A stretch of DNA of 64,000 nt from Candidatus Kapaibacterium sp. (GTDB lineage: Bacteria; Bacteroidota; Ignavibacteria; Kapaibacteriales; Kapaibacteriaceae), in assembly GCA_018882895.1 (NCBI GenBank), contig VERF01000005.1, forward strand, positions 3,378 through 67,377. Reading direction: 5' to 3'. This document shows positions 1 to 64,000 of the stretch, piece by piece. Each line of letters opens with the position of its first letter. Within the stretch, counting starts at the first letter, position 1. The notes beneath the pieces were generated by a model. It worked only from the letters and a program-made list of their open reading frames with translations, was not told the origin of the DNA and did no database searches. The translations under genes were made by a program, and so were the position numbers.

Positions 1-316
1 AATAGGTGTTCACCAGCGGAAAGGCAAGCTCAAAGGTCCTGCCGGCAACCGATGCAATGGTGGAGAACTCGCAGATGCCAACGTTTGACACGTCGTACGA
101 GGTTGTCGAGGTGCAGCCAAGGGTCTGGATGATGAGCACGCGATCACCAACAGCGAACGAAGCCAGCGAATCAACGGTCACCCGCGATCGACAGTTGATG
201 GTCTCTAGCGAGACAACCCTTGTGTAGTCATTGACGATCTGCTGCGCGCTGCCGGAAGCCAGGCTTGCAAGGGCCAGGACAATGACGGCAAGAATGTTCC
301 GAAGGGTGTGCGTCAT
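1..316 (-). CDS. secreted hypothetical protein, N-terminal ~105 aa only (gene runs off the left edge)
   Basis: Not in the ORF track. The reverse complement from ATG (316..314) reads MTHTLRNILAVIVLALASLASGSAQQIVNDYTRVVSLE... and stays open to position 2. It has a clear Sec signal peptide. The opposite-strand track ORF 6..227 is featureless. Confidence 0.5.
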   Translation of the reverse strand, partial: MTHTLRNILAVIVLALASLASGSAQQIVNDYTRVVSLETINCRSRVTVDSLASFAVGDRVLIIQTLGCTSTTSYDVSNVGICEFSTIASVAGRTFELAFPLVNTY

Positions 317-373
317 GATTTATCATGATCGTTATGACGCCACGAGAATACGGAAAAACCGAGCCGCAGACTC

Positions 374-1945
374 TTAGACAGGGGGTTTTTCCGAAAGGGT
401 CAACCCCTCAGAACGCTGCACGGTGTAGTCGATCTCCCAGTCACTCTTGAACAGCACCACCGGACGTTCCTGATCGTCGACCATCACAGGGGCGGCCGTC
501 GACGGACGCGCGGCGCTGGTGATCCATCGAAGACGCGTATAGGGGAGGCGCTCCAGACGGATGCGTTCGTTGTACTCGTTCTCCATACGCCATGCGAAGA
601 GTTCCAGCTGGAGTTCCCCGACAACGCCGACGAGAGGCACGGGGCTTCCATCGGCTTCGGTGAAGATCTGGATCACCCCTTCTTCGCGCAGCTGTTCGAT
701 GCCCTTTCGGAAGGACTTCGAGAACGACCCCGTAGCGGGCCACACCTTGGCAAAGATCTCCGGGGCGAATCTGGGAAAGGACGGAAGCGTTGCCGCCGTG
801 CGTTCGGTAAGCGTATCTCCAACCTGGAACAGTCCCGGATTGGTCAGTCCGATCACGTCTCCGGGATAGGCCTGGTCAATGATCTTGCGCTCTCTACCGA
901 AGATCTCGAACGGATACGTCAGCTTGGTCTCCTTGCCCGAACGCGGGTGCATGGCTGTCATTCCCCGCGTGAACGTGCCACTGACAATGCGAAGGAAGGA
1001 GATCCGATCGCGGTGGGCCTTATTCATGTTGGCCTGTACCTTGTAGACGAAGCCCACGAATTCGTTGCCCTCCGGCTCGATCGTACCGGTCGACATAGCG
1101 TATGGCTGCGGCGTTGGCGCCAGGTGCAGGATCGAACGAAGGAAGTGTTCGATGCCGAAGTTTGTGATGGCCGAACCCCAGAAGACGGGAGTGCAGCGTT
1201 CGGAAAGGAACGCGTCGGTGTCGAACTCGGGGATCACGTGATCGACAAATTCCAGGTCCTCCAGGAGCTTGTCGTGGGCCATATCGCCGATGGCAGAGCG
1301 AAGTTCGGCTCCTCGAATGTCGCCCACGCTCACCGGGGCCTTGTAGCGGTTACCGACCGTGCGTTCGAACTCGAAGAACTCACCCGTCTGCCGGTCGTAG
1401 ATCCCACGAAAGTCCGGCCCATCGCCGATCGGCCACGTGCGTGGTATGGCGGCAATGCCCAGTACCTGTTCGACCTCGTCGAGGAGCTCCAGCGGGTCGC
1501 GTGCCGGCCGGTCCATCTTGTTCATGAACGTGATGATCGGGATGCCCCGATCGCGGCACACCTTGAAGAGCTTGATGGTCTGTTCCTGGACGCCGCGGCC
1601 GGCATCCAGGAGCATGATGGCCGAATCAACGGCCATGAGCGTACGGTATGTGTCTTCGGAGAAGTCCTGGTGACCGGGCGTATCGAGGATGTTCAACAGC
1701 AGACCATCGTATTCGACGCGCATGGCGCTGGAGGATACCGAGATCCCGCGCTGCTGTTCGATCTCCATCCAGTCCGAGGTGGTCGAACTGTGCTTGCCCC
1801 CTGTCACGGCACCGGCCTGATGGATCGCTCCCGAGTAGAGCAGTAGCTTCTCGGTCATTGTCGTCTTGCCGGCATCGGGGTGGCTGATGATCGCCACCGT
1901 CCGACGGCGCCGGCATTCGTCGTGGATGTTGGCCATAGCCGGCAA
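374..1945 (-). CDS. prfC: peptide chain release factor 3
   Basis: 523 aa. Translational GTPase motifs AIISHPDAGKTT, DTPGHQDF and NKMDR, with RF3-like sequence throughout. The start could be the second Met at 1936. Confidence 0.95.
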   Translation of the reverse strand: MPAMANIHDECRRRRTVAIISHPDAGKTTMTEKLLLYSGAIHQAGAVTGGKHSSTTSDWMEIEQQRGISVSSSAMRVEYDGLLLNILDTPGHQDFSEDTYRTLMAVDSAIMLLDAGRGVQEQTIKLFKVCRDRGIPIITFMNKMDRPARDPLELLDEVEQVLGIAAIPRTWPIGDGPDFRGIYDRQTGEFFEFERTVGNRYKAPVSVGDIRGAELRSAIGDMAHDKLLEDLEFVDHVIPEFDTDAFLSERCTPVFWGSAITNFGIEHFLRSILHLAPTPQPYAMSTGTIEPEGNEFVGFVYKVQANMNKAHRDRISFLRIVSGTFTRGMTAMHPRSGKETKLTYPFEIFGRERKIIDQAYPGDVIGLTNPGLFQVGDTLTERTAATLPSFPRFAPEIFAKVWPATGSFSKSFRKGIEQLREEGVIQIFTEADGSPVPLVGVVGELQLELFAWRMENEYNERIRLERLPYTRLRWITSAARPSTAAPVMVDDQERPVVLFKSDWEIDYTVQRSEGLTLSEKPPV

Positions 1946-1947
1946 AC

Positions 1948-2772
1948 TTACGGCTGGATCGGCGTCGACGCTGCCTCGCGTGTGTTGACGTCGAACAGGA
2001 TGCTCACACCAAAGCGCAATGGCGTGATGGTCCAGGCCGCATCGGTGATCACATCCGTGAACATCGGCGAATACGTCACCTCAGGATTGATGCTCAGTCC
2101 TCCGGCAAGGGGCGCAGAGTAACGCAGCCCGATGATCGCACCGGCCTGCAGGCCGCTGGTGTTCGGAATGTCGGCACTCGAGACGTTGTACAGACCCGAC
2201 CCGGTGGGGAAGTTGTACGGTAGAGAAGGATCCTTGAGGCGCTCCTGCTGATCGTACGTTCCGCCGAGAGTGGTGCCGATGCGAAGGCCGCCCAGCACCG
2301 ACAGTCCGCCGCCGAGCCCGAGGCTGGCCACGGGCTCGAGAAGCAGAAATGTCGTGGTCGTCGACAGTGTGTGTTCGATGGATGACGAGAGTGTGCCATT
2401 TCCGGCGCGGACCGTGATGGGCTCGGATGATGCGAAATCTGTCGATGCCGACTGGTACACCACACGCCCACCAATGTCGATGGTCTTCGACATTGGCACC
2501 ATGAACTCTGCACCGAAGACCATTCCCGAGCCGGATGTGGAGGCGTATCCCGGACAGCATGACGCAACGGAAGGCAGCCGGAACGACGTCACACCGTTCA
2601 TCATGATACCGTACGAGGCGTGAGCACCGACGGACATCACGCGACGTGACACCATGGCCGGTTCCTTCTTGGGTTCGGGCTTTGGACGTTCTTTGGAGAG
2701 AGATTCCTGGGCAATGACATTGGCGAAGCCGAGGACGAGCAGTGCCACAAGGGCGATGGTTCGATTCATCAT
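1948..2772 (-). CDS. small outer-membrane beta-barrel protein with vicinal-Cys motif (paralogue of 37684..38445)
   Basis: Signal peptide MMNRTIALVALLVLGFANVIAQ. Alternating Gly/Ser/Thr-rich amphipathic strands and an aromatic-rich C-terminus (RFGVSILF). Motif SCCPGYASTSGSG aligns with ACCTYESGTS in ORF 37684..38445. Starts 18 nt after the giant cargo gene, preceded by a GAGGA ribosome-binding site. Confidence 0.7.
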   Translation of the reverse strand: MMNRTIALVALLVLGFANVIAQESLSKERPKPEPKKEPAMVSRRVMSVGAHASYGIMMNGVTSFRLPSVASCCPGYASTSGSGMVFGAEFMVPMSKTIDIGGRVVYQSASTDFASSEPITVRAGNGTLSSSIEHTLSTTTTFLLLEPVASLGLGGGLSVLGGLRIGTTLGGTYDQQERLKDPSLPYNFPTGSGLYNVSSADIPNTSGLQAGAIIGLRYSAPLAGGLSINPEVTYSPMFTDVITDAAWTITPLRFGVSILFDVNTREAASTPIQP

Positions 2773-2790
2773 GATGTGTTTCCTCGGTGT

Positions 2791-5700
2791 TTAGCGTTGA
2801 ATAAGAACCGGAATGGTCGTCACCTCACCACGAGCCTGAACGGTCATCGTGTAGGTGCCGGCGCCGAGACCACGCACATCCAGTGTGCGACGGAGGTCGT
2901 CGCCGGATGTGGCCGACTCTTGGCCGCTCATGAGCGTCTGACCAAGCGTGTTGGTAAGGGTCCAGCTCAGCAGGTCCGTGCCAAGCCCCTTAACGTCGAT
3001 GGTGACGTCCGAGCCGGCCGGTGTCGGATACACCACAACGCCATAGCCGTTCTTCTTCGGGATCAGGTAGCGATCTCCACCTTCTCGGCAGATATCGCTG
3101 ATGGTCACCTGACCATTGCGCTTCTCGATCTGAGCACCCGTGAGCCCGATCCACTGGAAGTCGGTCAGCGTCAATGCCGTGCGATCGGCCGAGCCGAGCA
3201 CAGCGGTGAAGTTCAGGGCAAAGAGCGTGCCGACGGTGTCGACTCCTCGCGTACCCTGGATGGTGACCGAGCATGGGCCCGAAGTGTTCGGCAACCAACA
3301 GTCGACCACGTTGGCACGGCCGACCACAACGCCGGGGTCGTAGGTGAGTGTTGCACGCCACGACTTTGCATCGGAGGCGTTGAGTCCCTGTGAGCTCAGA
3401 AGGCGCACCGGCACGACGAACTGTTCGCCTACCTTCGCGCTGACAGAGTCGATGCTCACGGTGCTGGAAACAATGGTCGTCTTGGTGCACGTTGCCGTTA
3501 CAACTGTCTGGGCCGTGACTCCCGCGCAGGGCAGTAAGACGGCAGCTTCAAGCGTGTCGCTGATCGTGGTCCGACCCTGGCAGGCCGTGATGAAATCAAC
3601 CATGAGTTCGCCACCGGGAAGAATACCGACAAGGGGGCCGGGCACAGCAACATCGACGGCCGTGCCGCTGCTTTTGGAAGAGACACCTACGAAGATGGTG
3701 TCAGTTCCGGTGTTCGTGAACTTCGTCTTGCCCGTAGCAGTGTTGTTGATCGCACCAAGAGCAACCGTCGGATTATCCGAGCGCAGAGCGACGCTCGTGC
3801 GCACGCCCTGAACACGGATCACACGGCGCACGTCGCACGGATCGAATGTCACCACGATACTGTCAACCAATGGACCATCGGCCGCCGGCGTCCATGTGAG
3901 GCTGAACGACTGGGCCTGACCCGCCGTCAGCGTTTGGCCGTTTGTGAGCGTGGTTGTGACGCGACCGCCGTTTGTGACCGATTTGATCGATGCCGTTCCC
4001 GTTCCATCGAACGACAACGTAGCCGTCTTCTGAACCGATGTCCCGGGCGCGCAGGCCGAGAACTCACCGAAGTCGACCACGGAAGGTGTGGTAAAGGCGA
4101 TGCCGTTCTTTTGCAGTGCGTAGGAAACACTCACTTTGACGGCGCATGGTTCAACCTTAAGATCCTGCGTACGGCTGAATGCACCCGCCGCCGATGGTCG
4201 CAGCGAGACGTTCACGATCGTCGAAGACTTGGCGCCGATTGTCAGGGGGCCTGCCGGCGCATACACGATCTCAGGATCGTTAGGAAGCGTCACCGTCACC
4301 GGTACGTTCGACGTGTTCTCGATGGTGATGGCCGTATCGCGTTGGCCCTCACATCCAGACAGAGTGCCGGCATTGATCGAAGCAGGCGTCACCGTGGCCG
4401 TGACGGCGCTGGTGACGGCATTGAGCTTCACGCGCAGAGAGTCCTTGCACGGACCAGATTCGAATGGGAAGACCACATCCACCGAATACGTGCCCGGCGT
4501 CGGCGTGTAGGAGAATACAACTTCGCGACTCTCACCTGGCTTGAGTGTTACCTCGGCAGTTGGTGAGACAAGCGCAAATGGGGCTGCGATGGCCACGGGC
4601 TTGACAACGAGATCAACCTTGCCGCTGTTGCGGATAAGGGCTGTGTCCCGGCGCACATCGGTGTCGCAGACCACTCCCGCACCGAACGACACTACGCCCG
4701 GAGTGATCGAGGCTGTGAGCTGATCCTTCTTGGCGGTGTAACGGACCAACGTCGACCAGTCACATGGCGTGCCCGACACGGTGAACGTTCCGTTGATGGT
4801 CCCTGCAGTTGATGCCGAGATGCGCACGCGCAGATTCACCGTCGAGTTCGGGGCAATGACTACGCCCGGTGTGAGTGACGTCAGCATGCTGATGCGCGGA
4901 TCATCGGGAACGAATCCCGTTGCGCGCAGCTCGTAGGAGTGTGGATTTGTGATCGAGAACTCCAGCTCGGACGACGAGGCGCAGGCGTCAATGGTGCCGA
5001 AATCAATCGATGGTGGAGCCGCTGACGGCTTTGGATCGATGACCGTTGCAAGCACGGTGTCGCGAGCGCTACAGCCGGAGGCATCGGTTATCGTGACCTC
5101 ATAGCGGGATGTCGTGCCCGGGTTCACCGTAGGAGTCTGAAGTGTGTCGTCATCGATAAACTCGACGCCGGTCTCGACCCTGTTCCACTTATATCGGTAA
5201 GGGGGCGTTCCGCCGCTCGGTACGGCACGAAGCAGAACGCTCGACTTGATGCACAGCGATGTGTCGCGTCCGGCTGATACGTTCGGCTTGGGGTTGCGAC
5301 CGATGAATATCGTGTCGCGGTAGCGGCAACCGTCAGCCGTTGTACACAGCACACGATACGAGCCTGAATCACGAACGATGATATTTGCCGTCGTCTCACC
5401 TGTCGACCACAGATACCGTGCAAACCCCTTCGGACCGATGAGTTGCCGTGAATCAACGTCGCAGATCGTTGCGGGTCCATTCGGTTGGATCTCGATGATC
5501 GAGTCCTTGCACTGACTGAAATATGCCACGAACGCACTCTTCCGGAGCGTGTCCTTGTCCAGTTTGGACGAGTCCTGATAGGCCCCCGTTGTCGTGGTCA
5601 TCCGGTAGCTCTGAGCGATCCCCGTGAACACCACGTATGCGTTCTGGTCCAGCGCGACGTCGAATAGTTCGTCGTTACCGAAGTCGGTATTTGGCGGCAC

Positions 5701-7758
5701 GACCGGTGGTGGTGGCGGCGGTGGCGGTGGTGGTGTTGGCAGATTGGTCTGCGGCGGTGCACCAAGGAACGAGCCATAGAGTACGATGGATCCGGCAGGG
5801 TTGAGCTTGCCCATGATGCCGTCGGTGCCACTCGCGGCAAAAGGTGTCGACTGCACGGCATCGGCCGTTACCGGAATGTTAGGCGAGCGGCCCGTATTGC
5901 CTGCCACCCAGATGTTATCGGCTTGGTCAATGGCAACGCCGCGCAGAGCATCAGCCGAGTCACCGCCGTAGTAGGTTGACCATGCAACGACACCGGCTGA
6001 AGTGTACTTGCGGATGAATCCATCGCTTTGTCCGGTGAACGTACCTTTCAGCGCGGCCTGAACGGGGAAGTCAGCCGCCTCGGCCGTGCCAACGATCACA
6101 ACGTCACCCTTGCTGTCGATGGCGATGTCACCGAGCGTCTCAAAGCTCGCGGAGCCGAAGACCGATGCCCACAGACGTGTCGGTGTCGGACCGAATTTCA
6201 CAACCCCAACGTCATAGATCCCCTTGAAGCGCGAGCCGTCGGTTACCGGGAAGTTGTTCGACTCGGTCGTGCCGGTGAAGATGACGTTACCCTGCTTGTC
6301 AAAGACGATCTTGCCGCCGTACTCAAAGTCGCCCCCTCCGTAGAAAATCAGATAGTCATTGGTCCACTTTGAAGGGTTGGCAGTGCGCGGTTTGACGATG
6401 CTCAGAAACAGGTCCGTGTTGTCGTTGAAGTTCGAGGTGTCCTTTCGGTAGGGGGCTTCCCCGAACAAACCGCCAAGTCGTGGAGAGCGCGTATGGCCAA
6501 CGATGGCCACACGGTTTGCGGTTACTGCGATGCCCGTGGCCACATCATTCTCGCGTCCGAATACTTCCCAGCTGTCGCCCCACTTGCCATCTGGCAGGAG
6601 CATCAGCACCATTGCTTCCTGAAGCTGGACCGAGTCAGGGTCGCCATACGGTGCACTCCCAATAAGGGCATTGGACCATTCGGGACGGTCCTTTGAGTTG
6701 GACTGACCGGCCATCCAGATGTTGCCTTTGGCGTCGGTGGTGACGTCGTTCAGCTTGTCATCGAGCGAACCGCCATAATAGGTGTGCCAAATGAATGCCC
6801 CGTTCTCATCAAACTTGGCCACGTAGCCGTCGGTGCGAGCCTTGAGGCGACGCTGCAGAACGCCCGGAGAGCTGGGCATGTTGGTTGCGAGCGTCGATCC
6901 GGCGATGATGATGTTCCCTGTCGGATCGATGGCCGTGTAGGCCGACTCGATCGTGTTGTTGCCACCGTAGTAGGTGGCCCAGATCCGCTGTGGGTCGATG
7001 ACAAGGATCCGTGTTGGATCGTACGAACCAAGATCGAACCGTACCGATGAGCCACTCACTTGATAACGGGCACGAACCGGGATGCGATTCGCTCCGGCGT
7101 CATCGGTAGTGAACACGACAGGAGCTTGTTCGGAAAGGGAGCCAAGGGGCGTCTCGACGATCAGGTTTCCGTCCTCGTCGGTGACGGGAGCCGTGGTGCC
7201 GTCATAGCGAAAGGCGATGAGCCTTGGGTCGGCACCGGGTTGCACAACGAAGTCGTACTTCAATCCGAGCGGCGTCAGATACATCCGCATGTCGATGCCC
7301 GGCCACACCTCATGGTATACGATGCTGCCGAAACGGTCGGCTACGATCCCATCAACACCGGTATGAGGCCCAATGTGGCGGATAGTGCCGGGCTGCCGGT
7401 CAACGAACTCAACCCGCGGATCCGGGTTGCTGGCGATCAGGCGCATGTCTGCCCTGAAGAGGTCTGCCTCATACTCGGTCATATACGGGTCACGCGATGG
7501 TATCCGGTAGTTGACCTGCTGCAGAATGTCGAGCCCCTTGCTGTGAACATATGCCGTCACGTCGCCGAGGCGAAGGATGGCATCAACATGGCGCGAATCG
7601 GCACCTGCTTCATACCGGGCCTGGCCGACGTTTCGGTCGAAGGCCACCGGTGCCCTCGGTGTTGTGAGTCGCGATGCGGTTCCGGAAGCCGTGGCCACCC
7701 CTCCGCAAAGGACGTTTAGGATCAGCATCGGGATAAGCAAGCCGGCAAGACGAAGCAT
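2791..7758 (-). CDS. giant (~1655 aa) T9SS-sorted surface protein: SBBP beta-propeller repeats, poly-Pro tract, ~6 two-Cys Ig-like modules, cohesin-like module, type-A CTD
   Basis: Track ORF 2791..7950. The likely start is Met65 (ATG at 7758) because it gives the signal-like MLRLAGLLIPMLILNVLCGGVATASG. Contains repeated YYGG..D....D..GN...G.T.S..FP units. The cohesin-like segment is VSIDSVSAKVGEQFVVPVRLL...LTYDPGVV. The C-terminus VVVYPTPAGSDVTIDVKGL...GTYTMTV...IPVLIQR fits the Por secretion tail. Confidence 0.85.
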   Translation of the reverse strand: MLRLAGLLIPMLILNVLCGGVATASGTASRLTTPRAPVAFDRNVGQARYEAGADSRHVDAILRLGDVTAYVHSKGLDILQQVNYRIPSRDPYMTEYEADLFRADMRLIASNPDPRVEFVDRQPGTIRHIGPHTGVDGIVADRFGSIVYHEVWPGIDMRMYLTPLGLKYDFVVQPGADPRLIAFRYDGTTAPVTDEDGNLIVETPLGSLSEQAPVVFTTDDAGANRIPVRARYQVSGSSVRFDLGSYDPTRILVIDPQRIWATYYGGNNTIESAYTAIDPTGNIIIAGSTLATNMPSSPGVLQRRLKARTDGYVAKFDENGAFIWHTYYGGSLDDKLNDVTTDAKGNIWMAGQSNSKDRPEWSNALIGSAPYGDPDSVQLQEAMVLMLLPDGKWGDSWEVFGRENDVATGIAVTANRVAIVGHTRSPRLGGLFGEAPYRKDTSNFNDNTDLFLSIVKPRTANPSKWTNDYLIFYGGGDFEYGGKIVFDKQGNVIFTGTTESNNFPVTDGSRFKGIYDVGVVKFGPTPTRLWASVFGSASFETLGDIAIDSKGDVVIVGTAEAADFPVQAALKGTFTGQSDGFIRKYTSAGVVAWSTYYGGDSADALRGVAIDQADNIWVAGNTGRSPNIPVTADAVQSTPFAASGTDGIMGKLNPAGSIVLYGSFLGAPPQTNLPTPPPPPPPPPPVVPPNTDFGNDELFDVALDQNAYVVFTGIAQSYRMTTTTGAYQDSSKLDKDTLRKSAFVAYFSQCKDSIIEIQPNGPATICDVDSRQLIGPKGFARYLWSTGETTANIIVRDSGSYRVLCTTADGCRYRDTIFIGRNPKPNVSAGRDTSLCIKSSVLLRAVPSGGTPPYRYKWNRVETGVEFIDDDTLQTPTVNPGTTSRYEVTITDASGCSARDTVLATVIDPKPSAAPPSIDFGTIDACASSSELEFSITNPHSYELRATGFVPDDPRISMLTSLTPGVVIAPNSTVNLRVRISASTAGTINGTFTVSGTPCDWSTLVRYTAKKDQLTASITPGVVSFGAGVVCDTDVRRDTALIRNSGKVDLVVKPVAIAAPFALVSPTAEVTLKPGESREVVFSYTPTPGTYSVDVVFPFESGPCKDSLRVKLNAVTSAVTATVTPASINAGTLSGCEGQRDTAITIENTSNVPVTVTLPNDPEIVYAPAGPLTIGAKSSTIVNVSLRPSAAGAFSRTQDLKVEPCAVKVSVSYALQKNGIAFTTPSVVDFGEFSACAPGTSVQKTATLSFDGTGTASIKSVTNGGRVTTTLTNGQTLTAGQAQSFSLTWTPAADGPLVDSIVVTFDPCDVRRVIRVQGVRTSVALRSDNPTVALGAINNTATGKTKFTNTGTDTIFVGVSSKSSGTAVDVAVPGPLVGILPGGELMVDFITACQGRTTISDTLEAAVLLPCAGVTAQTVVTATCTKTTIVSSTVSIDSVSAKVGEQFVVPVRLLSSQGLNASDAKSWRATLTYDPGVVVGRANVVDCWLPNTSGPCSVTIQGTRGVDTVGTLFALNFTAVLGSADRTALTLTDFQWIGLTGAQIEKRNGQVTISDICREGGDRYLIPKKNGYGVVVYPTPAGSDVTIDVKGLGTDLLSWTLTNTLGQTLMSGQESATSGDDLRRTLDVRGLGAGTYTMTVQARGEVTTIPVLIQR

Positions 7759-7890
7759 CAGAATCCTCGTTACAATTGTTTCGTATAGAGAAACGAGAAT
7801 ACGACACAATCGGCCAACCGACAAGTAACAACCGGTGCTATTGCGTATCATTGGCCCTGTTTCGACAACCATGAACATGGCCATGATGCA

Positions 7891-8715
7891 ATGACGACGC
7901 TTGAGACCCTCTCGACGGCCGCCGGACGTGCGCTCCTGCGAGACCTTCATCAGGAGCTGCGATTCGACAAGCAGATGAACTCAATCACAACGTTGAGTTA
8001 CCTCTGGCGTATCTGTACGCGAGAGACAGACCTGTTCCGCACGGTCAATCGTGACGTCACGATCCTGCATCCCCTGGGTCTGTTCTCCGGCACCTCTCTG
8101 TGGATGCAGGAGATCGTCAACCGCTTTTACTATGCACCTATCAACGCCTTTGTGTACATGGGTGCGGCCATTCTGCTGGTTGCAGTTGGACTGAATCGGA
8201 TTCGCATCATAGACACTCCCGGGATCCTCGTGGCGGCCATCATCATCGAGGCGTTGCTGCTGGTTGTGCTCTTTCTGGTGATGTTCTTCACACCCCCGAG
8301 CGAGATCGATGCTCAATCTTCAGAAGCGCAAGCAGACGGAGCTACGCAGGAACTCCTGCGCGAGCTGGGAGAGATTGGTCGTGACTATGCGGCCATGGCC
8401 GTTCAGTTGGAGACGATCTCGGTGACGCTCCACGAGGTGGTTGAGCGTCAGGATGTCATGACGCGGCAGCTGCGCGACAGCGTCGAGGCCGCTGTTGGTG
8501 CGGTGGCGCCCAATCCTGAGCTCATGCAGGCGATGAAACAGAACACGCATGCCCTTGCCGACTTTTCCGAAAGCGTCACGCTTCTGAGCGAACGACTCCG
8601 CGCCGTTGAGCGTCAGGAGGTCGAGGGCCTGGTTCGGCAGGAGCTGGAGAAGATTCTCTCACGCAACATCGTCGATCGAGATGGATCAGCGCCAGCCCCG
8701 TCGTCCAAGAGTTGA
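7891..8715 (+). CDS. GldL/PorL-like inner-membrane motor (stator) protein
   Basis: Two TM helices (NAFVYMGAAILLVAVGL and GILVAAIIIEALLLVVLFLVMFF) followed by a ~140 aa coiled-coil-like tail. The Glu buried in TMH2 (GAG 8248..8250) is residue 49 if translation starts at the internal ATG 8104 (203 aa, GldL-sized). It resembles my recollection of F. johnsoniae GldL (..FAYGMGAA.., ..LLTE49ALIF..). The ORF is open from 7891, and which start is used is unresolved. Confidence 0.6.
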   Translation: MTTLETLSTAAGRALLRDLHQELRFDKQMNSITTLSYLWRICTRETDLFRTVNRDVTILHPLGLFSGTSLWMQEIVNRFYYAPINAFVYMGAAILLVAVGLNRIRIIDTPGILVAAIIIEALLLVVLFLVMFFTPPSEIDAQSSEAQADGATQELLRELGEIGRDYAAMAVQLETISVTLHEVVERQDVMTRQLRDSVEAAVGAVAPNPELMQAMKQNTHALADFSESVTLLSERLRAVERQEVEGLVRQELEKILSRNIVDRDGSAPAPSSKS

Positions 8716-10138
8716 GATCTACTTCATCCTGTACCTGCTTGCGCTGGTGCTGCTGATGCCGGATGGGGTGGTGCCTTCCTCTGATGAGGTAGCTTCCAGA
8801 GCGCCTCTGCGCATCGAGCTCTTCCCTGAGCGTATACGTCTCACCTGCGAGGTCAAGCGTGACTCGTCAGGGGGCGTGCGCGTGCTTGGCCTTGATTCGA
8901 CGAACGTCATACGATACTCTCCCGAGCTGACGAACGTCAGCGTCCGCGCGGTGATCGAAGATGTGACCTCGGGTCAGACGCTGACGATCGAGCCGGACGG
9001 CAACTCGCCGACGCGATTCGCATCGATTCGTCATGATGAGGGTCGGAGCGCATTTGTCTTTTCCTGGCGGCCTCTTCTTGATGCCGCTCAGTCCAAGACC
9101 TTCCGTGTGATCATTCAAGCCAGTGGGGTGCCGGTCAATGGCATTGCCACCGATGCCATGAGCGCCGTCGGCAGTACGCAGTTTGTTCTCACCACGGTGG
9201 TCAATGACCGTCAGCCCCCTGAGCTCGTCTTCATACCGGGCAGGCGCGACACTCTGGTGCTACGCGAAGGTCCGGTCACGTCCGAAGGCGCATCATCTCC
9301 TGCCGAATTCTGGATCGAGCCTGCCCGTGACCAGGTGTTAACGTTCTCATCACAGGAATGGAGCAACCGCATCACCATTGGCGGCGCAGACCCGCAGCGT
9401 GATCTGGCCGAGATGCCTACTGTCCGCCTCAGCGGTGAGCCCATGTCCGACGTGTCGAGATCCATCGATCAGCGCACGCTTATCGTGCGCGGCCGGGCTC
9501 CGCGCTCGGGAACGTCGACCGTGGAGGTCACTGCCCGCCGTGCAGACGGCATGGTGCGGACGACGAGTTTCCGCGTCATGGCCATGACCTACTCGACGCC
9601 GTCGGTGCCCGACGTGGTCTATCCGGGCGTTGAATATGTCATTGATCCGAAGATCCCGGCCGACCGACCCGGACTCCGGGCCGTTGTGCGTGATGGATCA
9701 CGTGAGATAGCCTCTACCACAGAGGGAGTTATGCGCGTTCGGTTCGCCATCCGCGATACGGGGCGAAGCATGACCTTTGAGCGAAGCATTGACGGAGTTG
9801 TCGAGATGAATGCGCAGAGCATCCAGGTTCGACCCTTCCCGCCCCCTGTCATCCGAGAGATCAGACGCGAGACTGATCCAAACAAGCGACTGGTGGTGGT
9901 TCAGTTCTGGTCGCAAGACCGGGGCGAAAATCGGCCTCAGATACGAGTTGTCGACGGAAACGTGGGGGCCGTAAGGAAGCTCTCGGGATACCTACGGCAG
10001 GCCGACAATGCACGTCCGGCCGTCGCCTGGCTCGAGGTCTTCGAAGTCACCCGAAAGGATGCTTCAAAGCCGTTCACGTTCCGCGTAGTGGCCTCCGACG
10101 AGCGCGGAAGGGAAAGTCCCGCCGTCGGCGCCGACTAG
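8681..10138 (+). CDS. GldM/PorM-like bitopic protein with all-beta periplasmic region
   Basis: Track ORF 8606..10138. ATG 8681 gives MDQRQPRRPRVEIYFILYLLALVLLM: Pro-Arg10, then Tyr18 eight residues later inside a single TMH, the same spacing as GldM SPR9QKMINLMY17L (from memory). The remaining ~450 aa is beta-rich Ig-like sequence, with a late VRPFPPPVIREI segment. Overlaps the upstream gene by 35 nt. Confidence 0.5.
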   Translation: MDQRQPRRPRVEIYFILYLLALVLLMPDGVVPSSDEVASRAPLRIELFPERIRLTCEVKRDSSGGVRVLGLDSTNVIRYSPELTNVSVRAVIEDVTSGQTLTIEPDGNSPTRFASIRHDEGRSAFVFSWRPLLDAAQSKTFRVIIQASGVPVNGIATDAMSAVGSTQFVLTTVVNDRQPPELVFIPGRRDTLVLREGPVTSEGASSPAEFWIEPARDQVLTFSSQEWSNRITIGGADPQRDLAEMPTVRLSGEPMSDVSRSIDQRTLIVRGRAPRSGTSTVEVTARRADGMVRTTSFRVMAMTYSTPSVPDVVYPGVEYVIDPKIPADRPGLRAVVRDGSREIASTTEGVMRVRFAIRDTGRSMTFERSIDGVVEMNAQSIQVRPFPPPVIREIRRETDPNKRLVVVQFWSQDRGENRPQIRVVDGNVGAVRKLSGYLRQADNARPAVAWLEVFEVTRKDASKPFTFRVVASDERGRESPAVGAD

Positions 10139-11142
10139 TTCGAGGGGGCTCTGCCGATCGCCTCCCGGTAGAGGCGCACGTTCTGATTGTGTTCTGCCAG
10201 GGTGACGGCAAAGCGATGCCGCATGGTGCCATCCCCACGCGCTACGAAGAAGATCCAGTCATGGGATTCCGGATTCATTGTTGCCGTGAATGCAGCCTTG
10301 CCGGGATTACAGATGGGTCCGGGAGGAAGTCCGGCATGAACGTACGTGTTGTAAGGGTTCGATGCGTCTCGTAGTTCCGATCCCGTGATACGATCCTTCC
10401 CCGTGAGGTACTGCACCGTCGGATCGGCCTGCAGGCGCATACCGATGCGCAGGCGGTTGACGTATACTCCGGCGATGCGAGGCATTTCGTCGATTCTACC
10501 CGCCTCAAGCTGAACGATCGAGGCCAGCGTCACGATCCGTTGCCGCTGCTGCCAGCCCCCTTGCAAGGAATCACCAGCAAGCTGATTCCAAAGCCGGCGT
10601 GCCTGTTGGGCCATCATGTGGCCAACGTACGAAGGGTCATCCCCTCGGATAACGAAGTACGTGTCGGGCATGAGAAAGCCCTCCATCGATGTTGCCTCCA
10701 CTGCGTAGGTCCTGCACACCGTGTCGGACCGGCACCATGCCAGGAATGCTGCCGAGTCGACCTCGGCTCGCTTCCAGAGTCTGAATGCGATCTCGCCGAT
10801 GGAGAAGCCCTCGGGAATGGTGACTTTGACAAGGGGCTCGCGGCCCCCACCAACGATCATGCGAATGATGTCCAGCGCTGACGCATCCGGTTTGATATGA
10901 TACCACCCTGGCAACACGCTCTTGCCCGTGATCCAGAGGCCGGTGCGGATGCCATGACGCACAACCCACGCGGCGGGGGAGTCGGCAGAGTCGACCAGTT
11001 GAAGGATAGGACGAGCCGATGGAGCCGCGCGAGAGACGAGCACAGACCCCTCAGCGCCGAGTGGGCGCGTCAGATACGAGATGCCTGCAAGGGCTGCCAC
11101 AAGGAACGCAGCCAGGATCCAAACAAGCCGACGCCGCATCAC
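10135..11142 (-). CDS. mltG: endolytic murein transglycosylase MltG (YceG family)
   Basis: 335 aa with an N-terminal TM anchor. YceG-like sequence including VTLASIVQLEAG, NPYNTYVHAGLPPGPICNPG and FFVARGDG. Confidence 0.9.
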   Translation of the reverse strand: MMRRRLVWILAAFLVAALAGISYLTRPLGAEGSVLVSRAAPSARPILQLVDSADSPAAWVVRHGIRTGLWITGKSVLPGWYHIKPDASALDIIRMIVGGGREPLVKVTIPEGFSIGEIAFRLWKRAEVDSAAFLAWCRSDTVCRTYAVEATSMEGFLMPDTYFVIRGDDPSYVGHMMAQQARRLWNQLAGDSLQGGWQQRQRIVTLASIVQLEAGRIDEMPRIAGVYVNRLRIGMRLQADPTVQYLTGKDRITGSELRDASNPYNTYVHAGLPPGPICNPGKAAFTATMNPESHDWIFFVARGDGTMRHRFAVTLAEHNQNVRLYREAIGRAPSN

Positions 11143-12044
11143 GCCGCTGCCGGCTCCGAGGTCGTGACCGTGCGCACGAATATCTCGTGCAACGATGGTT
11201 GAAGGACGGCGAACTCAACGATGTCTGCTGCCTGGCTGGCGTGGCCAAGCACGTCACGGACTGATGTGCCGGGATCGCGCCGCAGAACAATCGTCGAACC
11301 GGACTGTTCGACCACCTGTGTGCCGGGGATCGCGCTGAGATCGGAAACCGGGCCGAGCGTGCGAATGCGGATCCGGTCGGACTCATATCGTGAACGTACT
11401 TCCGACACTTCTCCGGCCAGGACGACCCGCCCGCGGTTGATCAGGGCGATGTCATCGCAGAGCCGCTCAACCTGGTCCATCTGGTGCGTCGAGAGGATGA
11501 TCGTGGTGCCGGCCTGCTGCAGCTCTCGCGTCACAGCGATCAGAAGGTCGGCATTGACCGGATCGAGTCCGCTGAAGGGTTCGTCAAGGATCAGCACCGA
11601 CGGTTCGTGCAGGATGGTCGAGATGAACTGAACCTTCTGCTGCATGCCCTTCGAGAGCTCCTCGATCTTTTTCCCTTCCCAGCCGGAGGCATCCATACGA
11701 TCGAGCCAGTAGGAGATCTTTGCATCTGCAGCTGCTGCGCTCAGCCCCTTGAGGCCTGCGAAATAGCGCAGCTGGGCAGCAACGGTGAGCTTTTTATACA
11801 GTCCACGCTCCTCCGGCAGATAGCCGATCCGCGATCGGCGCACGTCGGCTGAATCAAGGCCGTCCAAGGTGATCGTGCCCGAATCCGGCAGGGTAATGCC
11901 AGTGATCATGCGGATCAGAGTCGTCTTGCCGGCACCGTTCGGGCCCAGTAATCCAAAGATCCGACCCTTGTGAACCTCGATGGAAACGTTGTCGTTGGCA
12001 CAGTGCGTGCCGTAGAACTTTGTCAGATGGTGTACCGATAGCAT
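11139..12044 (-). CDS. ABC transporter ATP-binding protein (ABC-2/NatA-like with C-terminal accessory domain)
   Basis: Walker A GPNGAGKTT, signature LSKGMQQKV, Walker B VLILDEPFSGLD, H-loop STHQ. No permease gene is adjacent. Overlaps mltG by 4 nt. Confidence 0.9.
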   Translation of the reverse strand: MLSVHHLTKFYGTHCANDNVSIEVHKGRIFGLLGPNGAGKTTLIRMITGITLPDSGTITLDGLDSADVRRSRIGYLPEERGLYKKLTVAAQLRYFAGLKGLSAAAADAKISYWLDRMDASGWEGKKIEELSKGMQQKVQFISTILHEPSVLILDEPFSGLDPVNADLLIAVTRELQQAGTTIILSTHQMDQVERLCDDIALINRGRVVLAGEVSEVRSRYESDRIRIRTLGPVSDLSAIPGTQVVEQSGSTIVLRRDPGTSVRDVLGHASQAADIVEFAVLQPSLHEIFVRTVTTSEPAAA

Positions 12045-12154
12045 CTCCGAATCTACGATTGAGCCTCGACTTCCTCTTCGTAAATTCGCGGCACCTTTTC
12101 GGCGGCTGCCGTGTTATGAGCCGTCGACATTTGATCAATACGTCAAGGGAAATC

Positions 12155-12856
12155 ATGAAGGCGTTCGGCGAGATCTGGCGTTCGAATCTGTTCCAGAAGT
12201 GGCTTATGGCCATTACGGGGCTTCTGCTGGTGCTGTTCCTGCTGGGACACCTGTCGGGCAATCTGCTCGTATTCCTCGGTCCGGCGCACCTCAATGAGTA
12301 TGCCCACGGACTTCGGACGATGGGGCACGGTGCCGTCCTGTGGGGAGCCCGACTCGGTTTATTGGCGTTCTTCATTCTGCACGTGTCGTCGGCTATCACG
12401 CTATCGCGGCGCAACCGTCAGGCACGTCCGCAGAAGTATGTCAAGGTCGAAGCCCGCTCATCAACGCTAGCCTCTCGCACGATGTTGTACTCGGGCCTGC
12501 TGCTGATCAGCTATGTGCTTTACCACCTAGCACACTTTACCTGGGGCGCAGTTCACTCGCAGCATTATGCCCAGGTCAGCTACATCCTTCCGTCTGGCGA
12601 AGTTGTGCCTGACGTCTACACGATGGTGGTGAAGAGTTTCAGTGAGCCCCTTATCGTGATCCTGTACTTGCTCAGCATGGTCATGGTAGGTCTGCACCTG
12701 AACCATGCCATTTCGAGCGCGTTTCAGACGATGGGCGTTACCAATCGTCGGATCATGCCTCTGGTGCGTGTCGGCGGGCCGGCATTGTCGGTGATCATTG
12801 CACTTGGCTTCTCGGCTGTGCCGCTGGCCATCATTCTCGGATTTGTCAAGATCTAA
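12155..12856 (+). CDS. sdhC: succinate dehydrogenase/fumarate reductase cytochrome b subunit (single-subunit b558 type)
   Basis: Track ORF 12020..12856 would overlap the divergent ABC gene. ATG 12155 ([16 protein letters not shown]...) gives a ~233 aa polytopic protein with conserved His residues, immediately upstream of sdhA and sdhB. Confidence 0.8.
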
Positions 12857-12875
12857 TCGAAGAAAGCTCAACGGT

Positions 12876-14789
12876 ATGGAACTCAACAGCGCAATTCCGG
12901 GTGGACCGATCCAGCAGAGATGGGACAAGCACCGGGCTGAGCTCAAACTCGTCAACCCCGCCAACAAGCGGAAGTTCTCAGTGATCGTCGTCGGCACGGG
13001 TCTGGCCGGTGCGTCGGCCTCGGCCACGCTTGCCGAGCTGGGCTATAACGTCCAGGCCTTCACGTATCACGATTCTGCGCGGCGCGCTCACTCGATCGCC
13101 GCCCAGGGCGGGATCAACGCCGCGAAGAACTATCAGAATGACGGCGATAGCGTCTGGCGCCTGTTCTACGACACGGTCAAGGGCGGTGACTTCCGTGCTC
13201 GCGAGTCGAACGTCTATCGTCTGGCCCAGGTCTCGGTGAACATCATCGACCAGTGCGTGGCCCAAGGCGTACCGTTCGCCCGCGAATACGGCGGATATCT
13301 CAGCAACCGCTCGTTCGGTGGTGCACAGGTCTCGCGGACCTTCTACGCGCGGGGTCAGACGGGTCAGCAGCTTCTGCTCGGCGCCTATCAAGCGCTGATG
13401 CGTCAGGTCGGCCTCGGCAAGGTCAAGCTCCACAACAAGCAGGAGATGATGGATCTGATCGTCATCGACGGTCGTGCCAGAGGGATCATTACCCGTGACT
13501 TGGTCACCGGTGCAGTGCGGTCGCATATGGCTGACGCTGTGATCCTGGCCACAGGCGGCTATGGCAATGTCTTCTATCTGAGCACCAACGCGATGGCCTG
13601 CAACGTCACGGCCACATATCGTGCTCACAAGCGCGGTGCACTGTTTGCCAACCCTTGCTACACGCAGATCCACCCGACGTGCATCCCGCAAAGCGGTGAT
13701 TACCAGTCAAAGCTGACGCTGATGTCGGAGTCGCTCCGCAATGACGGACGCATCTGGGTGCCAAAGAATAAGGGAGACCAGCGCAGTCCCGACCAGATTC
13801 CGGAATCGGATCGCGACTACTATCTCGAGCGCAAGTACCCATCGTTCGGAAATCTCTCGCCACGTGACATTGCTTCGCGTGCAGCCAAGGAGGTTTGCGA
13901 CGAGGGACGCGGCGTCGGCCCGGGCGGCCTCGGCGTCTATCTGGATTTCGCCGATGCGATCCGCCGTCTCGGCGAGAAGGTCATCGCTGACCGATACGGA
14001 AACTTGTTTGAGATGTATGAGCGCATCACCGGCGAGAACCCCTACAAGGTTCCGATGCGCATCTATCCGGCCGTTCACTACACGATGGGCGGTCTGTGGG
14101 TCGACTACAATCTGATGTCCAACGTACCGGGCCTGTTCGTTCTCGGGGAAGCGAACTTCTCCGATCACGGTGCCAACCGCTTGGGTGCGTCAGCCCTGAT
14201 GCAGGGACTTGCCGACGGGTACTTTGTGATCCCGTATACCATTGGTGGATACTTCGCGCAAGGGGGCCTTCAGGCCGTTAGTGCGGAATCTCCCGAGGCC
14301 AAGGCCGCCGTTACAGAGGCGGAGCAGAAGATCGCGGCACTTCTTTCGATAGGGGGCAAGCGTTCGCCAACGTCGTTCCATCGCGAACTCGGCAAGATCA
14401 TGTGGGACAAGTGCGGCATGGCCCGCACCGAGGCCGGGCTGAAGGAGGCACTGCAGCGCATTCCTGAACTGCGTGAAGAGTTCTGGCAGAACCTCGTCGT
14501 GCCGGGTAGCGGCACTGACCTGAACCAGTCGCTCGAGCTTGGCTTGCGCGTGGCCGACTTCCTGGAGTTCGCCGAGCTGATGTGTTACGATGCTCTGCAG
14601 CGCAACGAATCCTGTGGTGGTCACTTCCGTGAGGAGTATCAGACCGAGGATGGCGAGGCCAAGCGAAACGATGATGATTACTGCTATGTGGCGGCATGGG
14701 AGCATACCGGTGTCGGTTCGACGCCGATCCTGCACAAAGAATCACTAACCTTTGAAAATGTGCAACTGGCAACACGGAGTTACAAGTAA
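12876..14789 (+). CDS. sdhA: succinate dehydrogenase/fumarate reductase flavoprotein subunit
   Basis: Start taken at ATG 12876 ([10 protein letters not shown]...). FAD-binding [27 protein letters not shown], and the active-site region HPTCIP...ESLRNDGR. Confidence 0.95.
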
Positions 14790-15538
14790 TGAACCTGCGA
14801 CTGCACATCTGGCGTCAGGCCGGACCCAATGACATGGGCATGCTCAAGACCTATGACATTGCCAACGTCAGCGAGCACATGAGCTTTCTCGAGATGCTCG
14901 ATGTTCTGAATGAAGGACTAATCGCCAAAGGTGAGATTCCGGTTGCCTTCGATCACGACTGCCGCGAGGGCATTTGTGGAACCTGCGGTATGGTCATCAA
15001 CGGACGTCCGCATGGCCCTGTTGCCCGCACGACGGCATGCCAGCTGCACATGCGAACCTTTAAGGACGGCGATGAGATCTACATCGAACCATGGCGGGCA
15101 AAGGCCTTCCCTGTGCTGAGAGATCTGGTGGTCGATCGTGGTTCGTTCGATCGGATCATTCAAAAGGGTGGCTACGTCAGCGTCAACACCGGCAATGCAC
15201 AGGACGGGAACGCGACACCCATCTCGAAGCCGGACGCCGACCGTGCCATGGATGCTGCAGCATGCATCGGTTGTGGAGCCTGCGTGGCGGCCTGCCCGAA
15301 CTCCTCGGCAATGCTCTTCACGGCAGCCAAGGTCGGTCATCTTGCGTCATTGCCGCAGGGTCAGGCCGAGCGCTCCTCCAGGGCCATGGAGATGGTGCTG
15401 CAGATGGACGCCGAGGGATTTGGATCGTGCACGAACCATTACGAGTGCGAAGCTGCCTGTCCAAAGGGCATCAGTGCCGAGTTCATCGCCCAGATGAATC
15501 GGGACTTCGTGACATCAGCTCTCGGTGGTAAGGCCTAG
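14789..15538 (+). CDS. sdhB: succinate dehydrogenase/fumarate reductase iron-sulfur subunit
   Basis: 249 aa. Cys clusters [22 protein letters not shown] and [12 protein letters not shown]. Its start overlaps the sdhA stop (TAATG). Confidence 0.95.
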
Positions 15539-15546
15539 GGGGCAGC

Positions 15547-16263
15547 TCACCTGAGAATCTCGAGATACTCACGAACAGCCTGCTCGAATCCGACCAGAAC
15601 GGCGCGCCCAACAAGGGCATGACCGATCGAGACCTCTTCGATCTCGGTGATCGACTTCAGCGGGGAGAGATTTCGCAGGTCGATGCCATGTCCGGCCGTG
15701 ACAACCAAGCCGGCCTGAGCAGCGATACGAGCCGCTGACGTCAAGCGTTCCAACTGGATCATCGAAGCGGCTCCGCTTCGGGCATTGGCATACGTACCGG
15801 TGTGCAGCTCAATGATGTCGGCCCCGCATGCGGCGGCAGCTTCGATCTGCTCTGCTTCGGGTTCAATGAAGAAACTCACCTCGATGCCGCGCTCATGAAA
15901 TCGCTGCGTCAGCGCCGAATAGCGTTCTTCATTGCCGGCAATTGCCAAGCCCCCTTCCGTGGTGAGCTCTTCGCGTTTCTCGGGAACCAGCGTCACAAGG
16001 TCCGGCACAACGTCTAATGCGATGGCGATGATCTCTTCGTTTGCCGCCATCTCAAGGTCGAGCTTTGTGGTGACTACCTCGCGCAGAACGCGGACGTCAC
16101 GATCGTTGACGTGACGTCGATCTTCCCGCAAGTGGCAAACGATGCCGCTGGCGCCGGCAAGCTCAGCCAGGACCGCCGCATGTACGGGGTCAGGTTCGAT
16201 ACCTCCGCGGGCCTCTCGGAGGGTCGCCACGTGGTCAATGTTCACAGCAAGTCGAATCGCCAT
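15547..16263 (-). CDS. pdxJ: pyridoxine 5'-phosphate synthase
   Basis: Track ORF extends to 16437. Met59 (ATG 16263) gives MAIRLAVNIDHVATLREARGG, the canonical PdxJ N-terminus. Also has ELHTG and AGHG motifs. Confidence 0.93.
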   Translation of the reverse strand: MAIRLAVNIDHVATLREARGGIEPDPVHAAVLAELAGASGIVCHLREDRRHVNDRDVRVLREVVTTKLDLEMAANEEIIAIALDVVPDLVTLVPEKREELTTEGGLAIAGNEERYSALTQRFHERGIEVSFFIEPEAEQIEAAAACGADIIELHTGTYANARSGAASMIQLERLTSAARIAAQAGLVVTAGHGIDLRNLSPLKSITEIEEVSIGHALVGRAVLVGFEQAVREYLEILR

Positions 16264-16341
16264 GGCCGGTAGGGGGAAAATGTTAGGAGGAACCTTTTGC
16301 TGACACGGTTGTTTCACAATCCCGTAGGACATGTGTCGTGG

Positions 16342-16349
16342 TATCTTTG
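16342..16349 (+). promoter_or_regulatory. candidate Bacteroidetes-type -7 promoter element TATCTTTG (TAnnTTTG) for the 16416 gene
   Basis: Exact match to TAnnTTTG in the divergent intergenic region, 66 nt upstream of the ORF start. Confidence 0.4.
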
Positions 16350-16361
16350 CGTTTTGGCGTG

Positions 16362-16369
16362 CAAAGCTA
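16362..16369 (-). promoter_or_regulatory. candidate -7 promoter element TAGCTTTG for pdxJ
   Basis: The + strand reads CAAAGCTA, so the motif points toward pdxJ (start 16263). It sits face to face with the + strand motif at 16342. Confidence 0.35.
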
Positions 16370-16415
16370 CGATTCAGTAACGTCCAAGTAGTCATCAGCA
16401 GTTGCCACACGCAGA

Positions 16416-19400
16416 ATGAAACAAACCGGCCGATCAACTATGAGTCACATCATCATGCGCAAGCTTCAACTCCTTATCGCAGTCACACTCCTGTGCCTGT
16501 CTGCTCAAACCCTGCCCGCCGGTTCGCAATCGACGCCGGCCACGATGATCGACGGAATCATCATGAACGTGGGTCAATGGCCTTCGCACGTGCTGTTTGC
16601 CCATCGTTCCGGTGGACAGAACGTGTGGATCACAAAGACGGGCACCGAGGTAGACAAGTTCACGATCGACCGCAAGCGCGAAACCCGCTCCGGTGAGGTG
16701 GTCGTGCGCCGCTTCGTTAACCCCGGTCCAGCATCGGAGCTCGGTATCATTGACCAAGTCGGTACGGTCTCGTTCTTCCTCGGAAGGGGAGCCGCCTCGT
16801 GGTACTCCGCTCCGGTCTTTCGTTCAGTAGTGATCCGTCATGCCGCGCCCGGTGTGCACGTCGAGTACTCTGCGGGTGAAAAGGGGCTTGTGCAGAATGT
16901 GGCACTCGATCCAGGGGTCGACCCTTCGGCTGCTGCCATGATCATCGAGACATCCTCCTCTTCGTCAACCCCACAGGCAATCGTCTCTCCGACGTCCCCA
17001 ATCGTGTATGCCTCGTACATCGGCGGCCCCGGTGATGATCACGTAGTTGGTATCGAGTATCTGACCAATGGTGAGGTCATCATCGGTGGTACAACGTCAG
17101 CTATGAACTATCCCGGCACCGCGGGCGGTTATTCGACCTCGCTCAAGGGCGTGACGGACGGATTCCTAGTGCGCCTCGACAGAAAGCTTCAGAAAGTGTT
17201 GTCGTACACGTTCTACGGCGGCAGCGGCGACGATCGGATCACTTGCATGATCAAGGACAAGAGCAACGCCATCTACATCACTGGCGAGACAAACTCGGCG
17301 GACCTGCCTGTGACGTCAGGTGCGTCGGGACAGCTGTACAAGTCCGGAATCGATGCCTTCATCGCCAAGTTCGACAGTTCACTCACCAAGCTGCAGATCA
17401 GCGGCTACCATGGTGGTAACAAGGATGATAAGGGTGTGGCCATTGCCGTTGATCAGAACGGTGTGATCTTTTTGGCAGGCAACACAAATTCTACGACGAA
17501 TCTTCCGGTGACCTTTCCGGTGACAATCACTCGCCGGGACTGGCGCGGTCGAACCACCACCGAGCCAGGTGGCGGATCGAACCAGGGACAGACCGACATT
17601 TTCCTAGCCTTTTTCTCCGTCAATGGCTCCATGCAGCAGTCACGCTACTTTGGCCGAAGCGGCATGGAAAAGGTAACGGCCATGTGCATTGATGGATCGA
17701 ACAATGTGTTCTTCACCGGTTCGACAACGTCGCCTGATTTCGAGACATCTCCGACTCCGGGTTTTTTCTCTTCGGGTCGTTTGCCGTATGACCGCACGTT
17801 CAATGGCGGCACCACCGACGCCTTCGTGGTGAAGATGAACAATGAGCTCCAGCTGGCCAAGTCGGACGACGGAACGTATTCGACGTATTTCGGCGGAAAC
17901 AAGGATGAGGAAGGACGTGGAATCTTCGTTGACGAGATCGGTCGTGCACAGGTGGTGGGCGTCACGAACTCGACGAATCTCGAAACAATCGGAACCCTCG
18001 TTACCCAGCCGGTAGGCGACCAAGATATCTTTCTTGCCGTGCTGCCTGACGATGGACGCAACCTCACGGGAGCCACCTACTTCGGTGGAACCGGGGCTGA
18101 CGATGTGCGCAGTGTCCACTACAATCCGGTGTCAAAGCTTGCCGTACTCAGCGGTTCAACCCAGTCTGGTGACTTTCCGGTTGCCGGCGACGGTGCAAGC
18201 AACGAGCGCATCGGCACGACGGATGGCTTCTTGACGTTCATGAACACGTCTACGAATGTCTACACCACACTTATTGGCGGAACCAATGCCGATACGATTG
18301 TCTCGGTGTCGGTTGACCCTGCCGGTGACGTGTACTACGTGACGTCGACAGATTCGGACAACATGCGCCTTCCGGACAGTGCCGCGCAAGGTGCCGTTGG
18401 AGGTTTGAATGCTCACGTAGGTAAGTACGCCATCGGAACCGTAGAGCTTACGGTCCCCAGCGGCGACGAAGTCTGGTGTGCCGGTGGTAATCGTGCCATT
18501 TCTTGGGCTGCGCAGAACATGGCGGATTCGACAAAGTACTCGATCGAAATGGCACCCGCAGGAAGCTCCAACTGGACCGTGCTGACGCGCACAGCCTTGG
18601 GTCGGAGCTTCTCGTGGAAGGTCCCGAACGTACCTACGGGCCAGTATCAGCTACGAATCACGACGGCACGTGGCCACATGAGTCGCCTGTTGACGCCGTT
18701 CACCATCTCGAATCCACCGGCTGTAAAGGAGCAACCGAAGGATGCCAGCGCATGCCTCGGAGGCCGTGTCATGCTGCGAGTTGTGGCCGAAGGAGCAGGG
18801 CTGAAGTATCAGTGGCGCCGTGCAGGACAGAACATCGCCGGTGCTACGCAGGATTCGTTGGTGATACCTGCGCTCGACGCAGCGGCCCTCGGGAAGTATG
18901 ATTGTGTGATCTCGGGTACGTGCACGCCAAATGCGACGACCGCCACGGTGAACGTTTCGACGGCCGTTGCCACGGCGATCAGTCGTCAGCCGACCGGTGT
19001 GTCGGTCGATGCCGGAAAACCATTCACCCTGTCCGTTGCCGCCACGGGTTCCAATCTTGCCTACCAATGGTCACGCAACGGCTCGTCGATCGCCGGAGCA
19101 ACGGCAGCAGAGTATACCGTTGGCGCAGCGTCGAAGAACGACGAAGGAGAGTACACATGTCGCGTTGACGGCGGATGCGGGTCGGTGACATCTGAAAAGG
19201 CCATCGTGGCTGTGTCGACGACGTCAGTTGAAGAAGAGACGATCGTCGGCGACACGCGCCTGCGACTTGTTGGCAGCCATCCTGTGTCGGATGTTGCGAC
19301 GCTTCGCCTTGACCTTTCCCGCGGCGCCGATGTGGCTGTCGACCTTCTCGACGTCAGTGGCCGATTGGTCGCTTCGATGAATGTCGGCAATCTGCCGGCC

Positions 19401-19511
19401 GGTTCGCATGAAATCCTCGTTCCCACCGCGGAATGTGAGTCTGGCCTGCACATTGTCCGGGTCTCAGCCGGTAATGTCCGTATCTCCAAGTCCATCGTCG
19501 TGGTGCGGTAA
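16416..19511 (+). CDS. SBBP beta-propeller repeat / Ig-like (I-set-like) surface protein with T9SS type-A CTD (paralogue A)
   Basis: 1031 aa. Signal-like MRKLQLLIAVTLLCLSAQT (start may be 16440 or 16455). GQWPSHVLF N-domain, many Y.GG.gdD...D..GN...G.T.S.dFP repeats, two KYQWRRAGQNIAGAT / AYQWSRNGSSIAGAT Ig-like units, and tail ...GLHIVRVSAGNVRISKSIVVVR. Confidence 0.85.
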   Translation: MKQTGRSTMSHIIMRKLQLLIAVTLLCLSAQTLPAGSQSTPATMIDGIIMNVGQWPSHVLFAHRSGGQNVWITKTGTEVDKFTIDRKRETRSGEVVVRRFVNPGPASELGIIDQVGTVSFFLGRGAASWYSAPVFRSVVIRHAAPGVHVEYSAGEKGLVQNVALDPGVDPSAAAMIIETSSSSSTPQAIVSPTSPIVYASYIGGPGDDHVVGIEYLTNGEVIIGGTTSAMNYPGTAGGYSTSLKGVTDGFLVRLDRKLQKVLSYTFYGGSGDDRITCMIKDKSNAIYITGETNSADLPVTSGASGQLYKSGIDAFIAKFDSSLTKLQISGYHGGNKDDKGVAIAVDQNGVIFLAGNTNSTTNLPVTFPVTITRRDWRGRTTTEPGGGSNQGQTDIFLAFFSVNGSMQQSRYFGRSGMEKVTAMCIDGSNNVFFTGSTTSPDFETSPTPGFFSSGRLPYDRTFNGGTTDAFVVKMNNELQLAKSDDGTYSTYFGGNKDEEGRGIFVDEIGRAQVVGVTNSTNLETIGTLVTQPVGDQDIFLAVLPDDGRNLTGATYFGGTGADDVRSVHYNPVSKLAVLSGSTQSGDFPVAGDGASNERIGTTDGFLTFMNTSTNVYTTLIGGTNADTIVSVSVDPAGDVYYVTSTDSDNMRLPDSAAQGAVGGLNAHVGKYAIGTVELTVPSGDEVWCAGGNRAISWAAQNMADSTKYSIEMAPAGSSNWTVLTRTALGRSFSWKVPNVPTGQYQLRITTARGHMSRLLTPFTISNPPAVKEQPKDASACLGGRVMLRVVAEGAGLKYQWRRAGQNIAGATQDSLVIPALDAAALGKYDCVISGTCTPNATTATVNVSTAVATAISRQPTGVSVDAGKPFTLSVAATGSNLAYQWSRNGSSIAGATAAEYTVGAASKNDEGEYTCRVDGGCGSVTSEKAIVAVSTTSVEEETIVGDTRLRLVGSHPVSDVATLRLDLSRGADVAVDLLDVSGRLVASMNVGNLPAGSHEILVPTAECESGLHIVRVSAGNVRISKSIVVVR

Positions 19512-19550
19512 CGCGTCATAATCAGCTCCGGCACACCGGGCAGTATTTCC

Positions 19551-19586
19551 GAGTCCCGTGATTTCGCATCACGGGACTCTTTTTTT
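19551..19586 (+). terminator. rho-independent terminator
   Basis: Perfect 12-bp stem GAGTCCCGTGAT / ATCACGGGACTC, a 5-nt loop, then TTTTTTT. Lies 40 nt after the stop of 16416..19511. Confidence 0.8.
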
Positions 19587-19667
19587 CGACCTGTAACGAC
19601 TTTGAAACTATTTTGTTCTTGATTTCGGCCAAGTCAGGCTGAAAATTTCCCATTAAAGGCGGATAAC

Positions 19668-22600
19668 ATGAACTCATCGGTTCGACGACTTCTTCAAACG
19701 CTAACATTCCTCCTGGTGATCGCCCCCTTCATGGCGAACGCCGGAACGGTCGATCTGGGGCGGACTGTTCCGGAGGGATTCATTCTCAACGCGGGCCAAT
19801 GGCCGGCTGAGGTTCTTGGCGTTGCCCGACAGAGCGGCTCCGAGGTGTGGATCACGCGAACCGGAGTGGTGCTGGATCAATACAGCATCTCAAAGGATGA
19901 TCAGCAGCGCAATGGTGTTGTTACACGGGAAGGCTTCCGGGAGATGCAGTCCCGCTTTGAACTGCGAACCGGCACCGTGGTTGGTCATGTCACGTTCGCA
20001 CGTGGCTCGGACCGCTCGCGCTGGGTATCGGCTCCGGTGGTGTCCAATCTCTGGCTTGTCGACTGTTATCCGAACGTGACGTTCGAGTACTCACGCTCGC
20101 AGGATGGGCGCGTCCGACGCGAGATCCTGGCGGCCCCGGGTGCCGATCTGGCAGCGATCAAGCTCGACGTTCTCGGTGGCGGGAAGAATGAAGTCGCCGA
20201 TGTCTCCGTGACCACGTCTACTGTCTATGGCACCTTCATCGGCGGCCCATCGGATGATGAACTTGCCGGTGTCGAATATCTTTCGAACGGCACCATTGTT
20301 GTGGCCGGAAACACAGCGGAGCTTTCGGCTCCCGGAGTGACAGGTGGCTACAGCTCATCAATGAAAGGGAGGATCGACGGATTCCTTGCGCGGTTCGACT
20401 CACGTCTGGAAAAGATGCTCTCCTACACCTACATCGGCGGCAGTGCCGAGGATCGAATCAGGGGGCTAACCAAGGACCGCCTGAACAATGTTTACGTCAC
20501 CGGTGAGACCATTTCGACTGATTTCCCGACCACCTCAGGAGTCACCGGGAAGCTTTACAAAGCCCTTAACGACGCCTTCGTTGCCAAGTTTGATTCAACG
20601 CTTACCAAGTTGATCGTCAGCTTCTACCACGGCGGTAACAAGGATGATGTTGCCCGTGCGATCAAGGTCGACCAGGACTTCAACATCTATATCGCCGGAT
20701 CCACCAATTCGACGACCAATTTCCCGGTGACATTCCCGGCGACCGTGAAGATCACCATTCCGGGAGGTTGGGGTAGGCCTCCTACGTATCGTGATATTCC
20801 CGGTGGAGGAGCAAATCAGGGCCAGATCGATGGTTTTGTTGCATCGTTCTCCCAGAACGGTTCGATGCTTCTTTCACGGTTTTTTGGTGGAACCGGCAAC
20901 GACGTTTTCACAGCGCTTGCTCTGGACAAGTCCAGCAGCGTGTACATGACCGGATATACCACATCATCGAACTTCGAGACCGCGCCGACGTCGGACCGAT
21001 TTGCCTCGGGTCGTAAGCCGGCCGACGAGTCATTTAATGGCGGCATAACAGATGCCTTCGTGGTCAAGCTCAGCAGGGAACTCACGCTCGCCAGCACCGA
21101 CGACGGCACCTACTCGACGTACTTCGGCGGCGACAATGATGAGGAAGGTCACGACATCGTGGTGGATGATCTTGGTCGCGCCTACATTGTCGGTTGGACG
21201 ACCTCGAACAATCTCCCTGCCGTCGGCACCCTCAACACGCAGCGCATCGGACAGAAGGATGTCTTCCTGGCCTTCTTTGCCGATGATGGTCGGGAACTTG
21301 CCGGCACAACGTACTATGGCGGAACGGGTGATGACGCGGCCTATGCCGTGGAGCTTATCTCCGGTACGACAGTCATGATGGCCGGTACGACCAATTCGGA
21401 GAACTTCCCGCTGACCGGTGAGGGTATCGTATCGACGCGCGCCGGTGACACGGATGGATTCCTGGCGACGATCAACACAGCCACGAACATCTATGCCACG
21501 CTGGTCGGCGGCAACGGTGTCGATACCATCAAGGGGCTATCGATCGATCCTCTTGGAAGTCCATACTACATCGCCTCGACCAATTCGGCCAATCTGCTTA
21601 CGTATCCGAAGTCGGCCTCGACAGAGCTCGCCGGCATGCACGGCTATGTGGCAAAGCATGCGTTCGGAGTAGTTGAAGTAACTGCGCCGATAGGGGGCGA
21701 AACATATTGCGTCGGCATCAGCAAGCCGATCTCGTGGTCGGCCCTCGGTTTCGCCGATACGTCACGCTTCCAGATCCAATACTCTGCCTATGGATCGAAC
21801 GTGTGGAACGATGTCGCCAAGAACGTAAGCGGCCGGAGCTACCTCTGGAAAGTGCCGGCGCTGCCCACAGGACAGTACGTGGTGCGCGTCACAACCATCC
21901 AGGGTCACCTGAGCGAACTTCTCACTCCGTTCACGATATCAAGTCCACCATCGATCGTCAAGCAGCCTGTGGACGTATCCGCCTGTGGCGGCAAGTCTGC
22001 AACACTCTCGATAACGGCCGGTGGGGCGGGTCTGAAGTATCAATGGCGCAAGGCGGGCGTGAACGTTCCGGGTGCCACCAATGCCACCTACACCATTGCC
22101 GCTGTTGATGCCAGCAGTGTGGGCAAGTATGACTGTTTGATCTCAGGCACATGCACGCCGAGCGTCACCTCCGCCTTGGCATCGGTCTCGTTCGGAACAC
22201 CAACGGAGATCACCCGCCAGCCTGCCGGTATGACCGTTGACGAGGGCAAGCCGTTCACACTCTCGGTTGCTGCCACGGGGTCGACACTTTCATACCAATG
22301 GAGCAAGAGCGGCGTCGAGATCGCCGGTGCAACTACCGCCGAGTACACCGTTTCTGCCGCAACCAAGGCCAATGAAGGACAATACACCTGTGCCGTGACC
22401 GGAGGTTGCGGAACGGTCACGAGTTCCGCAGCAACTGTTGTGGTGATGGGCGGAACGTCGGTCGATGAAGAACTGTCAGGTTCGTCAATCCTGCGCGTGG
22501 TTGGTCCGGTCCCCGCCGACGCCGACGTCACGGTGCGGTTCTCTCTGGATGCGATCCCGAGTGCCGCCGCCCGTTTGTCGATCGTAGATCTGAACGGCAA

Positions 22601-22745
22601 CAGGCTCGCAGCTCAAGCTGTTCAGTCATCCACCGGATCCTTCGATGCGCGCCTGGCCACGAACATGCTCGCTGCCGGGATGTACTTCATCGAGTATACT
22701 GATGGGGCTATTGCGGCACGCAGTAGACTGGTGATCGCCCGCTGA
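19668..22745 (+). CDS. SBBP beta-propeller repeat / Ig-like surface protein with T9SS type-A CTD (paralogue B)
   Basis: 1025 aa, collinear with 16416..19511 (GQWPAEVLG..., [30 protein letters not shown], tail ...[22 protein letters not shown]). Signal peptide [18 protein letters not shown]. Confidence 0.85.
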
Positions 22746-22786
22746 TAGTAGCACTTCTCATGTTTCCCGGTTGACCGGGAACCAAG

Positions 22787-22825
22787 CGCCCCTTTCGCCT
22801 GTTTCAGCGCGCGGAAGGGGCGTTT
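22787..22825 (+). terminator. possible terminator hairpin after paralogue B
   Basis: 8-bp stem CGCCCCTT / AAGGGGCG with a 20-nt loop followed by TTT. A second small hairpin TTCCCGG-ttga-CCGGGAA lies at 22764..22781. The U-tract is weak. Confidence 0.35.
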
Positions 22826-22856
22826 CGCATAGGGCGTCCGTTGTTCTGCACCAAAC

Positions 22857-22875
22857 TAGGACTAATTTAGTCGTA
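22857..22875. promoter_or_regulatory. palindromic candidate operator (core GACTAA-T-TTAGTC) upstream of sufB
   Basis: Perfect 6-1-6 inverted repeat at 22860..22872, extendable to 19 bp with one mismatched pair. It abuts the -7 motif. An Rrf2 regulator is encoded in the same operon. Confidence 0.35.
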
Positions 22876-22881
22876 TATTTG
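22874..22881 (+). promoter_or_regulatory. candidate -7 promoter element TATATTTG, 6 nt before the sufB ATG
   Basis: Exact TAnnTTTG match. The spacing implies a leaderless or near-leaderless sufB mRNA. Confidence 0.4.
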
Positions 22882-22887
22882 ACGCCT

Positions 22888-24330
22888 ATGGACCAGCAAA
22901 CAGTACTCGACGAAGTCGTCTCAAGTGAATACAAGTACGGATTCACGTCTAACATTGAGCAGGAACTCCTGCCGAAGGGGCTCAACCACGACGTCATCCG
23001 CTTCATCTCCGCCAAGAAGAACGAGCCGGAATGGATGCTCGAGTGGCGGCTAAAGGCCTATGAGCAGTGGCTGACCATGAAAGAGCCGACGTGGCCGAAT
23101 GTGGACTACCCGCCGGTGGATTTTCAGGACATCATCTACTGGGCGGCACCAAAGAAGAAGCCGGAACTGAACTCTCTCGACGAAGTCGACCCGGAGATCC
23201 TGGCCACGTTCGAAAAGCTCGGCATTCCGCTGGAGGAGCAGAAAGTGCTTGCCGGCGTCGCCGTTGACGTGGTGCTCGACTCGGTGAGCGTCAAGACGAC
23301 TTTCCAGGAAAAGCTCGCAGAACTGGGCATCATCTTCTGTCCGATCAGCGAAGCACTTGAGACGCATCCCGAGCTGGTTCGCAAGTACATCGGCACCGTA
23401 GTGCCGACAAACGACAACTTCTACTCGGCATTGAACAGTGCCGTCTTCAGTGACGGCTCCTTCGTGTACATCCCCAAGGGTGTGCGATGCCCGATCGAAT
23501 TGAGCACCTACTTCCGTATCAACGCCCGCAACACGGGTCAGTTCGAGCGCACACTCATCATTGCCGACGAGGGAAGCTACGTGAGCTACCTCGAAGGGTG
23601 CACAGCACCGCAGCGTGACGAGAATCAGCTCCATGCCGCAGTGGTGGAACTCATCGCACATGACCGTGCCGAGATCAAATACTCGACCGTGCAGAACTGG
23701 TTCCCGGGTGATAAGGACGGCAAGGGTGGCATCTACAACTTCGTCACCAAGCGCGGCATCTGCGCAGGGGTCGACAGTAAGATCTCCTGGACGCAGGTAG
23801 AGACCGGATCGGCCATCACGTGGAAGTATCCGAGCGTCATCCTCAAGGGAGACAATTCGATCGGCGAGTTCTACTCCGTGGCCGTGACCAATAACAAGCA
23901 GCAGGCCGATACCGGAACCAAGATGATCCACATCGGTCGCAACACACGCTCTCGGATCGTCTCCAAGGGCATCTCGGCCGGCGTGTCGCAGAATTCCTAC
24001 CGCGGACTTGTCAAGGTTCTGCCGGTGGCGCAAGGGGCGCGCAATTTCTCGCAATGCGACTCGCTGCTCATTGGCGACGCGTGCGGAGCGCACACCTTCC
24101 CATATCTCGAGGTAGCCAACAGCAGTGCCATCGTTGAGCATGAGGCAACGACGTCGAAGATCGGCGAGGACATGCTTTTCTACTGCAATCAACGCGGGAT
24201 CGATACCGAAGCTGCCGTAGCGCTGATCGTCAACGGATACGCCCGCGAGGTTCTCAATCAGCTTCCGATGGAGTTCGCCGTCGAAGCACAAAAACTACTT
24301 GCCATTTCACTCGAAGGAAGCGTCGGATGA
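22888..24330 (+). CDS. sufB: Fe-S cluster assembly scaffold SufB
   Basis: Track ORF 22771..24330. Met40 (ATG 22888) gives [26 protein letters not shown], a typical SufB start. 480 aa with conserved SufB sequence throughout. Confidence 0.95.
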
Positions 24331-25094
24331 CACCACTGTTGCAGATCACCAACCTCCGTGCATCGATCGATGATCGAGAGATCCTCAAAGGGATCGATCT
24401 GACCGTTAACCCGGGCGAAGTTCATGCCATCATGGGACCTAACGGGTCCGGCAAGTCGACGCTTGCCTCTGTCCTAGCAGGCAGGGAAGACTACACCGTC
24501 ACCGGCGGATCGGTTCTCTTTCAGGGCAAAGAACTCCTGGAGCTCTCTCCCGAAGAGCGCTCCCGTGAAGGCCTGTTTCTGGCCTTCCAGTACCCGGTTG
24601 AGATCCCCGGTGTGTCGACTGCCAACTTCGTAAAGACCGCCGTCAACGAAGTGCGCAAGCACCGTGGTGAAGAGCCCCTTGAACCGGCGGCATTCCTGGC
24701 CCTTATGCGTGAGCGCATGGCCCTGGTAGAGATGGACCCATCGTTCCTGCAGCGTTCGCTCAATGAAGGGTTTTCAGGGGGCGAGAAAAAGCGCAATGAG
24801 ATATTCCAGATGGCAATGCTCGATCCGGTGGTTGCGGTGCTTGACGAGACCGACTCTGGTCTGGACATCGACGCACTGCGCATCGTTGCCTCGGGCGTGA
24901 ACGCCCTACGGCGTCCGAACAATGCAACCGTTGTTATCACGCACTACCAGCGTCTGCTGGATCATATCGTGCCCGACTTCGTGCACGTGCTGTGGAACGG
25001 TCGCATTGTGCGCTCGGGAGACAAGTCGCTTGCGCTGGAGCTTGAGCAACGCGGCTATGACTGGCTCAAGCAGGAAGCGTCGGTGGAGGCCTAA
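24327..25094 (+). CDS. sufC: Fe-S cluster assembly ATPase SufC
   Basis: Walker [21 protein letters not shown], Walker [13 protein letters not shown]-loop ITHY. ATGA overlap with sufB. Confidence 0.95.
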
Positions 25095-26435
25095 ATGTCT
25101 CAGCACGCGCTAGTCGAACTTGTACAGAACCTTGTTCCGGCACATGCCGGTGGCGACGTCTCAATGGGTGGGCATGGGCGTTTGAGTGCCCTGCGACAAG
25201 ACGGGCTCAGGGAGTTTGTCCGCATGGGCATCCCGACGACGCGTCACGAGGAGTGGAAGTACACCAACGTTTTCCCGTTCATCGGTCTTGACTACTCGTA
25301 TGCGCCAATGCGCTGGGATGCGAGCTCAGCCTCTGCTCCCGCAGTGGTCTCAGCCGCAGAAGTGCGTGACGCACTCGGTCAACACATCAGCATACGCGTC
25401 CTCAATGGCATCGTGAGCGTTGATGCACCGCAGCTGCCGGCCGGCCTTGAAGTGATCGAGCTGACGCCGGAGCTGGTCGAATCAGATGCTGGCGTAGCCG
25501 CGGCACTCAGTGCCGGTGCTCCGATGCATGCGAACCCTTTTGTTGCTCTTAACACGGCACTGCTCGAGAGCGGTATCGTCATCCGTCTTGCCAAGGGTCT
25601 TGCGCTGGAGCTACCGATCCATGTTTCGATCGAGACCACTTCGGGTCAGCAGCCGATGCTTGTCGCCCCGCGCATCCTTGTCATTGCTCATGAAGGTGCC
25701 GAGGCCGACATCATCCAATCACATCATGCTTCCGGACCATCCATAGTTTTGGATGCCACCGTTGTGGAGTTTTCGGTCGCAGCTGCAGCCAACGTACGCT
25801 ATCATAAGATTGCCGATGATTCTGAGTCGGCCCGCTCGATCTCATCCGTCACGGCTGATGTGCATCGAGACGCATCGTTCACATCTCATGCGCTAAGCGT
25901 TGGTGGACGTTTTGTCCGCAATGACCTGGCCGTGCGTCTGTGCGAACCGTCAAGTCAGGGCTTCCTCTACGGTGTGAGCCTATTGGCAGAGAACGAGTAC
26001 ACAGATAACCACACGGTGGTCGACCACATGCTGCCGCACTGTCATAGCGAAGAGCTCTACAAAGGCATCTATGACGGAACATCATCGGGCGTCTTCAACG
26101 GCAAGATCTATGTGCGCCCGCAGGCGCAGAAGACCACTGCCTATCAATCAAATCACACACTGCTACTGAGCCCAAAGGCTCAGGTGCAGGCAAAGCCGCA
26201 GCTTGAGATCTGGGCCGACGACGTCAAGTGTTCGCATGGGGCAACGATGGGCCAGGTCAACGATGAGGCAATCTTCTACTTCCGCTCGCGTGGCATCGAC
26301 AAGGACATGGCCAAGGCACTTCTTACATACGCCTTCATTACGGAGGTCGTCGAGAAGATCACGCTTGATGGTCTGCGCGAATTGCTCACGCATAGGATTG
26401 CTCGCAAACTTTCTGCCGAGTCACTTCTGTTTTGA
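25095..26435 (+). CDS. sufD: Fe-S cluster assembly protein SufD
   Basis: 446 aa, positioned between sufC and sufS, with a conserved SufB/D C-terminal beta-helix region (QLEIWADDVKCSHGATMGQ). Confidence 0.9.
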   Translation: MSQHALVELVQNLVPAHAGGDVSMGGHGRLSALRQDGLREFVRMGIPTTRHEEWKYTNVFPFIGLDYSYAPMRWDASSASAPAVVSAAEVRDALGQHISIRVLNGIVSVDAPQLPAGLEVIELTPELVESDAGVAAALSAGAPMHANPFVALNTALLESGIVIRLAKGLALELPIHVSIETTSGQQPMLVAPRILVIAHEGAEADIIQSHHASGPSIVLDATVVEFSVAAAANVRYHKIADDSESARSISSVTADVHRDASFTSHALSVGGRFVRNDLAVRLCEPSSQGFLYGVSLLAENEYTDNHTVVDHMLPHCHSEELYKGIYDGTSSGVFNGKIYVRPQAQKTTAYQSNHTLLLSPKAQVQAKPQLEIWADDVKCSHGATMGQVNDEAIFYFRSRGIDKDMAKALLTYAFITEVVEKITLDGLRELLTHRIARKLSAESLLF

Positions 26436-27682
26436 TGCACCGCGTGGAACCATCAGCCCCCTTGCTTGATGTCGCAGCGCTGCGAACGGAGTTCCCGATT
26501 CTCCATCGCACGGTGCATGGCGGCAAGCCACTGGTGTATCTCGACAATGCAGCCACGACGCAGAAGCCGAACGTTGTCATCGATACGATCGCTGACTTCT
26601 ATCGGAATCATAATGCCAATGCGCACCGTGCCGGACATGTTCTAGGTTCGGAGGTGACGACGATGTTTGAATCGGCACGACGTCGCGTTGCCGAGAGCAT
26701 CGGTGCATCGGCCGAGGAGATCGTGTTCACGCGCGGTACCACTGAGTCTTTGAATCTGCTGGCAGCAACCATGTCAGGCCGCTTCGAAAGGGGCCACCGT
26801 CGCAACATCGTCATCTCCGAGATGGAGCACCACGCCAACATCGTTCCGTGGCAGATGGTGCGCGACCGAACAGGCGCAGAGATCCGAGTGATTCCTGTCG
26901 ATGATCACGGCCTTCTCGACATGCAGGTCGCAGAGCAGATCATCGACGATTCGACGGCCATCGTCTCGATCGTACATGTTTCGAACACGCTCGGCACGGC
27001 CAACGATGTCCACCGCCTTTCGGCCATGGCCCATGGCGTGGGCGCAGAGTTCATCGTTGATGCGGCCCAGAGCATCTCCGGAATGAACATCGACGTCAAC
27101 GAGATCGGTTGTGATGCACTGGTGTTCTCGGCCCACAAGGTCTATGGACCAATGGGCATTGGAGTGGCATTCATTCGAGGCCGTCTGATGGAATCGCTTC
27201 CGCCGTATCAGGGTGGGGGATCGATGATCACGTCGGTCACATTCGACAAGACAACCTATGCCGAGGGTCCGCTGCGCTTTGAGGCCGGAACGCCCAACAT
27301 TGAAGGGGCTATTGGCCTTGCCGCGGCACTCTCGTGGCGTGATTCGCTCGACATGTCTTCTGTCATCGCGCACAAGCATGCACTGACGTTGAGTTTGACC
27401 TCCGGTCTGGCATCTCGCGAGGGCATCAGACTGCATGGCACTCATCAGGGTCATTCCGGCATCGTGAGTTTCAGCGTCGACGGTGTGCACTCGCAGGACC
27501 TCGGCCTGATGCTCGATGCGCATGGCGTTGCCGTTCGCACTGGTCATCACTGCACCATGCCACTCACGGCGCGCTTCTCAACATCCGGAAGCGTACGCGT
27601 CTCGGCAGCGGTTTACACGAGCACGGACGAGGTCGATTTCTTCTTCTCCGCACTGGATCGTGCGTTAACCGTACTGCGCTGA
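26435..27682 (+). CDS. sufS: cysteine desulfurase SufS (group II)
   Basis: The first ATG overlaps the sufD stop (TGATG). LDNAATTQKP, PLP-Lys region FSAHKVYGPMGIG, and active-site RTGHHC. Confidence 0.93.
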   Translation: MHRVEPSAPLLDVAALRTEFPILHRTVHGGKPLVYLDNAATTQKPNVVIDTIADFYRNHNANAHRAGHVLGSEVTTMFESARRRVAESIGASAEEIVFTRGTTESLNLLAATMSGRFERGHRRNIVISEMEHHANIVPWQMVRDRTGAEIRVIPVDDHGLLDMQVAEQIIDDSTAIVSIVHVSNTLGTANDVHRLSAMAHGVGAEFIVDAAQSISGMNIDVNEIGCDALVFSAHKVYGPMGIGVAFIRGRLMESLPPYQGGGSMITSVTFDKTTYAEGPLRFEAGTPNIEGAIGLAAALSWRDSLDMSSVIAHKHALTLSLTSGLASREGIRLHGTHQGHSGIVSFSVDGVHSQDLGLMLDAHGVAVRTGHHCTMPLTARFSTSGSVRVSAAVYTSTDEVDFFFSALDRALTVLR

Positions 27683-27683
27683 C

Positions 27684-28121
27684 ATGCAAAGCACCAAGAC
27701 CATATCGGAGCTGACCGACGAGATCGGAGCAATGCTAGAGGCTTTGCCCGATTGGGAGGAGCGCTTCGGAGCGATCATGGCGATGGGCAAAGAGCTCGCC
27801 CCCTACCCTGAGGAGTTTCGACGGGAGGACTTCATCGTCAAGGGATGCCAATCTCAGGTGTGGCTCTACCCGCAGCTGGCAGATGGCAGGATCCACTTCA
27901 GTGCCGACAGTGATGCTCTCATTGTCAAGGGGCTTGTGGCGCTTGTGGTTCGCATCATGCAGGATCGTACGCCGCAGGAGATCCTTGCCGCGCCAAAGGA
28001 CATTGCCGAGCGTCTCGGGCTCGTGCAACACCTATCACAGAACAGGTCGAGCGGTCTTGCCAGCATGCTCAAGCAGATCCGTCTCTATGCCGTTGCATTC
28101 AGTATGAGGACGTCATCATGA
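27684..28121 (+). CDS. sufE: sulfur acceptor SufE
   Basis: 145 aa with the conserved KGCQSQVW persulfide-acceptor motif. Confidence 0.9.
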   Translation: MQSTKTISELTDEIGAMLEALPDWEERFGAIMAMGKELAPYPEEFRREDFIVKGCQSQVWLYPQLADGRIHFSADSDALIVKGLVALVVRIMQDRTPQEILAAPKDIAERLGLVQHLSQNRSSGLASMLKQIRLYAVAFSMRTSS

Positions 28122-28474
28122 TCGATGAACCAACAGCTGCAGCCCTGCAGGAGTCGACATCGGCGCACGAGCCAAATCTGCGCGACAAGGTGATCGATGC
28201 CATCAAGACCATCTACGATCCTGAGATCCCGATCAACATCTATGAGCTCGGGCTGATCTACGAAGTAAGAATCGAAGACAAGACCAACGTTCATATCACT
28301 ATGACGCTGACGACGCCGAACTGTCCATCGGCGCAGTCCCTGCCGCGCGAAGTTGAACAGGCAGCCCGCGGTGTAGAGGGCGTAGAGTCTGTGAATCTTG
28401 AATTGACCTTTGATCCACCGTGGGACAAGACCATGATGAGCGAGGCGGCACTCTTTTCCATCGGCCTGTACTGA
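28118..28474 (+). CDS. DUF59 (SufT/PaaD-like) Fe-S assembly protein
   Basis: 118 aa. IYDPEIPINIYELGLIY and LTTPNCPSAQSL motifs. ATGA overlap with sufE. Confidence 0.85.
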   Translation: MIDEPTAAALQESTSAHEPNLRDKVIDAIKTIYDPEIPINIYELGLIYEVRIEDKTNVHITMTLTTPNCPSAQSLPREVEQAARGVEGVESVNLELTFDPPWDKTMMSEAALFSIGLY

Positions 28475-28477
28475 AGC

Positions 28478-29263
28478 ATGGCAAAGACATTCCATAGCCT
28501 GCAGGTTGAGCGCGCGTGGGACACCACGCCACGCGCCCGTGTTGCTCAGCTCCGTGTGCCGGAGAACCTGCAAGACGTGTTTGCTTATCGCGCCGGTCAG
28601 TACGTGATGCTCCGCGTCATTATCGATGGTGTTGAGCAGGATCATGCTTTTTCTCTCTGCTCCAGTCCGGAGGCGGGTCAGCCCCTTACCATCGCCGTAA
28701 AGCGCACGGACACATCACTGGTGGCTGCCCATATTCAGTCGCTCCTTCAGCCGGGATCGATGCTGCTGGTGAGACCGCCGACGGGAGCGTTCACCTTCGA
28801 GCTTTCGTCGGAGCAGCAGAGAAGTTTCGTGCTGTTTGCCGGCGGCAGTGGTATCACGCCGCTGCTGTCAATCGCCACGTCGGTGCTGTACGCGGAGCCG
28901 CTCAGCAAGGTTCGGCTGATCTTTGCGAATGTATCGGCGGCTGACACCATGTTTGCTCATGAGCTGCGACAGCTAAAGGAAAAGTATGCTGAGCGTTTGC
29001 AGGTTAGTTTCGCGCTTGAAGATGCTTCAGATGCAGCTCTTGCCGACATCGGAGAAATTCGACCCGGACGCCTTGCTGCCGGTGACATCGTTGAGTGCGC
29101 CGAGCAGGTGCGTGCAATTGATGGGTCAGCTGAGTATGCCATCTGCGGGCCTCCGGGATTCATCGATCTGGTCAGCTCTTCACTGAGTATGATTGGGGTT
29201 GCGTCCGAACACATTCACATTGAGTCATTTTCGTCATCACCTCGCCAGGCAACAACACCGTAA
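28478..29263 (+). CDS. PaaE-like ferredoxin-NAD(P)H reductase, FAD/NAD domains only
   Basis: TFHSLQVERA and YRAGQYVMLRV at the N-terminus, NAD(P) motif FAGGSGITPLLS, YAICGPPGF, HIHIESF. Collinear with my recollection of E. coli PaaE up to the linker. Ends at TAA 29261..29263, in the same frame as the next ORF. Confidence 0.85.
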   Translation: MAKTFHSLQVERAWDTTPRARVAQLRVPENLQDVFAYRAGQYVMLRVIIDGVEQDHAFSLCSSPEAGQPLTIAVKRTDTSLVAAHIQSLLQPGSMLLVRPPTGAFTFELSSEQQRSFVLFAGGSGITPLLSIATSVLYAEPLSKVRLIFANVSAADTMFAHELRQLKEKYAERLQVSFALEDASDAALADIGEIRPGRLAAGDIVECAEQVRAIDGSAEYAICGPPGFIDLVSSSLSMIGVASEHIHIESFSSSPRQATTP

Positions 29264-29266
29264 CTG

Positions 29267-29575
29267 ATGGAGCACATGGAACAATCTTCACAACTCATTT
29301 CGCGACGCGTCAAGGTGCGTCTCTACGGTCAGGATCATGAGTTCAACGTCGAGCCTGACGAGACCATTCTCTCGGCTGCCCAGCGGGCAAATCTTGATCC
29401 TCCGTACGCATGCCAGATCGGTGCCTGCTGCACATGTCGGGCGCGTCTGGTCTCCGGCACGGCCGTCATGGACGAGCGCGAGGCGCTGTCGGATGACGAG
29501 ATCGCCGACGGATACATTCTCACGTGTCAGGCGCACCCGACGTCTGATGACTGTTTTGCCGACTACGACCAGTAA
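29267..29575 (+). CDS. plant-type 2Fe-2S ferredoxin (equivalent to the PaaE C-terminal domain)
   Basis: 102 aa. PYACQIGACCTCRARLVSG....ILTCQAHP Cys ligand pattern. Starts one codon after the in-frame TAA of the reductase ORF. Confidence 0.85.
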   Translation: MEHMEQSSQLISRRVKVRLYGQDHEFNVEPDETILSAAQRANLDPPYACQIGACCTCRARLVSGTAVMDEREALSDDEIADGYILTCQAHPTSDDCFADYDQ

Positions 29576-29584
29576 GCGTTTGCT

Positions 29585-30019
29585 ATGGTTCGCCTCTCAA
29601 AGCGCATAGAGTATGCTTTGCTGGCCATGCAGGACATGGCCACCAAGCCGGACAGCATTGTCTCGGCCAAGGATGTTGCATCTCATTACGATATCTCCCA
29701 GGCTCTTGTGGCCAAGGTGCTGCAACAGCTAGCCCGCCATGGATTGATCCGCTCCTATGCGGGTTCAACCGGTGGCTACACTCTGGCGCGTGCGGCTGGC
29801 AGCATCAGTATTGCCGAGATCATCGAAGTGATGGAGGGGGCAGGCAAGGCCTTGGTGGATTGCCAGAGCACCGACCATACGTCATGCAGCGCTGAACATG
29901 CTTGTACGATCAAGGAGCCGCTGGGTCGTCTGCAAGATCGCATTCAATCAACATTCAAATCGATGAGCATTGCCGAGCTGGCTGCTCCTCGAGAATTCGT
30001 TCAATTGGAGGTTTTATGA
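29585..30019 (+). CDS. Rrf2 family transcriptional regulator (IscR/SufR-like role inferred)
   Basis: MVRLSKRIEYALLAMQDMA N-terminus, a winged helix, and three Cys (C-x7-C-x5-C: VDCQSTDHTSCSAEHAC) that could ligate a cluster. Confidence 0.9.
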   Translation: MVRLSKRIEYALLAMQDMATKPDSIVSAKDVASHYDISQALVAKVLQQLARHGLIRSYAGSTGGYTLARAAGSISIAEIIEVMEGAGKALVDCQSTDHTSCSAEHACTIKEPLGRLQDRIQSTFKSMSIAELAAPREFVQLEVL

Positions 30020-30414
30020 GCGTCACCATGATCGGAGACGACGTTGTTTCGATCCCAACCGGTGTGACCGGAACGGACGAGAACGACAACATCATTATCA
30101 CATCAAAGGCCATCGTCGAGGTCAAGAAGATCAAAGAGCAGAACTCCATCGCCGATGATTATGGTCTGCGCCTCGGCGTCAAGGGAGGGGGCTGCTCCGG
30201 CATGTCGTACACACTCGGATTCGATGCGACGGCCAAGGAGAATGACCTTGTGCTCGATGCCGACGGGGTGCGCGTCTTTATCGATGCCAAGAGCATGTTC
30301 TACCTTATGGGCATGACGCTGGACTTCAGCGACGGGTTGATGGGGAAGGGATTCACCTTCAACAACCCCAATGCCACCAAGACCTGCGGCTGCGGAAGCA
30401 GTTTCGGCGTCTGA
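30016..30414 (+). CDS. A-type Fe-S carrier (IscA/SufA/ErpA/HesB family)
   Basis: Track ORF 29902..30414. ATG 30016 follows GGAGG and overlaps the Rrf2 stop (ATGA). GGCSGMSY motif and C-terminal CGCGSSFGV. Confidence 0.9.
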   Translation: MSVTMIGDDVVSIPTGVTGTDENDNIIITSKAIVEVKKIKEQNSIADDYGLRLGVKGGGCSGMSYTLGFDATAKENDLVLDADGVRVFIDAKSMFYLMGMTLDFSDGLMGKGFTFNNPNATKTCGCGSSFGV

Positions 30415-30455
30415 TCGATCGACACATCACTTCATCATCCAACCCTGAGGTACAC

Positions 30456-31079
30456 ATGGCCTACGAATGGAAATTCAATCCACGTCCGTACAGCGACGAG
30501 GAAGCAAAGGAACTGCTCAAGGACGTGATCTCTCCCGAGACAACAGACTGGCACTACAACACCCACCACAAGGGATACGTGACGTTCCTGAACAAGATCG
30601 AAGCCGGTCTTCAGAACGCAGATCGTGCCTCCGCAAATGGCAACTGGAGCGACGTTGGTGAACTCAAGCGACGCTTTACATGGAACCATGCCGGTACGGT
30701 CCTGCACGACGTCTACTGGGAAGTCATGGGCGGTGACGGTGACCCGTCGAAAGGTCCGGACGTGCTGGCTGCCATCGAACAGGAGTATGGATCATTCGAT
30801 GCTTGGAAGGCCGACTTCAAGGCATCTGCACTCGCAGCAAAGCTTTCCGGATGGGGCGTGCTGTGCATCGATTCACTTTATTCGGGAAGACTCCTGAACG
30901 TACTCGTCGATGAGCATCACTATGGCGCCATTTGGGGCGGCCTGCCGCTTGTAGCATGTGACGTGTTCGAACACGCCTACTATCACAAGAGCGGTCCGGG
31001 ACGTGCCGGTTATATCGACGCGTTTCTGAACAACCTGCACTGGGGTCGCATCAACGACCGTTATCTCAAGCTTCGTTGA
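30456..31079 (+). CDS. sod: Fe/Mn-family superoxide dismutase
   Basis: 207 aa. Metal-ligand context WHYNTHHKGYV, NHAGTVLH and DVFEHAYY. Confidence 0.85.
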   Translation: MAYEWKFNPRPYSDEEAKELLKDVISPETTDWHYNTHHKGYVTFLNKIEAGLQNADRASANGNWSDVGELKRRFTWNHAGTVLHDVYWEVMGGDGDPSKGPDVLAAIEQEYGSFDAWKADFKASALAAKLSGWGVLCIDSLYSGRLLNVLVDEHHYGAIWGGLPLVACDVFEHAYYHKSGPGRAGYIDAFLNNLHWGRINDRYLKLR

Positions 31080-31705
31080 TGACCCTTGGACTGTTTCCAC
31101 TGGACATCGTTCTTTTTCCGCAGGTCCGATATCCGCTTCACATCTTCGAACCTCGCTACAAGGCACTCATTAACGAGTGCATTGAGCGAGGTTCGGAGTT
31201 TGGGATCAACCTGATCGATAACGGCCAGCTGCACTCCGTTGGTTGCTCGGCTCTGGTGGTCGACATCGCCGAGAAATATCCGGATGGGCGGATGGACATT
31301 GTCGTTGAGGGAGTTGCCAGGTACAAGGTCCTTGACCTCGTTCCCACCGACCATCCATATACGGTCGCCAACGTCGAGGAATACCTTGATTCAAGCCTCG
31401 ATTACGATGCTGCGCTCTGCGCATCTGTCCTGGAAACGTACAATCGTATTGTTAGCCTCGTCTATGGTCTGGCGGCACCAACGTTGACTGAGGATGTGCT
31501 TTCGGCTGCGCCGTCGTTTGACATGGCACCAAAGTCGGGTCTGAGCAAGATGCAACGTCAAATGCTTCTTGAACTGCGTGACGAGAACACGCGGCTAACG
31601 CTGCTGAAAACTCACTATGATGACGTTATGCCTTCGGTTGACAAGGCCGACATGATCCAGCGCGTGGTGAAGAACGACGGTTATCTACGATTGGATGAGG
31701 GCTGA
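31079..31705 (+). CDS. LON N-terminal (substrate-binding) domain protein
   Basis: ATG 31079 overlaps the sod stop (TGATG). LFPLDIVLFPQVRYPLHIFEPRYKALI is the Lon N-domain signature. No ATPase or protease domain is present. Confidence 0.8.
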   Translation: MTLGLFPLDIVLFPQVRYPLHIFEPRYKALINECIERGSEFGINLIDNGQLHSVGCSALVVDIAEKYPDGRMDIVVEGVARYKVLDLVPTDHPYTVANVEEYLDSSLDYDAALCASVLETYNRIVSLVYGLAAPTLTEDVLSAAPSFDMAPKSGLSKMQRQMLLELRDENTRLTLLKTHYDDVMPSVDKADMIQRVVKNDGYLRLDEG

Positions 31706-32308
31706 TCAGCCCCCTGCATTCGGACCAGCAGTATTGATCTTTTGCATGGCCATGGATGGGCCGGACTTGGCGATCTGGCGGATCGCTTCGCAAGTCTTCT
31801 GGATCATCTCCGCCTGCGCCTGCTTCTGGCTCTCATCAAACTCAGACAGAACGTAGTCCACCAGCTGGCCCGGCCCGAACTGCCGATCGATGCCACACCG
31901 AAGGCGCCAGAAATTCGCTGACTCAAGCTCGTCGATCACCGATGCCACGCCATTGTGTCCTCCTGCGCTGCCCCCTTGCCTGAGATGGATCTTGCCAACA
32001 GGGAAGTTGTACTCGTCGGTGATGACGATGATGTGCGCCGGCCCGATAGAAAGCTCTCGCGAGCGTTTCGTGACTGCCCGCCCTGACAAATTCATGTAGG
32101 TAAGGGGCTTTATGAGAACCAACTCTACGCCGGCATGTCGCACGCGAGCCTCGTCATAGAGGGAAGACGGATGCGCCCATGCCACAGAACACGCCTCGGC
32201 GAAGGCATCAAGCACCATGAATCCGATGTTGTGACGCGTCCGGGCATACTCCTGTCCAGGATTGCCGAGTCCGACGATCATCAATGTCGATCGAGAGGAA
32301 CTGCTCAT
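31706..32308 (-). CDS. pth: peptidyl-tRNA hydrolase
   Basis: LMIVGLGNPGQEYARTRHNIGF signature. The track ORF begins at a TTG (32317), but ATG 32308 (MSSSSRSTLMIVGL) sits 6 nt downstream of a -7 motif. Confidence 0.92.
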   Translation of the reverse strand: MSSSSRSTLMIVGLGNPGQEYARTRHNIGFMVLDAFAEACSVAWAHPSSLYDEARVRHAGVELVLIKPLTYMNLSGRAVTKRSRELSIGPAHIIVITDEYNFPVGKIHLRQGGSAGGHNGVASVIDELESANFWRLRCGIDRQFGPGQLVDYVLSEFDESQKQAQAEMIQKTCEAIRQIAKSGPSMAMQKINTAGPNAGG

Positions 32309-32314
32309 AATGTG

Positions 32315-32322
32315 CAAACCTA
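32315..32322 (-). promoter_or_regulatory. candidate -7 promoter element TAGGTTTG, 6 nt before the pth ATG
   Basis: The + strand reads CAAACCTA. The 6-nt spacing to the ATG is the same as at sufB. Confidence 0.4.
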
Positions 32323-32423
32323 CGCACGCTGAGCTTCGGTTTCCCGACGGCCCGACGCAGGCCGTTTGCTATATTGCGGCTTGTCGTAACGGTAAGTGAC
32401 ACTACAGACGGAACCATAGAAGT

Positions 32424-33998
32424 ATGGGCGTGTCAGCGCTGCTTGTAACCTTGTTCGGGCCCCTACTGGGTTCGCTCGCCATTCTGTTCATCCAACGCGA
32501 TCAGACTTCGGCGATTAAGCGAACCGCACTGGTGTTCTCGTTAGTCACCTTCGTGATGTCGCTGCTGTTGATCCCGTCGTTCGATGCCTCGAGCACGGCC
32601 CTGCAGTTCGTGGTCAATCAGCCCTGGATCACGGCGCTCGACGCCGGATTCCGGATCGGCGTTGACGGGATCTCTCTGCCGCTGGTGCTGCTGACGACGC
32701 TGATCATGCCGATCGCCCTTCTGGCATCGTTCGATCCGATCCAAAAGAGCGTCAAGGAATACTACGTTCTGATGCTGCTGCTGCAGTTCGGTATGACGGG
32801 AGTGTTTGTGGCATGGGATACGTTCCTGTTCTATGTGTTCTGGGAGCTGATCCTTATTCCGATGTACTTCATCATCGGCATTTGGGGCGGCAAGGATCGC
32901 ATCTATGCTGCGATCAAGTTCTTCTTGTACACTCTTGTCGGTTCGCTGCTGATGCTGGTTGCCATCGTATGGCTGGGTCTTGAGTCGCATTGGGCAGGAC
33001 ACGGTTTCACGGCAGACCTTACCAAGCTCCAGGTCATCGGTTCTCAGGTCGGCTTCAATGTCCAACAGCTGCTGTTCTGGGCATTTGCGATCTCCTTCCT
33101 GATCAAAGTTCCGCTCTTCCCTCTGCACACGTGGCTTCCTGACGCGCACGTGCAGGCACCTACTGCCGGCTCGGTCATCCTTGCCGGTGTGCTTCTGAAA
33201 CTTGGCACGTATGGTCTGATCCGATTCAACCTCGGACTGTTCCCGCAGGCATCGGTTCATTTTGCTGAGCTCATCAGTGTGTTCGCCGTCATTGGCATTG
33301 TCTACGGCGCCCTTGTGGCGATGGTGCAGACGGACATCAAGAAACTCGTTGCCTATTCATCGGTCAGCCACCTTGGCTTCGTGGTACTGGGAATCTTTTC
33401 GGTCACAACCGAGGGTGTTCAGGGTGCGGTCCTGCAAATGGTGAACCACGGAATCTCGACTCCGATGCTCTTCCTTTGCGTGGGCGTGCTGTATGAGCGT
33501 CGTCACACGCGCGAGATCGCCGATTATGGTGGCATCACAAAGGTCATGCCTCGCTTTGCCGTCCTGTTCGCCATCGCAATGTTCGCTTCGGTGGGTCTGC
33601 CGGGTCTCAACGGTTTTGTTGGCGAGTTCCTGACGCTTCTCGGCGCATTCAAGAGTGCTACGCTCGGCTCGCAGGTATATGCAATTGTCAGCGCCAGCGG
33701 CGTGATCTTCGCAGCCGTCTATTTGCTGTGGATGTTCCAGCGTGTGATGTTCGGCACCAACGACAACGCCGAGAACCACCATTTGCGTGATCTGAATCGC
33801 AGTGAGTATTGGCAGCTGGTGCCGTTGGCTTTGCTCTGCATCTGGCTCGGCGTTAACCCCAAGCCCCTTATGAACTTCTCGGAAGGCGGCGTCAAGGCCG
33901 TCGTCCAATGGGTGAGCGACCCGGCAAAGTCGGCGCCAACCATCACCACTGGTGCTGCCAAGACCGAAGCGCATCACTCAACGAACACGCACCGCTGA
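32424..33998 (+). CDS. nuoM: NADH-quinone oxidoreductase subunit M
   Basis: 524 aa polytopic antiporter-like subunit. WLPDAHVQAPTAGSVILAGVLLKLGTYG motif, NuoM-like length. Confidence 0.92.
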   Translation: MGVSALLVTLFGPLLGSLAILFIQRDQTSAIKRTALVFSLVTFVMSLLLIPSFDASSTALQFVVNQPWITALDAGFRIGVDGISLPLVLLTTLIMPIALLASFDPIQKSVKEYYVLMLLLQFGMTGVFVAWDTFLFYVFWELILIPMYFIIGIWGGKDRIYAAIKFFLYTLVGSLLMLVAIVWLGLESHWAGHGFTADLTKLQVIGSQVGFNVQQLLFWAFAISFLIKVPLFPLHTWLPDAHVQAPTAGSVILAGVLLKLGTYGLIRFNLGLFPQASVHFAELISVFAVIGIVYGALVAMVQTDIKKLVAYSSVSHLGFVVLGIFSVTTEGVQGAVLQMVNHGISTPMLFLCVGVLYERRHTREIADYGGITKVMPRFAVLFAIAMFASVGLPGLNGFVGEFLTLLGAFKSATLGSQVYAIVSASGVIFAAVYLLWMFQRVMFGTNDNAENHHLRDLNRSEYWQLVPLALLCIWLGVNPKPLMNFSEGGVKAVVQWVSDPAKSAPTITTGAAKTEAHHSTNTHR

Positions 33999-34020
33999 AC
34001 CCGAGATCGAGGACCTCTCA

Positions 34021-35451
34021 ATGAACATCGACTTCTTTGGATCGCTTCCGCTGATCGTCATCTGGCTTGCTCTCGGAGCGGTCGGTATTGTCATCCAGGC
34101 GTTTGTTCGCAACAACACGCGTCTGATCTTCGGCTACTATGTGGCGACGCTGTGCGGCACTGCGCTGCTGGCTATTCTAACGGCCGGACACAAGAATGTG
34201 GCTTTCAGTGGAATGGTCACGTTAGGGGGCTTCCCGAACTACTTTGATGTGCTCTTCTGCGGTGCCGGATTGCTGACGATGCTTGCTGCACGTCCGTATC
34301 TGCAACGCGAGAATGCCGAGCTCGATGAGTTCTATACTCTGCTTGTATCTGCCGTTGCAGGCATGATGTTCATGGCCCACGCCAACAACCTTCTTGTGTT
34401 GTTCGTCGGCGTTGAGCTCATGTCGATCTCATTCTATGTAATGGCAGGATTCTTCCGCACCAATTCTCGAAGCATCGAAGCCGGACTCAAGTACTTCCTG
34501 TTGGGCGCGTTCGCATCGGGCTTCCTGGTGTACGGTATGGCGCTCATCTATGGCGCTACCGGTTCGCTTCAGTATGACATCATTGCCAAGAACATTGCCA
34601 CCGGTGCAGTGAACTTCCCGGCACTGCTTTCGATCGGTGCCGTGCTGATGGCAGTGGCCCTTGGCTTCAAGGTCGCGGCATTCCCGTTCCACCAGTGGGC
34701 GCCTGATGTCTATGAAGGGGCCCCATCGGTTGTGACGGCTTTCATGAGCACAGCCGGAAAGTCCGCCGCATTTGCTGCATTCATCACGGTCTTCTGGGCT
34801 CTGATGCCTCATGGAAATGCGCTCACACCGAAGCTGCAGAACATGCTTGCCATCGTATCCGCAGTGACCATGCTGATCGGCAACATCACGGCGATATCTC
34901 AGACAAACGTCAAGCGCATGCTCGCTTACTCGTCGGTTGCGCACGCCGGATATCTCCTTATGGGCTTGGTGGCCAACACGCATGCCGGTGGTTCGGCGAT
35001 CGTGTTCTACGTCACGTCCTACGTCTTCATGCAGCTTGGTGCCTTCGTGGTCGTTGGCATTCTTGAGCGTGGAAACGAACAGCACCTCGAGATCAGCGAC
35101 TATGCCGGACTTGCCAAGCGCGAGCCGGTGCTTGCCTTTGCCATGGCGGTGTTCATGTTCGCCTTGGCAGGCATTCCGCCCCTTGCCGGCTTCTTCGGCA
35201 AATACCTGCTCTTCGTGGCCGCCATTGATGCGGGATTCCTGTGGCTGACCTTGGTGGCGGTGCTTTCATCGATCGTAAGCGCTTACTTCTACCTGGGCCT
35301 CATCGTGAAGATGTACTTCTCCGAGTCACAGGCTCATCACGAACCAAATCCTGCCGGCATGGCAGGTATCTCGCTGGTTGTGGCCGCAACGGCCAGCATC
35401 GTCCTCGGTCTGTTCACCACGCAGCTGCTGTCGGTCTACAGCACGTGGTAG
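34021..35451 (+). CDS. nuoN: NADH-quinone oxidoreductase subunit N
   Basis: Track ORF 33952..35451. ATG 34021 gives MNIDFFGSLPLIVIW. Antiporter-like motifs FHQWAPDVYEGAPSVVTAF and KRMLAYSSVAHAGY. Confidence 0.9.
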   Translation: MNIDFFGSLPLIVIWLALGAVGIVIQAFVRNNTRLIFGYYVATLCGTALLAILTAGHKNVAFSGMVTLGGFPNYFDVLFCGAGLLTMLAARPYLQRENAELDEFYTLLVSAVAGMMFMAHANNLLVLFVGVELMSISFYVMAGFFRTNSRSIEAGLKYFLLGAFASGFLVYGMALIYGATGSLQYDIIAKNIATGAVNFPALLSIGAVLMAVALGFKVAAFPFHQWAPDVYEGAPSVVTAFMSTAGKSAAFAAFITVFWALMPHGNALTPKLQNMLAIVSAVTMLIGNITAISQTNVKRMLAYSSVAHAGYLLMGLVANTHAGGSAIVFYVTSYVFMQLGAFVVVGILERGNEQHLEISDYAGLAKREPVLAFAMAVFMFALAGIPPLAGFFGKYLLFVAAIDAGFLWLTLVAVLSSIVSAYFYLGLIVKMYFSESQAHHEPNPAGMAGISLVVAATASIVLGLFTTQLLSVYSTW

Positions 35452-35473
35452 AGGTAACAGGCGCCTGATTCCC

Positions 35474-37687
35474 ATGCTAAGGTGGTTCGGCTGTGTGGTC
35501 CTGATGCTCTTGGCATCGGGCTCGATTTTGGCACAGAAGGTCGAACTGTACTGGGACGACGCCAACAAGGAAAGCCGCGTCATCTCCTTCGGGGTGATCC
35601 CGAGCACTATTGCCGTTCAGCGTCGAGTGGTACTTCGTAACGCCACTTCGGCTGACGTGTTTGTGCGCACCGTCCGACTCAACCGGCAGGGCACGACCTC
35701 GCCGATCATTGATGAGTTCCTCGTCAGCCCCACCACAGTGACCATTCTGCAGTCGCAGCGGCGCGATACGATTTCGATCAACTACAATGCCGCTCAGCTT
35801 CCGCAGTTTGTTGACACGTTGGTGGATGTCGACCTTGTTGTGCAGGTCCTCGACACTCTGAACGGTCCCGTTGTCGAATCACACACCTTCCGGATGCTGG
35901 CCCGCAAGACGCCCCGAGCACTCGGTACTCTCGATACTTGGATCGCCTTCGATTCGGTCTATGTCAATTCGGCATGTGCCAAGCGCGATACGATCCCGGT
36001 GTCGAATCTCAGCACCATCGGCATCAGTATTGCACGGCAACAGACGCGAGTGCGGACGCCGTATATGGGGCGACCCGAGATCATCGTCGACACGTTCCCT
36101 CAGCTACGCATTCCCGAGCGAACCGATGTGTCGTGGAAGGCGCGCTACCAGCCCCTTGACCGAGGACGTGACAGTGCAGATTTCGTGATCGTGTATTCGA
36201 ATCCGGACAATGCTTCTGACTCGGTCCACGTGTTACAGGTCAGCGGCATCGGGGTTGAACAGCAGATTGAGCTGCAGAGCCTCGTTCCATTGTCGGGAGG
36301 GGGCGATGTGTTGCGCCGCGGACGTGACACGATCGACATCAGCAACGTTGCCGCCGGCGCCGGCGGTATAACGTTTGGTGTTGTCATTAGCAATGAGGGC
36401 AACGTCGACATCGGCGTCGACAGCGTTCGGATCGCCGAATTGGGACTACCATCGCCGTACCTAACGGTTGTGCGTCCGTTCTCATCGGTCATCCCGGTTG
36501 GGACTACAGACACCATGATCGTTCGCTTCGATGCAGATGCCGATCTGCGCCACGTGGCCGACCTGCTGGTTCATACAAACATCGCCCGACGAGGCTATGG
36601 ATGTGTACCTGACACGGCGCGGGTTCGCCGTTTCGTCGTCGCCGCACGTGCTACGTCGATCTTCAGCATCACGCCGGAACTTCTTGATCTCGGTACTCTG
36701 ACAACGCGCAAGGAATGCACCAGTCATCGCCTCGTTGGGGTCTTTGAGGTTCGTAATACATCTACCACGACAGCGGTGATCGATTCCGTTACCGTTACGC
36801 CGTCCGGAACCGCCACCCGGGTGTCTCCGGGAGGCTTCACGATCGCAGCCGGAGGCATGGTGCGTCTTGAGGTTGAACTTTCGAAGAACTTCACCGGCAC
36901 GGCCGAGGGGTTGATCACGCTCTGGTCGGCCAGCGGCGAACGCCGCCGGACATTTCGCATCAGGGCTGCGATTGCCGAGCCGGACACGCTCAGTGTCGAA
37001 GTACCCCGGTTCGTATCTAGCCGTCCGGGTTCGATCATTGCAATTCCGGTCATTGCGAAGGGGTACGACGCGCGCGTTCTGCGCTCTGCGACCGTGGAGC
37101 TGACCTATGATCCTCAAGCACTTGTCTTTCAGGGGGCTATCCGGACTGGCACTGCCTCCGAGTCGGCCCAGGTGCAGGCCCAATCATCACCGGGGCGCAC
37201 GCGCCTGCGGCTCGGCTTTGCGCAGGACGCGCCGCCGAGCGATACACTCGTGATGCTGAGGTTCGCCACATTCCTGGCCGACTCGTTCTCGACGTTGATC
37301 TCCTTCGTGGCCGATACCACGGAGTTTGGCTCGGTGGATTGTCCGCGCCTGTATCCGCTCAACATCTCGGGCGGAACGTACTACATTGATTCGGTCTGCG
37401 GGCTTTCCTATAAGACCCTGTCCGGACGAGCATTTCGTGCCGGCGTGCTGCCGAATCCGGCGCAGGACGTGGCCACAATCGCCCTTTCGTCGGCGCCCGG
37501 ATCAGCATTCACGATCCAACTTGTCGATGCTCTTGGAAGGGGCGTCACTGATCCGATGCCAGTGGTAACGGCGCAGCCCCTTGACATCATTCCGGTCGAT
37601 GTTTCGGGCGTGCCACCATCAACCTACACTGTGCTGGTGCGCTCGGCTGATGCCGTGCTCTCTATCCCCCTCGTGGTGCGCCGATGA
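35474..37687 (+). CDS. T9SS-sorted surface protein: multiple two-Cys Ig-like modules, cohesin-like module, type-A CTD
   Basis: Track ORF 35378..37687. ATG 35474 gives signal peptide MLRWFGCVVLMLLASGSILAQ. Cohesin-like segment LSVEVPRFVSSRPGSIIAIPVIAKGY...VELTYDPQALVFQG. Tail AGVLPNPAQDVATIAL...STYTVLVRSADAVLSIPLVVRR. Starts only 22 nt after nuoN. Confidence 0.8.
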   Translation: MLRWFGCVVLMLLASGSILAQKVELYWDDANKESRVISFGVIPSTIAVQRRVVLRNATSADVFVRTVRLNRQGTTSPIIDEFLVSPTTVTILQSQRRDTISINYNAAQLPQFVDTLVDVDLVVQVLDTLNGPVVESHTFRMLARKTPRALGTLDTWIAFDSVYVNSACAKRDTIPVSNLSTIGISIARQQTRVRTPYMGRPEIIVDTFPQLRIPERTDVSWKARYQPLDRGRDSADFVIVYSNPDNASDSVHVLQVSGIGVEQQIELQSLVPLSGGGDVLRRGRDTIDISNVAAGAGGITFGVVISNEGNVDIGVDSVRIAELGLPSPYLTVVRPFSSVIPVGTTDTMIVRFDADADLRHVADLLVHTNIARRGYGCVPDTARVRRFVVAARATSIFSITPELLDLGTLTTRKECTSHRLVGVFEVRNTSTTTAVIDSVTVTPSGTATRVSPGGFTIAAGGMVRLEVELSKNFTGTAEGLITLWSASGERRRTFRIRAAIAEPDTLSVEVPRFVSSRPGSIIAIPVIAKGYDARVLRSATVELTYDPQALVFQGAIRTGTASESAQVQAQSSPGRTRLRLGFAQDAPPSDTLVMLRFATFLADSFSTLISFVADTTEFGSVDCPRLYPLNISGGTYYIDSVCGLSYKTLSGRAFRAGVLPNPAQDVATIALSSAPGSAFTIQLVDALGRGVTDPMPVVTAQPLDIIPVDVSGVPPSTYTVLVRSADAVLSIPLVVRR

Positions 37688-38445
37688 AGAAGCACGTTCT
37701 CATGGTTCTGATCCTGGCGGCCTCAGCCGCATCCGGTTTTGCGCAGGGATTCGACTGGCAACCGTCTCCGCGTCGGCCATACAAGGCTCCGCGCAACTTC
37801 ATTGGTCTGGAGCTCGGCATTGGGCGCGGGTCGCATACAGGATCGCTTCCGTATCTCGAGGTCGACGTTCCGAATGCATGCTGCACCTATGAGTCGGGTA
37901 CCAGTCTGCCAATGCGCATCGCGCTGGTCGGGGAGTCATGGATCGCCCCAACGAGAGCCCTCGGGTTTGATCTGTCGCTCCAGCTGCAGTCTGTTTCCTT
38001 TGCTGCCGCGCAGCAAGAGCTGCCTCGAGTTGGACGCGGACCACTTGTGACGCGTTATGAGTTGGATGTTAAGACATCCTATCTGGCCATCGGCGCATCG
38101 GTGCGTCAGCGGTTGGGTTCCTCGATGGTGGTGGCCTCGGCGGGTGTGCGTAGCGCCTTCCTTTTGAGTGCCTCCATGACCAATCGTGAGGTCGTGATAG
38201 GTCCAGCCGAAGATACCTTCGCCGATGGCCAGAGAGTTCTGACGCTGCCAACCGAAGGGCTGGCCGACGCGGCATCGGTGTTCATCGAGCCGAATGTCTC
38301 CATTGGCTACGACCTGCCCCTTTCCGTTGGTACTTACATCGAGCCGTCGGTGAATTTCGGCTATAGCCTGAGCACTCTCTCGTCGAGCCATTCGTGGAAG
38401 TATTTCTGGTTCGGCCTCGGTGTGCGCCTGATGAAGGGGCGGTAG
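37684..38445 (+). CDS. small outer-membrane beta-barrel protein with vicinal-Cys motif (paralogue of 1948..2772)
   Basis: Signal peptide MKKHVLMVLILAASAASGFAQ and motif NACCTYESGTS. The C-terminal YIEPSVNFGYSL...WFGLGVRLM aligns with SINPEVTYSPMF...RFGVSILF of ORF 1948..2772. ATGA overlap with the upstream cargo gene. Confidence 0.7.
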   Translation: MKKHVLMVLILAASAASGFAQGFDWQPSPRRPYKAPRNFIGLELGIGRGSHTGSLPYLEVDVPNACCTYESGTSLPMRIALVGESWIAPTRALGFDLSLQLQSVSFAAAQQELPRVGRGPLVTRYELDVKTSYLAIGASVRQRLGSSMVVASAGVRSAFLLSASMTNREVVIGPAEDTFADGQRVLTLPTEGLADAASVFIEPNVSIGYDLPLSVGTYIEPSVNFGYSLSTLSSSHSWKYFWFGLGVRLMKGR

Positions 38446-38457
38446 CCGGGTCGATAC

Positions 38458-38465
38458 TATATTTG
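38458..38465 (+). promoter_or_regulatory. candidate -7 promoter element TATATTTG for the DUF1573 gene
   Basis: Exact TAnnTTTG match, 57 nt upstream of ATG 38523. Confidence 0.4.
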
Positions 38466-38522
38466 TGGTGCGTTCGTCAACTGCGCATTGCAAAACATTC
38501 AACATCTGTCGGGGTTCTCGTC

Positions 38523-39323
38523 ATGTTCAACCGCATAGTACTCTGCTTTGCCGTCGCCCTCTTCACCACGGTAGCGGCATTTGCCCAGCCAAAGCTGGAA
38601 GTTATCGGTGGTGATACATATGATTGGGGCAAGGTTAAGCCGCCAAAAGAGGGCTACCTCGAGGCGACGATCCAGATGAAGAACACCGGCGATCGGTCAG
38701 TGCGCATCACGGAAGTCCGCCCGGGTTGCGGTTGCACAAAGACCGATCCGGATAAGTACGACCTCAAGCCCGGAGAAGTCAGCACGATGAAGGTCAAGCT
38801 TAACATCAGCCCCACACAGTCAGGATCGTTGACCAAGAGCATCACTCTCTCATGGGGAGATCTTGCCGGCAACGATGCTCTGAAGGCCTTCCGCACCGGC
38901 GGCACGCCAGTGGCCAGTGGTCTGGACACGAACATCCGCACCGGATACCTCTACCTCAAGGCAGACGTGATCCGTGAGGTGTCGTTCTTGCCTGCGATGT
39001 ACTTCTCGTTCAACGACCTCAAGGTGGGCGTGGAGGCAGTTTCAAAGGTGGAAGTTTCCAACAACTCGGACTCTGACATCACCCTTTCTGATTGGAAGAC
39101 CGACGGCGGTCTGGTTGTCAACCACACGGGACGCGTCGTGGTCAAGGCCAAGAGCAAGGTCGAGATCGTCGGCAAGATCGTCCCATCTGCCAAGGGTAAC
39201 TATAGCGGTGGTGTCAAGTTCAAGACCTCGCACCCGGACAATCCGGAGGTGGACCTGCGCGCGTACGGATTCGTTCAGGAATCCACAAGCCCCGTCTTCC
39301 AGAACGGCAACGTAAAGCCGTAA
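38523..39323 (+). CDS. DUF1573 domain protein (two Ig-like domains), secreted
   Basis: Track ORF 38394..39323. ATG 38523 gives signal peptide MFNRIVLCFAVALFTTVAAFAQ. The hallmark VRPGCGCTKTDP motif is present. KLNISPTQSG is shared with ORF 60521..61234. Confidence 0.8.
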   Translation: MFNRIVLCFAVALFTTVAAFAQPKLEVIGGDTYDWGKVKPPKEGYLEATIQMKNTGDRSVRITEVRPGCGCTKTDPDKYDLKPGEVSTMKVKLNISPTQSGSLTKSITLSWGDLAGNDALKAFRTGGTPVASGLDTNIRTGYLYLKADVIREVSFLPAMYFSFNDLKVGVEAVSKVEVSNNSDSDITLSDWKTDGGLVVNHTGRVVVKAKSKVEIVGKIVPSAKGNYSGGVKFKTSHPDNPEVDLRAYGFVQESTSPVFQNGNVKP

Positions 39324-39349
39324 ACACCTCAGAATTTTGCCCAGCAAGC

Positions 39350-39408
39350 GGGCGCTTCGTCGATTTCCATCCTCAGATGTGATTAGGCGAAGCGCCCTTC
39401 TTCTTTCT
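39350..39408 (+). terminator. possible terminator (10-bp stem, long loop, T-rich tail)
   Basis: GGGCGCTTCG (39350..39359) pairs with CGAAGCGCCC (39388..39397) and is followed by TTCTTCTTTCT. The 28-nt loop lowers confidence. Confidence 0.4.
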
Positions 39409-39428
39409 CGTACAACTTATAGTAATGC

Positions 39429-42194
39429 ATGAAGTACGTGACGGCGATCGTTGGAGCGCTTGCTCTGATTTCAGTTCATACCGCCGTTGCGCAGCGACGT
39501 CAGGCGCAGGGGGTGGTTGTCGACAGTACAACTCGATCCGGCCTCTACGGCGCAACGGTCATCATCTCCCGCATTGGCGATTCGACGGCCAGCGGGGCGA
39601 TTTCTGATAAGCGCGGACGCTTTCTGGTGCGAGGCGTGAGCGACGGCAAGAACGTCATCCGCGTCAGTTACATCGGCTATGTGTCGTTCACCGACACGAT
39701 CTCGATAGAGAGCTTGGGTGGAAAGCTCGATACCATCTTTTTGTCGCCCGGCTCGATCATCGGCGCGCCGATCATCGTTACCCAGTCGCGTCTCAGGGCC
39801 ATGCAGCGAGCTGACACTACCGAGTATGATGCTGCGGCGTTCTTGGTCAGACCCAACGCCGATGCCGATAAGCTCGTCAGGCAGCTACCCGGGGTGAGCT
39901 TCGATAACGGGAAGATTCGTGCCTTCGGTGAGGAGGTCGATAAGGTGCTTGTCGACGGACTGGAGTTCTTCGGAACCGATGCCATGAATACGCTGTCGAA
40001 TCTGCCGGCCGATATCATCGATAAGGTGCAGATCTACGACAGCAAGAGTGAGGCGGCCAAGGTAACCGGTGCCGACGAACAGTCGACCACCAAGACCATC
40101 AACATCGTTACGATGGAGAACAAACGTCAGGGCATGTTTGGCAAAGGGGCTGCCGGATACGGTCTGAAGGATCGCTATGAGGGTGGTGCCGTATACAGCC
40201 GATTTGACACCACCTACCGGATCTCGGCTTCGGCCATGACCAATAACATCAACCGGTACGACATGCCAACGACGGATGACATGGAGCAGGGTGGATCGGA
40301 ATCGGGCACCGGAGGAGAGTACATATCATTTCAGGTGATCTCGTCGGATGACTCCTACGACGAAATGACGATGACTCCGGAGCGAGGGATCACGACCACA
40401 CGATCGGCATCGATCACGGGTTCCAATCTCAAGGGGCCGCTCAAGGTGAACGCATCCTACAGCGTCAGCGACAACACCACCGAGTTAGCCACATCATTGT
40501 TTCGACAGTTCGTGACACCATCGATCAACGGGCAGATCTACCGTCAGGACAACACCACAACGAACTCGCTCACGGAGCACAAGATCCGTACACAGTTGAA
40601 GTATGACATCGACACGGCTACCCAGCTGAGTCTGCAGACCCGCATCGGACTCGAATCGACGCGCCTTGACGATCGGTTTGGCGGCATCACATCGGATGTC
40701 ACCGATACATTGAGCCGCATCTCATCGGTGACCGATGCCGAATCATCGAGGGTACGACTGAATAATTCGCTCAGCCTGAGTCATCGCTTCTCCACACCAA
40801 ACCGCTATTTGACCTTTACCGCAGATCTGTTCAATTCCGGCCGAGATGACACACGCGGATTGCGCTCTGCCGGCACAAGCGCCGCAGACTCGGTCAACCA
40901 GCTGTCGCGGCAGGACGCGCTTCGATCCTCCTTTGCTCCAAGCCTTTTGTACTCTGAGCCGCTTTCCTCAAAGGCAAGTGTTCGATTCAAGGTCGCCGGT
41001 GAGCAGAAGGCGGCCCTTGCCAATCGGCGCACGCGGGTGGACCTGGGTGGTACCGGACTTCTGGAGGATATCGATTCCACGCTTTCGAATTCGTTCGAGC
41101 AGAGACTTTCACAGTACAGCGGCGAGGCCGGCTTCTACTGGAAGGACAGTCTGTTCAAGGCCAATGCCGATCTGGAGTACCGCCGCGCTGACCTTTCGGG
41201 GGTGACGACCTTTCCATTCGACGCAAGTACGTCGCGGACGTTCACCAATCTGCTGCCATCTCTTTCGCTCTCGCTCGTTGGCGTCGAGGGGCTCTACGGA
41301 TCCGTCAGCTACAACATGGACACGCGTCTGCCAACGGTAGACCAGATGCAGGCTGTGGTTGACAATTCCAATCCGATGTTGCTGTCGGTAGGTAATCCGA
41401 CGATACGGCAGGGTCTGCTACATCGAATTTCATTCGACATCCAAGGGTCGATCCCGTCACTGGATGCCTACTTCTTTACCTTTGGCAATGTCACATACAG
41501 GAGCGATCTCATCGGAACAAGCACGGTGATCGCCGAGCGTGATACGGTCGTTGAATCGATTCCTTTGCTTCAGGGCAGGCAACTTACGCGGCCCGTCAAT
41601 CTTGAAGGGGGCTTGAGCACATTCTTGTTCGGATACTTCAGTTTGCAGATCGATACATTGCCACTGCGCGTAAGTGCGACCTACAACATCGATCGAGACG
41701 TTACGCCCGGGCTTATCAATGGCATCCTCAATGAGGCAACATCAAACAGATACTCCTTCGGATTGAGCACCAGCTACTTTCCCGGAGAGGAGTTCTGGTT
41801 TGATGCGGGTGTTGACTACAGTTTCGGTAATGTGCGCAACACGCTTGCATCCGGACTCGATAACTCGTACTCGACGATGAGCTATCGAGCCAGTCTTACA
41901 TGGACGCTTTGGAAGGGGCTTGATCTGACCGCCAATCTGAACAATCGAATCAATGGCGGACTCAGCGACGGATTTAACCAGAACATCACCCTGCTGAACA
42001 TTTCCCTGAGTCAGGCGTTGTTTGCCTCAGATCAAGGGTCCTTGGAGCTCACCGTTCGTGATGCGCTCAATCAGAATAATCAGGTGTCGCGGACATTCAA
42101 CAATGTCTTCACCGAAGACAGTCGCGCTTCGTTGCTTCAACGTGTTGTATTGCTGACATTTCGATACCGATTCCGCCACTTCGGCGAGGACTGA
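39429..42194 (+). CDS. TonB-dependent-receptor-like outer-membrane protein (CarboxypepD_reg + plug + large barrel)
   Basis: 921 aa. Signal peptide, GVVVDSTTRSGLYGATVII...RGRFLVRGV N-domain, plug-like LVRQLPGVSFDNGKIRAFGEE...VLVDGLEFFG, and barrel ending LLTFRYRFRHF. Confidence 0.8.
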   Translation: MKYVTAIVGALALISVHTAVAQRRQAQGVVVDSTTRSGLYGATVIISRIGDSTASGAISDKRGRFLVRGVSDGKNVIRVSYIGYVSFTDTISIESLGGKLDTIFLSPGSIIGAPIIVTQSRLRAMQRADTTEYDAAAFLVRPNADADKLVRQLPGVSFDNGKIRAFGEEVDKVLVDGLEFFGTDAMNTLSNLPADIIDKVQIYDSKSEAAKVTGADEQSTTKTINIVTMENKRQGMFGKGAAGYGLKDRYEGGAVYSRFDTTYRISASAMTNNINRYDMPTTDDMEQGGSESGTGGEYISFQVISSDDSYDEMTMTPERGITTTRSASITGSNLKGPLKVNASYSVSDNTTELATSLFRQFVTPSINGQIYRQDNTTTNSLTEHKIRTQLKYDIDTATQLSLQTRIGLESTRLDDRFGGITSDVTDTLSRISSVTDAESSRVRLNNSLSLSHRFSTPNRYLTFTADLFNSGRDDTRGLRSAGTSAADSVNQLSRQDALRSSFAPSLLYSEPLSSKASVRFKVAGEQKAALANRRTRVDLGGTGLLEDIDSTLSNSFEQRLSQYSGEAGFYWKDSLFKANADLEYRRADLSGVTTFPFDASTSRTFTNLLPSLSLSLVGVEGLYGSVSYNMDTRLPTVDQMQAVVDNSNPMLLSVGNPTIRQGLLHRISFDIQGSIPSLDAYFFTFGNVTYRSDLIGTSTVIAERDTVVESIPLLQGRQLTRPVNLEGGLSTFLFGYFSLQIDTLPLRVSATYNIDRDVTPGLINGILNEATSNRYSFGLSTSYFPGEEFWFDAGVDYSFGNVRNTLASGLDNSYSTMSYRASLTWTLWKGLDLTANLNNRINGGLSDGFNQNITLLNISLSQALFASDQGSLELTVRDALNQNNQVSRTFNNVFTEDSRASLLQRVVLLTFRYRFRHFGED

Positions 42195-42219
42195 TCCGAC
42201 GAGGTTTGTGTCCGGGGCG

Positions 42220-42870
42220 CTACCGTGTTCCGTGCGCCTGCGGTTCAGGTTCACCAAGGCGAACCAGCTCCGTGCAGAGTGCGCGCTCGCGCTCGTCGTT
42301 CGTGGCAAGGATCACGATCGTGCCATCGCGGCGTGCCGCATCGATGCAGCGTGACAAGGCCACGCGTCCAGACTCATCAAGCGTCACCCCCGGCTCGTCG
42401 AGAACCAGCAGCGGTGGCCGCAGCGATATCGCCAAAGCGATACAGACGCGCTGGCGCATGCCACTGGAGAAACTGCGGATGATGCGGTTTTTAGCCGATT
42501 CGAGACCGACCATTTGCAGGACTTCATCAATGCGATCTTCTTCGATTGCCGTACCGTGGAGTTGGGCATGAAGTCTAAGGTGCTCGGCCGGGTCGAACTC
42601 ATCGTAGATCTGCAGGTAGGGGGCGACCATTCCGCAGATGCGCGGCAGATCTGATTGGTGTACGCGCTGGCCATCAAGCGCAAGACTCACCGAGCCGTCG
42701 GTAGGACGAAGCAGCGCGGTGATCATCTTTACGAGCGTGGATTTGCCCGACCCGTTGCTGCCGATGATTCCAATGACCTTACCCGAACCAGCGCTGAAGG
42801 TCACGTCACTCACAACCAAGCGGCCACCATAGCGCTTGGAAAGCCCCCTGACCTCGAGCAAAGCGTTCAT
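42220..42870 (-). CDS. ABC-type ATP-binding protein with non-canonical H-loop, no adjacent permease
   Basis: Walker A GSNGSGKST, signature FSSGMRQRV, Walker B LLVLDEPGVTLD. The H-loop position reads ILATND, with Asn191 (AAC 42300..42298) where His is expected. ATGA overlap with the upstream protease gene. Confidence 0.85.
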   Translation of the reverse strand: MNALLEVRGLSKRYGGRLVVSDVTFSAGSGKVIGIIGSNGSGKSTLVKMITALLRPTDGSVSLALDGQRVHQSDLPRICGMVAPYLQIYDEFDPAEHLRLHAQLHGTAIEEDRIDEVLQMVGLESAKNRIIRSFSSGMRQRVCIALAISLRPPLLVLDEPGVTLDESGRVALSRCIDAARRDGTIVILATNDERERALCTELVRLGEPEPQAHGTR

Positions 42871-44462
42871 CGGATGAAGATCTTCTGCATCGTGGGAGGA
42901 CTCTGACGATCATCGACATACAGCAGGTAGGTTCCGGGGGCAATGTCGCGGTTGACCTCGATCTCGGCGACAACGCGCCGCTCGTAGATAGTGGTTGCAA
43001 CGGACTCCTTTGGCTGAACCGGCTGCATCGAAAGATCCAGGATCGAGATGCTCACGCTTGAGCCGATCGAAACGCCCCCGACGGGAACGTAGAGCGTGCG
43101 CGAGCCCGATCGGTCAAGTGGCTGCGGGAATGCCACGTCGGTCTCAATAAGAGCAATACCGTCAACAGCCAGACAGTAATCGGGAGTGGTTGGATGCAGG
43201 CGCACTCCCCATCCCGTGGAAGAGATCGGCACGTCTCCGGCCGTCGGCTCGGAGGTAAGACGGAACCGATATGTTTGCGGACGTTCCCGGAGCGTATCGC
43301 TGGCCAGCACGGCGCCACTGTTTGATGCCAACACCACGTCGGCCGTGGCTCGCGCGCCCGACGGAGCCGTCAGGCTGAGCTGCGTCAGGATCACAGCGAA
43401 CGGTGCGGCGCTGCGGCTGACCTCAAGTCCATCGAGCGGTATCTCACGCTTTTCGAATGGAGTGAGCTCCGGAAGCTGGCTTGCTCCGGGCAGATAAGCG
43501 TTGGAAGATCCCCGCACGCCCGTGCGACAGAGTGCCTCTACGGCCGTGCAGAAGACCTCATCGATCTCTGTTCCCGAGGCCTTGCACGCCTCGACGAGTG
43601 CGGCATATGGCGGCCTACCCTGTCCGATGCGTTCCCACATTGAGCGTAACACGTTGCCGGGCAGGGGAGCAAGCACGTTGCCGAACCAACCCCAGACGTA
43701 GCCGTTCCTGCCTGATGAGCGTGACAATGGCCATTCATGCGAGCGTTCCAGCAGAACCGTTGCATAGTATGCCCAGTCACGCACCTCTGGCCAGCAGCGC
43801 ATTTCCATCCACGTCGAGGTAAGCTCATAGAGCATTCGATGCTGAGGAACAAGCGCGTAACAGCCGTTCTGTACGGTATGGTGAAACTCATGCGCGCAGG
43901 TGATGCGCAGGGCATCGAGTCCAGTGGTCGTGAACGTTGGCCGCCCTGCTGAGGAATCAGCGGCACTATAATCGTTGTCGATTTCCATGAACGACGTCCA
44001 CTGCTCGGTCGGCGTGAGTCTGAGCAGCCGATCAGGTGTTGCCACGCCGTAGTAACCTGATGGACCGAGATCGCGCACATAGACATCCAGTGCCGCCGAG
44101 CCACCGTCGGTTCCATCGGCAGGGGGCGGCAGGTATCCGAGCGTGTCAATTTCCACGAGCCAGGCATGCTCCAGAGCCGCATGACACTCGTCGACGTAGT
44201 CCGGCAGACCATTACCCGAGAGGTCAGCCATATCCACAGCGTGCACTCCCGACGTGTCGAAATGCACGCGGAAGCGTCCGCTCTTACTATCGGCAAAAGT
44301 TTGGCAAAGTGGACGTCCACCCTGCACCGTGCCGTGCTTCAGACCAATGATGCGATCACTCTGCGACCGCTGGCCAAACCCGCATTTGTCGGGGAAGGAC
44401 TGCTGAGCACTCAGCGGGATGGAAAAGAAAAACGCGAACAGGAAAACTCCCATTCGCGACAT
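42867..44462 (-). CDS. secreted putative zinc metalloprotease (HExxH) with T9SS type-A CTD
   Basis: Track ORF extends to 44522. Met21 (44462) gives signal peptide MSRMGVFLFAFFFSIPLSAQQ. Motif ITCAHEFHHTVQ. Tail ISILDLSMQPV...GTYLLYVDDRQSPPTMQKIFIR. Confidence 0.7.
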   Translation of the reverse strand: MSRMGVFLFAFFFSIPLSAQQSFPDKCGFGQRSQSDRIIGLKHGTVQGGRPLCQTFADSKSGRFRVHFDTSGVHAVDMADLSGNGLPDYVDECHAALEHAWLVEIDTLGYLPPPADGTDGGSAALDVYVRDLGPSGYYGVATPDRLLRLTPTEQWTSFMEIDNDYSAADSSAGRPTFTTTGLDALRITCAHEFHHTVQNGCYALVPQHRMLYELTSTWMEMRCWPEVRDWAYYATVLLERSHEWPLSRSSGRNGYVWGWFGNVLAPLPGNVLRSMWERIGQGRPPYAALVEACKASGTEIDEVFCTAVEALCRTGVRGSSNAYLPGASQLPELTPFEKREIPLDGLEVSRSAAPFAVILTQLSLTAPSGARATADVVLASNSGAVLASDTLRERPQTYRFRLTSEPTAGDVPISSTGWGVRLHPTTPDYCLAVDGIALIETDVAFPQPLDRSGSRTLYVPVGGVSIGSSVSISILDLSMQPVQPKESVATTIYERRVVAEIEVNRDIAPGTYLLYVDDRQSPPTMQKIFIR

Positions 44463-44491
44463 GTTTTGACGGATCCAACGAGCCACAGCGC

Positions 44492-44914
44492 TCAGCGGAA
44501 CATTTCCTTGATCATTCCCCACGTGCGCTTGATACCGCTAACGTTGTGGACCACTCCTACGGAGTTCGAATAACTGGCATTCTTGTCGGCGGCAACGATC
44601 TTCAGGCGGTACGTGAAGTAGTTGCGTGTTACCGATTCGTTGTTGCCATCACGCTTGCCGAACGCTTCGTCGTCCGTGAACGTGTAGGCCTGATTGCTGC
44701 CCTTAGCGCTGATACTTCCTACGTAGCGGAAGACGTTATCCGATCCGGCGCGCTCTATCTCGTAAGTGGCGATATCGCTCTCGGCATTCGACTTCCACTC
44801 AAGGATGATCGAATTGCCATTCGACTTTGCTTGGAAGTACTGCAACGTCACCTGCACCGCATGTGCGGTAACTACGCAGAGTGCCAGAGCAAGGATGATG
44901 CCGAGTCGTTTCAC
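44492..44914 (-). CDS. small secreted Fn3/Ig-like protein
   Basis: Track ORF 44492..44959 starts at a GTG. An internal GTG at 44914 gives the signal peptide (M)KRLGIILALALCVVTAHA. One beta-sandwich-like domain (NSIILEWKSNAESDIATYEIER) and C-terminus RTWGMIKEMFR. Confidence 0.6.
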   Translation of the reverse strand: MKRLGIILALALCVVTAHAVQVTLQYFQAKSNGNSIILEWKSNAESDIATYEIERAGSDNVFRYVGSISAKGSNQAYTFTDDEAFGKRDGNNESVTRNYFTYRLKIVAADKNASYSNSVGVVHNVSGIKRTWGMIKEMFR

Positions 44915-44982
44915 AGTTTGCAATATACTATCGCAGGGTGATTTCCGTACTATTGCCACGGCTTTTGTAAAGGAGGTTTGAA

Positions 44983-47211
44983 GTGACCGCCGCGGTGATT
45001 CGACGGGCTATCGTTTGTTCTGTTGTTACGTGGGTCTTGGCCTCCGCGACGGGGCATTCCCAGCAGCTCGTTGGAGTGGTCAGGGGACCAGATTCGGACC
45101 GCACCATGAGCCCCCTGAAAGGGGCTTCGGTTTTTTGGAAGGGGGCTTCTTCGGGCACCCGCTCCGATGCCGAGGGTCGCTTCAGCATTGCCCGCATAAC
45201 AGGGCTCGACACGCTGATCATCCGCATGCCGGGCTATGTGTCGAGGACATTACGGCCTGAATCCGACAGTATCGAAGTGGAGATGGTGCCGACCATTGGC
45301 AGTACAGTGGTGGTAGAGGCCGAAGAGACGGGTATCACCTCGGCACCCATCAAAACCGAGGTCATCCGACGCAGTGACCTGGAAAAGGCCGCCTGTTGTT
45401 CTCTGGCAGAGTCATTCGAGAAGAATCCCTCTGTAGAGGTCTCCTTTTCCGATGCCGTCAGCGGTGCAAAGCAGATCCAAATGCTCGGCCTTCGCGGGAT
45501 CTACACGCAGTTCCTCGTCGAAGCCGTCCCGCTGATTCGCGGAATTGAGATGCCCTATGGCTTGGATCACATTCCCGGGCCATTTATGGAGTCGATCAGC
45601 ATCTCCAAGGGATCATCAACGGTCACCAACGGCTATGAATCCGTCACCGGACAGATCAACATCTGCATGCATAATCCGCAGACCGCACCGAAGCTGTACG
45701 TGAACGCCTATGCCAACACCATGCAGCGATATGAGCTGAACCTGTATGGTGCGCAGAAGATCACCGACGAACTCAGCACCATGACCATGGTGCATGGACG
45801 CGTCATGGATATGGCCATGGACAACAATGGTGACGGGTTTGCGGACATTCCGACGTTTCGACAGATCAACGCCGTGCATCGGTGGACGTTCAATAACGAT
45901 GAGATCGAATGGCAGGTCTATCTGCGTGGACTGCGCGACCGGTACGTGTCGGGTCAGAGTGTGCTCGGCCATCACGAAGACGTTCACGTGCATCCTGATT
46001 CTTCCATACGCGGATCCTATGACATCACCACCGACATCAGCCGGGTGGACGGATTTGTCAAGTTCGGAATTCTGGATCCGTTCGAGGACATGGAAGGCAG
46101 CGGTCTGTCGCTGGTCGTGTCGGGCTCATACCATGACCACGAGTCGGCCTTCGGCCTGCGTTCCACCACCGGTCTGCAGCAGACGGTGCTCATTCGTGGT
46201 GTTGCCGCATTGCCGTTCTCGGAAGCCTTCAAGCTTGTAACCGGTGCGTCCTTTCTTATGGATGATGTTGACGAGACGCTGACGGGGTCTTCGTTCACGC
46301 GTCAGGAGCGCGTACCAGGCGTCTATGCTGAGCTGACGTTGCAGCCGCATGATGACCTGACGGTGCTTGCCGGACTTCGGTACGACCACCACAATCTGTA
46401 TGGTGGGCGCGCCGTTCCGCGCGCTCACGTCAAGTGGACCACGAACTCTTATCTGACACTTCGTGCCTCTGCCGGAAGGGGCTGGCGGGTAGCCAACGTC
46501 GTCAACGAGAATCTCTCCTCCTACATCAACTCCCGCAGAGTGATATTCGAATCAGCCTTCCGTCCGGAAGACGCCTGGAACCTCGGAGCTTCGGCAACGG
46601 CAAATCTTGAGCTGATGGGGCGCCCCCTGACCCTTGATGCTGAGGCATATCATACGTCGTTCACCAATCAGATCGTCATCGACTTCGACCGGTCCGCCAG
46701 CGAGGTCCACATCAGCAATCTCACGGGAAACAGCTACGCCACCAACGTCATGATGCAGGCGATGTACTCGCCGGTCCCGCGCTTGGAGGTACTCATGGCT
46801 GCCCGGTGGGTCGACATAATCGCGCCCCTTAACGGCGTCGAACAGCAGCGCCCCATGACAAGCCGCTGGCGCCTGCTTTCAACGATATCGTATCGCACAG
46901 AGGACCAGCTCTGGCAGGCCGACGTTACGATCGCATGGAATGGAAGCGGTCGCCTGCCTGTGGTGAGCGGTTCTACAGCGCCACAGTTCCAATCAGGTGT
47001 GTTCCCTGCATGGTGGCGGATTAATGGTCAACTCACACGCCGCTTCGGCGAGTTCGAACTCTACATCGGCCTTGAGAACGCCACAAACTTCATCCAGCAA
47101 CGCCCAATCCTCGGCGCCGAGCAACCATTCGGTCCGACTTTCGACGCATCCCTTGCATGGGGCCCGTTGGACCCGAGAATGGTCTATACTGGAGTCAGGG
47201 TTAGTTACTGA
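44983..47211 (+). CDS. TonB-dependent receptor (CarboxypepD_reg + plug + barrel)
   Basis: GTG start 7 nt after AAGGAGG. VGVVRGPDSDRTMSPLKGASVFW...EGRFSIARI, plug DLEKAACCSLAESFEKNPSVEVSF..., barrel ending MVYTGVRVSY. Confidence 0.88.
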   Translation: MTAAVIRRAIVCSVVTWVLASATGHSQQLVGVVRGPDSDRTMSPLKGASVFWKGASSGTRSDAEGRFSIARITGLDTLIIRMPGYVSRTLRPESDSIEVEMVPTIGSTVVVEAEETGITSAPIKTEVIRRSDLEKAACCSLAESFEKNPSVEVSFSDAVSGAKQIQMLGLRGIYTQFLVEAVPLIRGIEMPYGLDHIPGPFMESISISKGSSTVTNGYESVTGQINICMHNPQTAPKLYVNAYANTMQRYELNLYGAQKITDELSTMTMVHGRVMDMAMDNNGDGFADIPTFRQINAVHRWTFNNDEIEWQVYLRGLRDRYVSGQSVLGHHEDVHVHPDSSIRGSYDITTDISRVDGFVKFGILDPFEDMEGSGLSLVVSGSYHDHESAFGLRSTTGLQQTVLIRGVAALPFSEAFKLVTGASFLMDDVDETLTGSSFTRQERVPGVYAELTLQPHDDLTVLAGLRYDHHNLYGGRAVPRAHVKWTTNSYLTLRASAGRGWRVANVVNENLSSYINSRRVIFESAFRPEDAWNLGASATANLELMGRPLTLDAEAYHTSFTNQIVIDFDRSASEVHISNLTGNSYATNVMMQAMYSPVPRLEVLMAARWVDIIAPLNGVEQQRPMTSRWRLLSTISYRTEDQLWQADVTIAWNGSGRLPVVSGSTAPQFQSGVFPAWWRINGQLTRRFGEFELYIGLENATNFIQQRPILGAEQPFGPTFDASLAWGPLDPRMVYTGVRVSY

Positions 47212-47240
47212 ATTACTGAATTACTGAATTACTGAATTAC
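47205..47240. repeat. octamer tandem repeat (TTACTGAA) x4.5
   Basis: Perfect units at 47205, 47213, 47221 and 47229, plus a partial TTAC. The first unit contains the TGA stop (47209..47211) of the TonB-dependent receptor. Confidence 0.95.
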
Positions 47241-47252
47241 GCCAGCATCTTC

Positions 47253-47272
47253 ATTCCCGCGGAAGCGGGAAT
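47253..47272. repeat. REP-like hairpin ATTCCCGC-GGAA-GCGGGAAT (GNRA loop)
   Basis: Perfect 8-bp stem. Related copy at 60414..60433 with a compensated stem change. Both copies share the flanks TCAT...CCATG. Confidence 0.9.
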
Positions 47273-47278
47273 CCATGG

Positions 47279-47355
47279 GTCCTCCGTCCTCTGTAATCCG
47301 TAATCCGTACTCCGTAATCCGTACTCCGTCATCCGTACTCCGTCATCCGTCATCA
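47279..47355. repeat. heptamer tandem repeat array, 11 units, consensus GTNNTCC
   Basis: Units in order: GTCCTCC, GTCCTCT, GTAATCC x2, GTACTCC, GTAATCC, GTACTCC, GTCATCC, GTACTCC, GTCATCC, GTCATCA. The last unit contains the stop codon (47353..47355, - strand) of the TldD/PmbA gene. Confidence 0.95.
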
Positions 47356-49122
47356 CTCTCCCATCGGACTTGCCAACGTCGGGGGCTTGGGCATATCGCC
47401 TTCGAGGGGACGGATCTCTACATCTTCAAGCAGAAGGCTTGGAGTGTGGATCGTAGAGATGAGGTAGGAAGATCCACCAGTGATGAATGACGGGATAACG
47501 GCCGGTGCCAGGAAGTTGTGCACCGCAGTGTTGGTTGATACCGCCAAGATGTCTTTGAAGATCGACGTTGAGATGCCGGCTGCTTCGACGCCGCGGATCA
47601 GCTCTTCTCGGCCGTCGGGGTAGAGGCGGACGACTTCGAGCAGACCGAGCTTGCCTTCGCCCTGACCGACAGGTAGTTCGTTGCCGAGCTGGCGGATGAC
47701 GCCGGTGAAGAGAAGGTTCTGGTCCATTGCCGTGCGCACGATCATGCCATAGGGCAGATCCCGGTCGCGCACAAGCTTGAGCAGGCGCTTCTTCATGTCG
47801 GCAGGGGAGAGCCCCTTCTTCTTGTCTGCGTTGGACAGGTCGAGGACGCCGAACATTGCGCCGCCACCGCGTTGATGTCCGTTTGATCCCTTGATGCGTT
47901 TGGTTGGCACGCGAGAGGAAAGGAGCGTTTTGAGATAGCCCTTTTCGACGAGTTTGACGGTCTGCGCGTCGATGCCTTCATCGTCAACGCGATAGCTCCC
48001 TGCCGCAACACGCCCGTCGAACGCTGTCTTCGTTGGCAGGGCGGTGACCGAGAGAAACTCCGGCAGAACGCGCGCACCGATCTTATTCTGAAAGGCCATT
48101 GTGCGCTCATTGGTCGAGAAGCCCCCTTCGGAAAGGGGCTGGCGCTGAGCAACCAGGTTCGGTGCGAAGTGCTGACCGAGCAGCACGCCGGCGGCCTGAC
48201 CTTCGAAGATGACCGGTCCGGAGTAGGCCTCGATCGTTGGTGCTGTGGTCTGACGCGTGAGCAGTTCGGCAACGCGCGTGACCTCGCGGGCCAGCACATC
48301 ACGCGGTGGCAGATCCGACGGCGTCATCCCATAGGCGGCATACGTCTGAGCAAGTGGCATGCCGTCGGGCGCCTGCGTTGTTGCGATCACTTCGAGTCCG
48401 GTGGTCCATTCATTCTTGTGCAGCTCCATTCCTTCCGAGCTCACGTAGAAGGTCTCCTCCGGTATCACTTCAATACCCACACGTGAGCCATGGATCTGTG
48501 GGAACGCTCGGAAGATCGCACTAAGGTCAGTGGCCATCGAAGAGAGCATTGCCAGATCCACTCGCGCAGCGGGCTGCAGGTCGGCAACGCTACGTCCGGG
48601 CATCAGCCCGAAGTCCTCGGTGGTGTCCTTTCTGGTGCGGTTCTTCAGGGCGGATTGTTTCTTGGCGTAGATCTCTACGGCCTGCTTATAGCAGGCGTCT
48701 GTGGCAAGCCAGAGTTCACGCCGCAGGACATCCGGATTGAGCTCAAAGGGAACGCGCCGATTCCGAAATCCCTCTTCATCGTCACTTGATCCGAAGAAGC
48801 CAAGGCTCACATCAAAAAAGTTGGTGTTGTCGAACACGGGTCCACCAACGCGCACCCTCACGGTCAGCCGTGCCGAGACTCCGGTGTCGATGTTCTCGAT
48901 CGTGCCAAGCACGGCATGCATGTTCACCGAGCGACGCACCTGCAGAAGGTACTCCATGTGATACGGACGAGGCAGATCGCCAAGATGCAGTTCACTCATC
49001 GACCGCTGCATCTCCTGACGCATGGCATCGAAGACCATGCGCGGGTCGATCTCGGCGGCTCGGCCGGTTGCCGACAACGTCAGCAGTGCCGCAATGGCAA
49101 GGGGCTTGCAGATCCTCATCAT
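47353..49122 (-). CDS. TldD/PmbA-family metallopeptidase with signal peptide
   Basis: 589 aa. N-terminal MMRICKPLAIAALLTLSATGRAAE. TldD/PmbA-like core (GSNGHQRGG..., C-terminal TGGSSYLIS...PSLLLEDVEI). Confidence 0.85.
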   Translation of the reverse strand: MMRICKPLAIAALLTLSATGRAAEIDPRMVFDAMRQEMQRSMSELHLGDLPRPYHMEYLLQVRRSVNMHAVLGTIENIDTGVSARLTVRVRVGGPVFDNTNFFDVSLGFFGSSDDEEGFRNRRVPFELNPDVLRRELWLATDACYKQAVEIYAKKQSALKNRTRKDTTEDFGLMPGRSVADLQPAARVDLAMLSSMATDLSAIFRAFPQIHGSRVGIEVIPEETFYVSSEGMELHKNEWTTGLEVIATTQAPDGMPLAQTYAAYGMTPSDLPPRDVLAREVTRVAELLTRQTTAPTIEAYSGPVIFEGQAAGVLLGQHFAPNLVAQRQPLSEGGFSTNERTMAFQNKIGARVLPEFLSVTALPTKTAFDGRVAAGSYRVDDEGIDAQTVKLVEKGYLKTLLSSRVPTKRIKGSNGHQRGGGAMFGVLDLSNADKKKGLSPADMKKRLLKLVRDRDLPYGMIVRTAMDQNLLFTGVIRQLGNELPVGQGEGKLGLLEVVRLYPDGREELIRGVEAAGISTSIFKDILAVSTNTAVHNFLAPAVIPSFITGGSSYLISTIHTPSLLLEDVEIRPLEGDMPKPPTLASPMGE

Positions 49123-50819
49123 GGCTGACCTCCGTCATTGGTCGTGATAGTTGGATCCTGAAGCAGCGGCGGCTTGGCCTGCGACTTCTGTTTCTTCTGC
49201 ACCTCGATCATCGAAACGAGCAGACTCGGAGAGCTTGCGCTCACAGGCACACCGCCCGACTCGGCGCCACAGACCCCGTTGAAGATGCCAATGTCGTCGG
49301 CAGCCGCAACGATGTTGTTGAATGTCGTGAGCGGCGTTCCGATAAGGTCGACGCCGCGGACCAGCTCGTCGGCACGTCCGTCGGCAAATATCTTGTACAC
49401 CACAAGGGGCTGAACATTGAAGGCATTCGGTACGGTTCGACCGGTGAAGGTGAAGCCCCCTTGAATATCTTCGAAAAGCAGTCCGAACTCCTTGTTCTGT
49501 TTGCGGCACTCTGACCGCAGTGCGTTGCGCAGCGAGTCGAGTGACACCCTCTCTGTGGCTTCGACGATCAGATTGGATTGCCGCGATACGGTCTTCAGAC
49601 CCGGCTGACGCCTGCCGTGACCGTTGGAGACGGGGAAGTCCTGGATCGGTGCTCTCGACATCAGAAAGCTCTTGAACACGCCCTGCTCGACGGCCACAAC
49701 GCGCTTGCCCGGCATGCCTTCGTCGTCGAACTCATACGCGCCTACGATGTCGATGCCGTTGAGTTCCTTCTTCGTTGGGTCGAACACCACGTTGATGAAC
49801 GACGGCAGGATCTTCTTACCGAGAAAGTTCTTGAAGGTCTGACTTGAGTTGACGTCTTTCTGGCGGTGACCCTCGACGCGGTGTCCGAAGATCTCGTGAA
49901 AGAAGACGCCGGCGCTGCGACCAGACAGGATGGCCGGTCCGGAGTAGGTTTCCATCAGCGGCGCCGTGCGGAGCTTCACGCACAGATCGATCAACCTGCG
50001 CATGTCGCGCTCCATCTGCTGGCGTGACGGAAGTCGATCGGCGCCATAGGCAGAGTAGCTCTCGAACAGCGGAAGGCTCATGCCATCGTCGGCCTTACTC
50101 TTGACGTAAAGAAACATCTTTACGATCGGCTCCGAGCTGACGATCATTGTGCCTTCGGAGTTGACGAAGTACTTCACCAGTAGGTCGGCCTGAAACGTCA
50201 CACGCCCCGTCAGGATATGCTCACGTCCGGCACAAAGTGAACTCAGATACCGCACACGGTCGCGCCACATGGCTGTGTCAAACTCAAACGACGTCGGCTG
50301 GGCGATCGATACGATCGCCTTCTCGCGCGACAGGTCAGCCGAGCTATCCTCCTCACGAACCTTTACCTGGCGGTTCGTGAGAACTTTACCGTAGCGTTCT
50401 GCCGCAGAGCGATACGCCTTGTCGGTGGCCGACCAGATGATGCTGCGCAGCGAGCGTTCATCATCGCCTGACGGCATTTCGACGCCGCGCGTGCCCCTTC
50501 CCATCTCGAAGGCCACACCGCGAATGCTGCGTGTGTTGTCCATCTCGTGGCTTCCTACGCGCAGGTCCACATCAAGGATCCGACTGCGCTGCGTGGTGCT
50601 TGCATCGATGCCACCCATCGAGGCCGTGATGACCGTGGTGTTGACCTCGGCCACAGCGTATGACAGGAAGTAGGGGGCGGGCTGCTTTGCGCCAAGGCCG
50701 GTCATGGTTCTGTCAAGCTCGGCCTTCATTGCCCGCAGAACGGGCGGAGGTGTAGGCTGCGCCCCGGCCTGGACAACCACCAGAAGGGCTGCCAAGGCAG
50801 ATACGATCATGTTCTTCAT
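49119..50819 (-). CDS. TldD/PmbA-family metallopeptidase with signal peptide
   Basis: 566 aa. MKNMIVSALAALLVVVQAGAQ signal peptide. HEIFGHRVEGHRQ motif and VSNGHGRRQ. Overlaps the downstream paralogue by 4 nt. Confidence 0.85.
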   Translation of the reverse strand: MKNMIVSALAALLVVVQAGAQPTPPPVLRAMKAELDRTMTGLGAKQPAPYFLSYAVAEVNTTVITASMGGIDASTTQRSRILDVDLRVGSHEMDNTRSIRGVAFEMGRGTRGVEMPSGDDERSLRSIIWSATDKAYRSAAERYGKVLTNRQVKVREEDSSADLSREKAIVSIAQPTSFEFDTAMWRDRVRYLSSLCAGREHILTGRVTFQADLLVKYFVNSEGTMIVSSEPIVKMFLYVKSKADDGMSLPLFESYSAYGADRLPSRQQMERDMRRLIDLCVKLRTAPLMETYSGPAILSGRSAGVFFHEIFGHRVEGHRQKDVNSSQTFKNFLGKKILPSFINVVFDPTKKELNGIDIVGAYEFDDEGMPGKRVVAVEQGVFKSFLMSRAPIQDFPVSNGHGRRQPGLKTVSRQSNLIVEATERVSLDSLRNALRSECRKQNKEFGLLFEDIQGGFTFTGRTVPNAFNVQPLVVYKIFADGRADELVRGVDLIGTPLTTFNNIVAAADDIGIFNGVCGAESGGVPVSASSPSLLVSMIEVQKKQKSQAKPPLLQDPTITTNDGGQP

Positions 50820-50820
50820 G

Positions 50821-51441
50821 TTACTCGCCAGGAGAGGATAAGACGGACTTGGTCACGACGCTCAGATTGGCATCGAGCTCGTAGGTGATCGGCACACCGG
50901 TGGCGATCTCGGTCTTGAGGATCTCGTCCGGTGTAAGGTTTTCAATGATCATGATCAGTGAGCGCAGGGAGTTGCCGTGGGCCACAACCAGGACGTTCGT
51001 GCCGGCGCGAAGCAGCGGTGCGATATGCTCATCAAAGTAGGGGGCCACGCGCGCGCGCGTGTCGGCCAGTGACTCTCCGCCGGGTGGAGGCACGTCATAG
51101 GACCGACGCCAGATGTGCACCTGATCGGCACCATACTTCTGGGCTGTCTCGGCCTTGTTCAGTCCCTGCAGATCGCCATAGTGACGTTCGTTCAGGGCCT
51201 GGTCGCGATGCGTCGGAAGGTCCGTCTTGCCGGCTTCGGTCAGAGCGATATCAGCCGTGCGCATGGCCCGCTTCAGAACCGACGTAAAGAGCACGTCAAC
51301 GGGCACGCTTGCCAGAAGCATGCCGGCACGCCGTGCCTCGTCTTCGCCCTTTGGTGAGAGGTCTACGTCGACCCAGCCGGTAAAACGGTTCTCGAGATTC
51401 CATTGCGACTCACCGTGTCGCAGCAATGTCAGTCGTGCCAT
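50821..51441 (-). CDS. gpmA: 2,3-bisphosphoglycerate-dependent phosphoglycerate mutase
   Basis: LLRHGESQWNLENRFTGWVDVDLS catalytic His motif and a second His in VVAHGNSLR. Confidence 0.93.
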   Translation of the reverse strand: MARLTLLRHGESQWNLENRFTGWVDVDLSPKGEDEARRAGMLLASVPVDVLFTSVLKRAMRTADIALTEAGKTDLPTHRDQALNERHYGDLQGLNKAETAQKYGADQVHIWRRSYDVPPPGGESLADTRARVAPYFDEHIAPLLRAGTNVLVVAHGNSLRSLIMIIENLTPDEILKTEIATGVPITYELDANLSVVTKSVLSSPGE

Positions 51442-51444
51442 GGT

Positions 51445-51849
51445 CTATTGTTTCGGCGTGCAGAGTTCCATCAGAACTCCGCCGGTGGAAGATGGGTGCA
51501 TGAAGGCGATCTGCATGTCATGGGCGCCCGGCTGCGGCTCTGTGTGTACGAGCCGAATACCGTCGGCACCAAGTCGATCAAGGTCTTCCTGGATGGTATC
51601 CGTGCGGAATGCCACGTGATGGATGCCCTCGCCCCGCTTTGCAATGAAGTTTGCAATGGGGGAGGAGTCGGACAGCGCCGCCGTGAGCTCAATGCGCACG
51701 CCGTTGAGCTCGAACGACGCCACATCGACGCCTTGCGTGGGGACCTGTTCGCGGTGAAATGACTCAACGCCAAAGATCGTGCGATACATCTGCATGGATG
51801 CCTCGATGTCGCGCACGGCGATACCGATATGGTCGATCTGAGTGATCAT
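51445..51849 (-). CDS. mce: methylmalonyl-CoA epimerase (VOC/glyoxalase fold)
   Basis: 134 aa. IDHIGIAVRDIEASMQMY... and GEGIHHVAF, a typical epimerase layout. Confidence 0.85.
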   Translation of the reverse strand: MITQIDHIGIAVRDIEASMQMYRTIFGVESFHREQVPTQGVDVASFELNGVRIELTAALSDSSPIANFIAKRGEGIHHVAFRTDTIQEDLDRLGADGIRLVHTEPQPGAHDMQIAFMHPSSTGGVLMELCTPKQ

Positions 51850-52631
51850 GAGCTAAGCGATGAACCTGACATGATGTTTGCGGCCCTCTGCAGGTCGGCC
51901 GGAGTGTTGATGCCATGAATCTCTTCCCATGACGGGCCGCACCAGGCGCTGATGACCTTGCCCTCGGAGCCGAAGATGCCTATGATGTCCGTCAGGTAGT
52001 ATTCCTGTTGTGCGTTGTTGTTGCCCACCTTGTCGAGCGCTTCAAACAGCGAGGCTGCGTCGACCACATAGATACCCGAGTTGATCTCATCGATCAGCTT
52101 CTGCTGGTCGGAGGCATCCTTGTGTTCGATGATCGACTGCAGAGCCCCCTGATTGGCGTCGTCACTGCGGATGATCCTGCCATATCCCGATGGGTCGGGC
52201 ACGCGCGCCGTGAGTACCGTTGCGGTGGCATTCGCCACGCGGTGCTGGCCAACCAGTTCTCGAAGCGTCGCCGAGCGTACGAGCGGCACATCGCCGCTCA
52301 GGATCAGCACGTCTCCCTCGAAGTCCGCCAGGGCATGGCGCGTTTGCATGACGGCGTGACCGGTTCCGAGCTGTTCGAGCTGCTCGGCGCAGGTGGATGC
52401 CGGGGAGTAGTTGCTGACGAACGAGCGGACGGCATCGCGCTGATGGCCTATGATGACCACGATGCGAACCGGATCAAGGGAAGCGGCCTGATCGAGCACA
52501 TATCCCAGAAGCGGTTTGTCGAAGAGCGGCGTAAGAACCTTTGCCCGTTCCGGATCGCCCATTCGCTTTCCTTTGCCGGCAGCCAGGATGACCACGGCAA
52601 GGGGCCGAGAAGACGCGTGTGTATCGGTCAC
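51846..52631 (-). CDS. sugar-phosphate nucleotidyltransferase (GlmU N-terminal-domain-like, no acetyltransferase domain)
   Basis: [14 protein letters not shown] signature. The track ORF extends to 52724 inside panD. The GTG at 52631 overlaps the panD stop as GTGA and is the more likely start. Confidence 0.75.
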
Positions 52632-53023
52632 GACAGGGGCGGGTAGTGCGTGTAGGCTTCGACGCTGTTGCTGATGCTCACCGGCAGATTGTCGGCATCG
52701 ACCAGCACCACCGTGGGTTGCCACTGACGGGCTTCCTCTTCCGGCATGGTCGTATAGCTGATGATGATCACCTCATCGCCCACGTGCCCCTTGCGAGCGG
52801 CAGCGCCGTTCAGGCAAATGTCGCGGCTGCCACGGGCACCGGGAATGACATACGTCTCGAAACGTTCACCGTTGTTGATGTTCACCACGGACACCTTCTC
52901 GTAGGCCAGAAGGTCGGCCTGTTCCATCAGGTCCTGGTCGATCGTCAGACTTCCCTCGTAATAGAGATCGGCCTGCGTGATCCGGGCCCGATGGATCTTC
53001 GATTTGAACATTATCCGGTTCAT
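52628..53023 (-). CDS. panD: aspartate 1-decarboxylase
   Basis: The Met29 start gives [29 protein letters not shown], with the Gly-Ser self-cleavage site at the canonical position. Confidence 0.93.
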
Positions 53024-53071
53024 ACGTCTCTCCGCGCGCAGTGAAGTGGCAACGTCGTGGTGATAAGGGCA

Positions 53072-53079
53072 CAAAATTA
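53072..53079 (-). promoter_or_regulatory. candidate -7 promoter element TAATTTTG for the panD operon
   Basis: The + strand reads CAAAATTA, 48 nt upstream of the panD ATG. Confidence 0.35.
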
Positions 53080-53130
53080 CTGGATTCTGCCCTGATTTCG
53101 GCCCCAAAGACGTACATCACGCCCCCTTCG

Positions 53131-53138
53131 TACATTTG
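53131..53138 (+). promoter_or_regulatory. candidate -7 promoter element TACATTTG, 4 nt before ATG 53143
   Basis: Exact TAnnTTTG match. The spacing implies a leaderless mRNA. Confidence 0.35.
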
Positions 53139-53142
53139 CGGC

Positions 53143-53478
53143 ATGAAGATCCGACTTTCCCAGATCGCCCATGCCCGCAGTGGCGACAAAGGTGACGCGG
53201 CCAATTGTGGCGTGATCGCCTTCAAAGAGGAGTGGTATCCGATCCTGCGCGACCATTTGACGGCCGAGCGGGTGCAGGAGTACTTCGCCGGAATGTGCCA
53301 CGGCACTGTGGAGCGCTACGAGATGCCCAATCTCTGGGCCGTGAACTTTCTTCTCCCCAATATCCTGGGAGGGGGCGGTACGGTCTCACTCAAGCTCGAC
53401 GCTCAAGGCAAGACGGTTGCCTCGGCGATGTTGCTGATGGTGCTCGATGTGCCGGACGACGCGTTAGCGTCCGTCTGA
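53143..53478 (+). CDS. small protein resembling the AtuA C-terminal / DUF4387 domain
   Basis: Track ORF 53041..53478 starts at a GTG. ATG 53143 gives MKIRLSQIAHARSGDKGDAANCGVIAF. The SGDKGD motif and ~110 aa size match my recollection of DUF4387. No AtuA-like partner is adjacent. Confidence 0.5.
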   Translation: MKIRLSQIAHARSGDKGDAANCGVIAFKEEWYPILRDHLTAERVQEYFAGMCHGTVERYEMPNLWAVNFLLPNILGGGGTVSLKLDAQGKTVASAMLLMVLDVPDDALASV

Positions 53479-53931
53479 TGGCCCCAGCGGCGTTGCGGTA
53501 CCGCAGCTTGCCTCGATCTGAGAAAGGATTGGGCGCATCCACGACTTGACCTCTTCGCCTGCCCACTTCTTGTCCCACGTCTGCGTCACATCGCTGCCGT
53601 CGAGTCGGGTTGATACGCTGTACACATCGACGAATGCCGAATCACCGGTGTGCTGAATCCGGAACGTCCGCACGAGCATCGTGTAGCGATACTCGACGTC
53701 GGTGATGGTGTCCTGCGCAATGATCATGTTGGACGCGGCGTCCCGGTCGACCACCACGTAGCCGTTCTGACCGAGAACATTCTCGCAAGTGGCCAGCCAC
53801 TTCTTGCTGTCACGTCGGCACGACAACGTCATCGTACGCTTACGATCCATGAAATGGATGGCATCGCACCCCAGCATAGCCAGAGCGCCGGCCAGGATGG
53901 TCAGGATCACGATCGTGCGCATTCGAAACAT
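53464..53931 (-). CDS. lipoprotein, unknown function
   Basis: MFRMRTIVILTILAGALAMLGC lipobox (start 53931 or 53922). Its 3' end overlaps the convergent gene by 15 nt. Confidence 0.6.
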   Translation of the reverse strand: MFRMRTIVILTILAGALAMLGCDAIHFMDRKRTMTLSCRRDSKKWLATCENVLGQNGYVVVDRDAASNMIIAQDTITDVEYRYTMLVRTFRIQHTGDSAFVDVYSVSTRLDGSDVTQTWDKKWAGEEVKSWMRPILSQIEASCGTATPLGPSDGR

Positions 53932-53992
53932 CAGTATGGTCCCCGTTGGCAACAAAAACGCAAATTAGCACCATAAACCCGCAACGACACGA

Positions 53993-55300
53993 ATGGTAAC
54001 ACCCGGTATGAGCACTTCACAGAACAGAAGCCACCAATGGGTCGAGCATGCCGCACGCCTGGATGCCGAGGATGCCCTGGCATCCTACCGAGAGTACTTC
54101 TGCTTTCCCACACGACAGGGTCAGCCGGTTGCCTACTTCTGCGGCAATTCCCTCGGCCTGCAGCCCAAGCGTGCCCAGACGATCGTCACCGAAGAACTCG
54201 AAGACTGGCGCCGCTACGGCGTGGAGGGTCATTTTGAATCTCGCCGTCCATGGTATTCCTACCACCGCTGGTTTGCCGAGCCTCTTGGCCGACTTGTTGG
54301 GGCCTTGCCTCACGAAGTGGTGGCGATGAACTCGCTGACGGTGAACCTGCATCTGATGATGACGTCGTTCTATCGTCCAACGCCGCAGCGGCATGCAATT
54401 CTCTGCGCAGGGGGCGAGTTCCCCTCGGATCGCTATGCGATTGAGAGTCAGATCCGCCTGCACGGATTCGATCCGGCCACGTCGATGATCGAGATAGCTC
54501 CACGAGAAGGGGCTTCAACGCTTACCACCGAGGACATCCTTGAGGCCATCCGCCTGCGCGGACATGAGACGGCGCTGGTGCTCTTCAGCGGTGTGCATTT
54601 CTACACCGGTCAGTTGTTTGACATCGCCTCCATCACCAAGGCTGCGCATGATGCGGGCGCCATGGCCGGCTTCGATCTTGCCCATGCCGTGGGTAATGTG
54701 CAGCTGCATCTGCACGACTGGGATGCGGACTTTGCCGTGTGGTGTTCGTACAAGTATCTCAATGCCGGACCCGGTGCGGTTGCCGGACTCTTTGTGCACG
54801 AGCGCTACGCCAACCGTCCGGACCTGTCGCGCCTTGCAGGCTGGTGGGGCAATGATGAGGCCACGCGCTTTTCCATGGCACATTCTTTCGTTCCGAGTCA
54901 CGGAGCCGACGGGTGGCAGCTTTCCAACGCTCAGGTTCTGCCGCTGGCCGCCTTGATGGCGTCGCTCGAGATCTTCGAGCGTGCTGGCATGGAGCGCATC
55001 AGCGCCAAGCGGGATCAGCTCACGGGTTTCCTTGAGCGTCTTCTTCTTGAGGTGATCGGTGATCGTGACTCGATACGAATCATCACACCGTCGGACCCAC
55101 ACCAGCGTGGTGCGCAGCTGAGCGTGCATTTCGACAAGGGCGGCAGGGAGATCTTTGAGGCGCTCATCGCCCACGGAGTGATCGTAGACTGGCGCACACC
55201 CAGCGTCATCCGCATTGCGCCGGCACCACTCTACACGTCATTTGCTGATGTGGTGCGTCTGGCCACGACATTTGAAACAATTCTGGCTGAGCGCGCATGA
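53993..55300 (+). CDS. kynU: kynureninase
   Basis: 435 aa. YFCGNSLGLQPK, PLP-Lys context WCSYKYLNAGPG, C-terminal DWRTPSVIRIAPAPLYTSF. Confidence 0.9.
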   Translation: MVTPGMSTSQNRSHQWVEHAARLDAEDALASYREYFCFPTRQGQPVAYFCGNSLGLQPKRAQTIVTEELEDWRRYGVEGHFESRRPWYSYHRWFAEPLGRLVGALPHEVVAMNSLTVNLHLMMTSFYRPTPQRHAILCAGGEFPSDRYAIESQIRLHGFDPATSMIEIAPREGASTLTTEDILEAIRLRGHETALVLFSGVHFYTGQLFDIASITKAAHDAGAMAGFDLAHAVGNVQLHLHDWDADFAVWCSYKYLNAGPGAVAGLFVHERYANRPDLSRLAGWWGNDEATRFSMAHSFVPSHGADGWQLSNAQVLPLAALMASLEIFERAGMERISAKRDQLTGFLERLLLEVIGDRDSIRIITPSDPHQRGAQLSVHFDKGGREIFEALIAHGVIVDWRTPSVIRIAPAPLYTSFADVVRLATTFETILAERA

Positions 55301-56073
55301 ATGAACTTTCAACTCCAGCGTCGAGCTACGTCGTGGGTCGCCGCGCTGTTGCCGAAGCCTTCGCCAGCGGCACAACCATCGAGAAGATCCTTGTGGCCTA
55401 TGGCATCGACGAGGCCACCATGCAATGGCTGCGGTCCGAGGCGCGCAAGCGCGACGTGGTCTGCTCGACGATGGACCGGCGCAAGTTCAACGACCTTGAG
55501 CGCTCACTGGGTCTGGCCGTCAACGACGCCCAAGGTGTTATCGCACTCAGGGCGGCCCGCGAGCCCCTTACCCTCGACGAGTTGCTTGAGCAGGCAGCGG
55601 CACACGAAGCCGAGCCGCTTCTGGTGGTGCTCGATGGCATCACCGATCCGCACAATCTCGGTGCGATCGCACGAAGCGCTCAAGGGGCGGGTGTGTTCGG
55701 TATGATTCTGCCGACAAAGTTCAGTGCACCGATCACTCCCACAGCGGTGAAGGCGTCTGCCGGTGCCCTTGAGACGCTCCCTGTGGCCAAGGTGGCACGC
55801 GTATCCGAAACGCTCAAGCACTGCAAAAAGCTTGGATGGAACGTGGTCGGCACGGCACTTCCCGCCACGAGCGAGTATGCCGAGGATGTCTATGGCGGAC
55901 CCACCATCATCGTGATCGGTAGCGAAGGCGAGGGTCTGCATCCAAGCGTGCGCGCTTTGTGCGATCACGTGGTGCAGATCCCCATGTATGGAGCCGTTGA
56001 ATCACTCAATGCATCTGTGGCCGCCGCCATCGTGATGTTCGAAGCCCGCAAGCACCGACGTCAGCGTCAGTAA
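55297..56073 (+). CDS. rlmB: TrmH/SpoU-family 23S rRNA 2'-O-methyltransferase (RlmB-like)
   Basis: [27 protein letters not shown] and [18 protein letters not shown] motifs. ATGA overlap with kynU. Confidence 0.85.
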
Positions 56074-56084
56074 GCTGCATCGGC

Positions 56085-56092
56085 TATTTTTG
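56085..56092 (+). promoter_or_regulatory. candidate -7 promoter element TATTTTTG for lysS
   Basis: Exact TAnnTTTG match, 37 nt upstream of ATG 56130. Confidence 0.4.
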
Positions 56093-56129
56093 TCGCTCTC
56101 TCTTTTCTCTTCCTCCAGGACAATCGACG

Positions 56130-57656
56130 ATGTCGAACCACCAACGCAATGAGCAGGAGCTCATCCGCATCGAAAAGCTGCGCGAGCTCCGTGAGCTTGG
56201 TATCAATCCGTATCCCGAGTCATTCGATAAGACGCACACGACCACGCAGATCCTCGAGAGCTTTGTTGACGAGGCTCCCGAGCCCCTTGCCAATGTGCGT
56301 GTTGCCGGACGTATCATGTCGATGCGAAAGATGGGCAAGGCCTCGTTCTGTCATATTCAGGACATGCACGGGCGCATCCAGATCTACATGAAGCAGGATG
56401 AGCTTGGTGCGATGTACGAGAACCTTCGTCTGTTCGACCTGGGCGACATCATCGGAATCGATGGATTCGTGTTCCGCACGCGCATGGGTGAGATCAGCGT
56501 GCATGCCAAGAGCGTAACGATGCTTACCAAGAGCATCACGCCCATTCCGGTGGGTAAGGAAGAAGTACACGAGGATGGTTCGGTGACGCGCTATGATGCC
56601 ATCGCCGACAAGGAGCAGCGTTACCGCAAGCGCTACCTGGATCTGATCGCCAATCACGACATCAAAGACACGTTCATCAAGCGGTCACTCATCATCCGAG
56701 CAATGCGCCGATTCTTCGATGACCGTGGCTATCTCGAAGTGGAAACGCCGATTCTGCAGCCCATCTACGGCGGAGCCACGGCGCGTCCGTTCGTGACGCA
56801 TCACAATGCGCTGGACATACCGCTCTATCTGCGCATTGCCGATGAGCTGTATCTGAAGCGCCTCATTGTAGGGGGCTTCGAAGGCGTGTATGAGATCTCG
56901 AAGAACTTCCGCAACGAGGGGATGGACAAGACCCATAATCCCGAGTTCACGGCCATGGAGATCTATGTGGCCTACAAGGACTATGAGTGGATGATGGATA
57001 TGACCGAGGAGCTGCTGCATACGATCGTCAGCGAAGCATGCGGCGGCAGCGACATCGTGTTCCAGGGTACGGCGCTGTCGTTTGCCCGTCCGTTCCGTCG
57101 CGCCAAGATGTTCGATCTGTTCCGCGAGCATACCGGCGAGGATCTGCGCGGCCTTTCGCGCGAGGACCTGCTGGCAGCTGCCAAGAGGGTGCACGTCGAC
57201 GTCGACCCCAAGGCCAGCGCCATGAAGATTCTCGACGAGATCTTCAGCGTCAAGGTTCAGCCCCATCTCATCCAGCCAACCTTCGTCATCGACTACCCTG
57301 TTGAAATGTCACCCCTTGCCAAGCAGCACCGCACTGAGAAGGGGCTTGTGGAGCGCTTCGAGCTTTTCATCATGGGCAAGGAAGTAGCCAATGCTTTCTC
57401 TGAGCTCAATGATCCGATCGATCAGCGTGAGCGACTCGAGGACCAGGCAGCCATTCGGGCGGCGGGGGATGACGAGGCCATGGTGGTTGACGAGGACTTC
57501 CTCAATGCCATCGAGGTGGGACTGCCGCCAACGGCGGGCATGGGTATGGGCATCGATCGTCTGGTGATGCTTCTTACGGACAATGACTCGATCCGTGATG
57601 TGCTGTTCTTCCCGCAGATGAGGCCCGAGAAGGCCGCCTCTGCCGAGCAGGAGTAA
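56130..57656 (+). CDS. lysS: lysine--tRNA ligase (class II)
   Basis: 508 aa. OB-fold N-domain, class II motifs ([26 protein letters not shown]). Confidence 0.95.
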
Positions 57657-57661
57657 TCGCT

Positions 57662-58741
57662 GTGGGATATCAGCGCTTCCAGGAATGGTCAGGCCAGCCC
57701 CCTGCCCGACATTGGCAGCCGCCAACGGTCAAGGAGATCCTCGTCCACATCGGGCTTATCCTCCTGACGTTGGTCACCTGCACCATGGCCGGCACGCAGT
57801 GGGCCATGCTCAGCCCACTCGAGATCGATAACTGGGGTCACGGACTTTCCTACGCCGTGCTTGCCATGTCGTTTCTTCTGGCGCACGAGTACGGTCACTA
57901 CATCGCCGCCATGCGTCACGGCATCAGCTCGTCTTTGCCGTATCTGATCCCGGTTCCGCCCACGCTCATGCCGTTCGGGACCTTTGGTGCGGTGATCCGC
58001 ACGCGCTCTCCGATGATGACGCGCAACGAGCTCTTCGACGTTGGCGTAGCGGGTCCATTGGCAGGCTTTGCCGCCTGCCTGGTGATCCTTGTAACGGGGT
58101 TTATGACCTTGCCGCCTGAGAGTTATCTGCTGACGATTCATCCCGAGTATGCCGTCACAGGCATACCCAGCGGAGGGATGACATTTGACAATACGCTCCT
58201 GTTTGAGCTTCTGCGTTGGATCTTTTCCGACGTGGCCTTTGTACCGCCGATGAACGAGATCTATCACTACCCGTTCTTGTGCGTGGGATGGTTTGGTCTG
58301 TTCGTAACCTCTCTGAACATGCTGCCATTTGGTCAACTCGATGGAGGACACGTGCTCTATGCACTCATCGGGAAGCGTCAGCACTCCATTGCCCGCTTCC
58401 TGTGGTGGAGCATGTTCGCCCTTGCCGTATTGTGGCTCATCGGCCTTATCCATACCACGCTTGAGTCCGTCACCGAGGCGAATGCGTCGGCCTGGTTGTT
58501 GTGGATGAAGCAGTCGGTCGACCCGTCGATCGGCTCTGCCATGCAGCAGTTCCCGTGGCTGTTCCAGCTTGGAGACGTGTGGGTGTTCTGGCTGATCATG
58601 ATCCGCTTTGTGATCAAGATCGACCATCCGGATGTGCCGTCGGATGAGCCCCTTAGCAGGGGGCGTCGCATTCTTGGGTGGACCTCGCTGGTGGTGCTTC
58701 TGCTGTGCTTTGCTCCACGTGCCGTGTACATGGCGCCATGA
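57662..58741 (+). CDS. site-2 protease family (peptidase M50) membrane metalloprotease
   Basis: GTG start. HEYGHYIAAMRHG (HExxH) within a TM segment, LNMLPFGQLDGGHV second motif, polytopic. Confidence 0.85.
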   Translation: MGYQRFQEWSGQPPARHWQPPTVKEILVHIGLILLTLVTCTMAGTQWAMLSPLEIDNWGHGLSYAVLAMSFLLAHEYGHYIAAMRHGISSSLPYLIPVPPTLMPFGTFGAVIRTRSPMMTRNELFDVGVAGPLAGFAACLVILVTGFMTLPPESYLLTIHPEYAVTGIPSGGMTFDNTLLFELLRWIFSDVAFVPPMNEIYHYPFLCVGWFGLFVTSLNMLPFGQLDGGHVLYALIGKRQHSIARFLWWSMFALAVLWLIGLIHTTLESVTEANASAWLLWMKQSVDPSIGSAMQQFPWLFQLGDVWVFWLIMIRFVIKIDHPDVPSDEPLSRGRRILGWTSLVVLLLCFAPRAVYMAP

Positions 58742-60399
58742 CAGAGCGGCAGCATAGCGTTGTGGCTGCGATCCTCGTGATCATGGGCCTGTACATCATG
58801 CGCATTGCGGCGGTTGAGATCCAGCCCTTTGGCGAGGGAGAGATCGCCATGCGCGCAGAGGCGATCGTTCAGAGTCGACAGTGGATGGACCCGTCGGAGC
58901 ACACCGTCGGTGGCCTGTCATCGACGGCCACGCCGCCCCTTGCCTCATGGATGTCTGCCGCAGGCATCATGCTTCTGGGGCCTACCGAGATCGGTGTGCG
59001 ACTGTTTTCGCTTCTGTCCATGGCGGGCATTCTTGCACTTACCTATCTGATCGCGCTCAAGGCCATGGCACATCGGAACGCGATGATCGCCATGTCGATC
59101 GTTGGCCTCAGCATGCCGATGATCACTCTTGGACGTCAGATGACGCCGGTGGTGATCACGACATTCATGCTGTTGCTCTCGTGGTGGAGTACGCTAAAGA
59201 TCCGCTCTTCTGCCGACAGACGGTCGCAGTATATCGGTGCCGCTCTGTATGGTCTGGCCCTTGCCGGCGCCCTGCTGAGTTCGACGCTGTTGGCACTTGT
59301 TGCGCTTGGACTTCTGATTCCTGTGATCATTCGCAGAGCGACCCTGTTACCCGGCGTGATTGGGCTGGTGCTCGGTCTGGCGCTCTCAATCCCATGGTAT
59401 GCGGTGATGATATCGGGTCACGGCACCGACTTCATCCTTGCCCGGTCGGTTGCCGACTTGGCCATGCAGGGAGTGTCAGGGGGCTCTGGGCGCGGCCCGC
59501 TGGACGTGCTGATGATGCTTGTTCTGGCAAGCCCCCTGCTTGTATCGTCGCTGGTATGGGTGATGGTGAGTCTTCGCTACCGCGAGATGCTTCCCACTGG
59601 CGGTGATGTTGTGATGATGAGTGCCGGACTCTGGTTCATTGTCATAACGATGTTCTCGGCTCTCGGAAGTCAGCCCGTTGCCGTGGCACTTGTTCCGATC
59701 ATCCCTGCGGCAGCGATCGTGAGTCTTGCTGCACTGCAGGGGGCAATGCAGCGCAGCAGTGCGGGAGTGCTCCTGGTGCATCTCGGATGTATCGCGCTGG
59801 CATCTCTAGCTGCTCTGCTGCACAGTCTGCGCCCCCTGGGTGGTCCGAGTGTGCTTACCTCGCTGCTCATCCTTGTGAGCATTGCCGTTATCGTGCTGGT
59901 CTTCTTCTTTGCATCGCGCCAACGTCAGCGTCTTGCCGTTCTGGCAACACGGCCTACCATATACGGTGCTGTGGCCGTCACGGCCGTGTTGGCGGCTATG
60001 ACCATTCTTCTGGGGAATCCCGGCACGGTGGTGGGTGGACGCAAGGTTTCGCTCCGACTTCTGGAGGACACCACTTATGCGCGGCGATTTGTCTACCTCC
60101 ATCATGGCATTGTGACCGGCCCCAGCGTTAACTCGCAGCTAGCGTGGTACACGCGCGGCTGGATGTCACACCGCAAGCCACGGTTCGAGTTCACGCCCCT
60201 TTCCATGCCCACCGGAGTCATCGACCCATCAGTTGTGCGTGCCGGCATCGGCGCTCCGTGGATCGTGTACTTTCATCCCGGCATAGCCAAGGATATCAGC
60301 TCCGAGATCTTCGAACTTCTCGATAATGACTACACCGTTGCCGAAGACACCAAGGACTACGTGCTGTTCGAGCGACGGTTGAGGATACGGGACATGTAG
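58738..60399 (+). CDS. polytopic glycosyltransferase, ArnT/PMT (GT39/GT83)-like
   Basis: Track ORF 58678..60399. ATG 58738 overlaps the M50 stop (ATGA). About 11 TM helices followed by a ~130 aa soluble C-domain. The family call rests on architecture only. Confidence 0.55.
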   Translation: MTERQHSVVAAILVIMGLYIMRIAAVEIQPFGEGEIAMRAEAIVQSRQWMDPSEHTVGGLSSTATPPLASWMSAAGIMLLGPTEIGVRLFSLLSMAGILALTYLIALKAMAHRNAMIAMSIVGLSMPMITLGRQMTPVVITTFMLLLSWWSTLKIRSSADRRSQYIGAALYGLALAGALLSSTLLALVALGLLIPVIIRRATLLPGVIGLVLGLALSIPWYAVMISGHGTDFILARSVADLAMQGVSGGSGRGPLDVLMMLVLASPLLVSSLVWVMVSLRYREMLPTGGDVVMMSAGLWFIVITMFSALGSQPVAVALVPIIPAAAIVSLAALQGAMQRSSAGVLLVHLGCIALASLAALLHSLRPLGGPSVLTSLLILVSIAVIVLVFFFASRQRQRLAVLATRPTIYGAVAVTAVLAAMTILLGNPGTVVGGRKVSLRLLEDTTYARRFVYLHHGIVTGPSVNSQLAWYTRGWMSHRKPRFEFTPLSMPTGVIDPSVVRAGIGAPWIVYFHPGIAKDISSEIFELLDNDYTVAEDTKDYVLFERRLRIRDM

Positions 60400-60438
60400 G
60401 GGCGAGACGCGTCATCCCCGCGAAAGCGGGGATCCATG
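60394..60438. repeat. composite REP-like element: ATGTAGGGGCGAGACGC + hairpin ATCCCCGC-GAAA-GCGGGGAT + CCATG
   Basis: ATGTAGGGGCGAGAC recurs at 62752 and 62805. The hairpin at 60414..60433 is a covarying copy of 47253..47272. The element's TAG (60397..60399) is the stop codon of the upstream gene. Confidence 0.9.
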
Positions 60439-60500
60439 TGAATCCTTTTTCTGTTTTGTGTCTCTCTTGGTATGTGCGCACCTAAGCGCAAACAGTAACA

Positions 60501-60508
60501 TACCTTTG
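60501..60508 (+). promoter_or_regulatory. candidate -7 promoter element TACCTTTG, 12 nt before ATG 60521
   Basis: Exact TAnnTTTG match. It overlaps a GGGAGGAG Shine-Dalgarno-like run, so the two interpretations compete. Confidence 0.3.
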
Positions 60509-60520
60509 GGAGGAGTGAAC

Positions 60521-61234
60521 ATGATACGGTTCATCTTTGCGATCACCGCACTTTTGGGTGCATCGCTCATTGTCGGGGCGACCACATTGGGGACGGCACT
60601 ATCTGCCCTGGAAGTGGCGGAAGTTCATGACTGGGGCACGATGCGACCACCAAAGAGCGGCTATTTGGAGACGGACCTGAAGATCCGTAACCGCGCTGCT
60701 GAGGGCGAGCTTTCGATCCTTGAAGTTAAACCCGGTTGTGGCTGCACCACGGCAGAACCGGTTCGACGTTTACTGGGTCCCGGTGAGGAAACAACGGTAC
60801 ACGTTAAGCTGAACATTTCACCGACCCAGAACGGGCTACTGCAAAGAAACGTGACGTTCCGCAGTGTACATGGTTCTGATACAACAACGCAGACGATGTG
60901 GCTGAAGGTTGATGTAGCGAGACTGGTTACGGTTGGGCCATCAGGTTTTGTTGCGATCAATGGCGCCAAGGTTGGAGTTGTCAGTGAGGCGGTGGTGACG
61001 ATCATGAACCCCGGTGACGCACCTGTTACGATTGACAACGTCAAACCCGAGGAGGGCTTGCTCGTAGACCTTCCCAACGATGTTGTTCTTGGTCCAAAGG
61101 AATCACGTCAGCTGCTGCTGAAGTACACTCCCGTAAAGTCAGGTACATTCCAGTCCAACGTGAGATTCACCGCCCGCGTGAAGGATGAGTCTGACGAGAT
61201 CCAGATCCCTGCGTACGGGACCACGATCAACTGA
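60521..61234 (+). CDS. DUF1573 domain protein (two Ig-like domains), secreted
   Basis: Track ORF 60458..61234. ATG 60521 gives signal peptide MIRFIFAITALLGASLIVGA. VKPGCGCTTAEP motif. Paralogous to 38523..39323 (HVKLNISPTQNG). Confidence 0.8.
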   Translation: MIRFIFAITALLGASLIVGATTLGTALSALEVAEVHDWGTMRPPKSGYLETDLKIRNRAAEGELSILEVKPGCGCTTAEPVRRLLGPGEETTVHVKLNISPTQNGLLQRNVTFRSVHGSDTTTQTMWLKVDVARLVTVGPSGFVAINGAKVGVVSEAVVTIMNPGDAPVTIDNVKPEEGLLVDLPNDVVLGPKESRQLLLKYTPVKSGTFQSNVRFTARVKDESDEIQIPAYGTTIN

Positions 61235-61251
61235 TGCCAACGCACAAATAA

Positions 61252-61758
61252 ATGAGTAACAGTCTCCGCAACGATCCGGCATTTCTCGAAGCCCTGGCGT
61301 TACACCACGACGACCTTGTTCGCTTCGCTCGGTCGCTCACGCGGTCACGCGATGATGCTCAGGACCTCGTTGCGGAGACTATTCTGAAGGCTCTTGAATC
61401 ATGGCATACGGTCCGTGATACAGGAGCCTTCCGTGTATACGTGTTTCGCATCGCGCACCGTTTGTACATGAGACAGCAGTTGAGACGACGTCTCTTCCAT
61501 CCATGGCCGGAGGACTATGACACAACTTCGAGCGACCCGCTGCCGGATGTCATGACCGATGCCACGCTCATCCGTGAAGCCATGCAGAAGCTGCCGGCGC
61601 GACATCGCGAGTGTCTTATCATGGTCGATCTTCTCGGCTGGAGCCTTGCTGAGGTTGTCGAAGTTCACGGAGGTACGATAGGGGGCTTAAAGGCCCGCCT
61701 ATTTCGAGCGAGAGAAGCACTGAAGAATGCCATCACCGGAGGTCACGATGATCACTGA
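61252..61758 (+). CDS. ECF-type RNA polymerase sigma-70 factor
   Basis: 168 aa. Region 2 (DAQDLVAETILKA...FRVYVFRIAHRLY) and region 4 (LPARHRECLIMVDLLGWSLAEVVEVHGGTIGGLKARLFRAREAL). Confidence 0.9.
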   Translation: MSNSLRNDPAFLEALALHHDDLVRFARSLTRSRDDAQDLVAETILKALESWHTVRDTGAFRVYVFRIAHRLYMRQQLRRRLFHPWPEDYDTTSSDPLPDVMTDATLIREAMQKLPARHRECLIMVDLLGWSLAEVVEVHGGTIGGLKARLFRAREALKNAITGGHDDH

Positions 61759-62752
61759 CAACGAAGATCTTTTTTCTGATCTGCGTCTGCTGCCGGTCGA
61801 CATAACACTCGAGCAGTCTCTTGCGCGTGCCGAGGCTATTGATGCGCGCCGACGTCGTGTTCGCCGTATCGCCATCGTTATCGGCATTCTCGTCGTGACG
61901 GGTTCAGCACTGCTGACCTATCTGCTTAACGACGATTCAACGGTGACCTCGGTAGAGCATCCCCCAAAGCCGGAGACTGTTGATCAATATCACAGGAATG
62001 TACTTGATCCCGGTCCTTCAGCATCTCTGCCGACGGAATTGGCGGTACCGGCTTCATCTTCCGCAGATCCGGTGCTCACGCCACGACCGCAAGCAAGGTC
62101 GATGGCCTCCTTCCTCGCAATTGTCACGGCAGACGATGCGATTCGAAACGAGCTGGCAATTGATGTGCGTTCTATCGAGACAATTCGTACGATCATCAGT
62201 CCGGGCGATCGAGTGGTGGCCGTCGACAATCTTGGAAAGCGAGAGACCTGTATCAACGTCACCTGCGCCGGAGGTGATATGCGGAACATTGTTTGTACAG
62301 CGCCGATACCATCACCGGTGCGGATAACACTTCCCAGTGGCGGCGTTCTTTATGACATAGATCGCCTTGGATTGCCACAGGATCGGGGCCCCTACGTGGC
62401 CGTGCGCACCAGCGGCTCGAGGGGCGACCTGATCCTTTGGTACCAGGTCGACAAAGTTCTTGAACGTATCCTGCCTGAGGCCTCAAAGGAGTCTTCTGCA
62501 CAGCAGACCCTCCATTCGTGGCTGCAACCTGATAGCACAACCGTGATCGAGGTCCCAACAGGAAAGCGCCCATGGCGTTCCGTAACCGTCCATGCTCCGG
62601 ATGGCTCTGCTTTATCCATCCCCGTTCAATGGGTGGACCACAGCAACGGTAGTACCCACGTGCACCTCAAGATGAGCAGTCCGGCAACTCACGAGATCCG
62701 CATCTGCCGCGCTAATGGCACTACAGAACGGTTCCTGCACGTGGTCAGATGA
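61748..62752 (+). CDS. putative anti-sigma factor (single-pass membrane protein with novel periplasmic domain)
   Basis: Overlaps the sigma gene (ATG 61748 or 61727). Short cytoplasmic N-terminus, TM helix IAIVIGILVVTGSALLTYLL, and a ~260 aa extracytoplasmic domain I do not recognise. Confidence 0.55.
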   Translation: MITDNEDLFSDLRLLPVDITLEQSLARAEAIDARRRRVRRIAIVIGILVVTGSALLTYLLNDDSTVTSVEHPPKPETVDQYHRNVLDPGPSASLPTELAVPASSSADPVLTPRPQARSMASFLAIVTADDAIRNELAIDVRSIETIRTIISPGDRVVAVDNLGKRETCINVTCAGGDMRNIVCTAPIPSPVRITLPSGGVLYDIDRLGLPQDRGPYVAVRTSGSRGDLILWYQVDKVLERILPEASKESSAQQTLHSWLQPDSTTVIEVPTGKRPWRSVTVHAPDGSALSIPVQWVDHSNGSTHVHLKMSSPATHEIRICRANGTTERFLHVVR

Positions 62753-62905
62753 TGTAGGGGGCGAGAGACGAGAGACGAGAGACAAGAGACGACAGGCGAG
62801 AGACATGTAGGGGCGAGACGCAGTCTCGCCCGTTAACACCCGTCATCCCCGCGAAAGAGAGACGAGAGACAAGAGACAAGAGACGAAAGACAAGAGACGA
62901 GAGAC
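62752..62905. repeat. composite element: ATGTAGGGGGCGAGAGAC + (GAGAGAC-type heptamer) x6, ATGTAGGGGCGAGAC hairpin, truncated GNRA hairpin, (RARAGAC heptamer) x7
   Basis: Heptamer units at 62763..62804 and 62857..62905. Hairpin GGGCGAGAC-GCA-GTCTCGCCC at 62811..62831. TCATCCCCGCGAAAG (62843..62857) is the 5' half of the 60411 hairpin, with its 3' arm replaced by the heptamer array. Confidence 0.9.
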
Positions 62906-63027
62906 ATAAGAACCTATGGATGCCATGCTGAATCGCGATCAAGGTTAGCCCTGGGCCTCAGTCATGGCAAAGAAGGGTTAGGACATCATCATGTAGAGGA
63001 ATGTAGATGTGGCTTGCATTTCTCTTA

Positions 63028-63047
63028 CCCAGGGCTGAAGCCCTGGG
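63028..63047. repeat. hairpin CCCAGGGC-TGAA-GCCCTGGG
   Basis: Perfect 8-bp stem. A half copy AGCCCTGGG lies at 62948..62956. Confidence 0.8.
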
Positions 63048-63075
63048 CAGTTATGCGAAAACCTTTAGTGTAGAT

Positions 63076-63152
63076 GTAACCTGTAACCTGTAACCTGTAA
63101 CCTGTAACCTGTAACCTGTAACCTGTAACCTGTAACCTGTAACCTGTAACCT
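63076..63152. repeat. heptamer tandem repeat (GTAACCT) x11, perfect
   Basis: Eleven identical units. The final T (63152) is the first base of the complement of the ABC gene's stop codon (63152..63154). Confidence 0.97.
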
Positions 63153-64000
63153 CATTGCATCTCATACAGCCGATGATACACGCCGCGCTGGGCGAGCAGT
63201 TCGGCATGGGTGCCGTGTTCGACGATTTGGCCGTCATCGAAGACGAGGATACGATCGGCGTTGACGATAGTGGAGAGGCGATGGGCGACGATGATGGCGG
63301 TGCGGCCAACCAGGGCGTCATCGATAGCCCCCTGAACAAGGCGCTCGGACTCAGTGTCGAGGGCGGATGTTGCCTCATCGAAGAGCAGGATCTGTGGCTG
63401 TCGGTAGAGGGCGCGGGCGATGGCGATGCGCTGACGTTGTCCACCGGAGAGGCGCATGCCACGGTCGCCGATAACGGTCTCATAGCCGTCCGGTGTTTCG
63501 CGAATGAATCCATCGGCATGGGCGATACGTGCCGCCGCCTCCACACGTTGCGCGTTGGGTGACTCGTCGCCCAGCGCAATGTTGCGTACGATGGTATCGT
63601 TGAACAGCAGCGTCTCCTGCGACACCACACCGAACAGGCGGCGGTAGGCGCCGAGATCGAACGTGCGCACGTCACTCCCGTTGATGCGCACCGCGCCCGA
63701 GGCAGGGTCGTAGAAACGCATGATCATATCCAGCATGGTCGACTTGCCGCTTCCCGATGCCCCCACAAGAGCAACCTTTTCGCCGGGATGGATCGTGAAG
63801 GACACGTTCCGCAGGACGTGACGTTCTCCGTAGGAGAAGCTGACGTTGGAAGCCTCCAGCACCGGCATTTGCTCAGGGGGCGATGCCGCTCCTGTGTTGA
63901 TCGACGGAGATGTGCCCAGCGCAGCGGCGACATTTGCGCCGGCGGCAATTCCGCGCTGCATTGCGGCGATGGTGTTGACGATGGCGCTGATCGGCTGCAT
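63152..64000 (-). CDS. ABC exporter (MsbA/ABCB-type), C-terminal nucleotide-binding domain; the N-terminal part lies beyond the right edge
   Basis: Walker A GASGSGKST, LSGGQRQRIAIARAL, Walker B ILLFDEATSALD, H-loop IIVAHRLST. The ORF is open to the window edge. Confidence 0.9.
   Translation of the reverse strand: MQPISAIVNTIAAMQRGIAAGANVAAALGTSPSINTGAASPPEQMPVLEASNVSFSYGERHVLRNVSFTIHPGEKVALVGASGSGKSTMLDMIMRFYDPASGAVRINGSDVRTFDLGAYRRLFGVVSQETLLFNDTIVRNIALGDESPNAQRVEAAARIAHADGFIRETPDGYETVIGDRGMRLSGGQRQRIAIARALYRQPQILLFDEATSALDTESERLVQGAIDDALVGRTAIIVAHRLSTIVNADRILVFDDGQIVEHGTHAELLAQRGVYHRLYEMQ

Follow-up and report, generated by a model that had tools for sequence, protein, structure and literature searches.

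Genes for cohesin-tailed T9SS cargo are paired with genes for small OmpA-like barrels in Kapaibacteria/Ignavibacteria-type Bacteroidota: a candidate surface-retention module

Just two routes by which T9SS cargo is retained at the cell surface are understood, and these in few model Bacteroidota: attachment to A-LPS, with type A C-terminal sorting domains (CTDs), and binding to PorP/SprF, with type B CTDs. The binding partners of type B CTD cargo are cognate PorP/SprF-like barrels (PMC9143113, PMC12618676). Pairs of this kind, such as SprB-SprF and PG1035-PorP, resemble the locus described here in that a T9SS cargo gene is directly followed by the gene for a cognate outer-membrane barrel, in the presence of several paralogous pairs per genome, and in the proposed role of surface anchorage or specific shuttle. 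The PorZ-PorQ and PorU-PorV attachment complexes in the T9SS of P. gingivalis (PMC8545088, PMC12365241) are likewise comparable, with CTD-bearing proteins held at the surface by an outer-membrane barrel and with pairs that are conserved and near single-copy, not variable cargo. However, the cargo proteins analyzed here carry Ig-like and cohesin-fold modules, and searches with T9SS component models gave no sequence match. PorZ is built of beta-propellers, and PorQ and PorV are larger barrels.

The window (the whole 64-kb stretch of DNA that was analyzed) holds exactly two barrels of one family, each encoded right after one of its only two cohesin- and CTD-bearing proteins. The first-pass annotation had proposed a distinct module of cargo plus cognate barrel, and the pairing indeed proved to be conserved and to involve at least four barrel subfamilies. 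Since even distant relatives keep the two genes together, the barrel is probably the cargo's own outer-membrane partner. The reading we favor, with a confidence somewhat short of even, is that of a conserved envelope module of Kapaibacteria/Ignavibacteria-type Bacteroidota in which a cohesin-tailed T9SS cargo is held at the surface by its own barrel.

Positions of the features of both gene copies in the window
Feature	Position	Strand	Evidence
Cargo1, secreted, 1655 aa	2791..7758	-	ORF translation, Pfam, NCBIfam
Cargo1 DUF7948 domain, residues 40-256	6991..7641	-	Pfam, E=6e-39
Cargo1 Ig-like modules (HYDIN/VesB, choice-of-anchor D), five, ~98-110 aa each, residues 905-1431	3466..5046	-	Pfam, NCBIfam, sequence
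Cargo1 cohesin-fold module, residues 1432-1560, with C1487, C1496 and pre-CTD motif ISDIC (C1557, 3085..3099)	3079..3465	-	Pfam and cargo2-orthologue profile
Cargo1 type A T9SS C-terminal sorting domain, residues 1576-1655	2794..3033	-	TIGR04183 27.8 bits (cutoff 23), Pfam
Spacer, 18 nt, with GAGGA ribosome-binding site	2773..2790	-	Sequence between cargo1 stop and barrel1 start
Barrel1, 274 aa, signal peptide, modeled 8-stranded OmpA-like outer-membrane barrel	1948..2772	-	AF2 model, Foldseek, sequence
Cargo2, 737 aa, signal peptide, Ig (ASH/HYDIN/DUF1573-type) modules, cohesin-fold module, CTD	35474..37687	+	Pfam, orthologue profile, sequence
Cargo2 cohesin-fold module	about 36986..37423	+	Pfam, orthologue profile
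Cargo2 invariant motif DSxCG	37388..37402	+	Orthologue alignment
Cargo2 CTD	37448..37684	+	Pfam, orthologue profile
Barrel2, 253 aa, barrel1 paralogue	37684..38445	+	Profile-profile comparison, sequence
Third copy-2 member, 266-aa signal-peptide protein, two Ig domains (DUF1573)	38523..39323	+	Domain scan

The cargo1 open reading frame occupies 2791..7950, and a Met codon at 7758 yields the listed product with its signal peptide MLRLAGLLIPMLILNVLCGG.... From the N-terminus, the protein consists of the signal peptide, a DUF7948 domain, an SBBP beta-propeller (repeats matched in Pfam/NCBIfam), small Cys-containing modules, five choice-of-anchor-D Ig modules, the cohesin-fold module and the type A CTD. 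The Ig, cohesin and CTD parts claimed in the first-pass annotation are all present, although its six Ig modules of ~95 aa are in fact five somewhat longer ones, with Pfam/NCBIfam matches to HYDIN/VesB-type Ig (choice-of-anchor D) in four stretches. The pattern that it ascribed to every module, one Cys close to the start and PC close to the end, occurs in four of the five, while the fifth has C1393 and PC1410-1411. The barrel gene lies where it had been placed, immediately behind cargo1 and its GAGGA.

Assignment of the CTDs to type A was also sound. Cargo1 combines an above-cutoff TIGR04183 match with an N-terminal signal peptide read directly from the sequence, and has no NCBIfam match to the type B model TIGR04131. 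The signal peptide of cargo2 was read in the same way; this protein scores 20.8 bits, under the cutoff, with Por_Secre_tail (PF18962), a model that 22 of 23 cargo2 orthologues match (best 1.4e-12). A profile of these orthologues also matches the solved CTD structures 8glk_D and 8glj_D.

Pfam matches to Cohesin (PF00963) are weak in both cargo proteins, at 16.5 and 19.2-20.9 bits against a gathering cutoff of 24.1. The match in cargo1 covers residues 1433-1478 (E=0.01, under cutoff), and that in cargo2 (E=1.5e-3) accompanies matches to Ig and, weakly, to the CTD. A profile built from the last 300 residues of each of 23 cargo2 orthologues matches cohesin 2vn5_A with E=2.8e-8 (profile positions 60-200 against 7-150 of the 151-residue chain), followed by 1g1k_A (1.7e-7), 5nrk (2.4e-5) and 1aoh (5.7e-3). 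The same profile spans the cohesin and CTD regions of cargo1 (profile positions 53-301, E=1e-11). Judged by these profile matches, the modules are homologous to the cohesin fold across the full domain, and the earlier cohesin-like call holds. They resemble cellulosomal cohesins (2vn5, 1g1k, 1aoh) in this full-length match (E=2.8e-8 to 5.7e-3), but occur in a non-cellulosomal context, immediately N-terminal of the T9SS CTD of a surface protein from a Gram-negative bacterium. Nothing dockerin-like appears among the Pfam matches of the barrels or the scanned neighbor genes, nor does the barrel sequence show an evident dockerin-like partner. The best-conserved block of cargo2 is LDSxCGLxYK at the junction of cohesin module and CTD.

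The first-pass annotation had noted the same gene order again in the second copy, with a paralogous barrel. This is correct as far as it goes, but copy 2 is a three-gene module of cargo2, barrel2 and a DUF1573 protein, in which the barrel2 start overlaps the cargo2 stop (ATGA). The two barrels share only 21% identity in BLASTP (E=1e-4), whereas hhalign aligns them over 209 columns with a probability of 98.5% (E=1.8e-15), and by this comparison they are homologous. Barrel1 has a conserved N-terminal peptide, QESLSKERPKP..., CC in predicted loop 1 (2554..2559) and a C-terminal ...STPIxP; barrel2 has the N-terminal motif QGFDWQPSPRRP and CC in its predicted loop 1 (37879..37884). Cargo and barrel of one copy are each homologous to their counterpart in the other, as would be expected if both genes had been duplicated together.

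Structure prediction, which the first-pass annotation had suggested for counting strands, gave an AF2 model (pLDDT 80.7) with eight long strands by DSSP. Foldseek ranks the transmembrane domain of OmpA (1bxw, E=5.9e-5) first and also lists OmpX and Ail, with low TM-scores of 0.3-0.45. The model thus points to an OmpA/PF13568-like 8-stranded barrel and no new fold. Barrel1 and barrel2 match no Pfam or NCBIfam family at E<=0.1. This includes PF11751/TIGR03519, which none of 23 family members matches even at E<=1. The barrels are not PorP/SprF; the first-pass annotation had already noted that they lack the PorP/SprF N-terminal signature. The pairs described here differ from PorP/SprF pairs in this respect and in the small 8-stranded OmpA-like model of the barrel, as well as in the type A CTD (TIGR04183) of the cargo, upstream of which sits the cohesin module that tracks the barrel.

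The two barrels belong to a large unannotated family, with ~2,900 clusters at 50% identity, on the border of PF13568 (OMP_b-brl_2), which we take to be the family containing PorT. Five of 23 members match PF13568 at E<=1 (best 2.6e-5; the window barrels have no match at E<=0.1), and two relatives reached with the family profile pass its cutoff of 27 bits, P0112 with 36.6 bits and P0144 with 31.8 bits. The window barrels resemble PF13568/OmpA-like barrels in their eight antiparallel strands (in the model), size of ~250 aa and signal peptide; they differ in their conserved N-terminal peptides, loop-1 CC, well-conserved external loops and linkage to a cohesin- and CTD-encoding gene. Long members of the family are encoded by stand-alone genes and carry two OmpA_C (peptidoglycan-binding) domains, whereas the window barrels have no periplasmic domain at all. 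The existence of these OmpA-fused members with the same CC motif counts against our main reading. The CC motif, present in both window barrels as claimed, is family-wide and is no marker of the cassette.

Conservation of the barrel, expressed as the majority fraction, is 0.75-0.80 in the predicted extracellular loops L1, L3 and L4, 0.55-0.75 in the strands and 0.51-0.59 in the periplasmic turns. Outer-membrane proteins usually show the opposite, and this departure suggests a conserved external partner.

Short members of the family are nearly always encoded directly downstream of a cohesin- and CTD-bearing protein. For the barrel1 type, a cargo1 orthologue is directly upstream in 27 of 27 species loci. 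For the barrel2 type, sampled only via the barrel motif QGFDWQY, a full-length cargo2 orthologue (21-33% identity) ends <=63 nt upstream in 25 of 30 informative metagenome loci; the other five (~17%: L043, L046, L052/L053, L071) lack the cargo gene. The first-pass question of whether the barrel always follows such genes therefore has a positive answer for barrel1 and a qualified one for barrel2. Of the two outcomes that would have contradicted the first-pass reading, loss of the cohesin call in profile searches and a housekeeping barrel unlinked to cargo genes, neither was seen, and that reading is supported. Flanks of barrel2-type loci vary where they were read, with nuoMN in the window and in L007/L076, and recA/recX and TauE/fmt/pfk in L036. 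In a third subfamily (P0128, L078) an open reading frame for a cohesin end and CTD overlaps the barrel start; in a fourth (P0186, L077) a CTD open reading frame is followed by an inserted BrnT toxin pair and then the barrel. Two of the four CTD proteins in the window contain a cohesin module, and these alone are accompanied by a barrel; the two DUF7948/SBBP/Ig/CTD paralogues at 16416..22745 have neither cohesin module nor barrel. The barrel tracks the cohesin module, not the CTD or the N-terminal domains.

Copy 1 is less informative. In every genome its neighborhood consists of yceG, genes for two unknown membrane proteins, cargo1, barrel1, prfC and a gene for another CTD protein, and prfC, <=12 nt downstream of barrel1, is as tightly linked to the barrel as the barrel is to the cargo. 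Because this whole neighborhood is conserved, prfC included, the copy-1 adjacency is inseparable from general synteny and is not specific evidence.

In the reading that we favor, one part of the module is a surface protein exported by Sec and targeted to the T9SS by a type A CTD; its last folded domain before the CTD is the cohesin-fold module, at the end of which lies a conserved linker with a Cys (DSxCG in cargo2, SDIC in cargo1). The other is a small 8-stranded OmpA/PF13568-type outer-membrane barrel, encoded immediately downstream, translationally coupled and devoid of a periplasmic domain. The cargo would cross the outer membrane via the T9SS, and its membrane-proximal cohesin/linker region would then be gripped at the surface by the conserved extracellular loops of the barrel, a functional parallel, built from unrelated parts, to the PorP/SprF barrels that hold type B CTD cargo. 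The analysis shows the gene order, the domain identities, the barrel fold, the family membership and a pairing kept over deep divergence; physical contact, loop topology and the direction of dependence, with the barrel as anchor or as secretion aid, are what we infer. Against this reading, PorV/PorU are the classical handlers of type A CTD cargo, for which a barrel of its own is unnecessary. A T9SS is possible in Ignavibacteriae (PMC5837995); no T9SS core component, such as SprA/Sov, PorV, PorU or GldKLMN, was recognized among the window genes scanned.

The same conserved linkage also underlies a second reading, in which the barrel is not an anchor but helps its own cargo to be secreted or assembled, as a shuttle or T9SS accessory like PorT, PorG or PorP. 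The cohesin-tailed cargo would need it for export or maturation and would subsequently be released or attached elsewhere. In F. johnsoniae, secretion of type B cargo depends on cognate PorP/SprF shuttles (PMC12618676), and the conserved N-terminal peptides (QESLSKERPKP / QGFDWQxSxRxP), predicted to be periplasmic, could contact periplasmic machinery. Nevertheless, we consider a helper unlikely: the barrels match no PorP/SprF or other T9SS component models, and their best-conserved parts are the predicted external loops. Moreover, barrels of eight strands are not known to have a lumen or lateral opening like that of PorV/PorP-type shuttles. We assign a similarly low probability to the absence of any partnership, whereby an ordinary small OmpA-like protein happens to share a transcript with envelope proteins and owes its conserved position to operon inertia or co-regulation. 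The family's proximity to PF13568, its OmpA-fused members with the same CC loop, the conserved copy-1 neighborhood with prfC and the few barrel2-type loci without cargo would all be expected on these terms. However, the pairing is kept at 21-33% protein identity while flanks change completely, recurs in at least four barrel subfamilies, even across an inserted toxin-antitoxin pair, follows the cohesin module and not the CTD or N-terminal domains, and in copy 2 involves overlapping start and stop codons.

Retention by the barrel might also be covalent, through a disulfide between its invariant loop-1 Cys and the conserved Cys at the cargo cohesin/CTD junction. The first Cys of CC is indeed invariant, several barrels (L041, L046, L062, L064, L071) have this single Cys, with no other in the match and hence no intramolecular partner, the cohesin region of cargo1 has an odd number of Cys (three), and DSxCG is invariant in cargo2 orthologues. 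Even so, such a bond seems very improbable, since the OmpA-fused stand-alone relatives keep CC without a cargo gene, the two conserved Cys of cargo2, 19 residues apart, could pair with each other, cargo and barrel show no joint loss of Cys, and in L071 the cargo gene is missing upstream of a single-Cys barrel.

Retention of cargo by its own barrel would provide a third route in deep-branching and mostly uncultured lineages, in which a type A-like CTD and a cohesin-fold module act together with an OmpA-like barrel reserved for the cargo; a large family of unannotated outer-membrane proteins would thereby gain a function, and non-cellulosomal cohesin domains a testable partner. A more far-reaching version, which we hold to be doubtful, is that type A-like CTD cargo is not LPS-attached but captured via the membrane-proximal cohesin module, possibly with the invariant junction Cys, by a dedicated barrel of eight strands that arose from the OmpA of the lineage, and that the cohesin-barrel pair has been duplicated and has diversified into at least four cognate pairs. 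This would be an undescribed mode of surface display, a cohesin-based anchoring principle in the outer membrane of Gram-negative bacteria that parallels PorP/SprF but originated independently. Were the pairing operon inertia only, the new PF13568-related barrel subfamily and the conserved Ig/cohesin/CTD protein family would still be usable annotation.

The divergent neighbors at 7891..10138 were considered as a GldL/GldM (PorL/PorM) motor and rejected, with no Pfam/NCBIfam match at E<=10 and no PDB sequence match. In Foldseek, no GldM or PorM is found among the top 50 matches of the 485-aa neighbor, which are generic tandem-Ig proteins (e.g. cadherins). Its AF2 model (pLDDT 82) has no helical domain, unlike the GldM/PorM fold, in which a helical D1 precedes Ig-like domains, and consists of a transmembrane helix followed by all-beta regions.

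Two gene pairs in the window join a cargo gene, whose secreted product ends in a predicted cohesin-fold module and a T9SS C-terminal sorting domain (CTD), to a downstream gene for a small outer-membrane barrel protein. The first-pass annotation had reported this two-gene order, a 1655-aa cargo, a 274-aa barrel and a second copy, and all are present with minor corrections, as are the 18 nt between the cargo1 stop and the barrel1 start and the GAGGA ahead of barrel1. In copy 2 the genes overlap by four nucleotides, ATGA. The repeated Ig modules described in cargo1 also exist, but they number five (∼98-110 aa, residues 905-1431) rather than six, and the pattern of a Cys near the start and a PC near the end occurs in four of them, not in all. 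The two barrels share only 21% identity (BLASTP, E=1e-4); their family profiles align with 98.5% probability (E=1.8e-15) in a profile-profile comparison. Promoter and terminator scans gave no enrichment over shuffles, and a search for co-transcription evidence in sequence runs of any kind returned two DNA-type metagenome runs with a low word share and 0 RNA runs.

Features of the two cargo-barrel copies and their surroundings (window coordinates unless a locus is named)
Feature	Position	Strand	Remarks
barrel1	1948..2772	minus	274 aa
invariant Gln, barrel1	2707..2709		residue 22; peptide QESLSKERPKP
cargo1 ORF	2791..7950	minus	translation from the Met at 7758 yields 1655 aa with a typical signal peptide
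274-aa protein	7891..8715	plus	two hydrophobic helices, invariant Glu in the second, coiled-coil tail
485-aa protein	8681..10138	plus	one N-terminal transmembrane helix, then all-beta regions
tandem paralogues, ∼1030 aa	16416..19511 and 19668..22745	plus	DUF7948, SBBP beta-propeller, Ig, type A CTD
cargo2	35474..37687	plus	737 aa
barrel2	37684..38445	plus	253 aa
invariant Gln, barrel2	37744..37746		residue 21; peptide QGFDWQxSxRxP
two-Ig DUF1573 protein	38523..39323		third gene of copy 2
CarboxypepD_reg + OMP_b-brl_3 barrel	39429..42194	plus	921 aa; downstream of copy-2 trio
TonB-dependent receptor	44983..47211	plus	742 aa; downstream of copy-2 trio
∼1150-aa CTD protein	L001 10457..13906		conserved at the equivalent position in most barrel1-type loci; beyond the window's left edge, past prfC (374..1945)

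Pfam and NCBIfam models detect DUF7948 in the N-terminal part of cargo1 (E=6e-39), along with SBBP beta-propeller repeats, Ig modules of the HYDIN/VesB type (choice-of-anchor D) and a type A sorting domain of the T9SS (TIGR04183, 27.8 bits versus a cutoff of 23), while their Cohesin match is weak (E=0.01, under cutoff). The cohesin-like call made at first reading nevertheless stands in profile searches. A profile built from the last 300 aa of 23 cargo2 orthologues, each from an independent locus, finds its best solved cohesin in 2vn5_A (E=2.8e-8, profile 60-200 to chain 7-150) and matches 1g1k_A (1.7e-7), 5nrk (2.4e-5) and 1aoh (5.7e-3) over their whole length. It also matches solved T9SS CTDs and the cohesin and CTD portion of cargo1 (E=1e-11), and 22 of the 23 orthologues match Por_Secre_tail (best 1.4e-12). 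Because one profile detects both cohesin structures and the cargo1 tail, the cohesin call holds and the two cargo tails are homologous, despite unrelated N-terminal parts. The cargo ends in a genuine cohesin-fold domain and, after it, a type A CTD.

The most conserved block of cargo2, LDSxCGLxYK, falls exactly at the cohesin/CTD junction, and the ISDIC of cargo1 occupies the equivalent place. Just ahead of its CTD, the ∼1150-aa protein encoded after prfC carries a comparable D[DV]VC[AT]GR motif. T9SS cargo across the lineage may share a Cys at this junction of domain and CTD. One cargo1 orthologue (L074, 1991..6983) is split into ORFs of 418 and 1254 aa, probably by a frameshift or assembly error; the gene is unbroken (1660 aa) on the sibling contig L075.

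Linkage of cargo to barrel was assessed for both copies. When one genome per species was scanned, a cargo1 orthologue lay directly upstream of the barrel in 27/27 barrel1-type loci. The whole copy-1 neighbourhood is conserved, however, running from yceG through two opposite-strand genes for unknown membrane proteins, then cargo1, barrel1 and prfC, to the ∼1150-aa CTD protein, so that this linkage is inseparable from plain synteny. The barrel2-type loci, fetched from metagenomes through the barrel motif QGFDWQY alone, are a stronger test. Among 30 with informative upstream sequence, 25 have a same-strand CTD-bearing ORF whose end lies at most 63 nt upstream of the barrel; L043, L046, L052/L053 and L071 are the exceptions. 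Wherever enough upstream sequence exists, BLASTP identifies this ORF as a cargo2 orthologue (21-33% identity, 750-790 aa if complete). The flanks are unrelated between lineages, being nuoM/nuoN in the window, L007 and L076, and recA/recX with TauE/fmt/pfk in L036.

Two more barrel subfamilies show the arrangement. In P0128 (L078), an ORF with a cohesin end and CTD overlaps the barrel start, and in P0186 (L077) a CTD ORF is followed by an inserted BrnT toxin-antitoxin pair and then the barrel. The window offers an internal control: of its four CTD proteins, only the two with a cohesin module have a barrel downstream. The other two, tandem paralogues akin to the N-terminal part of cargo1, lack both the module and the barrel and are followed by sufB. 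Genomic evidence of this kind supports the proposal of a distinct module of cargo plus cognate barrel.

At E≤0.1 the barrels have no hit in Pfam or NCBIfam. Their close homologues fall into just 28 clusters for barrel1 and 15 for barrel2, all 'hypothetical' and from MAGs labelled Kapaibacteria, Ignavibacteria or Bacteroidota. An AF2 model of barrel1 built with the 28-sequence alignment (pLDDT 80.7) has eight long strands forming a beta-barrel. The top Foldseek hit is the transmembrane domain of OmpA, followed by omptins, OmpX, Ail and further small barrels; every TM-score is low, and the modelled fold is that of a generic small outer-membrane barrel. Searching the PDB by sequence alone with the barrel profile gave no match. 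When a profile combining the two subfamilies was run against 1.84 billion representative proteins, 2,906 clusters scored E≤1e-3, of which 387 reached E≤1e-30. These comprise short forms of ∼250-290 aa and long forms of ∼660-750 aa in which the same barrel precedes two OmpA peptidoglycan-binding domains. The relatives P0112 (36.6 bits) and P0144 (31.8 bits) pass the gathering score of PF13568 (OMP_b-brl_2), which 5 of 23 close family members match weakly. These matches and the OmpA-fused forms place the family among the OmpA/PF13568-type 8-stranded barrels, as a divergent branch that lacks annotation, and make the window barrels remote members of that group. The long forms (P0107, P0108, P0112, P0165 and ∼40 others) carry no annotation beyond 'OmpA family protein' and are stand-alone genes, as at L073, where P0107 has no upstream CTD gene; they are probably the ancestral housekeeping form.

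Pairing of cargo with a cognate outer-membrane barrel is a known theme, and the closest functional analogue is the PorP/SprF barrel with its type B CTD cargo (PMC9143113, PMC12618676). Membership of PorP/SprF, already doubted at first reading, is rejected for the window barrels, which match no such model and have an 8-stranded predicted fold. Literature searches on a cohesin-T9SS-barrel link, on PF13568 and on T9SS in Kapabacteria/Ignavibacteria found no account of the module, and the cohesin-tailed version appears to be new, on genomic evidence.

In both barrel families an invariant Gln directly follows the predicted signal-peptidase site and opens a conserved N-terminal peptide. The Gln is consistent with the Bacteroidetes Q-rule for pyroglutamate N-termini, which holds in Ignavibacterium album as well (PMC5837995). 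The best-conserved barrel parts are the predicted loops L1, L3 and L4 (majority fraction 0.75-0.80), compared with 0.55-0.75 for strands and 0.51-0.59 for periplasmic turns. Barrels of the 8-stranded OmpA type have both termini in the periplasm. The same should apply to the window barrels, because this topology is general for such proteins and is needed by the C-terminal OmpA domains of the long relatives; L1 (with its Cys pair, the CC motif), L3 and L4 would then face outward. External loops are usually the most variable part of outer-membrane proteins, and their conservation here, against the usual pattern, suggests a conserved ligand outside the cell, most economically the product of the upstream gene.

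The cargo bears a signal peptide for Sec export, and its last domain, the cohesin-fold module, precedes a type A-like T9SS tag; the predicted barrel has no periplasmic domain, and the pairing is deeply and repeatedly conserved. From this we infer an anchoring or secretion role for the barrel. Our tentative preference, held at somewhat under even chances, is that the cohesin-tailed protein would be exported across the outer membrane by the T9SS and then retained at the cell surface by the barrel as its cognate partner. That the barrel is instead a private secretion or assembly helper seems unlikely, and we consider it just as doubtful that barrel and cargo have no physical partnership.

A variant of surface anchoring in which barrel and cargo are disulfide-linked would draw on the lone invariant loop-1 cysteine of some barrels, yet it is the least probable reading, and quite improbable. 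The CC motif is kept through most of the superfamily, including the cargo-less OmpA-fused relatives, and no co-loss of barrel and cargo cysteines was seen; both weigh against it, and co-variation lends a disulfide link no support. Nor is the motif cassette-specific, as had been considered: it occurs in the stand-alone OmpA-fused forms, and a minority of the family, some linked barrels among them, retain only its first Cys. It is a family trait.

Copy 2 is really a trio, since 21 loci also carry the DUF1573 protein beside the cargo2-barrel2 pair, either downstream or, in divergent orientation, upstream of the cargo gene. Divergent from cargo1, the 274-aa and 485-aa genes are conserved and syntenic in species loci reaching far enough upstream. 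The all-beta regions of the latter match tandem-Ig proteins in Foldseek. The transmembrane segments and layout of this gene pair resemble GldL/GldM, an identity unsupported by Pfam, NCBIfam, PDB sequence or Foldseek searches.

On the one metagenome contig of L077, the BrnT toxin gene and its small partner gene (270..765) lie between CTD gene and barrel, and a class I release factor gene (PCRF/RF-1) comes after the barrel; after barrel1 comes prfC (RF3), an odd recurrence of release-factor genes beside barrels. In L007 and L076, receptors like those after the copy-2 trio occur 5-6 kb downstream of the barrel. The Kapaibacteria-type locus also occurs in MAGs labelled Chitinophaga pinensis, Patescibacteria group and Candidatus Didemnitutus (L010, L017, L021, L023), which are probably mislabelled or contaminated bins.

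Follow-up and report, generated by a model that had tools for sequence, protein, structure and literature searches.

A candidate GldL/GldM-like motor pair with an all-beta partner subunit in Kapabacteria

Two overlapping genes in a Kapabacteria genome raise the question of whether an ion-driven motor of the GldL/GldM type can exist apart from its canonical operon and with a rebuilt periplasmic shaft. [quoted passage not shown] GldM/PorM is the rotor and periplasmic shaft of this motor (PDB 6YS8, 6EY4, 6EY5, 7CMG), and its D4 domain (GldM_C) contacts a ring of GldK and GldN, the gldK product being an FGE-sulfatase-like lipoprotein. The GldLM system has been described as Bacteroidetes-specific and tied to a gldKLMN operon.

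The window, i.e. the whole stretch of 64,000 nucleotides that was analysed, contains at least four T9SS cargo genes as well as the gene pair under study, whose products are referred to here as P1 and P2. Our best reading is that P1/P2 is an obligate complex of the inner membrane, related to the GldL/GldM (PorL/PorM) ion-driven motor but strongly diverged from it, and that it probably energises the Kapabacteria T9SS; we put the chances of this reading at about even. A first-pass annotation had already inferred a GldLM-like pair. The all-beta nature of the partner, the lack of gldK and gldN nearby and a remote similarity, here seen in profile-profile comparison, survive from that inference, while its arguments from Glu49 numbering, a 203-aa length and an Arg10/Tyr18 pair do not.

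Gene layout and predicted subunit architecture

The P1 gene occupies positions 7891..8715 of the + strand in the list of open reading frames (274 aa, ATG 7891), while that of P2 occupies 8681..10138 (+ strand, 485 aa), with its ATG at 8681 inside an open reading frame that opens at 8606. These coordinates agree with the initial description of two + strand genes overlapping by 35 nt. The assigned P2 start also holds: the protein begins MDQRQPRRPRVEIYFILYLLALVLLM, and the database gene call (P0121) has the same 485 aa. The overlap suggests translational coupling; elsewhere P1 and P2 meet with anything from 8 nt of overlap to a gap of 77 nt. The flanking genes likewise proved to be a Por_Secre_tail cargo gene and a YceG/MltG gene, as had been claimed. 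The features are as follows.

2791..7950, - strand: divergent neighbour, a large DUF7948/SBBP/Ig protein with Por_Secre_tail (T9SS cargo); context, outside the pair
7891..8103, + strand: P1 N-terminal cytoplasmic domain, aa 1-71, conserved in Kapabacteria (invariant columns, AF2)
8131..8286, + strand: P1 TM hairpin, TM1 aa 81-103, loop, TM2 aa 110-132 (AF2; hhalign to GldL/PorL; weak Foldseek)
8248..8250, + strand: GAG codon of Glu120, the membrane-embedded acidic residue of TM2, aligning with GldL Glu49
8305..8682, + strand: P1 cytoplasmic helical hairpin tail, aa 139-264 (AF2 helices 139-205 and 209-264; invariant columns)
8681..8715, + strand: P1/P2 overlap of 35 nt, P1 stop region over P2 start
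8699..8764, + strand: P2 basic cluster and TM helix, aa 7-28, RRPRVEIYFILYLLALVLLMPD (alignment columns)
8804..9205, + strand: P2 beta domain 1, aa 42-175, sitting where GldM has its helical D1 (AF2)
9311..9586, + strand: P2 beta domain 2, aa 211-302, within the colinear D2-D3 alignment to GldM (AF2)
9596..9850, + strand: P2 beta domain 3, aa 306-390, with VVYPGVEY and IQVRPFPPP, resembling GldM/PorM D3
9851..10135, + strand: P2 beta domain 4, aa 391-485, the distal tip, unrelated to GldM D4 (AF2 pLDDT >90)
10135..11142, - strand: convergent neighbour, YceG/MltG; context

P1 had initially been counted from an internal ATG at 8104. This is contradicted by the homologues: because residues 1-71 are strongly conserved in all of them, and because they are ~265-275 aa long, the start of P1 is ATG 7891. 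Hence the coincidences drawn from the internal ATG, a glutamate at residue 49 and a length of 203 aa against 215 aa for GldL, are artefacts of that choice and were given zero weight. The N-terminal domain is predicted by AF2 to fold as two helices with short strands, and the homologue alignment has invariant positions at R17, R24, W39, P61-L62-G63, G67, L70 and W71, with E74 also invariant just beyond the domain.

The topology first assigned to P1, two TM helices followed by a long helical tail, is reproduced by AF2, and the charge distribution suggests that both termini are cytoplasmic. TM1 contains the motif Y89-x-G91-A92-A93 and R103. Glu120 is, as had been noted, the only charged residue in the TMH2 core; it is essentially invariant, with Glu at this position in 67 of 68 species loci and throughout alignments A1 and A4. 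Conservation in the tail centres on E158-G160-E161-I162-R164 and P207-N208. Names attached to relatives by JGI (methyl-accepting chemotaxis protein, CdvB/ESCRT-III, YhgE) were dismissed as artefacts of coiled-coil composition.

P2 is modelled as a bitopic, N-in protein with one TM helix and four periplasmic beta domains (AF2, pLDDT 82.5). The helical D1 reported missing is indeed absent from the model, residues 42-175 being all beta. Within the TM region Y14, F15, Y18, A21, L22 and P27 are invariant and position 12 is E or D throughout. Basic residues are conserved at positions 8 and 9; residue 10 is Arg in only 32 of 68 species.

Distribution and neighbourhood of the pair

Relatives of P1 occur in 171 species genomes. 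In each of 83 related loci P1 and P2 are both present, adjacent and on the same strand in L-then-M order, and the pairing is obligate. No third component is conserved beside the pair in the related loci of Kapabacteria. HMMs made from 132 GldK and 134 GldN sequences were run over the window and the 83 related loci (1.37 Mb), yielding nothing convincing; the sole match was to GldN (E 0.012, 10.7 bits). The absence of both genes, originally asserted for the window, is thus borne out for its scanned open reading frames and for the related loci. GldL and GldM were likewise undetected near the pair in the 83 loci.

The divergent arrangement of cargo gene and pair is kept in 42 loci of the main clade. 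T9SS cargo adjoins the pair in three different arrangements, and cargo genes are frequent in Kapabacteria genomes generally. MltG lies downstream in 43 loci from several clades, while LptF/G (at least 13 loci, same strand) or BamD (4 loci) recurs immediately upstream of P1. These are the most persistent neighbours of the pair, and none of them is a T9SS gene.

Such surroundings would fit a second reading, in which P1/P2 belongs to the same motor class and is not the T9SS motor, powering instead another envelope process, e.g. an outer-membrane biogenesis or maintenance device. The pair would then be one branch of a wider GldL-like motor family serving unknown machines. P1 does fall within a wider uncharacterised 'GFAY.GAA ... 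LEF ... PEE' hairpin family (194 clusters, E<=1e-3), and the TM hairpin of this family (A4, A5, loci L087-L091) is homologous to that of P1 (hhalign probability 95.5%). Behind the hairpin gene there is invariably one that encodes a single-TM partner of the 'YF..Y' type, the same order as P1-P2, and the TM helix of this partner matches that of P2 with a probability of 83% and a common YF..Y..A motif. At five genome loci, members of the wider family belong to 6-7-gene operons whose other products are unknown secreted proteins, a TPR lipoprotein or a VWA-OmpA protein, and at these loci no operon gene resembles GldK, GldM or GldN. This operon setting distinguishes the wider family from P1-P2, as do its partners, which are short (~190-220 aa) or have an unrelated periplasmic part and place a Glu inside the TM helix, and N-terminal regions that differ from that of P1.

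A different device is also favoured by the P2 tip, which is unrelated to the GldM domain that canonically contacts the GldK/N ring. Weighing against it, the pair is surrounded by housekeeping genes whose strand varies, with no conserved third component among them, and the Kapabacteria T9SS needs energising while the 83 loci showed no canonical motor beside the pair. The recurrent contact with cargo genes also argues for a T9SS link, though such genes are frequent in these genomes. We regard this second reading as unlikely.

Comparison with GldL, GldM and other ion-driven motors

Like GldL/PorL, P1 is a small protein of the inner membrane in which an N-in hairpin of two TM helices precedes a helical cytoplasmic tail, and it shares with them Y-x(1-2)-G-A-A in TM1 with a basic residue at the TM1 end, a single invariant TM2 Glu that is profile-aligned with Glu49, and a gene directly upstream of that for the bitopic partner. 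The G-to-E spacing of 29 in P1 is also found in PorL and two other GldL, i.e. in 3 of the 5 solved GldL/PorL. With respect to the GldL TM1 motif (Tyr13, Gly16-Ala17, Lys27/His30), G91-A92 falls on G16-A17; the invariant Y89 lies one residue nearer GAA than Tyr13 and aligns only via a 1-residue gap; and N102/R103 lie near the Lys27 position, with no equivalent of His30. In contrast to GldL, P1 carries an extra conserved 71-aa N-terminal domain, has four more residues from Glu to the TM2 end and has no gldK upstream. The post-TM2 motif DWxxVYPEL (W67, V70, P72-E73-L74; the 'cage' region), which does not vary among the 5 solved GldL/PorL, is also missing from P1, which reads FFTPPSEIDAQ... at this point. 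The two tails cannot be aligned: a similarity between them was rejected as coiled-coil noise, since two alignments gave incompatible registers.

Profile searches against GldL and GldM were blank with curated HMMs and with hmmsearch of the PDB, while profile-profile comparison linked both proteins to their proposed counterparts. Specifically, P1, 27 relatives and 50 distant relatives gave no match to the curated GldL models (NCBIfam, Pfam) even at E<=10, and the PDB search with P1 placed GldL at E 0.034 in an alignment confined to the coiled-coil tail, amid coiled-coil and design noise. By hhalign, the P1 hairpin matched GldL/PorL profiles over 46-53 columns with probabilities of 34-66% (E 5e-5 to 1e-3), the usual acceptance level being 90%; the best match (66%, E 5.4e-5) was to a diverse GldL/PorL profile. 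The score climbed with the diversity of the GldL profile, from 24.1 to 26.6 for the hairpin alone, and reached 41.7 for full-length P1 against the diverse profile. Glu120 fell on GldL Glu49 in every comparison, and the hairpin alignment set GAA on GAA. The F. johnsoniae GldL sequence quoted in the first-pass annotation proved exact. The same register (FAY.GAA on FAYGMGAA, Glu on Glu49) was obtained from the Kapabacteria family, from distant family A5 and from four genome-derived sequences. None of 150 column shuffles or 150 within-segment shuffles matched the real score, and P1 ranked first for GldL (39.9 vs 24.8) among 42 control families, which were taken from the same genomes and include TM proteins and Ig-rich proteins. 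Foldseek with the P1 model found nothing significant; among its weak matches the GldL chains 7sax_D, 7sau_C and 7sax_G were the only membrane proteins, with 7sax_D best (target-normalised TM-score 0.68, rmsd 1.8 A, probability 0.60).

P2 resembles GldM/PorM in its length of ~500 aa, its N-in orientation with one short TM helix after basic residues, and its four-domain periplasmic rod. Neither P2 nor 25 relatives matched the curated GldM models (Pfam domain families, NCBIfam) at E<=10; a PDB profile search with P2 gave nothing; whole-model Foldseek returned generic cadherin/Ig chains only; and a profile search of 5.8e9 proteins at E<=10 yielded the P2 family itself with no intermediates bridging it to GldM. 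The similarity lies in domain 3, which aligns whole with GldM D3 (probability 35%, E 4e-4, 76 columns), including its VVY-x-GV start and its hydrophobic-R/K-x-(F/I)P-x-P end (VVYPGVEY with NVVYRGVxNP, VRPFPPP with IKGIPGP). Domains 2 and 3 together are colinear with GldM D2-D3 (20%, 163 columns), D2 alone being weak. The single best match (37.5%) is one domain out of register, setting the end of D2 and start of D3 against the end of D3 and start of D4 of GldM. No shuffle matched the real score (0 of 60 by column, 0 of 60 by block order), and P2 ranked first for GldM among the same 42 control families (36.5 vs 24.6), an Ig-rich cargo family among them being scoreless.

The other parts of P2 depart from GldM. 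Domain 1 is beta rather than a helical bundle and has no hhalign similarity to GldM D1; residues 385-485 have none to D4 (probability 0.2%); there is no gldN downstream. The TM helix is not significantly similar to that of GldM (hhalign E 0.045-0.057), and it carries the invariant acidic E/D12 at its cytoplasmic end, a feature not found in GldM. The equation of Arg10/Tyr18 with GldM Arg9/Tyr17, put forward in the first-pass annotation, was rejected as an argument for kinship: Arg10 is unconserved, hhalign gives a different register, and P2 has no fixed equivalent of Arg9, though Y18 is invariant.

MotAB, ExbBD, TolQR and ZorAB are 5:2 ion-driven motors (PMC9389320). P1/P2 would share with these a ring-forming polytopic subunit with a bitopic partner, an essential buried carboxylate and a periplasmic extension that delivers work. 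Their rings are built of subunits with 3-4 TM helices, and it is the bitopic partner (MotB, ExbD, TolR) that carries the carboxylate, whereas in P1, as in GldL, a 2-TM subunit is the proposed ring former and bears the carboxylate. The lone match to another motor was that of one P1 relative to the NCBIfam ZorA model, which was sub-threshold (E 0.0065).

A third reading holds that P1/P2 is neither a motor nor homologous to GldLM. It would instead be an inner-membrane complex peculiar to this lineage, for example a scaffold that spans the envelope, a signalling pair or a device that anchors Ig-like domains in the periplasm. The hairpin would then resemble GldL through convergence or by chance, and generic beta-sandwich features would explain the likeness of P2 to GldM. 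This accounts for the blank curated-model and HMMER searches and for hhalign probabilities of only 20-66% over 46-76 columns, TM segments being prone to spurious profile matches; the GldL tail and cage motif and the GldM TM helix, D1 and D4 all find no match, and the pair was picked by eye for its resemblance, which inflates the apparent significance. It is harder to reconcile with two independent weak similarities that fall on adjacent subunits of one known complex in the correct order, with first rank for each protein among the same-genome controls, with scores above every shuffle, and with an identical register across three independent alignments. Furthermore, the hallmark of the motor class is a 2-TM protein that bears an invariant, buried Glu and has a bitopic partner. 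We judge a non-motor complex improbable.

Proposed mechanism and implications

If P1/P2 is a diverged GldLM motor, the 2-TM hairpins of P1 would form a ring enclosing the two TM helices of dimeric P2. By gaining and losing a proton, Glu120 would act on the conserved polar face of the P2 helix (basic positions 8-9, acidic position 12, Tyr14 and Tyr18) and convert proton flow into rotation or conformational change of P2, and the ~450-residue, four-domain all-beta rod would relay this movement through the periplasm to an outer-membrane client. The Kapabacteria type IX secretion translocon would be the most likely client. CTD cargo abounds in these genomes, and the 83 loci yielded no GldK, GldL, GldM or GldN in the vicinity of the pair. 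Coupling at the outer membrane must differ from the canonical arrangement, since the P2 tip is unrelated to GldM D4 and genes for a GldK/GldN ring are lacking nearby.

A literature search found nothing specific on the T9SS in Kapabacteria. In Melioribacter and Ignavibacterium, SprA, PorV and Plug are reported to be present and other T9SS proteins absent (PMC11705866). The Ignavibacteria are the sister class of Kapabacteria in the present reading. A bolder and distinctly tentative extension places P1/P2 as the Kapabacteria branch of an unrecognised superfamily of GldL-like 2-TM stators with 'YF..Y' partners, widespread in non-Bacteroidia FCB. This superfamily would supply the motor for a T9SS apparently devoid of GldKLMN, in Kapabacteria and, via the operon form, perhaps in Ignavibacteria, and the GldLM class would be modular across shafts and outer-membrane devices.

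To our knowledge, only a few classes of ion-driven envelope motor have been described. Judged by sequence, P1-P2 is a candidate motor outside the classical Bacteroidetes that has so far gone unrecognised. Were it a functional GldLM relative, the motor core of a 2-TM, Glu-bearing ring subunit and a bitopic axle would be older and more plastic than thought, tolerating the swapping of both the helical D1 and the ring-binding D4. It would also provide a concrete candidate for the energiser of type IX secretion in lineages for which the translocon (SprA, PorV, Plug) is all that has come to light. P1 and P2 constitute two new families for annotation pipelines to model, and the wider hairpin family, with at least 194 sequence clusters, would point to further unknown envelope machines.

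The P1–P2 gene pair in Kapabacteria

The window carries two overlapping genes (by 35 nt) whose products, the GldL-like P1 and the GldM-like bitopic P2 (485 aa), resemble the motor subunits of type IX secretion (T9SS) and gliding.
7891..8715, + strand, P1 ORF as called in the window
8681..10138, + strand, P2 ORF, with ATG 8681 lying within an ORF that opens at 8606

The G+C content of this region (~60%) is the same as that of the remaining window. Homologues of P1 (~120) and P2 (75-93), none of them annotated, all come from MAGs of Kapabacteria, 'Ignavibacteria' or 'Chlorobi'. With one genome scanned per species, 171 species have a P1 relative, almost all of them carrying the label Kapaibacterium, Ignavibacteria or Bacteroidota. 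Clustering the ORFs of the window and 83 related loci (84 in total, 1.37 Mb) revealed both genes in 83 of the 84; in every locus where both were called they are neighbours on one strand, in a constant order. Hence, P1 and P2 form a real, obligate two-gene unit. P2 seems to be divided between two consecutive ORFs in L188 and L250, pointing to a frameshift, an error of assembly or a gene that is truly split. Many contigs bearing the pair, which is specific to Kapabacteria (L175, L176, L183, L199, L203, L210-L212 and others) are filed under unrelated NCBI names (Chitinophaga pinensis, Patescibacteria group, Hyphomicrobiales, Bradyrhizobiaceae, Melioribacter, Didemnitutus); either their taxonomic labels are wrong or the contigs were mis-binned.

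The first-pass annotation had P1 start at an internal ATG (8104). The 71 residues upstream of it rank among the most conserved regions of P1, with R17, R24, W39, P61-L62-G63, G67, L70, W71 and E74 invariant in the alignment of relatives, while full-length homologues are almost all about 260-310 aa (a few gene calls are shorter). Both observations refute the internal start and place the true one, on sequence grounds, at ATG 7891, giving 274 aa; the earlier numbering of the TM2 glutamate as Glu49, and the length match of 203 aa to ~215 aa, were artefacts of that choice. The glutamate itself is real: E120 (GAG 8248-8250) is the sole charged residue in the TM2 core, invariant in 27/27 aligned and 50/50 distant relatives, and 67 of 68 species loci have Glu at this position. 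The predicted P1 structure (pLDDT 76.5) comprises a small N-domain, an amphipathic helix, TM helices 81-103 and 110-132 and a helical hairpin (139-264), in agreement with the previously proposed topology of two TM helices and a long helical tail.

In P2, the invariant residues are Y14, F15, L17, Y18, A21, L22 and P27, and position 12 holds either Glu or Asp throughout. As to the proposed Arg10/Tyr18 pair, just 32 of 68 species have Arg at position 10, the conserved basic positions being 8 and 9. The predicted structure (pLDDT 82.5) consists of one TM helix and four domains, all beta, bearing out the earlier observation that a helical D1 is missing.
aa 42-175, P2 beta domain 1
aa 211-302, P2 beta domain 2
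aa about 306-390, P2 beta domain 3
aa 391-485, P2 beta domain 4

Similarity to GldL and GldM

The profile similarity anticipated in the first-pass annotation did not emerge from curated models: neither P1 and P2 nor 27 P1 and 25 P2 relatives, scanned singly, matched Pfam or NCBIfam. A P1 profile retrieved from PDB sequences coiled-coil designs and chemoreceptors, besides one GldL chain (E 0.034, confined to the tail). The P2 profile matched nothing in the PDB, and only its own family among 5.8 billion proteins (E<=10). Foldseek returned generic multi-Ig proteins for whole P2 and no significant match for P1, although 3 of 36 weak P1 matches are GldL chains, the best being 7sax_D (probability 0.60, target-normalised TM-score 0.68, rmsd 1.8 Å, 46 columns).

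For profile-profile comparison, reference sequences of GldL/PorL and GldM/PorM were drawn from PDB entries and from 160 gldKLMN/porKLMN loci in Flavobacteriaceae and Bacteroidales. With hhalign, the P1 family aligns with five solved GldL/PorL hairpins (probability 40%, E 3e-4) and with a diverse 36-sequence full-length GldL/PorL profile (66%, E 5.4e-5). The register is constant, with P1 Y89-M-G91-A92-A93 on GldL (Y13)-G-M-G16-A17-A18 and E120 on Glu49 in every comparison, in line with the equivalence of the two glutamates first proposed from sequence; the G-to-E spacing of 29 equals that of PorL and two other solved GldL. None of 150 full column shuffles of the P1 hairpin reached the real score of 24.1 (mean 11.2, sd 2.3), nor did any of 150 within-segment shuffles (mean 12.4, maximum 23.6); the reversed query scored 10.6. 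In contrast to GldL, P1 lacks the invariant membrane-proximal DWxxVYPEL motif, possesses an extra conserved N-domain and has four more residues after the Glu, and its tail aligns inconsistently with that of GldL.

When the GldM profile comes from Flavobacteriaceae alone, the P2 alignment is colinear but insignificant (1.2%). Values were higher against a diverse 51-sequence GldM/PorM profile: P2 212-390 is colinear with GldM 240-411 (163 columns, 20%), and the best local match reaches 37.5% (E 3.5e-4). Domain 3 (306-390) matches GldM D3 as a whole (35%, E 4e-4, 76 columns), pairing VVYPGVEY with NVVYRGVxNP and IQVRPFPPP with FRIKGIPGP, the latter being the late segment already flagged as reminiscent of GldM. 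Domain 2 alone matches weakly, domains 1 and 4 show no similarity in domain-by-domain comparison, and the TM helix alone is not significant against that of GldM (E 0.045-0.057). Neither column shuffles (17.4 ± 2.9) nor block-order shuffles (21.2 ± 3.7, maximum 35.6) reached the real score (0/60 each), and the reversed query scored 16.6. P2 differs from GldM in its beta domain 1 and its unrelated domain 4; further, its Arg is not fixed, and its helix has an invariantly acidic position at the cytoplasmic end.

As a specificity control, all ORFs of the 1.37 Mb of Kapabacteria loci were clustered into 42 families with five or more members, each compared with both reference profiles. The top match for GldL is P1 (39.9, 59%), followed by family 7 (24.8, 3.5%), labelled SdhC from its position beside succinate dehydrogenase genes. 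For GldM it is P2 (36.5, 18%; runner-up 24.6, 1.6%), the Ig-rich CTD cargo family falling outside the top eight. That the best GldL-like and best GldM-like families form one obligate L-then-M pair is the strongest argument that these similarities are probably not due to chance. We consider distant homology of the pair to GldL/GldM quite probable; that it is no motor at all we consider improbable.

A wider hairpin family

An exhaustive hmmsearch of the P1 profile against 1.84 billion representative proteins matched 194 at E<=1e-3. Approximately 100 of these are diverse (211-557 aa) and align only over the amphipathic helix and hairpin, with consensus Y.NNVQGFAY.GAA.LI..IGLRG...LEF.LL...PEE and an invariant Glu; this family has no Pfam or NCBIfam entry. 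Both the distant hairpin set (26%, E 7e-4) and four genome-derived members (49%, E 1.8e-4) align with GldL/PorL in the same register as P1, an apparently independent confirmation of the P1-GldL alignment. In five genome loci the hairpin gene is always followed by one encoding an MK(I/V)S(L/V)YF(I/V)(F/L)Y(V/L)A... N-terminus, homologous to the P2 helix VEIYFVLYLVAL (83%, E 9.5e-6), from which the two-gene module is judged older than Kapabacteria.
L087, 9542-16480, wider-family operon, genes same-strand
L088, 7769-14134, wider-family operon, genes same-strand (hairpin gene located by tblastn at 7769-7963, no ORF called)
L089, 9563-16399, wider-family operon, genes same-strand
L090, 8695-14147, wider-family operon, genes same-strand
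L091, 9608-16665, wider-family operon, genes same-strand

These operons contain 6-7 genes, hairpin gene first. The second encodes the short bitopic 'MK.S.YF.FYVAMILELL' partner, whose TM helix contains a Glu. Genes for three uncharacterised secreted proteins of roughly 380, 550 and 450 aa come next, followed by one for either a TPR lipoprotein or a VWA-OmpA protein. No product has a match in Pfam, in NCBIfam or among the GldK/M/N profiles, and the operon appears to encode an undescribed envelope machine.

Neighbourhood and type IX secretion

The flanking genes reported earlier, a DUF7948/SBBP/Por_Secre_tail cargo gene and YceG/MltG, were recovered. The main-clade order is PrfC, OMP-like and CTD cargo (divergent), then P1-P2, then MltG (convergent). 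MltG lies convergently downstream in 43 loci; in the window, the pair and MltG together span 7891-11142. In other clades, P1 is recurrently preceded, directly and on its own strand, by an outer-membrane biogenesis gene: LptF/G in at least 13 loci, in some of which it overlaps the start of P1, or BamD/YfiO in 4. MltG recurs downstream there as well. These adjacencies may be functional, or simply housekeeping synteny that has been conserved. CTD cargo genes adjoin the pair in two further arrangements.
1948-2772, - strand, OMP-like protein gene (274-aa secreted product, Gly/Ser/Thr-rich)
2791-7950, - strand, Por_Secre_tail gene (T9SS sorting domain)
16416-19511, + strand, Por_Secre_tail gene
19668-22745, + strand, Por_Secre_tail gene
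35378-37687, + strand, Por_Secre_tail gene
42867-44522, - strand, MXAN_6640-family HExxH metalloprotease gene
47353-50819, - strand, tandem TldD/PmbA-like metalloprotease gene pair

The OMP-like product, for which no family match emerged, resembles an outer-membrane beta-barrel; in 37 related loci its gene is conserved beside that of the cargo. The metalloprotease genes lie near a TonB-dependent receptor gene (44983-47211). AT skew is strongly negative at 32001-38000 (-0.13 to -0.19), coinciding with + strand membrane-protein genes (two Proton_antipo_M antiporter/Nuo-type subunits, 32424-35451), and at 58001-60000 (-0.28), coinciding with an ArnT-like glycosyltransferase gene (58678-60399).

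The presence of at least four Por_Secre_tail cargo genes in 64 kb means that the organism almost certainly has a T9SS. Three of the four share a DUF7948, SBBP beta-propeller and Ig architecture, a paralogue family with 100 members in the 84 loci. As first noted, neither gldK nor gldN accompanies the pair: HMMs built from 132 GldK and 134 GldN sequences gave no convincing match in the window and 83 related loci, and the remaining large window ORFs encode no T9SS machinery. In the sister class, Melioribacter and Ignavibacterium are reported to possess SprA, PorV and Plug and no other recognisable T9SS protein (PMC11705866); a review says only that a T9SS 'may' occur in those phyla (PMC11285876). 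Our literature search found no paper on T9SS motors in Kapabacteria. That the pair is a GldLM-class motor for another envelope device is unlikely.

P1 and P2 are described as a new, strongly diverged variant of the GldLM kind of motor, and not filed as GldL or GldM members, since defining features of both families are missing from them. By analogy with published GldLM structures, P1 subunits would form a ring around a P2 dimer acting as axle, with Glu120 as proton relay and the P2 beta-rod as transmission. There is an even chance that the pair is a motor and powers type IX secretion in Kapabacteria.
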